A stretch of DNA of 64,000 bases from Psilocybe cubensis (taxonomy: Eukaryota). The stretch lies in NCBI GenBank assembly GCA_017499595.2, contig CM039009.1, positions 1,550,001-1,614,000 on the forward strand. The letters run 5' to 3'. The notes beneath the pieces were generated by a model that did not search any database, was not told the origin of the DNA, and worked only from the letters and a program-made list of their open reading frames with translations. The position numbers and the translations under genes are program-made. Positions 1 to 64,000 of this stretch are shown here, piece after piece. The stretch's first letter is position 1. Each line of letters opens with the position of its first letter.

Positions 1-21
1 ATTATTTTCTACTTTCATACA

Positions 22-634
22 GCAGTTGAAGAACGACAACGCAGATCGGAGGATAGCCTTTCTTCCTCTGATTCAAACAGAACCAGTCAAACACAATCTG
101 AACCACCCGGTAGCATACTCAATGCAAACACTGTGATGGTAAAATCCAAGGCCTTGAATTTGAAGCGGGAGGAATATCAAAAGGAAAGGCTCACTCGGGA
201 AGCAGAGCGTAATGCGAATGCAGCCCGATTAGCCTCAATAACCGAAGGCATGGCTGCTTTGGATAGGGAGATTGACTCTGACCTCGCAATCATGGATGCC
301 ACAATTGACGAATTTGCTACCGCTTTGCACGAGGCACAGGAGAAAAATAGATTGCACTGGGAGAAGTGTGACAGGGCGGTACTGACTTTGAAACTACAGT
401 TTGAAGAACAGAGGGCCCAAATTTGCACAGTGCAACAGGAATGGAAAGAGTTTGACCATCAGATTTCCTCCAAACTGGCCAATTTTAAAGAAGAAATCGA
501 CGAATTGGCCGCCGTAGTCAGCTTCATTAAGCACCATCGTGTTGAGGTATTGTGTCAAATTTGGGTCTTAATATTGTCTTGACATATATCTTATTAGAAA
601 AATAATTCCTTTTGCTGGGCTGCTTAGAATTTGA
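22..634 (+). CDS. 3' part of a hypothetical coiled-coil protein gene (partial, begins upstream of the window)
   Basis: Acceptor-like catacag near 15-24, then an open frame containing the E/K/R-rich helical ORF 133-582. Donor gag|gtattg at 547/548, acceptor ttattag at 597, stop TGA at 632-634. No recognisable domain. Confidence 0.4.
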
Positions 635-1242
635 GAAACCACGTCAGAGATGCATCTGGCAAGAAAACGGTTGATGTTGATGACAAGAATGGGTTCCTTC
701 CCTTGTCCTTCCCCTGCTGAAGCCGTTACCGACAATGCACCTACATAAGTCCTATAATCCTTCGTCTACTGCGACTATGTTTACTTGTAGACTTCCACCG
801 ATTTTATTGCTTTGACAATTATATCTTGTATTGGCCTGCTTTTGCTTTCCAACGTCCTTAGTTATATGTGTGCCAGTTCTGAGTCTAGTCACTACCATGT
901 TGTTGTTGATCCTATTGTTTACCAATTGTATGAATTCTGTGAACTTGTTTCTCAATCGGAATATGTAAGTTTGGAACAGTAAGCTAACATTGTCTTCCTT
1001 TAGCGGAGAAATCTGCTAGTGGAAAGAGGCTATACTATTTTCTACTAGGTAGGAGGTTGATTAAAAAGCGCAGCATGTGCTTGGATACCTATCTATTCTT
1101 TTCCACACCCATTTTACCACGAACATGAGGAGTGTCGGAGGAAATAGTCATCGATAACGCCAGGTGATGATTTATAAAGACTAATTATAATGAAAGAATC
1201 GACTCCTCTGTTTTTTTCTACCCTTTATACAGGTCATCGAAC

Positions 1243-3340
1243 ATGAAGGTTCTCAAAATCCAGTTACACACCGACAGGAGCACTGATGCTGTCAATCTTC
1301 AAATTGAATGCGGAGGAAAGGATAAAAATCACATTGAAAGGGAATTTATCAATAAGATTTCGAAAAACGCCGGTGTCCCAAAGGCACAAATTCCACGGTG
1401 TGCCGGTAGCCAATTGGTAGTTCCTCTTGAGCCATTAGATCATGAAGGTATGTGGCTTTCTCTCCAATTTATCAAATTACATCGTTGATATAGCTATATA
1501 GTAGGCACTAGTAGCGAGCACAGTGATCTTAAGGCATTTTTAGTCCCGGGCCATTGGTTAGATGGTGAAAGATCGATTATTGTCGAATACTATTCCAATG
1601 TATGGCACCTTTCGCTGGCTGCTCCTTCAATTGAGCATGGGGTCAACGACCATGAAGTTGACAGAGATTTGTGTATGTGTATCTTCTCTGATAAGTGGTG
1701 TATGCGGTCTTCTTATATCTTTGACAAATCTTAGATGAGAGGATGTCCGTAAGAGCCTTCTTCAGTAAAATAAATGAAGGCCAGACAGCCCAAGCTGAAC
1801 CAGACTCGGAGAACATCTCGAACGCGGAGCCTGATTATGAATCATCAGGTGTGTTTATTGTCAGCAACAATTTAATTATTGCATTACTCACATTTACCTT
1901 TGACTATCTACGCAGATAAAAAGAAGCGGAAGAGAGAGAAAACTCGTATGAAGATGGAATCTCTGAAGCAAGCAAGCGGGAGTAGTTCCTTAGCTTCTGC
2001 CCGGGCAGAGCAAGGTTAGTAGTTTTACCTAAATCTCTATGAACAGTATGTCGATCAGCATTCACCATCGTTGCAGAAGAAAGGAAACCCACGCTGGAGG
2101 ATGCATTTCTCTTGTTGTCACTGTCAAAGGGCAGCGTTCCCCAGCCCCCCCAAGGTGTGTGATCATTGTCGGATTCCAAGACCAATCTAACCAACTAATT
2201 CTAGATCTTATTGCTCCGGTTAATGATCAGATCAGCGAACCCAATTCAGAGATTGGGGAAGTTGTTCTTGGAACGGCTTTGGTCAATGACTCAGAACCTT
2301 TGCAAGAAGATGCATTGCCAAAGCAAGGATATTCTGAATCACAGGAAGGTTCTGCTACGGAGGAAATGCAAGATCTGGCAGAAATCAAGTCTTTGGAGTC
2401 GCTGAAAAACGAGTTAGAAGAGCTGAAGATTACATATTCAAATCTTAAAAAGGAGCGCGATGAACTGGAAAGTGAATCGATGAACCAATTGGACTTACTA
2501 AATCAGGCATATGAAGGTCGGCGCATACTTCAATCCACTATTCAAAATAAAACAACAGATATGAAAAAACTCACATCCCAATTTAACATGGAGAGGGCCA
2601 AGTGGAAGGCTGAGCAAAGTAGACTTCAATCCATAATTGAAACGCTAACAAGAGAGCGACAGGAGCTTGAACACAAACTTCAATTAACGTCAAAGGATAG
2701 ACATGAAATAACATCAAGGATTGCTACAGATACACTCACCATTGAAGGTGCTATTGGAGCGGTATCCGACGAGGTGACTAGGGATGCCACTGATTATACT
2801 GAAACCCAGGTATCCTTGTTGCGACCTCTACACTTTTTTAGTTGTTTTAACTTATGACTGTTGTGCTCGTAGGATCCGAAATGGATGAACCAAATCCGTC
2901 GCCGAAGAATTATTGAAACCACACAAGAAAGGTTGGCAGCAATGTTAGGTCTGGTGCCTATATATTTGAAAAAAAGACATGGAAATGCGAGGTTCTGGAG
3001 AGAAAAACTGGATCAAATTCTTAGAGACCAGTCCCTCTCTGGAGACGACAAAAGACTTCAAGTTGCACGTCAGCTTTTAGAAAATCCAAGCACCTCACTC
3101 AACAAAGATCATTTGGCTGCTATCCAGTTGCTCCTGAGCAATGACCTCGCTATGGAATGGATGGCGCACAGTACCAATACGTTCAGGGATGCAGGCAATA
3201 GTGCTGCTCACCCTGATCTTAGCCTAAGGTTCTGGACACAAGTAATCAATTATATGCACAGTGAAAACGAAATCAACGAGAAAGAGAAGGAAAGTTTTAC
3301 TACTCTCGTTATGGTTAATGATATTCTTCCGGAGCCATGA
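1243..3340 (+). CDS. Hypothetical 7-exon protein with a basic NLS-like patch and a central coiled coil
   Basis: Exons 1243-1447, 1505-1672, 1735-1848, 1916-2013, 2077-2154, 2205-2808 and 2873-3340 are joined by GT-AG introns of ~50-70 bp. They splice into one uninterrupted frame with consistent phases. Contains KKKRKREK and a heptad-rich region (LESLKNELEELKITYSNLKKERDELE...). Confidence 0.65.
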
Positions 3341-3355
3341 TATTCTTCCGGAGCC
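3318..3355 (+). repeat. 19-bp tandem duplication that creates the stop codon of the 1243-3340 gene
   Basis: ATGATATTCTTCCGGAGCC occurs twice (3318-3336, 3337-3355). TGA at 3338-3340 lies at the start of the second copy. Confidence 0.85.
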
Positions 3356-6300
3356 AGAGAAGGGCGACAGAGAGTTGTAGTGTACTCACTAAATTTTGTA
3401 CTTTACAATTTGTATTGGATCTCGCTTGATACCTCATACCAAATGCCATGCATAAAGTTTCTTGGTCATGATTCTACTCTCGGGAGGCATTACAACGATG
3501 ACGACTAAGTTGTTGAAAAGATAAGTGGTGGTTTTTTACTCTTTAGCATAGAGATAACGAGAGATGGGAGTCAGACAAGCATTGTGCGCTGTTAATTTCG
3601 CATGAGAATGGCACAGAGGTGGAGACAGAAGCAGTTTTGCTACTTGCTGAAGGCAGATGTGAGATAATGGCGGATAAGGAAGAAGAGATAGTCAGCACCA
3701 GCAAGAAATATATACTAGTAAGCTTTCTGGATGCTCTTTGAGTTTGACGGCAGGAGTGTGAGAGACACCGAGACCACGAGCCCCTTGACAGATGCTTGGT
3801 ATAGTGTAAGGTAGCAGCGATGCAAATGCATGCCGCTCGTTGTTGCTGTTAAGGAAGTAATAATGGAAGAAGCTTGACGGGAAGCGGTCACACTGATTGT
3901 TTCCAGCATAGAGCTTGATGAGAGCAGTACCGAATCTGGGTAGAGGTGGCTGACAGTTAAGGAGGGCGGCAAGACTGTTGCGCTGACAGGGCAAATAAAT
4001 AGATGGGGGAGAGGTAGCCAGTTCATTAGATGCTGTCTTTCTGGTGTGGTATAAAGGTTTTGAACTCAGCGTTTCAACGGTATCGACGTCACTGTGTCTG
4101 GGAGCAGCAGAAAAGTGTGAGAGCGATCGGTGAGATGCAAATTCCAAATCCGAATTTTGAAGCGGGACAGAAGAACGCAGGGGTTTATAGATTGTTTACA
4201 GATGGCGGCATTGATATTCAATAGGTAATTGTGCGTGTCGTATAGGTGGTACACGGTGTGTTTGCGCGTCTTGCATGAATTATTTCAAGTTCGGAAGAGA
4301 GAATGGGATGGTCATTGAGATGTGCATGACAATGCGCATATATCTGTGCGTGGTAGCAATATCAGTATAGGCATTTTAATAGAACAAAAAAAAAGTAACA
4401 GTGCGCTGTTCATCCTCGATAATGAATCCGATGCACAAAATCCCTAGGAAAAGATCAGAATCTCAAATAAAGCAAAGAATCTAAGCGCGCCGTGTCTCTT
4501 CTCGACCCTGAACGACTGCTCGAGACTTTGTATCCTTTCTCTGCATTTTCAACTTGTGAAAACCTTGCGCACTCATTCAGTTAAAGGCTAAATACATGTG
4601 TACCTTTCCCATTGCTACGCATCCACACCAAGCCGCCCTTGCTTCGCTATCGCCTATCCTAGTGTGACGTGGGTAGATACGTGAGTTGTAAGTGATGCCA
4701 TTTCAGAGCTTCTCCGAGCATCTGCGACAACTTTTTGAGCGCAGTATGATAGGCCGACGTAGGGGATGGATGTGGAGGTTCCTTGCAGAAAGCAAAAAAA
4801 TCAACAGAAAAACCCAAAACGCGATTAGATACGACGAAGTCGGTGATTTCCGGCGACCCGGTTTGAGCACGGCGTAATACTTTAATCCAGCTTGTTCCAC
4901 CTGTGCCTTGATAAGTAACTTGATTAGTTCAAGCAACGGCAGCAATAAACGCCAGTGCTTCAGTCGGTCTACGCTAGCTTCTCGGGAGGTTATAAGGCGT
5001 ACGTACATGTCTATGTGGCATTTCTGACGCTGATGTCTGGTACCAGTGATATTTGAATATGTGCAACTTTTTCCGACACCTTCCGCTTGTTTTCTCCCTC
5101 GACTTGATCTTGGTCATTGTTTTTACCTGGTCAAATATCCTTTTCATGTTGAAAAAATCCCACCCCTTCTCCCCACCGTACCTGTCTGCAATTATCGAAC
5201 GTAAAAAAGCAGTGGTGACAATCAGACTTGCCCCATACGTTCAGGTAGGCTACCATACCATGTCCATCTTCTAGACGAGACGGACGGAATGAAAATGGAT
5301 GAGGGTATGTGGGTCTTTTGATATGTTCAGTTTAATGAGCTCAAGCTCAACCTCGATTGGTTTTTCTCTAACTACATACACGCATCATCATCCCTAACAC
5401 TACATCCAGTCCCAAACGCAGATTTTGGTCTGAACACCAGAGTTCCGTCTCCTCTTCTCTCTGTCGCGACAAGACGAGAACAGAGTGGGTAGGCTGGACG
5501 TACGGGTACAGTAAGGTGAACGCGAGATTGTGAGGGGATTACCCCTTGCTAGTGAGTCGTGACTCATTTTTTATCTTGCTTCTATGCTCATTATTGTACA
5601 ACGCGTGCCCTGTTGTTCATCCTTCCCGTGTATGCAGATGGAATCGGTTCCCGACCCTCAATACCTATGATTTGTGAGCTCGCGCTGCAGATTTTGATCA
5701 CTGTGGTCAAAACTCGACCGTGACAACTTTACCCAACGGACGACTTGCGAACGACAATACACAGAAATCCACGGGCTGACTATTTATGAATGAATTTGTG
5801 GTTTCGATTGTTTGTGTCTGCCGGTCGCTCACTCCATCATGTCCGGTTTGTCGTGCCATGTTTATGTCGCGTGCACTGACGACATACGAAGATCCGTTTT
5901 GGGGAATCATGTCAGAGATCGAGGGAAGCTGGAAGCAAACAGGAACATACCCTGGGAGGGTATAATAATCGGACGGTTGTGTACAGAGACCCCCATCGTC
6001 TCTTGACTCTCTTCTACCATCATCTCATCTCATTTTCGAAGAGTTCCTTATATACATTTGACGATTTCTCTACATGTGATAGCTCTTATTCAAACAAAGT
6101 AAGTTACAGTCAACCCGCCTTTATCAGATTGTCTACTAACATCATTGAGTAGCACTTTTATTACCCCGCCTTGAGCTATCTTCACCGTAATTGGTCTGGC
6201 AACTCCCCACATGCGTAAGTCCATCTCGCCTAGGTCAAAATTGTGCTAACAACGTCCCACAGCAATTTGATCAACCCGCCTTGGACCAACCAACATCTGT

Positions 6301-6410
6301 CCCATCTCCCTGAAAGCCACTAACCAATCCCACACAACGCAGGCTCGCTCGCACACAACGGTCAAGAAGCCCAGCACAGAAGTATACCACTCCATTCAGG
6401 TCGCGTATCT

Positions 6411-7136
6411 TCAGTCTGCTGGTGTCAGGCTGGAGTGCGCGATTGTCTTATGACATGCGGGGCAGTTGAAATTGACCCTACCCGCTCGATGTGTGGCACC
6501 CCCCCGCCGCCACTCCTGTAATTGGGGGTCGTGGAAACCAGGGGGTGAGGTACGGAGTGCTGGTTGGTTCGCCCACCCCCCTAAGCAGTAGCGGTAGATT
6601 TGCAGGACATCGTCGCTTCTACCGTGAATCGCAGGGGTGGAGATTGATAAAAGCTTGCTTTGGACCTTGTGTGCTGGGTGGGCTTGGGCGAGTGGTGGTT
6701 GGCGTGAGGTTAGTTTGTTTCTTCTGTTGTTTGATAGCGTTGACTTAATTTCTTCGTAGCCTCGGACGACGACCGACATGATGCCGCAAACACCTTGATT
6801 GCGATACTTGAACACGTTTCGTTCCTTGAATTCGATGCATTGCTCTTGCTTATTAGTTATGTGATAGCATCGAAGTTTGGTTGGGATATGGATGGGCACT
6901 CCTCGGGAAAGGGCACCTTCAGTGAGTCTTGTACAATCCTTGACATTCAAATTTATGATATGCAACGTTTCCAGCATTCCTCGAAATACTCGAGTTATCT
7001 TCGGCCTGTCATGTATTGGAAAGATCGTGACTAGTAAGTTAACTTGCCCTTTATCATGACCGTCTAATTTTTTTTGTAGGGCTCGCAGTTTAAATTCACC
7101 TATAGGCCCTCCGCAATAAATGCACACTGGCAGCAT
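6411..7136 (-). CDS. Hypothetical protein (241-aa ORF, possibly intron-containing)
   Basis: Long ORF with CxxC near both ends (CIYC, CPAC). No family recognised. Confidence 0.25.
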   Translation of the reverse strand: MLPVCIYCGGPIGEFKLRALQKKLDGHDKGQVNLLVTIFPIHDRPKITRVFRGMLETLHIINLNVKDCTRLTEGALSRGVPIHIPTKLRCYHITNKQEQCIEFKERNVFKYRNQGVCGIMSVVVRGYEEIKSTLSNNRRNKLTSRQPPLAQAHPAHKVQSKLLSISTPAIHGRSDDVLQIYRYCLGGWANQPALRTSPPGFHDPQLQEWRRGGATHRAGRVNFNCPACHKTIAHSSLTPAD

Positions 7137-8253
7137 ATCAGCGACAATTATTCAGTCATAACCTAACAATGGAGCCGTCTGGAGTGAATCCGATCTTGGG
7201 GCACCTGTGCTCATTTCAGATGTGAGTCCGCCTTGAGTATCTTTACTAAGCCTTATTGCCTAATTTCTGTTCCCTAGGTTTTTTTTCTCCTTTTTCGTTT
7301 TCGTTTTCGCGTTTAGCTTCATTTTTTTCTTTTGGTTTTGCTCTCAAAGTAGTTATAGGTTATGTGTCAGGTCTTTGCGTCGAAAGATCTCTTCTCTGGT
7401 GAGTGAGGCCTATTCCTGCTTTAATTCGTTGCCTCACTATCTTATCCTAGGTGTTCAGGACTTGTACCCTCATGCCAAATCACTAAATCCTTGGTCTCGT
7501 CATCACAAGAACACTCAAGGCTTGGGGGTCATTATATCTGCCATAAAAGTCGCCGAATGCATACAATCGCCCATCATCAAGTGATATTCAACATAAATAT
7601 TAAAGCACGCCATCGCCCCCGATGCCACACTCATAGAGCGCCTCGAGCTCAGAGTTTTGTCGAACACCCGAGCCTCAAGAGATCTGATGTGTTGGACCTC
7701 ATTTTTCTATGTAAGTCGTCCCTCTAGTTTCGTCACAGTGTGAATGCTAAGTTTGTTAGATTCTCCGTTTTTCTCTTTTTTGTTTAGATAGTTATTCTCT
7801 AACTTCCCCCGCCGCCGTCCGTGATCTAAAAACACAATAGCGGATACTAGCCTCAATGAAATTTGCCACTCACCTCGCTCGATGTATTGACAACGCTATG
7901 TTTCCATTGCCTCATACTTTTTAACCTTCAGTTCTGTCCTATAACGGGCATTTTTCATTCTTTTCAGAGACATTCCATGCCTCGTAGATTAGATTGCGTT
8001 GCTGTATCGTCCAATAGGACGCGTTTTGGGATGTAAATGCCATGCATACTTAATTCTGGAAAAAAATTGACGCAAAGTGCATTAAGTGGTCGGAAATTTC
8101 CGCAGTATCGGGCCGAGAATACGCTACCGAGTGATCCAGCCACCAACTCCGGAGTCGCAGAGCACGAACCTTGGAACTTGGAAGTCAACCTAGGGTCAGA
8201 CGGGCGTCACAAGCGCTGCGTTGACAAGGACTCAGACTACGATCAACACGACC

Positions 8254-9473
8254 ATGCAGATCCCATTTGTATCCGGGGTGCTTGCTCTGTTACTCAGCGC
8301 CCATGGTCTGCGCAGGAAGTCACTCTCGCCCAGCGGCGCGTTCGCCGCACTCGTCGTAGGCTTTCTAATGATGGCGGGCGGGACCAGCGTGTTTGGTGTT
8401 GCGCTGATTGGATTCTATTTGGTGGGCAGCCGTGCTACCAAGTGTGAGTGGGACAGGTGCAATCGGATGTGGAAGGATATGATCTAATTCGAGGCGGGAC
8501 AACGTTCTTTCTTTCTTTCTTTCTTTCAATGCAGATGGCAAGAATAGGAAGGCCAAGTTGGAAGAGGGGTATCAGGAGGGAGGGTACCGGTCGGGGTGGC
8601 AGGTGCTGTGTAACAGCGCATCGGCGCTTGTTGCTGCGATTGTGTGGAATGCGGCGATGGATCCGAGGAGTGTGCAGGCGGCGGTGACGCGTACGCTGCT
8701 TGGACTTGATATGGGTGGAACGGTGTTGGGATTGAGGGGGCCCGTGGTGTATGGCCGATCGAGTGGAGGGTGGTGTCCGACTGAGAGGACGGTGGCGGAT
8801 GGATGGAGTCGTGCGTTGGTGTTTGCTGCGCTTGGGTGAGTGATTCAACGTGTTAGTGCTCTGCGATCCGAGTTCATTGGATTCGGTATAGACATTTCGC
8901 GTGCTGTCTGGGGGACACACTCGCCTCGGAGCTGGGTATACTCTCACCTTCACCTCCACGGTTGATCACGACGCTGAAGACGGTGCCACCTGGCACGAAC
9001 GGCGCGATGTCGGTGGGCGGAACAGTCGCGTCTATCGCGGGCGGAGGGATCGTCGGCGCGTTGATGGGTGCTGCGCTGGTTCTGGAAAATGGCCAGTGCG
9101 GGCGCGGCGCGGTATTTGAATTGGTCGCGTGGGGGATGTGTGGGGGAGGCATCGGAAGCCTGGTGCGCTCCAGATCTTTTTTTTTTTTTTTGTTTTTTAA
9201 TTTATTCAACTTATGGCGCCTAGGTGGACTCGTTCCTTGGAGCGACGGTGCAGCAGACGCGGTACTCGACAAAGAGCAAGGTTGTGCTGCAGGACGCGAG
9301 CAAGGCGGACGGGCGGGTCATCAGCGGGCTCAATATTTTGACGAATAATCAGGTATGTATCGATGTCTGCTGGAGCATCCCAGTCGCTTGATTTGGATTA
9401 CTTTTTGCAGGTAAATCTCGCGTCGAGTGTGTTTTGCGCGGTAATGGCGGCCTGGTTGGCTGCGAGGGTGTGA
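8254..9473 (+). CDS. DUF92/TMEM19-family integral membrane protein, 5 exons
   Basis: Exons 8254-8443, 8535-8835, 8892-9162, 9224-9352 and 9411-9473 splice in frame. Family motifs: RKSLSPSGAFAA, GGYRSGWQVLCN, DTLASELG, VPPGTNGAMSVGG, DSFLGATVQ, NNQVN. Confidence 0.92.
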
Positions 9474-9592
9474 TGTCATTTGTGCGTTTTTTTGGTACAG
9501 ATAGCGTGGCATTTGGTAGGATAGTGCCCGATATAGATGACTGATCGTGCTTTTTCTTCATACCCCTCTCCCGCATTCGAAGTAAAGCGCAT
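9468..9592 (+). repeat. Degenerate duplicate of the glycogen synthase 5' leader and first codons (11727-11870)
   Basis: Shared collinear blocks: gtga(t/c)gtcattt, cagatag, atttgg(t/c)aggatagtgcccgatat(a/g)gat, tcttcatacccctctc, cgaag(t/c)aaagcgc. Confidence 0.8.
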
Positions 9593-11851
9593 GACACTCT
9601 ACGGGGGAGGACGCAAACGAGGTCAGCAGCATCTGCATCATCATCATCATCAAGACAAACGGCCCCTCGTCTTCGGGTTTGGTGGCGGGTACGCTTCACC
9701 GTTTCTCCCTCGTATGGGACACCCATGTCTATGCGCACTTAGAATCACTGGCTCGTCAAATGTAAACCTCTGTATTCGACCTCTTCATGCCGGCGACGCT
9801 TCTACGTGAACAAGATCATTGTATCTTACTATTCCGAAAATCGTGCATTCCTGCTTCTCGGTTCATCACCCTTCATACATCTTTGTTTACGCGTATCAAG
9901 AAATAAGCGCACTCAATTCAAATGGTTATTATACTGGATTTACACCGAGTTCAGGTACGTTTCGATGTTCTGGTGGATGTTAATCATTTCATTATGATCC
10001 TTCGAATGTGCACTGCCTCCCCGCTTTCTCAACGGAGATTGGATGTTTTGTGTGGGCTCACTTCGTATCATAGAGTCGAATGACGCTGTAATTTTCAATG
10101 GAAGACTCCTCTCGTCCACTTCATCTAGTGTTGCAGTTGCCTCAGCCAAATAGTCAACGTAAATTGTGAAGACTCGCATCGAACGCGTAGCTTACACTAT
10201 GTATTGCTCCGCCTAGTCTTGAGCCGCCGCCAACTTCAGTTAGGAGAGCAAGGCCTTAGCGAACGAAATTTCTAGACGTTTCTAATTCGCCTTTCGGAGG
10301 AAGAGAGAAGAGTTAATGGAACTTGTCGTTTTCCGCTGGTGACGGCCTTGCATTGCTGAACGGTTCCAGTTTCTTCCAGTTTCAAGTGCTGTGGGTCGCT
10401 TGAAGGTCTGTTGAGTCTGAGGTTGATGTGGAATATTCAGTGTGCTTTAATTCGAATTCATGCTGATGCATAGTGATGCTCACTGGATTTGGGGTGTTCC
10501 CGACCATTCCCCTATCAACTACACAGATCCATTCTAACCTACTTTCCCAGCTTTATGAATAACATGGTCGAGAATTTTCCTCTGAGGGGCGGATCATCGT
10601 CTCGGAATGCTTAGCTTGGTTTTACTGGGCGCTTATTTCAAACCCCACGCGAACTATTTGATTTGGTGGTGTGGATGTGGCTATGCGACTATGTAATGCG
10701 ATCGATCTTTGGATTTTCTCTGTTCTTGTGTTTGTGGATAGGGTTTTGGAGAGATCTGAGAGAGAGGGAGGGTGCTTTTATTTGGGTAAGAAATTGCTTG
10801 TGATGAGGTGTAGATGTTAGGGGCGATATGTTTGTTCATTGTTGAAGAGGAATAACTTCTTGGCTTGATTCGTGGTGCATGTAATGATTTCAAAGGTTAG
10901 AGCTTGAATAAGCGTTCTGAGTAGGGTTGTTCTTTCCTGTCCTCGCTTTGGCATTGAAGCTTGACGGTCGGAATTTGAACTTGATATTCAGGCTTCCTTG
11001 ATGCAATTGCGGCATGCACTGCTGTCGTCCAGAAACGGTCTGCTGCTCAAAACCTTGCAAACTGAACCGAGTGTTGATATGTATGTCCAAATATTCAATC
11101 TCAACTCACTGCGTTTGCGTTTCTTTCTGGTGACTTTGACGTACAGTTCGTCCTTCTCGCGGTCGTGAGTAGCTCACATTGCACCTAGTTCCAAACACCG
11201 TGCGTCCTCTTGAAGATTTATTGGTGGATCCACGCAGACTTCTACACGCTTTGATTTTGATGATTGGAATCGAATCTCGCAGTCATCCGGTGCAACGCTG
11301 TGATTCTTCTGCTTGCGAGCTGGGCTAACTATATGCTCGGCTTTTGATTAGACCCACAGGTTATCATCGAGTGTGGATTTCAATTGACTTCCCACTCCTA
11401 GTCCCCACCTTCCCCTTCCCACGACGACCATTCCAATCTTCCGCTTCAAAGTTGGCGTTGAAGATCGAATCCCAAGCTCCATCCGGCGGCCTTCGACCAG
11501 TCTCGGCTCTGAATTTCGATCTTGAGCTGTGGGGCTACCTGAAAGTTGGCAAAATGTATGTTGACTTTACCTAGCTGTGAGGTTGAGATGTGAGTTCATC
11601 ATCTTGGCTGAACTGAATGGAACGTGCATCAGTGTGTATCAAATCTGTGTGTTACGTGGCTTTTTCATAATAGCTTTGACTTTGGATTCAATCGAAACGA
11701 TTGGAAATTGAAGGATTGGTTTAGATGTGACGTCATTTATGTTTTTGTGCAGATAGGGCAGGATTTGGCAGGATAGTGCCCGATATGGATACCTCCTGAC
11801 CGTGGACTTTGCGAGTTGTCGGCTGTTCTCTCCTCTTCATACCCCTCTCTC

Positions 11852-14545
11852 ATGTCCGAAGCAAAGCGCGACGTACACAACCCCCTGCTCTTCGAGTGTG
11901 CATGGGAGGTTGCAAACAAGGTCGGCGGCATCTACACTGTTATCAAGACGAAGGTCCCCGTCACCGTCTCAGAGTATGGCGACAGATACTGCCTCATCGG
12001 CCCTCTTTCGTACAAAACTGCCCCAATGGAGGTCGAGGCAGAGGAACCCACCGACGAGCACCTCGCAGCTACCCTCGAGTCGATGCGTGCGCAGGGCATC
12101 AAGGCCCTGTATGGCCGCTGGCTGATCGAGGGCAACCCCCATGTGCTCCTGTTCGACACCGGCAGCGCCTACTCCCGCCTCGACGAGTGGAAGGGCGACC
12201 TTTGGAACCTAGCGGGGATCCCGAGTCCCCCCAACGACCACGAGACGAACGAGACGATTGTTTTTGGTTATCTGGTAGCTTGGTTCCTCGGTGATGTCAG
12301 TCTTCCCACCCTATTGGCTGGTTTCTTTGCCCACCCCCTCACTCACTCACGTCATTGATTGGCATTTTTTTTTTCAGTACGTTTCCCGTCAGTTAACTAC
12401 AGCTGTTATTGCCCACTTCCACGAGTGGCAGGCTGGCCTCGCTATTCCCCTCTGTCGCAAGCGACACATCGACGTCACGACTGTCTTCACTACACATGCT
12501 ACACTGCTCGGCCGCTATCTCTGCGCAGGCTCCGTCGACTTCTACAACAATCTGCAGTACTTCGACGTCGACCACGAGGCAGGGAAGCGCGGAATTTATC
12601 ACCGATATTGCATCGAACGCTCCGCGACCCATTGCGCCGATGTTTTCACGACTGTTTCTCATATCACCGCCTACGAAAGCGAACATCTACTAAAGAGGAA
12701 ACCCGACGGCGTCCTCCCCAATGGGCTCAACGTCGTCAAGTTCCAGGCAATCCACGAGTTCCAAAATTTGCATGCGACGAGCAAAGCCAAGATCAATGAA
12801 TTTATTAGGGGGCATTTCTATGGACATTACGATTTCAATCTCGACAATACGCTATATGTGAGTCCACCCCCCCGATTTGGCGAGTACGGTCTGAGTTCTG
12901 ATGTTTGAGACATTTGATGTGTAGATGTTTACCGCCGGAAGATACGAATACAGGAACAAAGGAGTGGATATGTTCATTGAGTCTCTTGCTCGTGCGTTTT
13001 CGAGATCCCCCCCTCCCCCTACTCTTTTGAACTGACGATGCGCAGGCTTGAATTTCCAGCTGCAAAAGGCAGGATCGGATGTCACTGTCGTTGCCTTCAT
13101 CATTATGCCCGCCGCTACCCACTCATATACCATCGAGGCGCTGAAAGGCCAGGCAGTGACGAAACAGCTCCGCGATACTGTCACTGAAATCCAAAATCGC
13201 ATCGGCGCTCGACTATTCGACCACGCCGCGCGTTTCCATGGGTAATCAAATTCACTTTTCCGAGGTGTTCCTACTCTAACGAAATCGAATGTTTTAGGGA
13301 GGAAAAGTTCATGCCTACGCCAGAAGAATTGCTTTCCGAAGAGGACCAGGTACTCCTAAAACGACGCATATTCGCGTTGAAGCGCAACTCACTGCCTCCG
13401 ATCGTTACTCACAACATGGCCGACGACGCCAACGACCCGATTCTCAACCAAATCCGCCGGGTCAAGCTATTCAACGACAGCCACGACCGCGTCAAAATCA
13501 TCTTCCACCCCGATTTCCTCAACAGCAACAACCCGATCCTTGGTCTCGATTACGAAGAGTTTGTGCGAGGGTGCCATTTGGGTGTGTTCCCGAGTTACTA
13601 CGAGCCATGGGGGTACACGCCCGCGGAGTGCACGGTGGTACGTTTTCTCTGATCTCGCATATCCGTTTCTCCGTCTGATTAGTTTGGTAGATGGGTATCC
13701 CGTCAATCACGACGAACCTGTCCGGCTTCGGGTGCTTCATGCAAGACCTGATCGAGCACCCCGAAGATGAAGGATGTTATATTATCGACCGGCGCATGCA
13801 ATCCGTCGAAGACTCGGTTAACCAGCTAACGGGCCACATGCTCGCTTTCGCGCAAAAGACGCGTCGCCAGCGGATTAACCAGCGTAACCGCGTGGAGCGC
13901 CTCAGCCCGTTGCTGGATTGGAAGAACCTCGGGATCGAGTATAGCAAGGCGCGGCAGCTGGCGCTGAGGAGAGCGTATCCGGACGCGTTTTACAGCTCGG
14001 AGGTGGATGGGGAGGGCGAGGAGGGATATGCGGATGGATTTGGCGAGGCGGATTACTTCGGGGGCGGGGTGGAGCGGATGAAGCCTGGGAGTATGCCGGC
14101 AAGTCCGCGGTTGAGAGGGATGGCGACGCCCGGGGATATGGGCACGTTGACTGAGGAGGTGAGTAGCGCTTTGCTTATTTTTTGTGTTTTTTTTGGGGAA
14201 GGTGATTGATATGTTGTGGAATGAATTAGATGCAAGGCTTGAATACGAGCGACTACCGCGGACATACCTGGCCGGGAACGCACGTTGACGAGGACGACTC
14301 GTATCCTTTGTACGTCCTCAACCTGTCATTGTCCTTCCATTTCATGAATTGCTGACTTCTTCTATGTTCGCTGCTCTTGTAACAGCCCGCTAGTCATGAA
14401 AGTCCGCTCGCGCTCCGGATCGGTGATGAGCGGTGCGAGCACACCCGGTGGTGGAGCTTTCCGTAGCCTCAGCGAGGGTGATCTGAAAAAGGCGGACGCG
14501 GCGCTCAGCCAGGTCAACGGGCACACGAACGGCCACGGCAAGTAA
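11852..14545 (+). CDS. GSY1: Glycogen synthase (GT3 family), 8 coding exons
   Basis: Exons 11852-12295, 12378-12857, 12925-12991, 13046-13241, 13298-13637, 13691-14158, 14230-14309 and 14386-14545 splice in frame. Motifs: [67 protein letters not shown]. Confidence 0.97.
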
Positions 14546-14961
14546 TCATCTATTAGAAAGGGGTCCGCAATCTGGGATGAGCGTGCGTCGTACGAGATTG
14601 ATTTTGACGGCTATATGGGGAGGATGGTGACAATTTTGTACATGCAGTAACTTTTAACGAGTTGGTGAACTAGTTATCGAGTGCGAGTTGCGATCACGAC
14701 TCGCCCCCTCCCGCGGGCTTTCTATTGGACTTGTTTGCTTCTTCTTTTACTTGTTTTTATTGTATATATCTTTTTTTTTACTGTTGTTTGTTCCATCCCG
14801 TTCTGTTGCTTCACAGGTTCTGAATGGCCGTTGGCAATCAATTCATGTTTGTTACTCTTTAGCATAGAGGTAATGAGGTTCATCAGGAAAAGAGGCGATG
14901 AGTAGAATACATATAATACTACACGGCGGGACCTAAGACTGTGTCAAATCGGAGTCAACCA

Positions 14962-15285
14962 TGTAGAAAATCAAGACCCTAGAGAGGGGAAATAAACTCA
15001 GTTCTATATGATAGAGACTCGATTACGTGACAATGTACCTAGAGAGGGGAAATAAACTGTACGGTACATTAGGTAGTGAATAAGATGTGAAAGTGAAGAC
15101 ATGCATACCTCAGTTCTATATGATAGAGACTGAGGTTCTGCATCGAAGTGGGTCGGTACTATATACCTCCCCATTGTACAAAGAGTTATTCTACGTAGAC
15201 GAGTATAAAGGTGGTTGTTTAGGAATGAGGGGAAAAATGATAAAGGTGGTGTGACGTCATCGGGGTAGATCGTTGGTTATCAACA
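14962..15285 (-). repeat. Copia-1 3' LTR
   Basis: Matches 20263-20586 with 3 transitions by eye. Internal direct repeats CCTAGAGAGGGGAAATAAACT x2 and CTCAGTTCTATATGATAGAGACT x2. Confidence 0.95.
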
Positions 15286-15365
15286 CTCCTCCTCAACGAG
15301 GTAGCGCGATGTTATGAAGGAAATAGATATAAGTGTATAATGGAGAAAATATAGGAGTGAAAAAT

Positions 15366-18300
15366 TTATACTACGCCTATGAGAGTTCTGAAACGGGTGA
15401 ATTTTGTCCTGTCGAAGCCTTTTGTGAATAAGTCGGCTATGTTGTTTGATGTGTGCACATAAGCCAGGGTGACTGCTTTTTCTTCGACCTTTTCGCGGAG
15501 ATAGTGGTAGTGTATGTCGATGTGTTTTGCCTTTGAATGATTTGAGGGGTCCTCGGATAGGCTGATGGCGCCGTTGTTGTCGCACATGATGGTAGTTTCG
15601 TCTTGTGGTGATAATGAAATTTCTGTGAGTAGTGTTTGAAGCCAGACTGCTTCCTTTGAAGCCTCAAACGCTGCTGTATATTCGGCCTCTGTGGATGACG
15701 TAGCCAATGTCTTCTGTTTCTTTGAACTCCACGAAATGAGACCTGATCCGAGTGAAAACGCGTAGCCGCCAACACTCCTCCTCGTGTCCAAGCAGTTAGC
15801 CCAGTCAGAGTCAGTAAAACCCATTAGTTTGATATCGTATTTGCCACCCAGTGTGAGTTTGAGGTCTCTGGTGCCTTTGAGGTAGCATACAACTCGAATA
15901 GCGGCGTTCCAGTGGGCATAAGAGTACAAGTCTAGGTATTGGGATAGCTATTGGACCGCATATGAAATGTCGGGGCGCATTCCTACTGCAAGGTAGAGTA
16001 GGCAGCCGACTAGTGAACGATAAGGCAGTTTTGAAATCTGTGTCTTCTCCTCTGCATTAATGTCTTTGGGGTCAGGACGTCTAAGTTTCAGACCGGGATC
16101 AAATGGTATGCTGAGGGGATATGAATCACTTTGTCCGAATTGCTGGATGATACGGTCGATGAGGGCGGTTTGAGAGAGAGAAATGGTATGTTCGGTATGA
16201 TTTCGAGATACTGCAATTCCAATGCAGTGTTTTGGTTCGCCCAAATCTGAGATAGTCCATTTCGTCCTCATTTGTGCTTTGAAGTGATCATTGGCACTGG
16301 GAGGATCCGCAATCGAGAAGAAGTCGTTGACATGTACACCGGTGATGACAGTACCGTGTTGATCGTGTCGAAAATATATACACGACTCACTTTTTAGTTG
16401 TACAAATCCCCAAGATTTCATCGCCTCGTTTAGCGTCTTGTTCCATATCCGCCCTGCCTGCTTCATACCATACAGCCCTCGCTCAATTACCCACACATAA
16501 TCCTCTTTTCCCTCTTCCACACATCCCTCCGGTTGCTCCATGTATTGCACCTCGTCTTCAGGCAGTATTCCGTGAAGAAAAGCGGTTTTTATGTCAATTT
16601 GTTGTGCATCCCATCCCTTGACAGCGGCGATATGGAAAAGGAGTCGCCAGGTAGAGGTTCTAGCAGTTGGTGACGTTGTTTTAGTGTAGTCTTGTCCGTA
16701 AATTTATTTATAGCCCTTGAAGACAATGCGCACTTTGAAGTGGACTGTAACTCCATGTTCGTTTTGCTTTCGAGTGAATATTGGACGTCCCTTTTGGATT
16801 CTGGATCCTATCGGGACTTGAGAGCGTGGAATCAGGCGGAAAACTTTCATGTCCTTCAGCGATCTGACTTCATCGCGAAAAGCGGCTTCCCATTTGTCGG
16901 CGTCTGGTGACTGTTTTGCCTTGGCATAGTTCTTGGGCTCGTCTTCATCACCAAGAGTTCGCGGGTCAATGCTGCTTGTTTCCGCAATTGCGGATAGAAC
17001 CCGTTCGACAAGATGGTCTGTAATACCGACCGCGGCAATATTGTTTGACGCCTGGGCCAACGTTTCCTTAATCTCCGCCACCGCCTCTTTCTCAACCACC
17101 TGGGGATCATTTCGCTTCTCCTCCTCAACAACATCCACCAGCGTCCTCTTCTTCTCCTCTCTCCTCCTCTTCAACTCATCCAGGTATTCCCTCCGCCTTT
17201 CCGCAGACTCTCGAACCTCTTCTAATGCTCTTTCCAATCTTGATCGTTTCTCGGCGTCATCGCCATTTGCATGAGCGATCCGGGATGATGTACGCCTCTG
17301 ATCCGCTGGTTTGATGTCAGGGTTGCGATAGATAGGCGCTGGTGCGTCAGGGACAGGTTGAATGTTGTGTTGTTGTTTTGGCGGAGTCAGCACATCTTCC
17401 TCTGGTGGAGCGCCTGTTAGAAATTTCTCTATGTCTTCGTTGAGGTTATTGGATTCCAGTGTCGACGAAGCAAGGATTTCAGGAAGGGTTGTGGGTAAGG
17501 TTGGAGATGGGTTATCAGTGATGGATCGCGAGTGGCCCTCGTGACTTTCGAGGAAGCGAACGTGGTAAGAGGAAATAACTCTTTTAGTTGTAGAATGATA
17601 GCACCGATATGCTTTAGCGTTAGGCTCGTATCCAATCAGTACACATTCGATTGAGCAAGCATAAATTTTTGGATTGGACTTTACTGGTTGGATAAGGACA
17701 AAGGCCCAACATCCAATTTCCCGCATGTAAGAGTAGTCTGGCGCCCGTTTGTATAATATTTGGTATGGCGTAACAGAATCAATAGATCGGGTGATTGTCC
17801 TATTTTGTAGGTGGATCCCTGTGAGATAGAATTTGTCCCAGAGTGACGGTGGACAGCCCGTGTAGATGCGCATTGTGCGGGCTTTGTTCATGATTGTACA
17901 ATGGAGCCGTTCCACACGTCCGTTGTGGGCAGAAGTATATGGGGCAGTGAATACAACTCGAGTTCCACGCGATCGTATCCACACTAAGAACTTCTTAGTT
18001 TTCAGCTCGCCATTGTCGATATAGTAGGTCCCAACGTGTTTCCCAAATTCACATTCTTGGGCAATCTCCCATGCAATTAGGTTATTGTCTGCAGCCCCCT
18101 TATCGGGTAGAGGGATACCCCATGTAAAACTCACAGTCATCCATAATGTCCATTACATATTCATTGCCGCTCTTAGATTTTACATCGTGTTTACCACTTA
18201 AGTCTGCCAGAACTTTATCCAATATTTCCGTAGCTCTATGTCCTTCCCCTTCCTCACGCTTCTTTGGAACAGGTATTTTTGTCTGTTTGCCAAGTATGCA

Positions 18301-20070
18301 TGAGTCGCATTTCTTAGGAAGTGCATCGGGTAGGGACATACCTTCTACCAGACCCTTTCGTGCCATGTCAACGAGAGTTTGGTAATTGGGATGGCCGAGA
18401 CGGCGATGCCATGTTTCCAAATCTGGTTCATGCGATGCAACAAATATATGGTCGGCTTCGGGTTTGTAGAGATTGAGGGAATATAAATTGGAGTTAAGAA
18501 GTGTTCCGGTAGCAATGGTGGCGCCTGTTAACTTTGATTGGATTATACATCCTTCATCGTCAAAGGCAGAGCGGGTTTTAGAATGGCGGGCCAGCTTGCT
18601 CACGGATATGAGACAAGCGGCTGACTGCGGAATGTAAAGTACATCCTTCAGCTGAATGGATATGTCATTTGGGAGCCGTAACGAGATATTGCCTACACCG
18701 TGGGCATTGATGGATGAGCCGCCAACACCTTTGACGGATCTCAAAGAAATGGGACGTAGAGTTTTGAAGTCAGTGACTTCTGGGGATATGTGGGTACTGG
18801 CACCCGAATCGAGGTAAAAGGGGAGTTCCTCTATGTTCTTTATTGGAGTAGAATCTGGTGTATTAAGTGGGGAAGTGGTGATTTTTGCCGTATTGAAGAC
18901 GCGTGAGTGAGCATTCCAGTCGAGGCTTGTCGTTGGTGTGTCTATTTCGGTAAGCTCCTCGACCTTTGCCATCCACCCTTCATACTCAATAGACTCCTCC
19001 TCAGCCAGGTGATCCGTCGCACGTTGCTCGAGTTGGACAAATTGTTCAGGAGTGATGGATGCGAGCCCTGCAAATTCAGTTGTATTGGGTGTTGCATTGG
19101 GTGGAGAGGGATCGACCTGGATGGTAAAGAGAGCCTTGCCAGATGCATCCTTAAACGAATATGTAGGCGGTTTTGAAGAAGCGTTCGTACGAGACGAGGT
19201 CTGACCATTTTTCTCGGCACGCGCAGCGCGAACCTCAGCTATGGTCTTTCCTTTCATCCTGCCATTCGGTCCCTTGATACACCATTTGATTGTATGCCCC
19301 GAACGCGCACAGTTCGAGCAAGTAATGGCGGATTTCCCTTTTCCCTTTGTCTGGGCAGCAAGTGCGAGGGGGCTATCTGCTAAGGTGTTGCGCTGTTCTG
19401 CGCCGAGTATCAATTGGACCTCGCGTTCAAGAACTAGGACAATATCCTCGTATTGGTAAGGATGTTTCTTTGTGGCGGACTGCATCTGAGTTTGTATAAG
19501 GAGACGCGTGTGGTCATGGCCGTCGTCGAGAGCGTGGAGAATCGCAATGACGGTGAGTACATCTTCGGTAACACCCCCAGGAATCTGGAACGCGCGTTTG
19601 ATCTGCTCGCGGATTTCGCGCGCCTTCTCCACCATCGTGCTATCTCGTGGAATCCGAGAGGTGAGCACCTTCTGAATCAAAGACACTTGTTTGATGGGGC
19701 CCTCGTCTAGATGGTACTTCTCCAGGGTCTCCCAGCACTCGAGTGCGGTCTCCAAGTGATCGATTTTCTTGCGTTCGAAGTCGACGCAGTAGCGGCAAAT
19801 ATAACTCTTGGCAACTTGGTCATTGTATACCCAGTTACGATGGGCGATGGGGTACACAGAGGGATCGGGGGACTTGCAAAGCTTGCGATTGATATGGACA
19901 CCAAAGCCGTGGATGGTTAAGTCGTCCTTTATGGTGCGACTCCACGTTTTCCAGTTCCCAACGTTCTTGTCAAGTGGGTCACCTTTGTATGTGGCCGTGA
20001 TGTGTTTTTCAGACACAAAAGGCCTGGTAGCATCGTTGGGGTCAATAGTGGGAGTTGTGCCATCACCCAT
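15366..20070 (-). pseudogene. Copia-1 gag-pol polyprotein (disrupted)
   Basis: Zn knuckle CSNCARSGHTIKWC, protease LDSGAST, WHRRLGH, integrase PYTSAHNGRVERL, RT LYGMKQAG and GVHVND, RNase H FTDSDWA...ADLFTK. Frameshift at ~18130 and stops at 16704 and 15948. Confidence 0.93.
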
Positions 20071-20262
20071 GGTAGTAGGAAGTGTATAGGATAGTTAGAG
20101 TAGCCTTATGAAGAGGAATGGGAGTCCGCAGCCAGTAATATGCGGGGAGTATTCCAATGAAAGGGATCAAAAGGCGCGCTGATAAGGGCGCGCTGATAAG
20201 ATTAGATCGTAATAGGGTCAAGATTCGTGCCACTTTAGTTGTGACAAGAAAGGCCTATAACC

Positions 20263-20586
20263 TGTAGAAAATCAAGACCCTAGAGAGGGGAAATAAACTC
20301 AGTTCTATATGACAGAGACTCAATTACGTGACAATGTACCTAGAGAGGGGAAATAAACTGTACGGTACATTAGGTAGTGAATAAGATGTGAAAGTGAAAA
20401 CATGCATACCTCAGTTCTATATGATAGAGACTGAGGTTCTGCATCGAAGTGGGTCGGTACTATATACCTCCCCATTGTACAAAGAGTTATTCTACGTAGA
20501 CGAGTATAAAGGTGGTTGTTTAGGAATGAGGGGAAAAATGATAAAGGTGGTGTGACGTCATCGGGGTAGATCGTTGGTTATCAACA
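20263..20586 (-). repeat. Copia-1 5' LTR
   Basis: Near-identical to 14962-15285 and adjacent to the PBS. Confidence 0.95.
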
Positions 20587-21031
20587 AACCAGACTGCTGC
20601 CAGTCGAAGTCTACGTTATGCGGTTGACCGGAGTTTGTCACCGATTATTCTATATTTCTAAACTTGGGTATTACAAAAAATAACATATGAAATTTCTGAA
20701 GTCTGATTGAAACTGTGTTATAGCTATTTTCATATCGATAGACCTATTCCCTAAATTTAGACATATACGGACAACGAATTTTATTAAGCGGAACATAAAA
20801 TTTGAAGATGGCAAAATCACGGAAACTTGCAAAATCGTCAAAGAGTATTCACAAAAAGTTGAGCTATGAGAACTAACATCAATACCACCACATTAGCAGC
20901 ACCCCTAAAGCCATTCCCTTCTCAAACTGAAAGGTATGTCAACACTTTGCTGCCAGATTGTACCATAGTTTGACATAAACTCAACATTGGAGCATTCCTT
21001 ATGTAACTTGGTTATGCAAAAATTCAAGGCC

Positions 21032-21330
21032 TGTTCTAGTCTATATAAGAGATATCTCAGTGTTCAGATGGTAGAACGACTAATATTGAGAGTAATACCT
21101 ATATGAGAAATATCTACAGTAATGCAAGAAGAATGATGAGTGTGGTAATACATGAATACAAGCCAATAAAACATACCTCAGTGTTCAGATGGTAGAATAA
21201 CTGAGGGATGTAAAAAAGGATGAATGAGTAATCTAGGTGGGCAAGGAAATATATAGAGGCAAACAGGAACAGGGATTGACACATAGTTAGAAAGATACAT
21301 GTGACACTATGAGCACAAGGAATTCCAACA
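21032..21330 (-). repeat. Copia-2 3' LTR
   Basis: TGTT...AACA. About 32 mismatches to 50364-50662 by eye, nearly all transitions. Confidence 0.93.
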
Positions 21331-22058
21331 GCCCCCCTTAGCAAGCAGCAAGCCCAAGTCGCTCTACGTGACCTTGAAAGACAATTTGGGCAAGAAGCTT
21401 GGTGAAAATGTTGGCAGTATTTAGAACACTGGGTGTGTGCAGAATGGAAAAAGAGTTGGATTCTATGTGAGAGCAAATGAAGTGATACTAAATATCAATA
21501 TGTTTGGCCTTGCCATGATTTGAATTGTTTTCTGAAAGGGACTTAGCTCTGTTGTTGTCTGTCAACAGAACAAGAGGTGAGGGACAAGGAATAATAAGTT
21601 GTTTGAAAGCTTGATTTAGCCAGATGCCTTCTTGAACAGACCAAGTGAGTACCAAAGCAATACAAGTTTGTTTCTTCAACGACCAGGAGATGGGTCCGCC
21701 AGCCATTGACCATACAAACCCTGAAATGGATGCTTGGTCTTGTTTGTCGCCACCACAGTCTGTGTCAGACAATCCCATGAGGGGGGGAGTTTTAATCTTT
21801 ACTGCCGTAATGCAGTTGCAGATTCTTTGTGCCTTTGAGGTATTGCAGAACTCGTTTAGCAGCAGCAAGATGATTTGGTGCAGAGTTTGAACAATGCTGG
21901 GATAGTAATTGAATAGTGTATGCAATGCCTGGGCATGTGTTCATTTGAAGAAACAGCAAGAACCCAATAAGATGCTGGAAAGTTCTTTTTAAGTCTGGGA
22001 TGTCTTTGTTGGGGTAAGAGTTAGTCTTGGAACCAAGTGGACTGTCTCAATCTAACAT

Positions 22059-23376
22059 CAGCAAAAGTGACCAAGTCCCCAAATGCCTTGTCAAGGCATT
22101 TGGAGGTGACCAAATGCCCCAAGGCCCAAATGGCCTTTTAGATTGACTAATTAGAGACTTGGAATTTTGAAATGCTTTAAATCATTCAATAAACCCAATG
22201 TTTTAGCTAGATCTAAATTTGATTAAATCATTTGGGTAAAATTTGGGAGACCCAAAAACATTTGGATAACATTTAAATTGCATTTGAGAGCCCTGAGAAC
22301 ATTTAGGGTTCACCCAATGTTGACACAATGATATATTTTGCATATTTCTACTCCTGGTAGCCACTTCAGGTGTTCACACAATAGGATGTAGTAATTCAAT
22401 GAAAATATTATTGAAAGATATTCAAAACAAAAGAGGGTACATAGAAATGACTGAAAGAAAGCGGATTCAAGTTCATTAGATTTCGTGGTACAATCTGGGC
22501 GCTGGAAAAACGTGACGGAGTCACGTGATTAAATTGATGCGCGACAAGATCTACACTGGTTGATGAGTCACGGTCAAGTAAATGTAAATATATGCGCATA
22601 TACGTACTAATAAGTTGACCAGAATGGGTGTCTGGTTATTAGATACACTCTAGAGAAAGAAGTAATCAAGGCAGATGAAGAAAAAGCCATGAAAAGGTAT
22701 AAAATAGTCAGTCAGGATTGTATGATGAAAAAGAGAGCATGTCTCTCACCTTTTCAGCTCTATACCAGTCTTGAAGGGCCAAAAAAGAGGCATGGAAGTG
22801 TTAAATGAAACTAGAGAGCACCATCGTCAGAGTGGTGGAAATGAAAGGGTAGAAAGAAAGCGACTTGGGTGTGTCTCAGATTATTATGCTCAAAACGGAT
22901 ATTCAGTCTCCGATTTAATTTGTCAATTTGTATTTCTTGAAGTCAAATTTCTCACGTACATGTAATTCTTATGACAATAGTGTCGTATTGGAAACAACCT
23001 GCCCACGTCATAGGTATTACGTATGGTCAGTAAAATTTCTTGTACCTAAATCATTTTGAACATATTTAAAGCCCTTTAATCATCTGTGTCAACAAAAAGT
23101 TAAACTCAATGTTTTATTCTTTGTTTTTATTTTTAATCAATTGTTCCCTGCAAGTTTTATGGCAAACAAATTATTAAGAAATAAATGTAAGTACATGGAA
23201 TATTTTGTACTGAACTTTGAGGTGTATAAATGTTTGTGGAGCATTCAAATGCTCTCCAAATGTTGTGCACCTCCAAATTTTAGTGAAATGTTTTTGTGTG
23301 ACTTAACATGTCACACAAAACATTGACCTGCTTAAAAAGGCACAAAAGGCATTTGGATATCTGGTCACTTTTGCCG
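22059..23376. mobile_element. Non-autonomous TIR DNA element (1318 bp) with a 2-bp AT target duplication
   Basis: Imperfect ~31-bp TIRs: CAGCAAAAGTGACCAAGTCCCCAAATGCCTT at the left end; reverse complement of the right end is CGGCAAAAGTGACCAGATATCCAAATGCCTT. AT flanks both ends. Removing the element plus one AT restores the Copia RT frame (KTPF-M-LD). CAAATG motifs are repeated subterminally. Confidence 0.8.
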
Positions 23377-25507
23377 ATGAAGGGTGTTTTGACTGGGTTA
23401 CAGTGTGTGAGATTGAATTTGGCAAGAAGAAAATCAATGAATGATTCTTGATGAAGCCATAGTTTGCTTGTCGCGCAGTCTTGCTCGCTTAAAATAGACA
23501 CCCAGAAAGCACTTGATAGGACCAAGGTCTTTGAGGCCAAAGGCCTTTCCGACTTTGGTTTTGAGGTGGCTCAGAAAGTCCCATGAATTAGATGCACCAA
23601 GGCCGTTGTCAACGTGCATGACTAGAAGACAGTGAACACAATGGCCGTTCCAGACTTGACTGAAGATAAAGATGGCATGGTCTTGTTCAGATCAAATGAA
23701 ACCTAATGCTTCTAGAGTGTGGCACAGTAGTTGGTACCAAATGAGACTCGCTTGCTTTAATCCGTAGAGGGATTTCAAGAGTTTTTAGCAGTTTCCCAGC
23801 TCTGAAGTATAACCTTTAGGGAAGTGCATATAAATGACTTGAGCAAGATCACCCCAGAAAAAAGCATGAGTAGCATCAAAGCACTCAAGTTCCCAGTTGT
23901 TGATAGCAGCAAAAACGGCAATCATACGCACCAAGGGTGACTTCATGATAGGCACAAAGACAGCATTATAGTCTACCATATACACTTGAGAAAACCCCTG
24001 AGCAACCAATCGAGCACTATAGACCAAAAGACCACCATTGGGAGGTGATTTGAATTCAAGAACCCAATGATTCCCAATGCAGTGAAATCCTTCAGGTAAA
24101 AATACAATTTTGTACACCCCTATGCATTTGGGGTCTTCTAGCTCTTTCAATATCACCTTCTGCCATTCTTCAGCATCCAGCCGCTTCATGGCTTTATAAA
24201 AGTTTACCAGTGGGATTGACATGTTGTAGCCAGGCAATTTTGGATTGCACATAGAATCACTTCAAATGGATAGAAAAGCCGTTTCAAAAGAGCTATTGAT
24301 GTCTCTTTGCAGATAGTTGGCTATATTAAGTGAGGCCACCATTGCTGCTAATGCATCTGTATTGACAGCTAGATTTCCAGCATCAAGGTTTGGAAATTCA
24401 ACAGAGACTTCTGCACCCACACCTTTATGACAAAAACACACAAAGTCTTCCCCATCCGCACTAACCTCCTCCACCCTTACCACTTCTACATTAGCCAATG
24501 CATTGGCACACTCTCTAGCTGCCCTCCTTAGTTCTCTGTTCAATTAATACTTTTCCAAATGTGCCTTAGCCGCCTCCACTATTTCCTTCCAGCGTACACC
24601 ACTGGTGGTGAGTTTCCAAGTTTCTTAAAGATTTGCAGCTAGAGGAGGAGCATTAACGGCCTCTTTAGCAGGAACATGGTGGGTTCAGAGGTTGAAGGTA
24701 GTGTTTGAGTTGATTGTGGAAAAGCTTGCATGTGCAAAGGATCTGGAAAAATTGTGGATTCCTCTTGTGATGGCTCAGAGTTTGAGTGGACTTCTGATGC
24801 GCTTTGCTGAGATGTTACGGAGTTGTAAACATCCTGAGGAAAAGGAAAGGACAAGTAGTCCATTTTTTGTCCGAAAACTATAGTGAGGACTTGTATGGAA
24901 TGTTTTTATCAAATTAGACAGAGCCAGAATTGAAGAAATGGTTGGTGAAAAGGCACCGCACTCTATATCCCCTGCCAGATGGTGAATAGCCCATGAAAAG
25001 ACACTCAACTGACTTTGCACCAAGTTTGGATTGTAACTCAAGCAGTATGTGCGCAAAATACCTGCACCCCCACACACAAAGGTATGTGATGTTTGGTTTA
25101 TGCTCTTGAAATTTTTCAAAAAGAGTGACATCTTTTGGTAAAAATGAGGTAACAGTGAGATTCCACAGATAAGCGGCACATAGGGCAGCTTTTCCCCAAT
25201 ACTAGAGAGGTAGTTGAGCGGCAGTGATTATTGCAAGCATACATCCTTGCAAAGTATGCAGGTAATGTTCTATTTTACCATTCTTCCAGTATTCCGCACG
25301 AGGTATACCGTCAGCAATAACACCATTAGATTCCAGTTGACCCAGAAATGCCTTTGAAGTGAATTCACTGACAGAATCAAACCAAAGCAGCTTCAAAGAT
25401 TTGCCTGTCTTCCTTTCCCAAGCACGTTTTGTGATGAGGTATACATTGAGTGATTGTGATTTGTTGGTGAGGAGATGGCATTTAATAGCATTTAAGCAAT
25501 GATGAGC

Positions 25508-26262
25508 CGTATCATACTACGTGCGTGCACGCACAAGTCCAAATTCCCACAATGTGCCACAAACGGCAACAACTGGCTTTACCTATTTACCCATGACGCT
25601 TGAAAACCCTTACACACACCCCATCCATCTACGTCCACTTCAAAACACCCGGCTATAGTTCAATTTCATTACCCCTTTACACTTCCAACTTCTGTGAACC
25701 GCCATAGCCCACCCTCGCAGAGCAACCAGGACTTTTTCCATGTGTCAACAGATTCCCATGCCCAGGCAAGTGCGATTGACTTAGCCAAATTTCCAATACG
25801 CATCGCCACTGCATGCTCATTTGTCAATAAACCCCTTTCCTCAAGTTCTGGAACGGTTCTAGACCTACATTGGATGAGGAGGATTGCCAGGAGGCGTGTC
25901 ACATATACTAGAGGGGTAGTAGTTCAGAAGTAGTTAGTTCTAGTCTATGACAGTACATCCTACAGAGCAATCTACCAAAAATTTCCCTCAGCTATGTTGT
26001 TGTCCTCAGTGTTTCCTGTGTTCTTCAAGCATCAACCATTGTACCCAGTATATCCAGAATCTTTTGCATTTGTCCCCAGGAGTAATTTGAAGCTGTGTGG
26101 CAGCTTGCATTCCCTGAAACACCACTACACATTTCAGCCTTGTGGTTAGAAGTCCTTGTGAAGGAAACTCACCATTTATCTATTAGACAAGCTGTTGGGT
26201 ATGTTATAGGCCCGGCCACTGTATCTTGCTTGTTTTGCACCCATCTTGCTTGCTAGCACATC
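25508..26262. other. Unclassified ~755-bp insertion inside the Copia-2 integrase
   Basis: Integrase ...VFMDD(C) breaks at 26263 and resumes (SSLLKC) at 25507. AGC flanks both sides. Perfect palindrome GTGCGTGCACGCAC at 25521-25534. Confidence 0.55.
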
Positions 26263-27232
26263 AGCAATCATCCATGAATACTAGCATGTAGAGCTTGCCA
26301 TGTGGGATCAATACCGGAAATGGACCATGGCCATTGAGAAAAACAGTTGCAAGGAGGCAATCAGCCTTTGGAGTATCAGACAGGGGAGCTGCAGTCTTGG
26401 TGTGCTTGCCAATAATGCATGGTTCATATTTTTCTATTTTGTCATTGGACGAGAAAACAACACCCAGGACGGAATGAATGAGTTGCTAGGTTGTAGTTTC
26501 CCCAATATGCTCCATGCAATGGTGCCAAAAATCAAGTGTTTTGGGCACTTTTGCATAGAGAGCAACTTCAGGTGTGTCCGAGCTTGAAAAATGTAGCACA
26601 AAAGGCAGGGAGGGTAGGAATTTGACGTTAAGGAAGAAGAGGTTATTAATGATATCATTGCAAAAGATAACGGCAGAGGGGTTTTTGCCTGGCAGCATAA
26701 AAATGCTGTCTTCAGACCCAAACCCAATTTTGCTATTCTTTGCAATAATGCAGCCAAGTGATAGCAGGTTGAGAGTAGCATTGGGTAAGTAAAGATAGTC
26801 ATTCAGCTTAACAACAGTAGATTGGCTATTGAGGGAAACATACATATAGCAGGTTCCACTTGCTTTAGTGCATAGAACACTGGAATTTGCTATGACCATG
26901 TTTGTCTTTTCCTTTGCCTTTTGGACCTTGACCCTCCATGTTTCTGCCTTTCAAGAAACAGTGTGCACATTATGTGAACACAGTTTGCAAACTGTGCAGA
27001 CAACACTGTCTGGGTTTTTGTCATAAATGCAAACACCCATAGACTCATATACAAGGTTGACATATTCGGAACCAGGACCATTTGCACGACCAGACGGAGT
27101 CTTATAGGCTAATCTAGCATACTCAATGGTCAGATGCAAGATCGTTTAAGTTAGCAGAGTGTTAGGTAGATCAGGGTTCAATGCACTTTGATGAGCAATA
27201 TGATCCTCCATATTCTGTGTCAGAAGCATTTG

Positions 27233-27478
27233 CACATAGGACAGTTGTAGAATAACGTACCTTACGACATATTTAAAAATGATGAATTGACGTAATACAC
27301 AGTGTGATTTACAAACAGTACTAAGTTAAAAATAGCCCGTCCCCTACAGTCCAGCTGGAACGGCTAATTTATCCCTTGCCACACGGGGCCATTTATTTAT
27401 AAATGGCCCCCTTGCTGGCCCATGACGGACCGTGATATTTGCCCCGTCTGCGCATCACGGCAAAATTCGGAGCCGACT
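27233..27478 (+). repeat. KDZ left terminal inverted repeat
   Basis: CACATAGGACAGTTGTAG...GAGCCGACT is collinear with the reverse complement of 42681-42925. Confidence 0.92.
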
Positions 27479-27707
27479 GCTTGTGGGACCCGTCCACGGG
27501 CCATCATATTCTGCCTATAAATGAATTACAGGATCAGTCCAAGCCGTAATTATATTAGCTTACGGTACCGTATCTACTCCAAAAGCTATGCTTGACGCGG
27601 GAAAGTATGAGCCGCTTGAAAAACCCGGGACATAACATACCCAAAAATTACATTAATCAGTGCCGCCGATAATCAATTCACCTATCAACTGAACATCTTC
27701 AACCGTA

Positions 27708-28947
27708 ATGAGCAAGGCCATTGATATGACCCAAGCCCTTTCAACTTATTTGCAAGCATGCATGGCAAGCAAGATCAACAATGGAGTGTGCACATTGATT
27801 CCGGAAGGCATGACTGCCAAAACATTGTATGAGTGCAATTTGGCAGTAGAGATAATCCTCGCAGCACACTCAAATCAAGGTGAGTGTTAAACCAAGTTAC
27901 ACAAAAGTCAAGGTCTCAGACTATACTATACCACATTAGAAAAAACTAAATGGAATGCAAATAATTATATTACACACTTGACCAAACGTTGCACTGGACG
28001 GAATGACGCTGTTGAAGAAGATCTAAAGAAATCATTTCCACCAATTCACCTCCCAATAATGTATCGGTACAAGCCCGGAACCGTGCCTGATTGTGAAGGA
28101 AACATTCTGGCATGGTACTTGCCAGGAATCTTAACAGAAAAACGGGTGGTGAGTGCTTTACTTGATGGTCAGGTAAATAGCTAAGAAACTTAGAACACTA
28201 TATGGAAAATGCTACAAAATATTGAAGCTGTTATTCGTATGACCCCATCATTAACTAGCTAGAGGGCCAACGAAACATACTTTAGACATGAGTCTGCTTG
28301 GCTGCGTCCAGGAAATGCCAACTTTTCACCCGCTTGGTTTCAGCAAGGGCATGAGGTAGGGTATTGTATTCCTTTGCAATTTTTTGATTTGAATGCTTCA
28401 GCAGCAATCCAATCCGTTGGAGGTTTCAGCTGATCTCACACATTCCAACGGACTATCATTTATTGCCGGTCTAATGACTACTTTGGCATTGATTGGAGCC
28501 ATTCTAAGCATTATTCATCCAGCACAGTTTCGGGCCGGAATGGAGTTCCTCGAGCGGATATCGTCTCAACCCGAGATCATCTACAAGGCCAAACTTTTGA
28601 AGCATATCCTCACTTTCTGGACTTCCCCCTTTGGCATCATCAGTGTTATTAGCAATAGAGACACTCCTTTTCATTGTGATAATGGATCATGTTACCCTTG
28701 GTATGATCTGCTCATGCCATTGGGCAACTATGAAAATGGGAGAATTGAACTTCCAGGCGTTGGCTTAAGGTATAAGTACGATCCAACAACATTATTTGCA
28801 ATTTCTGGAAGGGTGCTACAGCACAGGGTAATATGTGATGGAGACAGAGCAGTTTTAGCCTTTTATATGCGTAGAATGGTTTTGGAAAGACTAGGAGTCA
28901 GCAGAGCAGGATGGTCAACTTCCTCCGATATTTTTCAAAACTTGTAG
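27708..28947 (+). pseudogene. TET/JBP-family 2OG-Fe(II) dioxygenase, 4 exons, one nonsense codon
   Basis: Exons 27708-27879, 27940-28148, 28194-28355 and ~28402-28947. Motifs ILAWYLPG, FSPAWFQQGHE, SNRDTPFHCD (HxD), distal His in VLQHRV, Arg in GDRAVLAFYMR. In-frame TAG at 28260-28262. Confidence 0.88.
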
Positions 28948-28961
28948 ATTTTAAATTGATC

Positions 28962-30644
28962 TCAATGCAAAGTATTGAAATTGTTATTTAAATTGTAACC
29001 ACCGTCTTGATCTTCATCTTCATAGCTCCAGTCGTTATGAGATTGTGTTTCATCATTGGAAACTTCTGAGTCTTCTATCACGTCTGAAAACTCTTCAAAA
29101 TCTTCTTCATCTTCAATTTGTTCTGCCAATTGTTCTAAATAATCTGCAGGAACAGATGTGCCAGAAGAAGAGGAAGACGCACAGTCGTCATTATTTTCTC
29201 TATAATTGTTCAAGGATGCTCGTGGATCCAGAACAAATACCTCGTTTGCGGAAGAACTAGAAGCCAAAACGGCAAAAGGTTTGACCGGGATGACGTTTGG
29301 ATCCAATGTTTTGGCAGCAGTCTCCGGAGCCGTTTGAACGTTGACAACCCTGGATAATGGTGTAGAATACAACCAAGGGGGGTGAAAAGAAAGCTCTTTC
29401 AAGGCGACAAATGAATAAAAGATGCCATTAATACAGAATGAGGCATCATTCATTTGAGAAAGAGCATTGTATTGCATTTCAGATAGACAAACATTCCAGC
29501 CATCAGGTTTTGGGTGAACTGGATGCTGAAGCTTGTATTCGTCAGGGAATAGAAAGTTATGCTCAAAGGGAGGCCTCCCATACTCGTAAGCTATGTTTTC
29601 TATGATTAAATATCTGCCCACCAGGTCGGAAAAGTGGGCTACAGCTTCATCAGCAGTTTTCCTCATATCTGCAAGGTTAAGACGAAGATTGGCCAAAGAT
29701 CTCATAACACATGTAAAAATTGGCTGCCCACATTTGGGACAGTATGGAGGCCTATGGTCCGAGATGGCAATGGGAGACATATGATCCCAAGTATTGGCAA
29801 CTGGCGGGGCAGCGGAGTGGCTTCCAAAAGGTTGTTTGGAGTCCTGAGGTCCTGAAGGAAAACTATCCTTTGCCTTTGATGCTGGAGCTTGTGGAGCTAT
29901 TTTTTTGGAACTTCCGGAGCTCTTTTGATGCTTTAAAGCTGAAGAAATCGACAAAATGGTGTAAGAAGCATCCGCTGAGGGTTGATTGGGGTGAAACACT
30001 CCCGCCGTAGGCCTTTCGGAGTGCTGGGCTGCCGCCGGAGCGGCGGAATGAGCTTGTGCTGCAGACTCAGATGGACCACCTTTCTTGCTCAACTTGAGCT
30101 CTTCTACATATCGCGGGAGGACAATCTATGTAGATTTATCAACAAACAATTATATGGGCTTTATGTCCAGGGTCCCACCAGTAGCCCCATGGTTTTGTTG
30201 ATTTTAAAATATCATTATCTTCCTCTGCTGACCAGCACTGGTTAAGCGATTGAAAGAGAACTGCATTGTGATGGGGATTGCTATTGAGAACAGCATGAAC
30301 CAATTGGTTAAGGATTTCTGCTATAAAGAAGGAGGTGTCGACAGCAAATCCATTTATATAACAGTATCTAAGTACTCTGAGCAATATAGCCTGCAATTTC
30401 ATTTGAATAAATGATTAATTGAAAGAATAATCTTACTTACTGCCTTTCTTTCCAACAATGTAAGCCATCTTGCCAAAGTGTCCGGCGGCACGCTTGATGC
30501 CGAACTAAGTAACAATCGGTATCCAGTTCAGATCCGAGCACCACACAAATGAACATGCAGCTTTGCTAAAGCACGTCTTTCATCGTAGCTGAGAAGATAG
30601 TGTTCATCTTCAGTAGGGGGATTGAAGATACAAGGAAGGCTCAT
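28962..30644 (-). pseudogene. KDZ cargo gene of unknown function with a CPKC motif and an acidic C-terminus
   Basis: ATG at 30644 (MSLPCIFNPPTEDEHYLL...), GT-AG intron ~30440-30391, then AILLRVLRYCYING...WGYWW. A frameshift and stop near 30130-30150 lead into the 376-aa ORF 28962-30092. TGA at 30526-30528. Confidence 0.65.
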
Positions 30645-30720
30645 GGTGGTCTTGTGGCAATATTGATCAGTTAGGTGGAAAAATATATAGATTACAAGTC
30701 TAGTGAATAGAACAGGTGAC

Positions 30721-33700
30721 CTAATTTGTAGTTATAAAAATCCACACGGAGGGATAGTTGCCGTTTATCTTCCGGAATTTGACATCGGCGGCCTGCCCTA
30801 AGTCATTCCACATTGCTATCTGCTTCTGACAGAAAGCCCTATGACCTGCCAAGCGGTCCGGAACAATTTCATGCCGTTCCTTCCAAGTCTTGGCCATGTG
30901 GACATAAAATCTCACCGTCCATTCCATTTCTTTGTTTGTCAGGGATAGTTCTTCTTTCCATCTGTTTCTTTGAGCCCTAGCTCTCAGCCAGTTAAGACAA
31001 AAGACTTGTAGATTTTAGATAGTTTGTAGAGCCAAGAGAAAGATAACTCACATTCATTGACGTATAATTGGTTATCGGCATTGAGTCCTTGGCGGGATCT
31101 CCAAATCCAACTAAGCCGGTTGGAACTGCCGCCCCAAACATTTGGATACAAAATTGCCGCGCTGTGCTTGCAATCATGGTCATATAAAACAGGAAACTCC
31201 CTCCGTATCTGCATAATATCCTCTTTGGAGTGGCCGGCAATGCAAATCATTGCTATCCGGTTTGCATTGTAAATCTTTTTGTGCAATTTCCAAGATGCAT
31301 TCAACAGTTTGACTCCGTCCCATGCGTAGGTGCCTGTGTATACCGAATCTGCCATGTGGACTTGATATTTATATTTCCACGAGAGCTGAATGAGGGCTGA
31401 TCTAACTGCCTCAAGACAATCTTCAGCATGGCCCTGGCGAATGCGTAACTTGAGTTTTTGCAGCCCTTTAAGTTGGTGAGCCATGCCTTCTTCAAGATCT
31501 CGGAAATAATCATCAAGCAGTGCTGATGGGAACGGGAGAGATTGCCGTTCCGGATCCGCCCAGGTAATATTAACATTCCCAATGTCGGCTATCTCATCAT
31601 TGCTGACTTTGTTGTTAAGAACTGGGGTATTAACTCCTTGAATACTCTCCAAAGCCTCTTCCCCCAAGAATGTCAATGCAGTACGGCTGAAAGCCTCGAC
31701 TCGTGTTCACATTGACCAACGTTTATTAACCAAATCGAGCTGTTGAGCTGTAGATGGATGAGTTCCAAGTTTGCGAACATGGCTTCTTAGCTCTAATCTG
31801 TAGGGTATAAAAATATATAAAATTCAAAAAAATAAAAAACATACTGAGCTTGTTCCAATTTCAAGCCAGATGAAATCCAAGCAGCCTTGCCTGTAGCTCC
31901 GGAGGAAGTCAGCTCCATATTTGAAAGATGTAATTCAATTTCTTGTCTTCCGGCAGCAGTTTTTACTTTGCTTGCCATTACTTGACTCATAGCATCAGAT
32001 ACTCCTTGATCCCGATCAAACTCGGCCTGTTTGATTTCTTGCTCCCATGTGTCAACTAGCTCGGGAGGTTGTTGTTCCATAAGATTTTGGTAGAATGCTT
32101 CCGTTATACCGGACTGTTCAACGGCCCGCTTGTACTTGGCTGCTATGGTGGCAGCTTTGCAAACATGAAATTAGTACAGCAGACTCTATAGTAGTAGAAG
32201 TACTTACCCATGTTTATTGTTTTTTCCAATTTGAATCACCCATGTAGTCATCCAGAACTTCAGCGTGGTGTGCAGTGGTTGCCAAACGAGTACTTTGGGA
32301 AGTATCATTAAGGATGGACCAGAGAGGTTCCAATATTTTTCCGTCAATAATTCCAACGCCCGGAATGTAGGTTGAGGCATAATTGTACAAGCATTCAGAT
32401 TTATGCCTATAGACATGGAAAAGACCAATAGCAAAGATTATTTTGACAGAGGGGGGCCAGTGCATCTTTGTAGAGTCAGTCAGACACTTTATGAGATTGA
32501 CACAATATTGGCAGTTGATATCATAAATTTCCAGATGCCTAGTGATGCCTTTAGTATTTGTTGTTCCCCTTACCTGTGTTAAGGACCAATCCATGTGCAT
32601 TTGCTTCTCTCCTTTGTCAAAATCAACAACACTGTTAGGACAAAAGCATCCATGTCTTGCACATGCATGGGCGCCTATTCCTCTAACTCGTTTTCCAGGG
32701 CTAATTCTATTCTCTGCTTTTTGTGCATGGTAGTTGTGACAAGTTAGTTCCTGGAAAAGTTGTTAATTGGGAGCATGTTGAGCCGCGGCGGGAGCATGTT
32801 AGGCCGCGGCAGCAATACACTTACCCGTTTATAACGTGGTGCCAGAAAAATAGCTTCCTTTATATGCTCCTTGTATGGCTCAGGATTGGTCATAAAACCT
32901 TCTCCAACACTGAGCCAGACGTCGTCTCCCTTGTTTTTTTGATTCAAATGATTGGCTTTGAAGTTTCCATTTGCCACATAGCTACAAATATAGATATCAC
33001 TAATATAATGTGAGCTCAATAATTGAATGAAGGTATTCTGCCTACCTATCAGCTTCAAGAACCCAGTCATCAGATAGGTTAACACCTGGCTGTAGACATG
33101 CTGGACAGAACAATCTCAAGGACCCTCTTTTATCTAGCTCGTTTCTGGACGGAGGTTCAGGTGACATATTATTTGGGTCAGAATCATCTGGATCAACTTC
33201 AAACCGGGATGTTGTATCATTCCATTTGGGAACTTCGTTTGGTTCCGATTGTCGGGATGAAGAATTATTCCGTATTTGCTCTGTTTCCGGAGGTGTTATT
33301 GAGCCAAAAGGTTCCTGATTGGGATGAATTTCAGAGCCTTGTTGTGGGTATTTCAACTCCATATAAGCTTTTAGAGCCTGTTCAGAGTGTCCTTGACTGT
33401 GTATTTTGTGCAATATAAGGTTTCTGTATTGGCGACTAAGCCTTTTCAGTTCCCAATAGCAGTTCAGAACCTTTTTGGAAAATGAAGGAGAGGTAATGCG
33501 TCTGAGCTTTTCATAATATTGATAGCCCAAGATTTTGCATTCAAGGTTGATAATCCTAAAATCCTCCAGCAAATCCAGAGTAAACAAGATTCGGATATTC
33601 TGGAAACTAGTAGCAAAAAGACCCATTTCCAGATATTGCAAATCCAAAGGCAGCACGGCAGATCGGCAAGTACAAGTCCGAACGGGGAGATAGTGTACTC

Positions 33701-34723
33701 CGGATGTATGAATAATAACTTTGAATGGGATACCGTCATTATCTTCGGCCCTTGGACGGGGTTGATCGTGGAAGCTTGTATCAAGTTCCTCATACAAGTT
33801 GATATCCTCATCGTCTCTATCATCCAGTTCAAACAGAGTTGGGATTTCAGGATCTGCAAGAAGCTGAGATGTGAAAGACTTTTCGTCATTGTTTGCTGGG
33901 GTTGGACCAATGTCATGAGTATCCATAAGTTTGGCGGTATCATGAGTCCCGCTCCTGTGGTATTCATTGGCGGCAAATAATGTGCTGCTCCAATAGTTGT
34001 TTTCGGCGGCAGATTGAGTCCTGTTTCCAATATATTCTTTGGCTCCAATGCTTGTCCCGTGGGTACTCTTGTTTAAGGGCAATTGTACTGGACACCTCTT
34101 CCCATTATGACCAAGATACAACCTAATACCCACTTCCCATAAACCTCCAGGACGAAAGTACTCCCCTGTCCATTTCTTGACTCGGTGAAACAGAATAAGT
34201 TGATGGTTTTGTCTCAGACAGTGAGGGCAAACAAGCTGAGATCCAAAACATTCAAGGCATCTCCAACATCCTGGGAGTCTTTGGCATTGCTGGCATTGAT
34301 TATCCCGATGCGGAGGAGGCGCCTCCCGGCCAATACATCCCAAGGTATATTTCTCTCTTTGGAAGCCACTCTCTAAGGTAGTCATTTTGAGACTAAGATA
34401 ATAATTTGTGAGCAGAACACCTCAATACATTGACACAGATATACCTTTCCCCCCATCCTAACATCCTGTAACTCTCTCAAGTTGTCAATTACCTGCTGGT
34501 CTGTCAGATCTCCCGGATAGTGAGGTATGTCTGCTTTATCTATATTGTGTTCAAAGTGTTGTAACATGTTTTGGGCAGGTAGAGGAATAGAAGTGGAAGA
34601 TTGGCTTGTATCAGGTCTATATTTCCTTGGCCTTCCTCTTTTCCTTGAAGCCCTAGAAGACCAGCTTGCCTCCTTGGGGCCGTCGCTATCTAATCCATTA
34701 TCTGGCACAGTATGAAAGCCCAT
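30721..34723 (-). pseudogene. KDZ transposase with CxC2 cysteine cluster, multi-exon, inactivated
   Basis: SQNDYLREW; CxC2 (CQQC..WRCLECFG..CPHC...HRVKKWTG...LGHNGKRCP, IHTSGVH..CTC); FCPACLQPGVNL; VANGNFK; CARHGCF...DFDKGEKQ; YDINCQY; GLFHVYRH..C; DGKILEPLW; DDYMGDSNWKK. Several frameshifts and stops. Confidence 0.93.
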
Positions 34724-35611
34724 GGAAGTGGGAAGCAAAGTGTCTGAGCACCTGTGAATTTCATTCTAAATACAGTATTCCATTGATAGCTCTTCACCAT
34801 GTGCATTAAATTTATTTTAGTCTACATAATCTTTTTGAGGGAGAAAATAGCTTTCATATGACCTATCTTGCAAGGAATTTGGAGAACTGTAGCCAATTTT
34901 ATGAACAAGTTTCATTTTAGATGTGCAGAAAATGGTCGTGATCCCAACAGAAATGCATAATGTAATCTACAATGACCTCTCAAAACCACTCTCCTGAAGT
35001 ATTTTGGCCATAACTCTCCATGCACATGCTCCCTACTCCTCTGGCATATATCATATAAAAAGTATTTTAAATGTCTATGCCATGTCAGTCTTTAGCAAAT
35101 TTAAATCCATGTATGTGAGAAGATATATGCAATTTACTGAAATGTTGCCCAATCTGAACTTGCTAGGATTCCAATTTCTTTGCACAAGAAACACAGTTTA
35201 GAGTACTTTACACAGACTCTTAGATATTCACCATTTTAATTTTTTTAAAATTGGAGGTGGAAAGTCATTTGCTTACTTTTACATTTTTAAACATTTCCAT
35301 GTGAGATATAACAGTCTTATATACAGAAATTCAATTAATACATATATAATTTATTGCTCACAAAATTTTGAGAGGATAGAGCAAGAACTAGGTGAGCTAT
35401 AATGAATATACTTTGTGATTGTGTGTGATAATGACAAGAGATGTTTGCTCGCTGTGCCCAACGTTTGGGCGGGATTGCCTGATTAAGTAGTTTCCCATGT
35501 CTTAAAATAGTAATCAAGATCAAAATCTTATTTTATCTCCGGTTGGTCGTAGATTATCTGGAATTCAGTCATTCATTGATAAGCTAATATGATGCCCATC
35601 CCTTTGTACAA

Positions 35612-37810
35612 ATGCCTCCTCAACCTCCTCCCTCAAACACCTCTGACAATTCAGGTCGCAGGCCTTCTGCCCCACCGCCCGGTGGCACTGTCGGGCCCGA
35701 TATTCCTCCCAACGAGGAACAACTGTGGACAGCTAGGGAGATGAGAATTCTGAGAGGCAACGTTCAAAACTACAAAGACACACCGAGATTATCCAAATCA
35801 GACTTTATTTGGAATACTATTGTGCCGTTAATCAAAGCCACATGGGATTACAAGTATTCGGAGGTTGCAATGAGAGCCAATAAAGCCTTGTTCAATGAAT
35901 GGAAAGCTAAGAAAGATGTAAGTCATGTCTTTATTTTGAAATAGATGCTAACATAAAATATTAGAGACTCTTTAATTGGTTTGCTAACCATGCCTCAACC
36001 CCTCAAAATGCCAAGTTGGATGGTATTCATGGACAAGCAACCTTTCAAAGTGTTTTTTGGGAGAAAAAGGCAGCCAAAATTGAAGAAGAAGTGCAGCTTT
36101 TATCGGGAAATGCACGATGGGGTAGCCCTCAATGGATTAAGTTTTATCAGCAGGCAAGAAAGCAAGTTGAATCTAGGCTTATTATGAAGGAGAGAGAGGA
36201 ATATGCTCAAATATTAGAGGAGTGGAAAAAGAAGGGTTTCTCCAAGACTTTAAAAGCAAAGTACGTTTGGCGGCATTACTTGGCTCTGATACTCACCTGT
36301 CAATAGGACCGCAAAACGACAAGGAAAGAAGATTCTTCACCAAATGGATCGAATAAAGTGGCTGAGGATGGGGATGAGATCCATTACATTTGAAGGCCAT
36401 TATGATCTTGATGGAAAAATTGAATACTCAATGTGAGTTATTTTGTTATTTGAACACTTTTGTTTTTCGGGATGTATGTGGCTCCCAATGACCTTTGGGA
36501 TTACATTGTGCCGGTTATGAATACGGGACAACCTGTTGTCCCGATCATTAACAACTTGATGCTAACTCATTAATAGGACACAAACACACAATCTAGGGTT
36601 GGATGACCCTCGCGTTCCTTCATTTGGACAACTATTTACAGATGAATTAAAGTCGTTCAGAAGGGCGTTTGTAAAATATCTTGTCAAGGTTTCAGAGATT
36701 GAAAACGGAGTATTAATTCCCGCCGTCCCCGCAGGCACTTTTCTTGAAAAGGATTTGAAGTTCAATAGCAATGGATTTCTGTTGGTTCCGTCACCTATAT
36801 ACAACTCAAAGGGGAGGGAGACTAATGCAATACAAAAAACAATCATTAGAATCTATATGAACTGAGTGTATGGTGAGTAATGTATTGGATTAATTCAACA
36901 TAGGGCTGAAATATTATAGCCTTGGCAAAAAATAAGAGTGGATCTCGAATCCCATGGGACTCCGTGGAGAAACATTTTGGCGAGATGATTGATCCCAAAT
37001 ATTGGCCAAGTTCCATTCCATTCACGGATCCAAGCAGACTCCGCGTTGATAACACTGCTGCTCTTCTGAGATATTGGAGACAGCATCAGTCTCATGGACT
37101 AATTCCTTTCAAGTTTGAAAGAGTATTGGTACGGGATAATGAAGAACTGTTGGAACCATGTTACGCTTCAAACTTGTTTGAAGGTCTCCAAACAGTGCCT
37201 GTACCCCCAGCACCAAGGTGCTTGACTACCTCAAAAAGAGTTCGTAGGAGACCTTGTCAAACATCTTTGAGTTTTTCAGAGCAATCTAATCCCTCTGATA
37301 CTCATGATGGACACCCTCAACAAGATTCTATCAGTGTTGACAGCCCTGGTGTTGGAACTGCAAGTCGTGCATGGGATGATACTCAGGCCAATAACACTCG
37401 GAATGACAATTGGGCCAAACAAACATGGGATAACACACAAGCCAATCAACCACGGGGATGAAACACAAGCCGATCAGCCTTGGGATAAAACACAAGCCGA
37501 TCAACATTGGGATGATAGTCAAGAAGGCATAATACCAACTAATAGAAGCCCTACAGTAGTAAACTCTTCCTTAAGACCTACTCCTGAACTTCAACAGCAA
37601 GGTACTAGCAAAGCTATACGCAAAGTTCAACCTCGGCCTAGGAAGAAAACTCAAAAATTAATTGGCAGTTCGGAGGCAAATGACCCCGTTCCACCACCGG
37701 CAGCAAGAGCCTCCCGACGCAAGTAAACTTCGGATGACTTAGCACTCCAGGAAGCAAATAACTTAGGCTTGACTGCAAAAAAAAGCAGAAAAGCTAGAGC
37801 CAAAAAATAA
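35612..37810 (+). pseudogene. KDZ-associated helical/HMG-like protein, 5 exons, disrupted
   Basis: Exons 35612-35917, 35965-36260, 36307-36432, 36577-36872 and 36920-37810 have consistent phases. WTAREMRIL...RLFNWFANH; HMG-like FYQQARKQVESRLIMKEREEYAQILEEWKKKG; IPWDSV...IDPKYWP...DPSRL...LLRYW. Stops at 36863 and 37724, frameshift at ~37455. Confidence 0.72.
37372..37521 (+). repeat. Degenerate ~30-bp coding tandem repeat (W-D-x-T-Q-A-D/N-Q-P units)
   Basis: TGGGAT(G/A)A(T/C/A)ACACAAGCC(G/A)ATCA units, repeated about five times. Confidence 0.7.
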
Positions 37811-38123
37811 CAGGTAGTTTAGTTAGTTGAATACAATATAACATTGCTTTTATAAAACTCAAAGTTTTTTATTTTTCACTTAAGTGCATTATTCAACCAA
37901 CAAGTAAAGCAAAATCAAAATATCTTTATAAACAGAGACATTAAACATTATAAAGACATATACAGCGGATATACTATGTGAGCCAAATGTAGAAGATTAG
38001 GTGATTGGTCAAAAAAAAAACTCCAAGTAGACATGCCCAAAGAAACAAGAAGGGAAGACTAAGGAAATATAACACATGAAAAGAAAAGAGGTACAATACA
38101 TAAAAAACACACCCAACCTGTCA

Positions 38124-40564
38124 TTACTTTTTAGCTGCCCTTCCTCTGGGTTTTTTGGGGGAAGGTGGTGTCTCTGGCTCCTTGGCTACTTTGCGCTTTC
38201 CGCTCCTTGCAGCACGAGTCCTCTTAGCCATATTGGACACCTTGGGGTCCACCTTTTTCTTCCCTTTTTGCTTTGCCTTTCCTTTCGCCTTCTCAGTAGG
38301 AGCCTCATCATTGCTTGGTTCCGGGAATGACAGATCAGAAGATCTACCATCCTCATTGACCTTGTCCATCTCAACATCTTTTGGTAGGTGCTGAGGCTGA
38401 GGCTCAGACTTTGAAGCTGGAGCTGGGTGAATGGGTGTTGGAGGATCTTTATGGCCCAGATTCGGCGGCAAGTTGGATCCCGCGGTTGATCCAACTTGGC
38501 GATTTTGACGCAGTGGTGACATGGGGCCCGGCGGTGATGGAGGTGCCGGCAATCCAACTTCACGATTTTGAAGTGGTGGCAACATTGGCTCAGGAGGCGG
38601 CAGAGGTAGAGACTATGCTGGGTTGGAAGATGCCAGTGACAAAAAGCGAGGTGGAGCCGGGGAAGCAGGAGGCGGGGAAGCAGGAGGTGGTGAAGCAGGA
38701 AGAGGCAAAGCAGGAGGCGGAAAAGCAGAAGCAGGAGCAGGGGAAGCAGGAGGGCGGGGAGTAGGTAATGCTGAGTATGAGGGTTGAGCAGAATTGAAGT
38801 AGCTGGGAGAGTGGATAGACTTACCATGTTTGTCCTGCCTCCTGTGATCCAACTTTGACTCTATACTCTTCATTACCTTCTCCATCGACTCCATTTGAGC
38901 TTTCTGAGAGGCAGAAAGCTGAGTCAAACTAGTGACTCTGGCATGGAGTAAGGTGAGGCTGCTATGGAGTGCAGCATTCTCCTTGGCAACCTCCCCAACC
39001 CTGGTGTAGAGTTGCACCAGCAACTCCCCAATGTCCTTCGGCACTGGCAGTTCTCTCCTCTTTCCTTTACCTGGCAGATCCGATCCCTCCGTCTTTTTGG
39101 CACACAAGATATCCGCGTACTCCACAGTCGGAGTTGTCAACGCCATCCCAGGCGGCTTCACAGATTGTCCCGGGAACAAGTCACACTTGGTCTTGTTGCG
39201 ACGGCACAAGACACAAGCCCGAGAGTACTGAGGGATCGACTTTGACCCCTCAGTGGCAAACCCAACAATGGTTTGCCCCCTTTCCATCTTGCATTGTCTC
39301 TTGCGTGCTTGGCAGGCTTTGCAGGCAGGAGAGACAGTGATGACGTTTTTCTTGAGGTTGTCTGCCTCTGAGCGACAGTGTGCCTTCTTGAGAGGAGCCT
39401 TGTTGTCTTTTCCTTCCTCCTCGCTATCCTCACCCTCACCCTTACCCTCACCTTCATCCTCACTTCAGTCCGTGTCCGTCCCAATGGTGGACTTTGACTT
39501 GGAAGCAGGCTTCTTCCTGCTGCTGCTAGCCTTCGGCGGAGCAGACATCTCCAGCTTTGCGGGTGTCTTTTGGGCTGATCTTCGGGCCCGCGGCTCGCTT
39601 TCACTCCCGAAGACAGCTAATGTAGGGGGTGGGGCTTTGCCTTTGCCCTTGTCAACCTTTGCAGGGAGCGCGGTTTCGGCTCCGGAGTCCTCCGCACTGG
39701 ACTCCACCATTGGCTTGGATTTCTTCTCCGTCCTCCTGCTTGGTTTTTTGGTCTCTCTCTCCTTCTTCTCCTTCTTCTTCTCCTTCTCCTTCTCCTTCTC
39801 CTTCTCCTTCTCCTTCTCCTTCTCCTTCTTCTTCTTCTTCTCCTTCTCCTTCTCCTTCTCCTTCTCCTTCTCCTTCTCCTTCTCCTTCTCCTTCTCCTTC
39901 TCCTTCTCCTTCTCCTTCTCCTTCTCCTTCTCCTTCTCCTTCTCCTTCTCCTTCTCCTTCTCCTTCTCCTTCTCCTTCTCCTTCTCCTTCTCCTTCTCCT
40001 TCTCCTTCTCCTTCTCCTTCTCCTTCTCCTTCTCCTTCTCCTTCTCCTTCTCCTTCTCCTTCTCCCTCTTTCTCTCCCTCTCCTTCTCCTCCCTCTCCCT
40101 CTTTTGCTTCTCCTGCTCTCTTTCCCTCTCCTTCTCCTCAATCTCATTGCCCTTGTTTTTACTCTTTCCCTCTTTTTCCTTTTGCTTTTTGCTGTCCCTT
40201 GCGTATTTGTCAAAATTTTCCATTTGCTTGCAAAGCTCTGCAAAGTCAACGACAAATTCGTGAATGGTTCGACCTTTGTTGTCAGAAACGTCGCGGCATG
40301 CCTTGTTAATGATGGGGCCAATATAATCAAAAAGCTGATAGGCTTTGGGATTGCGAGTGTGGAGGAGGAACACCTTGGCCTATTGAGGATGTAACGATGT
40401 AAGTTATGTTTTTCTATGATGTGGAGTCTGTTACTTACCAGCTCTGTCCACAACACCTCAACTCTTGACCCAAAAATCTTCTCGCCAGCATCAATGGAGG
40501 AACGAGCCATGTTTTGCCAATGTTCAACATCGGTCTTGAGGGATGCGGAGGAGGTGGAAGCCAT
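38124..40564 (-). pseudogene. KDZ cargo gene: EK-repeat, Zn2Cys6-like cluster, coiled coil and Pro-rich tail; 2 exons, two nonsense codons
   Basis: Exon 40564-40439, intron GTAAGT...CAATAG, exon 40379-38124. ORFs 39465-40373, 38613-39287 and 38124-38585 share one frame, separated only by TGA (39465-39467) and TAG (38613-38615). Read-through gives CKACQARKRQC-x25-CVLCRRNKTKC. Confidence 0.8.
39770..40065 (-). repeat. (GAGAAG)n hexamer microsatellite encoding (EK)n
   Basis: About 290 bp of near-perfect CTCCTT repeats on the plus strand, with one CTT interruption near 39828-39840. Confidence 0.97.
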
Positions 40565-40790
40565 GGTATGGATCGAAGGTCACATGATGAGTTCAAAAGT
40601 CGCGTGGATAAGAGGAGAGATGTGTAGACAAAGCGCGTAGATTGAGTGGAAGTGTCAAGGTTAGAAGTAAAAAAAAAGTCCGAAGTCCAAAATTGAACAT
40701 GTCCAAAATTGGACTTCAACACAAACAAGTGCAATCATAAGTCAAGTGATTGCGCAACAACTGATTCAGCAAAAATGTGCTAAGTTTGCA

Positions 40791-40998
40791 TTCACACAGC
40801 ATGCATTGCTCCGATCAGGTAAGCATATTTCACAGAGCACAGTGTTCCGCAACAACATTTCACGGGACGGTAGCCATGCTCCAATATATAATCGTTCACA
40901 CGGCATGCATTGCTTCAATCAGGTGAGCATATTTTACGGAGCACAGTGTTTCGCGACAACATTTCACGGGACGGTAGTCATGCTCTGATATATAATCA
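40791..40998. repeat. 104-bp tandem duplication in a divergent intergenic region of the KDZ element
   Basis: Units 40791-40894 and 40895-40998: TTCACAC.GCATGCATTGCT....TCAGGT.AGCATATTT.AC.GAGCACAGTGTT.CGC.ACAACATTTCACGGGACGGTAG.CATGCT...ATATATAATC. Confidence 0.9.
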
Positions 40999-41183
40999 AC
41001 CTGGCTAGTTTAAATTGGGATTGGGATGCCTACTTCTTCCCCTCATAAACTTGTCATTGATACCACCTCTCTAGACAGGCTTACTTACTTACTCGAACAA
41101 CTGAAAAAGCCTCCACCAAGAAAGATAAGTAAATTATTGTATTGCAATTTTCCTGACTGGTAGTAAAGACCCTTGCAGTTACA

Positions 41184-42520
41184 ATGCCCACACAAGCAAA
41201 CCCGAACAGCTCAGATCATGGACAACACACAATGTACGCCATTGATCCTAATAATTTTCCCGAAATATTACCCCCTTCTGCTACAAGTAAAATGTTCTTT
41301 TCATAATATATGATAGACTCTCACCTATCCACAGATGCATCCGATGAGGAGAGTTCGGGAAGTGATGAATCTTCCGATGATGTTTTGGAAAGTAATGATT
41401 CCCCCGATGATGGTTTGGGTCACAACAAATCCTCCAGTAACGGTTTGGGAGATGATGAATCTTCCAACAACGGATCCAAATCTGCCAATGAACCAACTAT
41501 ACCTTTGAATGATAAGGGCAAAGGAAAGCAAAAAGTCAACCTTGCAGTAAATGATAACTCTTTTGTTCCACCCCCAGATTTTGGTAAGTCTTGACAACAC
41601 CTTTGAATGGATCTGCTGAAAATATGCTGAATATGAAGATTCCAATTCTGAGAGAGACTTGTCCTCTCCTATTGAAGAGGTACAGACACACCTGGCTGTA
41701 AATGATTCTTCATTTGTGCCTCCTCCCCCACCCTTGGGCAAGTTAACTTTACTTTGTTAAGTAATTTCTCTGACTGCATCTCTGAATTCTTCTAGATGTT
41801 ATTGATTTAGATTCCTCCAGTGAGGATGCTCAATCCATTGTGGAAATGCAAACTTCCCGATGTTTGGCTCAGTTGCTTGCGCCAAAGCCTTCGGCAACCA
41901 TCTCCTCCGCCATAGTGGTGGAGTTCTCTTCCACCAAACTGCATATCAATGTGCCTACCGCGGAAGAAACTCCCATTGTTCTAGCCATTACTCCCATTAT
42001 TTCCTACACATCTGTTGTAGATTCTATTATCCTCGAGTCTCGTCCTATGGTATCAACTAAGAGAAAGGGTGGATGCTACTCCCCACCACCTGAGGCATGC
42101 CATCTTCTGCTTTGAAATCCCTATTTCAGGACATATGGTAGATCCGACCCCATGGGAAGCTATCCAAGCAGTGACCCTCCAACAGCCAAGGAAATTGAGT
42201 TTGATAAGATAAAGGAAAGGACAAGCTACTTTAATCCGCCCTTCTTTTATGTATATTCTAATCTTTTATTAATTGCAAGAAATCTGATTTGTATTTTCTA
42301 GAACTATACAGAGCAGCAGCTTCATCAAAGTCATTACAAGATTAAGCATACAAAGCTGGAAGATAATAGCTATCTCAACAAAGCTACTACTCTAAAGAAT
42401 CTCACCCTCAATCAGCTGCAAACTCAAATTCTGCACAGCAATGCTTTGAGCAAGATTGACGATGGAATAGCTATTGTAGAGAATGATCTGGAATCATTGA
42501 TAAAGTATAACCCCGCGTAG
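41184..42520 (+). CDS. Putative multi-exon KDZ cargo gene: acidic D/S-rich N-terminus, helical C-terminus (exon model tentative)
   Basis: ATG at 41184 and several GT/GC-AG intron-like segments. DASDEESSGSDESSDD...; repeated peptide LAVND(N/S)SFVPPP; last exon YLNKATTLKNLTLNQLQTQ...LESLIKYNPA* ending at 42520. Confidence 0.5.
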
Positions 42521-42569
42521 CAAAATAAATGCATTTTCTGGTTTCTAATTTACAGGAGCAAAATGCTTC

Positions 42570-42683
42570 GGGAAACTACGGAGCCGATATTGGTAAAGCT
42601 ACTTCCCGTCATCAGTTTTGGGGCAAAATACTTTGGGAAACCACGGAGCCGGTGTTGGTAAGGCTGTACTTCCCGTGATTAGT
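42570..42683. repeat. Subterminal direct repeats next to the right KDZ TIR
   Basis: GGGAAAC(T/C)ACGGAGCCG(A/G)T(A/G)TTGGTAA(A/G)GCT..ACTTCCCGT.AT.AGT at 42570 and 42635. Confidence 0.8.
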
Positions 42684-42925
42684 CGGCTCACAAATTTGCC
42701 GTGATGCTTAGACGGGCCAAATATGGTGGCCCGTCATGCCCCTGTGAAAGGGCCATTTATAAATAAATGGCCCATATGGCAAGGGCTAAATTAGCCGTTC
42801 CAGCTGAACCGTAGGGGACGGGCTATTTTTAGTTTAGTACTCATTCTAAATCACTCCATATATTATGTGAATTCATCAATTTTAAATATATCGTAAGGTA
42901 CATAATTATACAACTATCCTATATG
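42681..42925 (-). repeat. KDZ right terminal inverted repeat
   Basis: Reverse complement CATATAGGATAGTTGTATAA...GAGCCGACT matches the left TIR. Confidence 0.92.
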
Positions 42926-42932
42926 GCATTTG

Positions 42933-43533
42933 AAAGTGCTGCCAAGATCCGTGGTTTGGCAGGCTGTGAATAATTCAGTGAACCATTTCATACTCTGTGT
43001 AGGGTACACCCATTTCAATGAGTTTTGTACAACCGCGTTGGAATTTGCTGAGGTAGTTATTGAGATCATTATAGTCCTTGAGTTTCAGAGTGTGCAAGCA
43101 ACCTTTAATGACAAATTGGCTAGCCATGTCCTATTGCACATATAGGGTCTTGATTGCAGCCCAGACCTCATGAGCAGTCTTGTATTTCTTGTATGGGATG
43201 AGGGAGAGTGATACAGGAAAAATGCAATGCTCTATGAGAGAGTGAGCTTTCATATCATTGAAACTTCAAGTATTGTACACGTCTTTTTGTGCCATGGCTG
43301 CACCTTCCAGTGGTACTATAGAAGCCAGTTGCTAAGTGTTGTGGTGTTGTGGATTAGGAGCTCTTAGATTGCCTTCCATATAACCCCACAAGTTATTTGT
43401 TCTCAGGAAAGTGGTCATCCTGCGACACTATGCATCATAGTTTGAGGCGCCAACAAGAAGTTTAATGTCTCCAATTTTTATAGCGCTGCTGCCTCCAGTT
43501 AAAGCGGTTAGAGGGGCGGCCATTATTAATAGT
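42933..43533 (-). pseudogene. Copia-2 gag N-terminal remnant
   Basis: LVGASNYDA*CRRMTTFLRTNNLWGYMEG, a typical Copia gag N-terminus, lying between the LINE and KDZ insertions. Confidence 0.75.
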
Positions 43534-43692
43534 AGCTAAGATTATGGACGTCTCTTGATCCGCGACCACCACCAGCAAAAATCTTCCCACGCTCAACAGC
43601 CAGGGAAGACGAAGGGAAAGTGGACGCAGATCAAGTAGATAACACACTCATAATCATACTCTATCCTCTAAATATTGCACTTAATACGAAAT

Positions 43693-45684
43693 ATGGCTTC
43701 AAAACAGACCACACCAGCAAGAGGAACGAAAGATTCGAGCGGAGGAAGTCCATCGTGCGAGAGAGTGACAACGCGAGCTGGAAATAAGAAAGCGGTGGCA
43801 AACAAATCCGTAAGCACAGTCAAGAGCGCGGAGGATGGCAAGCTTTGGCTCAACGAACGAGGGCTAACAGAGGACGGAGAAACAATCAACACACTTACGA
43901 TGGCGCAGACGCTACGACAAATGGCGAAGTGGGAGAAGATAACGAAAGTGACGTGGGTGGAAGCATTCACAGTGGTCGCATACATACTCGAGGAGACATA
44001 CAGGGAAGAGAGGATACAACAGGTGGTGGACAAGGCAAAGGAGGAGATGGAGAAGATAGCGAAGTCAGCAACGGAGGAGATGGAAAGGATGCGAGAGGGC
44101 TGGCAAAAGAAACTCACCAACACGAGGGGGAGCCGGACGGAACCAACCGTGCAAAATCAAACGGACGACTGGAGCGAAGAGGTCGATAACTTCCTGGAGG
44201 AATGCCAACAGACACAGGACGAGGGGAGAAAAGAGGAACTACGAAGAGGTGAGGGAGGGGAGAAGATACGGGAGGAAACGAGAGGAGGGAGCAGAACATA
44301 TGCAGCAGCAGCAAGGAGCACCACAAGGAGAACGACAGCGTCAACCGAGGAGACAATGAGCTTCGAGGAACGCCTGAGGAGAGAAATACTCGCAAGGGAA
44401 GCAAAGAAAGAGGTGCAGATACTCATCGACGGGTTGGAGACGAAACAAGACGGGAAAGACTTGACCCCCGCCGAAATCGTGGACAAGCTCAACATTGCAT
44501 GGGACATGGCAAGCAAAGACGCGGAGGTAACATTCTTTGACAGTCAGGGCAACCCCTCAAGGATCAAGATCGAGGAGAGCCCAATACGAACAGCGAGGGT
44601 CCTGCGGAATGGCGGAGTGGTGGCCGAGTTCAAAGACAGGGATAGCGTATGGCCCTTGATAAGGGATGGAGAGTTCAGACAGCAATACGAGGGCGCACTC
44701 AACATAACGATCAAGGAGAGGGCATACACACTGCTGGTGGAATTCCTGCCCACCACCCTCAAAGACAGTCTTCTGGAGATCAGGGATGAATTGGAGGAGG
44801 TCAACGGGTTAAAAGCTGGAACAATAAAGAGGCTGAGGTGGATGAGAGATCTGGAAAAGAGCTGGAGAAGCCGACAGAACTTCGCGCATGTAATGCTGAC
44901 GGTCATCGACAGGGACATTGCGAACAAGATAATTCTAGAGGGGCTGATCATACACGGAGCAAGATACAGAACGAGGAAGCTGGAGGACAAGCCGAGGAGG
45001 TGCTACAACTGCCAAGTCCTAGGAGCGGAACACACGGCGGCCTCCTGCAAAGAGAAAGAGGTATGCGCAAACTGCTGCGCGACAGAACACATCATGGCCA
45101 AGTGCGAATATGCAGCAAACAGCGGAAGATCGACGTGCGCAAGCTGCAAGAAAGCGAAGATGGAAGACTGCAACCACCCATCGTGGAGCAGGAACTGCCC
45201 CATCTACATCTATCACCGGAAGAAACTAAGGGACAGACAGCCGGAGAACCACTTCAGGTTCTACCCATGCAAAGTTGACAGAAGCACATGGGAGAGAAAG
45301 ACGGACAGCTACGACGACGAGAGTTTTATTGCGAGATGGGAAGGAGGGGGATACAACGAGAGGAGGAAGACGAGCCTGGAGGAAAGGGCGCAATTCATAC
45401 GACGGCAAACACAAGGGACTGGAGGGCAATGGAAAGGAAACGGAACACAGCAGAGCAGCAGAAAGAGGAGCAGCACGATAGGATCGATAGCGTTGACACA
45501 AAGAACAACAAAGTCGGATGGAGGGGGAGGGAGAAGCGGGACGAGGAGAGTGGAAACGAGAGAAGGCAGGAGAGAGGCAGGGGGAGAAGGGCAGACGAAA
45601 TCCATAACCCAGCAGACCCTACACCAACTCTGGGGAAGCCAAGAAGGACACAGACAAACCGCCCGACAGGGCGCGAGTCAATAA
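43693..45684 (+). CDS. LINE ORF1 (gag-like nucleic-acid-binding protein)
   Basis: Open frame with three Cys/His knuckles: CYNC..HTAASC, CANCCATEHIMAKC, CASC..HPSWSRNCP. Confidence 0.9.
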   Translation: MASKQTTPARGTKDSSGGSPSCERVTTRAGNKKAVANKSVSTVKSAEDGKLWLNERGLTEDGETINTLTMAQTLRQMAKWEKITKVTWVEAFTVVAYILEETYREERIQQVVDKAKEEMEKIAKSATEEMERMREGWQKKLTNTRGSRTEPTVQNQTDDWSEEVDNFLEECQQTQDEGRKEELRRGEGGEKIREETRGGSRTYAAAARSTTRRTTASTEETMSFEERLRREILAREAKKEVQILIDGLETKQDGKDLTPAEIVDKLNIAWDMASKDAEVTFFDSQGNPSRIKIEESPIRTARVLRNGGVVAEFKDRDSVWPLIRDGEFRQQYEGALNITIKERAYTLLVEFLPTTLKDSLLEIRDELEEVNGLKAGTIKRLRWMRDLEKSWRSRQNFAHVMLTVIDRDIANKIILEGLIIHGARYRTRKLEDKPRRCYNCQVLGAEHTAASCKEKEVCANCCATEHIMAKCEYAANSGRSTCASCKKAKMEDCNHPSWSRNCPIYIYHRKKLRDRQPENHFRFYPCKVDRSTWERKTDSYDDESFIARWEGGGYNERRKTSLEERAQFIRRQTQGTGGQWKGNGTQQSSRKRSSTIGSIALTQRTTKSDGGGGRSGTRRVETREGRREAGGEGQTKSITQQTLHQLWGSQEGHRQTARQGASQ

Positions 45685-45685
45685 A

Positions 45686-48600
45686 ATGACGACCGAACAC
45701 CATGAAGACAGAACAGAGGGCTTTAGAATTTGGCAGCAGAACACAAGAAAGTCAAACAAGGCGCAACTAGCCACAATACATACAGCAGGGGAGGATACAC
45801 AATTGATCTGTATACAGGAACCGTATATCGACGCGAGGGGCAACTCGAGAGCCACAAGAGGGTGGCACACCCTATACCCGACAAACAACTTGAGGGAAAG
45901 GGCAGCACGATCACGGGTATTGATGCTGGTCAACGCAAAGATACCGACGAATGACTGGACCCAGATAGACATAGACTCACCGGACGTGGTGGCGGTTCAA
46001 TTCCGAGGGCAGCAGAAGTGGGTCAACGTCATAAACATCTACGTGGATGGGGAACACGACGATGCGTTGAACTAGATTAGGAAATGCATGGAGGGAAGAG
46101 AGAGGGGACGAGAGCAGAGGAGGGAGGAAGCGAGAGTGGAGATGGAAATATGGTTGGGGGACTTCAACAGACACCACCCGATGTGGGAGAGTGAAGAGAA
46201 CAAGAGGCTGTTCACGGCCAATAACTTGCGAAAGGCAGAGCCGCTGCTACGATTACTGGCGGATTACGGTATGGAACAGACATTAGCAAAGGGAACACCA
46301 ACGATCATAAACGCACACAGGAATTACACCAGACCGGATAACGTATTTGTATCGAGTGACCAGGCAGAATGGGTAATCGGATGTCAGACCAGGGAGGAAG
46401 ACATGCCAGCAGCCGACGACCATATACCAATAGTGACGACACTGGAGCTACCAACAAAGCAGGCAAATCACAGGCCAAGAAGGAATTACAGAGCGACAGA
46501 CTGGAAGGCGTTCCGAGAGACGTTAGAGAGGAAGATAGGGGAACGCAGGAGGGATGGGGAAATAGGAAGCAAGGAGGAGCTGGAGAGAGAAGTGGAGGAA
46601 TTGGAGGCGATGATAGTAGAAATAATGGATGCACATGTACCGATGACCAAACCGTCATACTACATGAAGAGATGGTGGACCAAGGAGCTAGACAAGGCGC
46701 GGAAATCAGCCAGCATGGCGAAGGGAAAGGCAAACAGACGGAGGCAGATGCCCGACCACCCAGCACACCAAGACGCAAGACGAGCTCGTAACAGATACAC
46801 CAACCTTATCAAAACAACAAAGAGGAAGCACTGGGAGGAATGGTTAGACAATCTAACAGGGAAAGAGATGTGGAATGCGCAGAAATTTGTAAAGGCAGCG
46901 CCATCAGATGGAGGGAGGACAAGGATTCCGGCACTGAGGATTGAAGACGAGGGAGGAGAGGCGAGGGAAGTGAAGGACAACAAGGAGAAAAGTAGACTGC
47001 TGCACAGAGCATTCTTCTACGAGCCGCCAGCGGACGCGGGGGTTGACGAGCAACAAGAGTACCCAGAACCAGCATTCAAGTTTGAACATATCACGAGGGA
47101 GCAAATCACCAGAATAGCGAAAAGCCTGAACCCATACAAGGCTCCGGGAATCAACGAGATACCAAACGCAGTGCTAGTGCACTGTGCAGAGCTGTTAGCA
47201 CCGAGTCTGGAGAGAATATACCGGGCGACGTTTACACACGACCATTACCCAAGGAAGTGGAAGAAATACACAACAGTAGTGTTGAGGAAGCAGGACAAAC
47301 CAGACTACAAGGTAGCAAGTGCATATCGACCAATAGCGCTGCTGGACGTGTTAGCGAAGCTAATGTCAGCGTGCGTGAAGGAGACGATAGAACACCATGT
47401 GGAGAAGCTGGGGCTGTTGCCGGAGTGACAATTTGGAGGAAGACCGGGATGCACAACAGGCGACTCCTTACATCTGCTGATGAAGTTCACAAAAAATGCA
47501 TGAAGGAGAGGGGAAGAAGTAGCGGTGGTATATATGGACGTCAAAGGGGCTTTCCCAAACACGGTTATACTGGTGCTCGTGCACGACATGAGGATGCGTG
47601 GGGTACCACCTGAGTACACCAGATGGATCACGAACAAGTCCAAAGGCAGGGAGACAGTGATTGCATTCGACGACTTCACGTCGCAGCCAATCGCTGTGCG
47701 GAACGGACTGGATCAAGGTTGTAACCTATCAATGTTGGCATACAGATTCTACAACGCGGGACAGATAGAGAAAGCCAAGCAAGATAAGCGCGAGATCTCA
47801 ACCAATTACGCAGACGATGCATATATGGCTGCAGCGGGAAAGACAATGAGAGAGGCGGTGAGGAGAGTTGAGGAGGCTTTCCACAGGAGCGGGGGCCCCA
47901 GAGATTGGGCAGTCAGCCATTTTTCGGACTACCAGTACGACAAATTTGTCTTTGAGGGCCTGACGAGGAGGAGAATAGTAGACCCAGAGAACCCAAGAAG
48001 AAGAATACCGGAGCCGGCACCAGAAATCAAGCTCGATGGAAGGAACATAAGGGCTAAGACCTTACACAAATTCCTGGGCGTGCTAGTGGACAGCGAACTG
48101 AGATTCAAGCAGCACGCAGCATACGCGATAGCGAAGGGCACAAAGATGGTCAACCAAACAAGACGGCTATCAAAGATGGTGAAAGGGATGAAGGGTGAGT
48201 TTGCCAGGCGAATATACTACGCGAGCGTAGCCTTGAGCATGCTATATGCAGCAGACGTGTGGTGCCCCACAGTGACGGGAATGGGAAAGGGGAAAGCGAG
48301 AGGCATGTCAGGCGTGATGAGGAAGCTGGACAGCGTACAGAGGAGGGCAGCCTTACAAGCAACCGGGGCCTTGCGCACCACACCAACGGACCTGTTATTT
48401 GCACACGCGGACATGCCGCCAACGAGAGAAGTGATTAGAAAGCTGTGCAACGCGGCGGCACTGAGAATGGCCACACTACCGGAGAACCACCCAGTCCACA
48501 CAGAAGTCCAGAAAGCACGGAAGAGCAGGCCCCAGCGACACCCAGCCCCGCTGCATCACGTCATGCACGTCAGTAGAATTTTCAAGAACAGGTTTGAGCA

Positions 48601-49726
48601 GATAAGCACCCACTTGAGAGCCCCGACGTGGGTCCCACCATGGAGAACAATGATAGCAGGCAGCAGGGAGGAGGCGATGGCACAGGATAAAGAGGATGAG
48701 AGCGACATCAAAATATATACCGACGGATCAGGCATAGATGGGAAAGTGGGAGGAGCTGCTGTAATGTACGAGCAGGGAAGGAGGACAGAGGTTGCGAGAC
48801 ACTACCTAGGAACAATGACAGAGCACACGGTGTTCGAAGGAGAGTGCATAGGCCAACTACTAGGCATGCATATGCTGGAGCAGAGGTTGCGAGTAGGAGA
48901 GAGGAGAAGGAAGGTCGAGATATGCATGGCAGCGGACAATCAAGCGTCGATAATGAGACACAGCGAGAGAAAGCAGGGTCCAGGGTCATACATCATTGAC
49001 GAGATGCAGAAGAAATGGGAAGACATTAAGAAGAAATACCCCAACGTCCAAATGACGTTGCGGTGGGTACCTGGGCACAAAGGGCTGAAGGGTAGCGAGA
49101 GGGCGGACAGGGAGGCAAAGAGGGCGGCAAAGGGGGCGCAGGAGGACAGGGGAACAAAGAGGGGATGCCTGAGAGGTGACCTGCCACGCAGCAAGGCAGC
49201 GGCAAGACAGGAATTAAGAGCAAGGGCCAAGAAGAGAATTCAGAAGGATTTCCAAAAGGGACCCAGATACAAAAGAATGGCAAAGATTGACCCGACAGCG
49301 CCCTCAAATGTATTTCAACGTATATGCAACAAGCTGGCGAGAACAAGCGCGAGCATAGTGATCCAACTCAGAACCGAACACATACCTCTCAACGCGCACC
49401 TAAACAAAATCAGAGCAAAGGAGAACCCAAACTGCGAACAGTGCGCAGACAACGTGCCGGAGACAGTAATGCACTATCTGAGAACATGCAGTGCATACAC
49501 AGAGCAGAGAGAAGAATGGAGAAAAGAGTTGGGACCAGGAAGAGCAATCGACCTAGCGCTCCTGGGGGAGATGAAGACAATCCAGAGCGCACTCAGATAT
49601 GTAAAAGCAACAAAAAGATTTGCAGAATTGCACGGCGACATCATATGCAGGGAAAAAGAAACAGAGGAGGAGGAGAAAAGGAGGGAGGAGGAAGAGGAGC
49701 TCGAGCAGGAAGAAACATGGGCGTAG
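45686..49726 (+). pseudogene. LINE ORF2 (AP endonuclease, RT, RNase H, CCHC) with three in-frame stops
   Basis: IWQQN, ICIQEP, LGDFNRHH, RPDNVF, KAPG, YRPIALL, QFGGRPG, DVKGAF, GLDQG, YADD, IYTDGS, WVPGH, CEQC..ETVMHYLRTC. One frame throughout, with stops at 46073, 47426 and 47501. Confidence 0.93.
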
Positions 49727-50363
49727 AAGGAAATCGTGAGCAACAGAGACCGAGAAGAGTGACAAGACACCGACAGAGAAGGCGCCAACAGGGCAGGCCA
49801 CAGCCCAAACGTCCCACTTCATTTCATTCCCGACGTGTACATATTCAAGACTTACATTCAAAACTGTCCTATATTTCCTTCAATCAATGTCCCATATTGC
49901 GCATTCAACTTTCACCATCATTCCCCATGCATTTCATACAATAGACCATATAATTCAACTAACATAAGCACCACGTATTACAATCTAGATATTATGCACC
50001 AAGGTGCGAGGCGCTACCAAAGGAGGCCCAACACTTCAGTAGAGTTTGAGTAGATTAGAACAGCAGCACATTAGAATAGAACTAGTAGATGCAGACGTCC
50101 TACATAAGGTACAACCTCAAAGGGCAATAAATGGATTTAAAAAAAAAAAAAAAAAAAAAAAAAGCTAAGATTATCCCAGAGTGTGAGATATTTACAGTGA
50201 ATATATGCGCGTTGAGCTAGATACAAACCAGGTATAGATGACACTCAGTGAAATAATTGATATTGTGTGTGTAAAAAGGAAGTTGTCGCTTGAATCACAA
50301 AGAAGTCTAATGTAGCTTCTAAACAGATGTATCCACCTTTATGTGAAGGTGGGGCCCATAACC

Positions 50364-50662
50364 TGTTCAAGTCTATATGAGAAATATCTCAGTGTTTAGA
50401 TGGTAGAACGACTAATATTGAGAGTAATACCTATACAAGAGATATCTACAGTAATGCAAGAAGAATAATGAGTGTGATAGTACATGAATATAAGCCAATG
50501 AAACATATCTCACTGTTCAGATGGTAGAACAACTGAGGAATGTAAAAAAGAATGAACAAGTAATCTAGGTGGGCAAGGAAATAAATAGAGGCAAATAGGA
50601 ACAGGGGTTGACGTGTAGTTAGAAAGATACATGTGACGCTATAAGTACAAAAAACTCTAACA
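50364..50662 (-). repeat. Copia-2 5' LTR
   Basis: Homologous to 21032-21330, adjacent to the PBS and followed by TSD AGGCC. Confidence 0.93.
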
Positions 50663-51694
50663 AGGCCAATTGTATGAATATATTTTGAGGATGGGCCTAT
50701 TGATATGTAAATAGTTGTAATAATTGCTTCACTTCTGGCCATTCACACCCAATACAGTCTTCCGCTGCATTGATGACGGTGCAGTTCTCCATTATGTCTG
50801 TTGGATATGTGCAGATGGCAAACAATTTCTTGCCAACAACTGTGTATAATACCTTAATTCTGCTAAGCATTAAGCTGCTGTTTGCTTTGTGGCTTAGCAA
50901 GCACAATCCCTCTCCTAACGTGAATGGACAGAATCTTTAGACAATCTGTTTTGCAAGTTTCTGGTAGTAGCCTCTATCATTCCAGACCAACCACTACATT
51001 TGCAGTATAATTTGGACTATGATGAGGTAAACCAATATTTCCAAGAAATTAGTTCAAACCCTCCAGAGTATGCACCTGCTTTTCCATTTTTAGTCAATTG
51101 GTCACAACACTAAGTCTTTGGCAATACTCAGGCCAAGCTTTTGACAGAAAAAAAGGTCCATATATGTCTATGTCAAGCCATCAAGGACTATTTGAATGGC
51201 AATATTAGTGATTTTAAAAAGGGTCTAGGATATAGTAACATTTTGTTAGACTTGAGTAACTCTGGTATGTTTCTTCTTTACTATATCTCAACTGCTAACC
51301 ATTTGTTTACATTTTACATAGTAAAGTGCACACAGTGGTATAACAGACCCTGATACTCTTTAAAAATGGTATTCCTGGCAGGACAGAATAGTAAGTGTTT
51401 TATGTTATTTTTCTAGTACATCAAGTACCAACATCACAAAGTCATATTTTCTAGATGTTTTAACCCATCTTCCATGGTTAGCCTTTTTAAGTTAACAGTG
51501 TTGATGATGTTCCAACCACAAAATCTGTCAAATTAGCAAATGAAACCCTTTAAAAACTTTGTGGAATCAAAACACTAGAGTACAATGGCAAGCAGAATTA
51601 TTAATATTACATGAATTCAATTCACAACATCCTTTCTTAGGTGTGTTATATCTATATATTTGGCACCTAGTTATTTTAACCGTATATATAGGAG

Positions 51695-53400
51695 ATGGCT
51701 AATCCCCAGATCCAACCCCATTTACACTTCTATCCAGAAGACAATGGAAAGGTTATAAGCAAAGCACACCATGCCACTGCCTGGCTAGAAGACATGCCTT
51801 CAGAGAAAACCACTCCAATGATATGTCTTAAACAAGCCAACTACTATATTTTTGAACCTGCCTTGCTTGTTGATGGCCACTATTGTATACTCTATTATTG
51901 GTTTACTTGTGGTGGTGTTTTTTTTGGAAAAGTGTGGCATCTACAACCATATGCTAATGGTTGGATTGTTTGCAAAAATACCACAATCAAGGTCTTACAA
52001 TTGCTACTTCTAAAAAACTTTCCACAGCTTTTAAAGGACCATGCTCTTTATGGTATATCTCATCTGTCTCTAATTATTGGTGGGTTCTTTTTTATAATGA
52101 AAAAACCTTGTAATTGAAACTAATAATTTGACCCAATAGAAGTTCAGCTAGCAGGTGGTAGTCCCAAAACGCTCCTGTCTAAATGGAAACATACCAATCC
52201 TGTTCTGGGAAATCTATGGAGAGAGTGTGCTAAAGGACAATATGTTGTTGGGCTTTCATTATGGATGTACTATGACCAATATATTTGGCAATTAGTCTAC
52301 AAAATGGAACAAACACAACAGTTTTCTATTTACATTTGCCAGTTTGCCTTGCAAGCATGCAGAAAAGGAGTATAATATACATTTTCTATGCACATCTAAT
52401 ATTGCTGCCCTACTAGAGATGCTTGAAGGTGTTATTAAAGAAATTAGGTAATGGTTTATTATTATGCTTTATTTAATAACATTTACTCAATGGTTATAAC
52501 AATAGATCTGGTCTAAAGGCAGGAATTTGAGCATGAGATTGTGTGCTTAAAGAATCAGTGCTTATAATACCTCCTTGTCTATGCTTTTTGGGGAACAATC
52601 CAATACATAGTGAATTTGCTTGCCACATTGGATTATATGGCAAGTACTTCTATTGTATCTGTTAGGTTAAAGGCTTAGATGCTCAGGATGTTAGCTGGAG
52701 CATTGGAATACTCAAACACCCACAATTTGGAGCAAAAATAATTAAGCAATACACTATCAGTAGGATCTGAGACTGTAGCACATTCTACTGGTAAACATTA
52801 GCAGCAATTTCAGAAGTCTATATCTGCTATAATTCAATATATTACTGTGTTTATGAAGGTATGGATCTTTGTTCTATATTTTACCATATTAGCCTAATGT
52901 ATTTTTTATATAGCCTGGCAAATTTTGTCATAAGGAAGAGACCATGAAAATATTAGAAAGTTATCAGGAATAGTCTCAAACTATTAGAGCCAAATCCAAA
53001 CTCAAAAAAATGTGTACTGAAACAGGCATCAAAAATACCATGCAGGAGTTCTTTCTTGACAAACTCTCAAACTCTTATAAAGGTGTCTATAATCCAAAGG
53101 ACAAACAGAAGGTGTTGGAATCCAAGATGGCAAAGCTTCCACTGTCAATCATAAGTCTAGTATGGCAATTAGGTAGGACTTATTGTGATTTGTTGGATAT
53201 GCATTATACTAACTTAATTTAACTTTAGGCCTTGATCTTCATCAGATTATTCCAGTGAAAATTCTACATGTTGTTCCTTTGGGGTTTGTAAAATACTTCT
53301 GGTGAGATCTTGTTCAGAATCAAGTCAAGAATGATAAAAAACAGCTTTTCATAACACAATTTAACTCTTTTGATGTGGGTAGTCTTGGTATATCACCTAT
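51695..53400 (+). pseudogene. Highly degenerate CACTA/EnSpm-like (CMC) fungal transposase
   Basis: MANPQIQPHLHFYPED, YIFEPALL, GN*STKWNKHNSFLFT, EYNIHFLCTSN...LEML, GNNPIHSEFACHIGL, GLD.HQ..PV.ILHVV.LGFVKYFW. Many stops; truncated at ~53400. Confidence 0.75.
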
Positions 53401-54067
53401 CAGTTATAAGGCCCGACCAAAGGAAGGAACGAGTCTTTTTATCCCTGCCTTTCTGCCAGCTTTTGTCCTGTTTAATGCACCGGCATTGGTTAAAATTTCC
53501 ACGCCTTGTCATGTGCACTTATTAAGCTGGCCAGATACTGAATTAAGCCAGTTCCGGCCACCTGCTAAACAAGTAATTGTTTTTATTGTTTTACAATGGT
53601 TTTTAACTGTGTATATACATTTAATATATTAAACAAATAACATTGACAAAGTTAAACCCTTAAAAAACACCCAGAATCTTGTAAAACTGGTCCAAATACA
53701 CCCTCCATTGATGACATTGATTGGTGTTTGAATTTTGCATCTACAAATGGCAACAATTTCCAAATTGAGATATACCCATCAAATTTGCTATTTCCTATTA
53801 GTTTTGCCTAATTATGCAATTGTTTTGAATAGAATGTTGAGGTAAAATAATATACTAGTATGGATATACATTTCTATAATTTAAAACTGAGTAATATGCC
53901 TATTAAACTGGTGAATATACAACCAGCAAGTGTGCTACAAGTGGAGATTGAATCTGGATATCAAATATGGAAGGTCTTGCCAAAATGGGAAGCACAGCTC
54001 TAAATTGCTTATATTGGTTATTATTTGGTTTTTGACCAATGTATTCATTAAGTATTAGATATAGGCA

Positions 54068-55990
54068 TGTTTTAATGAAAGATAAACTTAGTACAATAGA
54101 AACAAACTATTATATTTCTGGTAGATACCTAATGAAAGATAAACTACGTTAAGTGTAAGTAAAGGAAATAATACAAGTAGGTTAGCTAGTATACACCTTA
54201 GTACAATAGAAATGAACTGAAGTGGTGCTAGTCCCTCAAGAGAAATATAAACGCAACTATGATGAATGTAACAGCAACAAATATGAATGTAACAAAAATT
54301 ATGCATAGCCTAGACCACTGTCACAAGGATGCGCCAATTAGTTTGTCATTCCAACACTCCCCCTCAAACTGTGGCGTGTAAACCCATTGTGTTCGCAAAG
54401 TGCTTTGCATTTGCGCTTAGGAAAGCCTTTGTGAAAGTGTTGGTGGTTTGGTCATTGGTAGGGCAGTAGATTAGCTTGATAGAGCTGGAGTTAATAATAT
54501 ATTGAATAAAGTGGTAGCAGATATCAATATGCTTTGTGTGTGTGTGGCACTATCCTCCATGAGTGAGAGCAATGACCAATTGGTTGTCACCGTAGAGTGT
54601 GGTAGGGTGAGTTATCTGAATATTGAGTGTGCTAAAATATTGTTCACAAGGCTGCATAGCCACATGGCTTCCTTTGAGGTGTGGATAGCAGCCACGTATT
54701 CAGCCTTGGCTATCAACAGGGTAATCAATTCATGCTTTTTCAACAATCACAACATTGCTTTATCATCCACCATGAAAATGTACCCTAAAATTGCTCTTCT
54801 GTGGTCCTATGACGCCCCATCTGCATCCATGAAGCCCATCATATCTCTTTTCTCACCACCGTATATCAATGCCAAGTCTTGGGTGCCTTTGAGGTACCAA
54901 AAGATTTTCTTCACTACTTCCCAGTAAACCCACACCGGGTTGTCAACAAATTGCACCATAGTGTTTGTTGCAAATGTGATATTGGGTTGCATTTCTATTA
55001 ACATGTACATGAGCAAGCCTACCACTTCACAATAAGGTACATTTTTCATTTGTGCTATGTCTGTGAGAGCGGTTGGGCACTGTAACCTGGCAAATGGCTG
55101 ACACAGATCCATAGGAATTGTACTCAGTTTCAGGTTGTCAAAGTTGAAGTGCATCAAGATATTGTTAATATACGCATCCTGGGAGATGGATATGGTTTTA
55201 TTGGCAGTGTTGCGAGTAATTTTGAAGCCAAAAAGCCATTTACATTTGCCCAGGTCCATAATCTTATACTTCTTGTTGATTTCAACTTTAAATTTTGCAA
55301 TTTGTGGCATCAAACTCCCTGTTACCAGACAATCATCAATGTGTACTCCCACAATAACAATTTCACCGCCCAACACCTTCACAAACATGCCGGAATCCGC
55401 CTCCAACACCTTAAACCCCAATTCCTCCATTGCCTTTTTTAATGCCTCATACCAGTTCTTTGCACCCTGCTTCAATTTGTAGAGTGCCTTGTGAAGGCAA
55501 TATATGTAGCAATGTGAGTCTGTTGTAAATCTGTGTGGCTGCTCAAGATAAATAACCTCTTTTTCATCCAGGTTTGAATTCAAGAATACACTATCAAAGT
55601 CAATGCTTTTGAGCAGCCATCTGTTGCAGTTAGCAAGTACGATTAGGTATTGGAAGGTGGGCAGGCGTGCAACGGATACAAAGGTTTCCGTGTAGTCTAC
55701 GCCATGGATTTAGGTGAATCTGCGTACAACAAGACAAGCTTTATACTTGTCGGTCTTGCCTGCAGCATTCTTTTTGATGCGTAAAACTCATTTACTGCCA
55801 ACAATATTAGTGTTTGGTGGGTGTTTAACAATTGTCCACATCCTATTTGCCTCAAGTGACGCAAGCTCAGCCTTGATTGTGGCCTTTCATTTTGGCCAGT
55901 TGGATTGCCTTCTTGCTTTGTTGTATGTTAGTTCAGCCCCTTGGCTGCATCCATTGCAGTTGCTATTGCAAAATCCATTGCCTCAACAAT
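54068..55990 (-). mobile_element. Copia-3: truncated fragment (RT-RNase H plus 3' LTR ~54068-54356)
   Basis: ALYKLKQG, GVHIDDCL, DLGKCKWLFG, GFMDADGA. PPT TTGAGGGGGAG abuts the LTR end ...CCAACA at 54356. The left LTR boundary is approximate. Confidence 0.8.
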
Positions 55991-57071
55991 GTCCCAAGCA
56001 TCCGCCAACAACCCTTCATTACCCGTACCCTCTAGCCTTAGCTGCTAGAATACTGTATCACATCTGGGCAGTTGCCCAGTATGTGTTATACATCTATAAG
56101 GGAAGCTTGCCCACCCTCTTTGGCCAGCCCAACTAGCTGGGCTGCCGGGCAGCCATGGGGGTTGTTTATTGATGGGTAGGATTATGTAAACAACAGTAAA
56201 CATTACCATTAATGATGGGCGGGCCTCCATAATAGTATAGCTCATTGTTTAGGACATTCTCAAGCACCAAAAAAGGAAGAAATGGGCAAAAATATATTTG
56301 AAACCTATATCAGGCATTTGCCCGCCTTTCCAGGGGCGGAAAAGGATGGATGCAAGAGCCAGACTTTGGATGACAATTTCTAATATCTTTCTTTTTGCTA
56401 ATAATAGAACTCCACCCATCAAATGATGTGCACTATTGATTGCATCAAATCTGATGCCCAACATTGATTGACATCAAAATTTATGTCAGAAACTCGGTCT
56501 AAATATATCAGAATTAGCCATGACATCAGAATCAATTAGGGTATCCCTGCCCTTGGCCCCTGGGTCTATAAATAACACTCATCCTATGCTACTTTTGTGC
56601 ATTACTGGCAATGGATTGGGCACTTTTGGGAGCATTTCTGGACTATTTCCCTTGGTGTTTTTTGGTACACCTATAGTTTTAATGTTTCCCAATCTGAATC
56701 TAAAGTTAGAATTGCAATATCTGTACTTAGTATTGTACAATTAAATGTACAATGTTTTGGTCAGAAAGCGCACCTTTAATAGCATCCTCTAGGGGTTGTT
56801 ATACATCTATTTGACCATGCCATTATTTTTTATTTATGTTAAACAGAGTACATTCTAGGTTTTAGCTTAATTGGAGTAGTAGAACCTATTAAACTAGAAT
56901 GTGCACCCTACCCCACCTCCTACCCCTTGTATAAATGCCTTCCTGATCAGATAAATTCAGGCCCAGCTAGGGTTGGCTAGGCACCTATTATATCAATTTT
57001 TAAAGCCTACAACCTTGTTGAAATTTTACAATTGAGGAATACCACTCTCCATCCTTTCTAGATTTTGTATA

Positions 57072-58675
57072 TAGTGGACAAAAAAACCGTTCGAGTGTTG
57101 GTCACGTATGAAAAGATTAATTTATAACTTTGAAATTAAAAATGTTAAAAATATGAAATTATTCACAGATATACTATATAGTGTTAGCTAAAGGATGACA
57201 CACTGATCATGTGATTTGTCCAAGAATTGACCAAACAGCAGCATACACAATTTGCTAAGTCATTCAAACAGTTTTTTTGCTAGTAATTTAAATGCTATAA
57301 ACTATGTATTATCACATGACTTTGTTGATATACCAAACAACTATCAATAAAATCATGTGACTACATGTTGAATAAGTATATAATAGCTACAACCAACCTC
57401 TTTATCCCCCCAATCAAGCATGAAACCCCTCTCTAAAGCAACCATTGCTACTATTGTCTCTCTTCTTACTTTTGGTCACTCCTATGCCTCTATCAAGGCC
57501 CAGACTGGAGCTAGTGCTGGTTCTATCACCAAGATTTGCCAAGACTACTGTCCTAAGGCAGTGGTTTCCCATGGAGGATGCCCAAAGAAGCTGACTGGTG
57601 CCAATATCACCTATACCAAGCGTGGAATTTGAACTGGACAAATCAAGAATGCTGTGCAAGCTGCCAAGTCTCTGGCTACTATTAATGGCCAGAATATCAG
57701 TCCTCAAATAGTTAGGAATGCACTCAAATCAATTGGCATGGTCTCAGTGGTAAAACAAAAAAGCCTTTGTTATCAAAAAAGCATAGGAGGGCTAGATTGG
57801 AGTTTGCAAAAAGGCACTTGGAGTGGACTGTGGATGACTGGGCAAGGGTCTGGTGGTCAGATGAGACCAAAATCAACAGATTGGGTTCAGATGGCAGAGA
57901 TCAGGTGTAGATAGACAAGGAAAACAGACAGGACCCCAGGAGGATCAAGCAAACTGTGAAGTTTGGAGGAGGAAACTTGATGATGTGGGGTTGTATGGGA
58001 TGGGAAGGAATTGGATTTGCCACTAGAATTGATGGGAAGATGGATGCTCAGTTATACACTGAGATCCTAGGTGATGAGCTCCTAAAATCCTTGGAATGGT
58101 ATGGTTAACAGGTAGAAGATATCCACTTTCAGCAAGACAATGACCCCAAGCACACCTCAAAATTGGCCAAGAAATGGTTTGAAGAGCAGAATTTTAGGGT
58201 CCTCATATGGCCTGCACAATCTCCAGATCTCAACCCCATTGAACATCTATGGGAATACCTCAAAAGAAGACTTAATGAACATGAAGTCCCACCAAAGGGT
58301 ATCCATGAACTTTGGGAGAGGGTTGAGAAGGAATGGAATGGAATACCCAAGGAAGTGGTGCAGAATTTGATTGCTAGCATGCCTAGAAGGTGTGCAGCAG
58401 TGATTAAGGCCAAGGATGGACATATAAAGTACTAGTAGATATGATTTATTGATACTCAAGTGTTTAGCAAAAAAACTGTTCGAATGATTTAGCAAACTGT
58501 ATATGCTCCTGTTTGGTCAATTCTTGGAAAAATCACATGATCAGTGTGCCATCTTTTAGCTAATACCCTCTAGTATACCTGTGAATAATCTTATATTTTT
58601 AACATTTTTAATTTCAAAGTTATAAATTAATCTTTTCATACGTGACCAACACTCAAATGGTTTTTTTGCCCACTG
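57072..58675 (+). mobile_element. Tc1-family DNA transposon (1.6 kb) with ~210-bp TIRs and TA TSD
   Basis: TIRs ~57072-57283 and ~58464-58675 (ta|TAGTGGACAAAAAAACC ... GGTTTTTTTGCCCACTG|ta). Confidence 0.92.
57420..58435 (+). pseudogene. Tc1 DD34E transposase (disrupted)
   Basis: WWSDETKIN, TVKFGGGNLMMWGC, FQQDNDPKH, WPAQSPDLNPIEHLW, with 34 residues between the second D and E. Several stops and a frameshift. Confidence 0.9.
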
Positions 58676-61418
58676 TATTTTATTATGGGTCAGAATAGGT
58701 ATTTTTTTCACATATACACCCATCCAAAAAATATATTGAATTGCATAAACAATATAAATGGCCTGTATACAGTCCACATAGGAACATTTTTTTCTGAGCC
58801 CAATTAATAGGGATTAGATCTTATGCATAATCTGTGCATATCATGTCTTATACTGAACTATAATGCATATATTACATATCTAGATGTAGATCTAATGGCG
58901 CTTTACAATTCCTGTTTATAATGATGACTATAAGATGGAAATTTGTGATCTGAAGGTTTTTTGAGTGTTTTCTACAGCAATGAGATGCGCACAAAAATTG
59001 TCTATCTAAGGGATGTTTAATGAAAGGTTTGCTGATTGAAGGTTGAGTCAAAGGGTTATACAAGTTGATTCAGCACTTACCTTGACTTCCAGTCTTCCCT
59101 GTGATAGTACAATTTCTCTTCTTTGATGCAGTTTGAGGTTTTCTGGAAGGGGCTTGAACCCTGGAAGAAGAAATAGCTCTGGCTTTCTTAAATCGTTACC
59201 TCTTTATCTTCTTCCAAGAGGTAGAGCAACCAACCCTCAAATGTATACATTGGTGACAAGCATGCTTTGTTGTTAGTTGCGTATATTTGTAACATCGAAA
59301 ACCAGATTTGAGGTATTTTTTATATTGATCTTTGGAAGGAAACACAGGGTCATTGTGGGAGATATAATCTCAGTAGATATCTATACCATCTGAATCATAC
59401 ACAAAATTCTGATTCTTGGGCTGGGGGCTCTAGTTCATCCTCATCCTTGTCATTGGCAATGCTGAGGTCCACGTTGTAGCTCATCTGAGTCCTCTAAGTT
59501 GGCTCAAAATGACTATCCTCATTCTTATTGCTCCTGCCACTCATCTGAGTCCCCTGCTGTGGCTTATAGTTACTGTCTTCATTGTTATTTCTATGCCATC
59601 CATGTGACTCCTTTGTGTTGGCTTATATTTACTTTTAACGTTTCTGGTATGAGGCTCTGTTATAGCTTCTGAATAATCTTGAGGATCATCCACACCAAAA
59701 TTAGCTTCATCTTTGCTATACTGGATAGGTGTTTTTCTCTTCCTCAGGGGTCTAGTATTGTCATTGAGAAGAGAATGGCTGAACTCCTCTCCAACTGAAA
59801 TTTTGTAGGCTTAAATGGCAAGTATGACTTCTTCCTGTGTTGGCATACAATTTTCATCATCTGCATTAATGAACATGTCTGCTATAGCAATGGAAAAATT
59901 GTAGGAATTAGGATATTTCTCTATGAAATCATTGGTATCAGCCTCCAACATAGCCAAGGTTTTGCACTAAAATTTGGTTAGATGGACTATTATACAACAT
60001 ATAATATTGACCCACGTAATTAGTTATAATTGAATCAATTCTCTTAATAAAACTTGCCAGTGTATCTGTTGCAGCCAACAAGATCAACTTTTTGAAAGCA
60101 AGTAATAAGAAACAGAGCCTCTTCAAGGATAGTGTTGTGACCAGCAAGGCTATTCCTATTTGTTGGTGTTCAAAAAATTTAAACTAATATAGAGTAGAGA
60201 TTTATGGAAAGCAATAGAATAGAATTATTTGAATGTAGTAATGGATGTATAAATGCTGGACCAGCTGCTCAACCACAGAATGCTAGTGACAAATAGATCA
60301 GGTGATCATGTCACACTGGATCTGTCACCAAAACTATAGATAGGAATGCAGGACAGGACTGGCAGCTTGGGCAGTGGCCAGAATATCTTTGACTAATGAT
60401 TTGGAATTACCCTCCATGTCTTAAGGAGGACATATTCATAAGTTACTAGATAAAGAAGTGGCCTTCCATTCATAAAGTACTGTTTGATTGTTTCCTAGTT
60501 CAGTATATTATTATATTGGAATCATTTCCCAATATCAGGTATTCCTAATAATATCCTGATCAGATAAATTTCTGGCCTTATATATAGAGAAGGAAGCAGA
60601 CTCAGAAGCGATTATTTATTGAATCTGGAAAAGGTAGAAAACACTAGAAATAGCTATCTATATCTTTATACAAGCTATGTAGGATGTATTAGCTCAGCGC
60701 TTTTGATTGGAAGTAATAAGAGCTGTAACTATATTATCTTTCATGTATTATGCAATGCATGCTCTTTCACCAACCAATGAAACATTGTGGGTTAAAATCT
60801 TCCCAGCTATACTAACCAAAGTTCCTGAACCATAAGAAACCTCTACCCCGGCTCCTGGCATTCTTATATATCTGTTATGATATGTTCCTATTGAGGACAA
60901 GATGTCAAACTATTCATATGCACTTCCCTGGTCTTGATAAGTAGGTGTCTTGAGGTGGTTATTAATTATTGATATACCACTGAGAGGAGAAGTCCAAGCG
61001 CTGAGGACGTCAGGAAGGATATTATTTTTGGTGACTAGGTTAGGATGTCAATGCAAATTATTCATAGCCTGGATTCCAAATTGCCACTGCCAGGTGTGCA
61101 TAATAGAAAGCGCAGCTCCAATAAAAGCAGTGCTATCCAAGAATTCCTTGATCCATTGGAGACCTCAAGATTTACAAAGCTTGGCTGAAACTTCCAAAGG
61201 ATTGCTTTTCTAAAATACTTAATAAGTATACTGAAAGGAATTTTCTACAGGCAACACACCAAGTGTTCTTATTGGTACCATGCTGGAGCCATACTAACAG
61301 TGCCAAGAGCCAAGGTCTTGCACTCTTCTTGCTTCATATAATTACTACTGTTTTTTTGCCAGTTAGAGGCATATTTGACAAGTTAATCAACTCCAAACAA
61401 TTGGAAGAACAGACCAAC

Positions 61419-61912
61419 ATGCGTAATGCGGAGAGGCGTGAGGAGCGGGATGTGATGGGTGCAAGTAAAGAAGCAGCGGCCGACACAATGGAGAATCTGA
61501 AGGAGCGGGATACAATAGGTGTCAATAAGAAAGCAGAGGCCAACACACATAGCATAGAGAAGCGGCAAGAACGGGATTCAATAAGTGCAAATCAGGAAGT
61601 AGTAGCCAATATATGTAGCACTGAGAAGCAGGAGGAGCGGGATGCAATAGGTGGAAATAAGGACACATCTGTCAACATGTGTAATATGGAGACGCGGGAG
61701 AACAGGCTTAGCTCAGAGACGAGGGATGAGATGGGTGCAGATAAGGAAGCAGTGACGGATACGGGTAACACGGCAAAGCGGGATGAGGTGGTTGCAGATA
61801 AGAAAGCAGTGGGTGCATTCAATGGTAAAAAGGCCAATACTACAGGAACAGATATCACTGGGCAGGATATCAAGATGACAGGGGATGCATATACCAGCAA
61901 GAAGGAGGATAC
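61419..61912 (+). repeat. Degenerate ~60-66-bp coding-like tandem repeat (ERD..G.NKEA.A.T units), interrupted by Copia-4
   Basis: (GA)GCGGGAT anchors at ~61443, 61503, 61570, 61635, 61721 and 61777, within ORF 61263-62006. Confidence 0.6.
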
Positions 61913-64000
61913 TGTTAAAACTGCTCTCTATGTCTCCCTCACTTTGCTATCTTATCAGATTAGATTACTTTCTTCTTATCTTCATTGGCTCTCCAGACCA
62001 TTCTAGACACATGATATTTATCAGTCCATAGACTGGTCTGGACCGGACCAGAGTAGACCTAGGTAGACCAGAGTACTTGAGTCTACATAGTATATAGTCA
62101 CTCTAGTTTACATCCTGAAGTCCCCAGTTACTCACTTCGGACTTCAGACGCTTTGTGCTCGCTTATTCCTGCGCCCTACGTTCTATAACTAGGTCGCCGA
62201 GTAGCTCACACTGCCCCAAGCTCGCCTGCTTCAACAAGTTATGGGCCCGCGCTCTAAGCACTCCAATTTCGTGTTTTGCAAACCAAGTTGTTTTCTGCAT
62301 AGTTTTCACAAAACGGTCATTGTAGTCTTTTTTTGCTTTTTATCCTCTACCAGGCCCGGCCATACATTGCCGCTGCTAGTAGGGTTGAACGAGCACGCCT
62401 TACGCGACTTGTTAACCTTGGTTGAGCGGGCCCACGTCACCTAATCCCCGAGTTATTTCTAGTTAAAAGTAACCTTTTTAAATTAGGCTAGTTTAACTTT
62501 GTCTTTTCAACTTGCGTTTCCATTGCATCCCATGCTCCAGATAACGCCTAGTTTGTTTCCATACATTATTACACAATCATACACATTACTACCAGCACTT
62601 GTATCCATCTACTTACGCGTTCCTTCGCAATTCGCAATAATGACTTCTGATCCCCAAATCACTCCATTGAACTCAACCAACTACAACACCTGGGCAGGCC
62701 AGATGACCGCCTATCTCCAGTCTAAAGGGATATGGCGCATTGTCAGCGGTGCTAGAGCACAGCCAACGCTCTCAGACAAGCCTACTGCTTAGGAGGAAGC
62801 TTTGCTTGAAACCTACTTTGAGCAGAGAGACAAAGCATGTGGTTTGATCTATCTCAGTTTGGAGAATGATCAGAGGGTTCATGTGGAAGCCATCAAGGAT
62901 GATCCTATCAAGATGTGGGATGCCCTTGCTGCTGTACATCAGCAAAAGCGCCCTGGCAACTGCTTTAATGCATATGATGATCTGTTCTCCATCCGAAAGG
63001 AGGAAGGTAAAAACCTTCAAACCCTAATCAATAGAGTTGAGCAAGCCATGTTGCTAATTCAGCAGCTTCGCCCTAAGGGGCTTGATCTGGCTAAGCTTGA
63101 TGAAGAGCTTGCTTCGCTTGCTCTGGTCAGGGCACTCCCAGAAGAGTACAGTTCATTTGCATCCTCACTTCTCCTTTTGGACAAGTTGGACAAGGCTACA
63201 ATTCATCAAGCCTTTGTCACAGAGGATATACAGGTCGCCGCGCTTCGGAGTTGCCTGCACTCGCCACCGCGTTCCAGACCACTCCAGCCCCTTCTGCATC
63301 CAAGCCCAAGTGCGCATTTTGTGATATGGCCAACCATGCAATGGACAAGTGTCACAAGTTCATTGCTGCGCAAAAGGATGCGACGAAGCGTGTCAAAGCG
63401 GCTCGCAAAGGCGGCAATAGAGCGCACAAGGCCTCAGAGGCATCCAGTGAGGAAAAAGAGTCCAAGGACATGGAATTTGCTGGAAATGCAAGTGCTCTTA
63501 ATACCGATGTTCCCTCTTCCATTTCACCCCAAACTAATGACGATTGGATTGCAGACACAGGGGCGACTTCTCATATGACGCCCCATCGCAATTGGGTTAG
63601 AAATTACACCCCCCTTCGCATTCCAATCCGATTAGCAGATGAACGAGTTATTTATTTTGCAGGGGTGGGCACTGTATTCTTTGAACTGGTTGTAAATGGA
63701 ATAAAGTCAAGAAGCGTCGAGTTAACTAGAGTTTTACATGTACCAGATCTCCGAAACAATCTACTGTCTGTTCTATACCTCACAAAGCACAAAGGCTTCA
63801 AAATCACCATTGATGCTAATCTGATGGAGTTTCATCGCAAAGGAGCTTGTCTCTTCTCTGCAGATGTTAGTACATCAAACTGCGCTTTATTGAACGGTTA
63901 TACAGTTCCTATTTCGGAGTCTGCCTTTATTTCCTCCAATTTCACTCTACCCCTTGATATCAGTCTCTGGCATCGTCGTTTTGCTCATCATAGCTACATT
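61913..64000 (+). mobile_element. Copia-4: 5' LTR (61913-62236), PBS and the start of a disrupted gag-pol; runs off the window
   Basis: TGTTA...TCAACA, then AGTTATGGGCCC. gag from 62640 (LNSTNYNTWAGQMTAYLQSKGIWRIVSG), stop at 62790, frameshift at ~63240, protease WIADTGATSHM, LWHRRFAH. Confidence 0.9.

Follow-up and report, generated by a model that had tools for sequence, protein, structure and literature searches.

Within the window, the 64,000-nucleotide stretch of Psilocybe cubensis DNA analyzed here, the gene under study (gene 1) lies inside a DNA transposon of the KDZ type. Its neighbors in this element and the element's borders are as follows:

27233..42925, no strand: Kyakuja-type KDZ DNA transposon of family A, 15,693 bp, with CA..TG ends and the 7-bp target site duplication (TSD) GCATTTG on both flanks
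27233..27488, no strand: left terminal inverted repeat (TIR)
28393..28947, plus strand: last exon of a TET/JBP dioxygenase (Pfam Tet_JBP, E 3.1e-14)
28962..30125, minus strand: conserved gene behind the transposase
30100..34770 (limits approximate), minus strand: CxC2-KDZ transposase, with CxC2 in 33042-34421 (Pfam E 2.6e-18) and KDZ in 32214-32762 (Pfam E 4.5e-33)
35000..37461 (limits approximate), plus strand: gene 2, conserved and multi-exon, facing gene 1
38124-40564, minus strand: gene 1, three exons, ATG at 40564
40791..40997, no strand: two 104-bp copies directly upstream of gene 1, with 8 CGG/CCG triplets, none of which is one of the family words described below
42681..42925, no strand: right TIR

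The element was assigned to a family A, which comprises the window copy and three full copies (C6, C17 and C2), while a sister family is referred to as family B. The three full copies are 99.9% alike among each other and 91.6% identical to the window copy. Each of these full-length paralogous elements has a separate 7-bp TSD, and the flanks of the element rejoin at three other genomic places with an overlap of 7 bp. Kyakuja elements are defined by 7-bp target duplications and CA..TG ends (Kojima 2025, PMC12730594, section 3.2.1). We found both in the window element, in addition to a KDZ transposase with a CxC cluster, and on its ends, TSD and transposase we file the element as a Kyakuja. Kyakuja elements with a TET gene are already known: those of Agaricomycetes share the CxC2-KDZ transposase, the TET/JBP gene, the CA..TG ends and the 7-bp TSD with the window element (Kojima 2025, PMC12730594). 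In contrast, the TIRs of the family-A element comprise about 255 bp, whereas Kyakuja-1_LB and -2_LB have none according to the part of that article used here (PMC12730594). For gene 2, no Pfam family was found among the three exons examined.

Structure and decay of gene 1

An earlier sequence-only reading took three open reading frames (39465-40379, 38613-39464 and 38124-38612) for fragments of a single frame that is broken by a TGA and a TAG only. A comparison of the open reading frames agrees that they form one minus-strand frame, and both stops are present. However, two introns had been overlooked, the second of which lies in frame, so that 18 codons of the straight read-through are intronic. 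The public gene model of the window copy (P0003) splices this intron identically. After splicing, gene 1 of the window comprises 776 codons with stops at codons 347 and 613, and its parts (all on the minus strand) are:

40439..40564: exon 1, first part of the N-terminal helical domain (dN/dS 0.06 against the C6 paralogue)
40380..40438: intron 1, GT..AG, 59 nt; in P0004, a protein of family B, the first exon is joined at the corresponding position
38825..40379: exon 2
40191..40379: continuation of the N-terminal helical domain (dN/dS 0.08)
39753..40139: charged E/K/R tract, containing the pure (GAGAAG)38 run at 39837-40064
39465..39467: premature TGA, codon 347 (CGA in three paralogues)
39183..39323: six-cysteine cluster C-x2-C-x6-C-x25-C-x2-C-x6-C, Zn2Cys6-like, with the recognition-type half second
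38847..39026: leucine-rich heptad helix, a putative coiled coil seen in the sequence, with an ELLVQL block conserved in family B
38771..38824: intron 2, GT..AG, 54 nt, in frame, containing the only TAA of the paralogues
38124..38770: exon 3, with Pro-rich tail, acidic patch and basic end
38613-38615: premature TAG, codon 613 (TCG in paralogues)

Intact versions of gene 1 were sought and found in all three close paralogues (790, 790 and 792 aa). These read through unbroken, and the stops are consequently not common to all copies. A truncation of the paralogues by a common TAA was considered and rejected, as this TAA sits inside intron 2. Regarding the origin of the two stops, the proposed C>T change from CGA to TGA matches the CGA that all three close paralogues have at the site, while the proposed descent of the TAG from CAG failed, since the same paralogues have TCG (Ser) there. 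The decay of the window copy is dominated by C>T and G>A changes, which amount to 665 compared to 255 in the reverse direction, with TCG as the commonest context (126/322).

Between the window copy and C6, gene 1 has a dN/dS of 0.24 overall (614 codons), and this low value indicates that the gene was functional for most of the divergence time of both copies. If the parts are considered separately, the ratio is 0.06–0.08 for the N-terminal domain, 0.26 for the cluster and 0.31 for the tail. No other part of the protein is as constrained as the N-terminal helical domain. For a family-B relative this domain was modelled as all helical (pLDDT 67), while a Foldseek search gave no match with E<=0.001, only generic helical bundles. 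Gene 1 is almost certainly a real gene.

Upstream of the cluster, about 50 EK pairs had been noticed and interpreted as a possible charged spacer helix. We counted 51, of which 38 form one uninterrupted run (40064-39837). In contrast, the longest pure run is 2 in each of the three paralogues, whose tract is a mixture of E, R, K and Q with a length of 160–162 residues, similar to that of the window tract. In families A and B a charged spacer is the ancestral state, while the EK purity is a repeat specific to the window copy. The pure run belongs to a decayed copy and may have arisen by slippage or may be an assembly artifact.

The six-cysteine cluster and the order of its halves

The C-x2-C-x6-C-x25-C-x2-C-x6-C pattern at 39323-39183 that had drawn attention to the gene is indeed present and is followed, as described before, by a leucine-rich helix (start 39026) and then by a proline-rich tail with a basic end. 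Its six cysteines are conserved in homologues and represent the sole invariant columns of our alignment (15/15 rows). The isolated domain reached the cut-off of Pfam Zn_clus (PF00172) with 23.9 and 22.7 bits (cut-off 21), as two partial stretches, while the 283-aa frame scored 18.6 bits; 11 of the 15 rows match at E<=1. The model of the cluster (pLDDT 77, no metal in the model) comprises two short helices (16-20 and 52-57) and a hairpin in the loop. It resembles only Zn2Cys6 chains, if weakly: a structure search against 48,161 chains gave just two at Z>=2, namely Pho7 (Z 2.3, rmsd 3.2 over 41) and Lac9 (Z 2.1, rmsd 1.8 over 32), and Foldseek ranked Gal4 and Pho7 on top with E>1. Such weak scores are usual in fold searches with a domain so small. 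Based on the model and these comparisons, the cluster very probably folds as a Zn2Cys6 binuclear module. Heptad-like leucines lie behind the cluster, with about 50 residues between cluster and helix in family A; Zn2Cys6 proteins often, though not always, form a coiled-coil dimer in this position. The earlier proposal of an element-borne Zn2Cys6-like gene with a coiled-coil-like helix therefore gains support from the intact paralogues, the invariant cysteines and the Pfam score.

The same proposal explained the spacing by an unusually long middle loop. The cluster as such is supported, but it is better read as two halves in reversed order than as a stretched loop. Gal4-type proteins insert their first helix into the major groove and read the CGG triplet through Lys18 (PMC6265462). 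Proteins of this type (Gal4, Lac9, Leu3 and Pho7) and the gene 1 protein are alike in two C-x2-C-x6-C halves, two short modelled helices, a basic residue at the Lys18 position and a leucine-rich helix downstream. In contrast to them, gene 1 is transposon-encoded, has the recognition-type half second and a loop of 7–25 residues, and places the cluster in the middle of the protein, behind the N-terminal helical domain. Across relatives, the loop comprises 7, 8, 9, 10, 11, 14, 18 or 25 residues.

Several comparisons point to the reversed order. The C-half of the window cluster matches positions 1-14 of Pfam Zn_clus, while the N-halves of four out of five relatives tested match positions 17-38. 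The cluster of locus L152 aligns first with Gal4 25-48, through the linker that follows the Gal4 cluster, and second with Gal4 8-22. A basic residue (K/R) at the Gal4-Lys18 position was found in 10/10 C-halves of the gene 1 families and in 3/10 N-halves; host clusters have it in 12/13 first and 3/17 second halves. We further trained a half classifier on these 13 first and 17 second host halves, which assigned 30/30 correctly in a left-out test. Five host clusters obtained half-order scores of -27 to -36. The 10 family representatives ranged from -3.8 to +23.4 (mean +7.3), and the window cluster scored +21.6 with a neutral N-half (0.9). Three of the 10 representatives lean slightly towards canonical order (-0.7 to -3.8). 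Canonical order, with the recognition half in first place, was not what we found in the gene 1 cluster. Taken as a whole, we consider it likely from these sequence comparisons that the cluster is circularly permuted relative to Gal4. It is a variant of the Gal4 type and probably works like one.

Alternatively, the cluster might be a normal-order Zn2Cys6 with an AlcR-like loop that drifted towards symmetry, or both halves might read DNA, and the protein would then be a plain factor for element promoters. This reading draws on AlcR of Aspergillus nidulans (1f4s, E 0.006), which the family profile hits best in the PDB and which aligns end-to-end in normal order with a loop of 16 residues. It also fits the window copy, which has a basic K/R motif in both halves, with K at the Lys18-type position, the neutral N-halves of several relatives, and the CGG triplets that the 104-bp repeat contributes in front of gene 1. 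However, none of the family representatives comes near the scores of canonical host clusters, and the Pfam and Gal4 alignments reverse the halves in the clearest relatives. We regard this reading as quite unlikely. AlcR and the gene 1 protein share a long middle loop. AlcR, however, has normal order, carries additional helices both within its cluster and behind it, and acts as a monomer on DNA (PMC6265462), whereas in gene 1 the model shows a hairpin for the loop, and the cluster is followed by a putative coiled coil. The 16-residue loop of AlcR demonstrates that long middle loops are not new, while the half order looks new.

A circular permutation would explain why Pfam misses the gene 1 proteins; a precomputed domain is absent for 10/10 database hits. 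If true, the DNA-binding module that has been studied best in fungi would exist in a naturally permuted form, and this form with its series of loop lengths would represent new structural information. A permuted zinc cluster was not found described in the literature searched. As a side observation, the host gene at L101 carries tandem clusters, and the same junction of halves occurs between neighboring clusters there. Tandem clusters would be the usual route to permutation.

Distribution of gene 1 among KDZ elements

In the 46.6-Mb genome, 30 matches to the gene 1 protein were found, 26 of them in sister family B, which has an 18-residue loop. Among the 96 KDZ matches of the genome, we sampled 36 upstream stretches of 9–10 kb that do not belong to known copies of A or B. 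The strict six-cysteine pattern occurs in 10 of these 36, on the transposase strand and 5.8–7.1 kb upstream of KDZ, and a profile search adds locus L056, whose protein P0014 has Cys4 replaced. In one of the 36 stretches a cysteine-rich repeat lies on the strand opposite the transposase.

A transposase tree was calculated from 35 rows. In addition to families A and B and two contigs from metagenomes, it covers 31 of the 36 sampled loci; of the other five, four gave no hit and one was too short. The tree splits into 18 and 17 rows with a support of 98/95. Gene 1 is present in 16/16 assessable rows of the first clade (18 rows) and, within the stretches read, in 0/17 rows of the second. The 16 consist of 14 rows with the gene in addition to L058 and L050; the two rows outside this count are L131, which is too short, and L067, which is truncated on its upstream side. 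In L058, an element of family B, gene 1 lies outside the sampled stretch, and L050 has two six-cysteine clusters further upstream. The stretch 38124-40564 is a pseudogenised copy of gene 1, and gene 1 is a core accessory gene of one Kyakuja clade.

A metagenome contig from another fungus (L141) carries a KDZ that is 48% identical. Its motif lies 7.1 kb upstream on the same strand, and a coiled-coil-like frame comes after it. The spread across fungi rests on this one contig, since only 1/36 KDZ metagenome contigs had at least 7 kb upstream. One might argue that gene 1 is a captured host transcription factor carried as neutral cargo, or that the cysteine pattern arose by chance, as Zn2Cys6 genes are common in the host genome (33 Pfam matches). 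Yet neutral cargo is at odds with the purifying selection on gene 1, with its fixed position across the clade and in another fungus, and with the matches to the domain of L053, all 8 of which sit upstream of a KDZ match. Chance is excluded by the absence of the pattern from 180 shuffled 9–10-kb stretches (0/180) and from 178 kb of control DNA. We therefore regard both explanations as extremely improbable.

Searches beyond the genome led to few additional proteins. With a 548-aa paralogue frame as the query, a single-protein homologue search gave no match, while a HMMER scan of 1.84 billion representatives returned 3 proteins and two profile searches 10 and 8. Where named, the database proteins of the gene 1 family are all labelled Psilocybe cubensis. 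Leads from the ESM Atlas were all <0.9, and the top rows of one search were Zn_clus. When the N-terminal domains of the long- and short-loop families were compared with hhalign, both looked helical, while no significant alignment was obtained (probability 1.3%). This comparison gives no support to a full-length orthology of long- and short-loop proteins.

Family-specific CGG words and the possible role of the gene 1 protein

Short words with a CGG core are enriched in most elements that carry gene 1, judged against the trinucleotide background. In C6 (family A), GGCGGCA has 12 dispersed sites where 1.3 are expected, and TCGGGA has 32 sites, 23 of them dispersed, compared to 9.7 expected. In family B, CGGCGGA occurs at 32 sites, of which 22 are dispersed (2.8 expected). 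Each family contains the words of the other one at background level only. Two groups of sites deserve mention:

36472..36500, plus strand: three clustered sites of the family-A word TCGGGA within a gene 2 intron, of which the window copy has one intact
32772..32814, minus strand: both family-A words in an intron of the transposase

The homologous introns of family B contain the word of that family instead, namely six CGGCGGA in alternating orientation in gene 2 and three CGGCGGA in the transposase. Family-B words avoid conserved coding DNA (7/32 sites vs 58%), whereas family-A words do not (16/32 and 8/13 vs 59%). Neither the TIRs of families A and B nor the outer 0.9–1.2 kb in family A contain the family words, and the TIRs are consequently disfavored as the target of the protein. 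Of the 32 TCGGGA sites, 10 are still intact in the decayed window copy, while 18 have lost the C, and the best word of the window element (p 1e-5) is no better than in controls.

The words go along with the gene. The top 6-mer contains CGG or CCG in 10/13 loci that carry gene 1 compared to 1/23 others; the remaining three of the 13 have neither triplet in their top word. Since gene and words are confined to one clade, however, this co-occurrence counts as one event, and the words could also be bound by gene 2 or the transposase.

The clustering of family words in homologous introns suggests self-recognition similar to that of the VANC proteins of Arabidopsis VANDAL elements. The targets of VANC are short intron and spacer words, different from one sister family to the next, and binding as well as demethylation were demonstrated by experiment (PMC5735166). 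The likeness, an element-encoded protein plus family-specific words in introns and spacers, serves as a working model only. In contrast to VANC, the words found here are CGG-cored, the system is known from its sequence alone, and no homology is claimed.

The reading frame of intact gene 1 copies comprises about 790 aa, with an N-terminal helical domain, a charged or low-complexity spacer, the cluster, the leucine-rich helix and a Pro-rich and basic tail. Following our model, the half that reads CGG in Gal4 would come second, with the loop of 7–25 residues corresponding to the part of Gal4 that follows its cluster. The protein would dimerize through the leucine-rich helix and bind the CGG word of its own family in introns and spacers. 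Binding might then mark the copies of the family and maintain their expression or keep them free of silencing, in the way VANC proteins act on VANDAL elements in plants. That a dimeric, permuted Zn2Cys6 protein binds the family word and keeps the element expressed or unsilenced is, by this analogy, a proposition with about even prospects. That the gene 1 protein recognizes its own family by binding its word, as the sequences may suggest, is a possibility to which we would give somewhat less than even chances. More tentatively, the permuted cluster and its co-evolving CGG words could represent an independently evolved, VANC-like anti-silencing system of fungi that brings along TET in some families; this analogy goes furthest, and we find it rather doubtful at this stage.

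Other roles must be weighed against this proposal. Second proteins that help the transposase to assemble on its own element occur in Harbinger and CACTA elements. Gene 1 might likewise be a transposition helper, binding internal or sub-terminal motifs and aiding transposase assembly without any role in anti-silencing. Its fixed slot beside the transposase across the whole clade, with or without TET, would fit such a function, and family-specific words would confer the family specificity. However, the words are absent from the TIRs and spread over body and introns, which is the VANC pattern (PMC5735166), and we consider a helper role unlikely. As a further alternative, the six cysteines could serve as a structural zinc knot, and the protein would be a scaffold with no specific DNA binding of its own, while the words would be read by gene 2 or the transposase or simply result from CpG retention in young copies. 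CpG is indeed lost fast in decayed copies (377 vs 598), the N-terminal domain is more constrained than the cluster (see dN/dS above), and the L152+L050 element carries two six-cysteine clusters but no enriched CGG word. Nevertheless, the enrichment exceeds the trinucleotide background and differs by family, and the basic residue of the recognition type is kept in all 10 C-halves. A mere zinc knot is quite unlikely in our view, and we retain the word-binding, permuted Zn2Cys6 protein as the working model.

With respect to novelty, we found no zinc-cluster gene of KDZ elements in the literature, although Iyer et al. 2014 or the supplement of Kojima 2025 may name it. Iyer et al. 2014 is the work cited for accessory genes of KDZ elements (PMC12477816). 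The main text of Kojima 2025 (PMC12730594) contains 0 mentions of zinc, Zn2, GAL4, HMG, accessory or cysteine.

In the TET-carrying families, the gene 1 protein could in addition guide the TET enzyme of the element, and for families A and B this is possible. All 29 TET matches over the cut-off belong to families A and B or lie beside related clusters (C13:1.41 Mb; window 59.2–61.2 kb). Carriers of a short-loop gene 1 have no TET match over the cut-off, while divergent TETs could be missed. TET elements of this genome are therefore a subset of the gene-1 elements. Since many carriers lack a detectable TET, guiding TET was probably not the original job of gene 1, and the idea that gene 1 exists to target TET is disfavored in this sense. 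Each TET gene was argued to serve its own transposon family, and the part of that article used here names no targeting factor (Kojima 2025, PMC12730594). If true, recruitment of TET by the gene 1 protein would explain this family-by-family action of transposon-borne TET, for which gene 1 represents a concrete candidate targeting factor with concrete words.

Relics of a further Kyakuja family

The window contains, on its minus strand, a second cluster of the half-swapped type (recognition-type half second, the reverse of the Gal4 order) together with an adjoining TET remnant.

59178-59411, minus strand: second half-swapped cluster of the window, heavily decayed, 71% like L152
60739-61152, minus strand: TET remnant, broken, adjoining this cluster

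Both are relics of a further Kyakuja family. L152, a related carrier of the element's Zn2Cys6-like gene, has a pair of half-swapped clusters sharing one strand (L152 5022-8300, corresponding to G000:C13:1407929-1411336), which are separated by 3.2 kb and enclose a TET match, again on that strand. Clusters and TET match are located 11-14 kb upstream of a KDZ match, and this order (cluster-TET-cluster, KDZ downstream) differs from that of family A, to which the window's TET-carrying element belongs, and of its sister family B. Furthermore, a host gene (L101 and L092, G000:C7:1480185-1480652) comprises several tandem Zn2Cys6 clusters, and the halves of adjacent clusters together give the swapped arrangement.

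Families A and B

The family-A element carries an additional gene close to its right TIR.

about 42020-42490, plus strand: additional gene, conserved in both families, whose proteins are 59-72% identical

In the family-B element L028-L029, eight sites of the family's short CGG-containing word (offsets 931-1579) form a tandem array of 36-bp period near the left end. Of an extra family-A copy (G000:C8:2532047-2543708), the left element half alone was matched, and insertions are present. When the decayed window copy (27233-42925) was compared with the intact copy on G000:C6, C>T frequency was threefold higher in TCG (39%) than in CCG (13%), and consequently decayed TCGGGA sites lost their C on one strand only.

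Surrounding elements and genes

11777-14317: glycogen synthase gene
14962-20562: LTR element of Copia type, young, with 99% identity between its LTRs
21030-50661: element of Copia type, old, with 89% identity between its direct repeats
43672-50163: LINE-like element with endonuclease, RT, RNase H and poly-A
57069-58678: 1.6-kb element, 214-bp inverted ends, 91% complementary

Both the Kyakuja and the LINE-like element appear to be contained in the old Copia-type element. The young one is inserted at the glycogen synthase gene.
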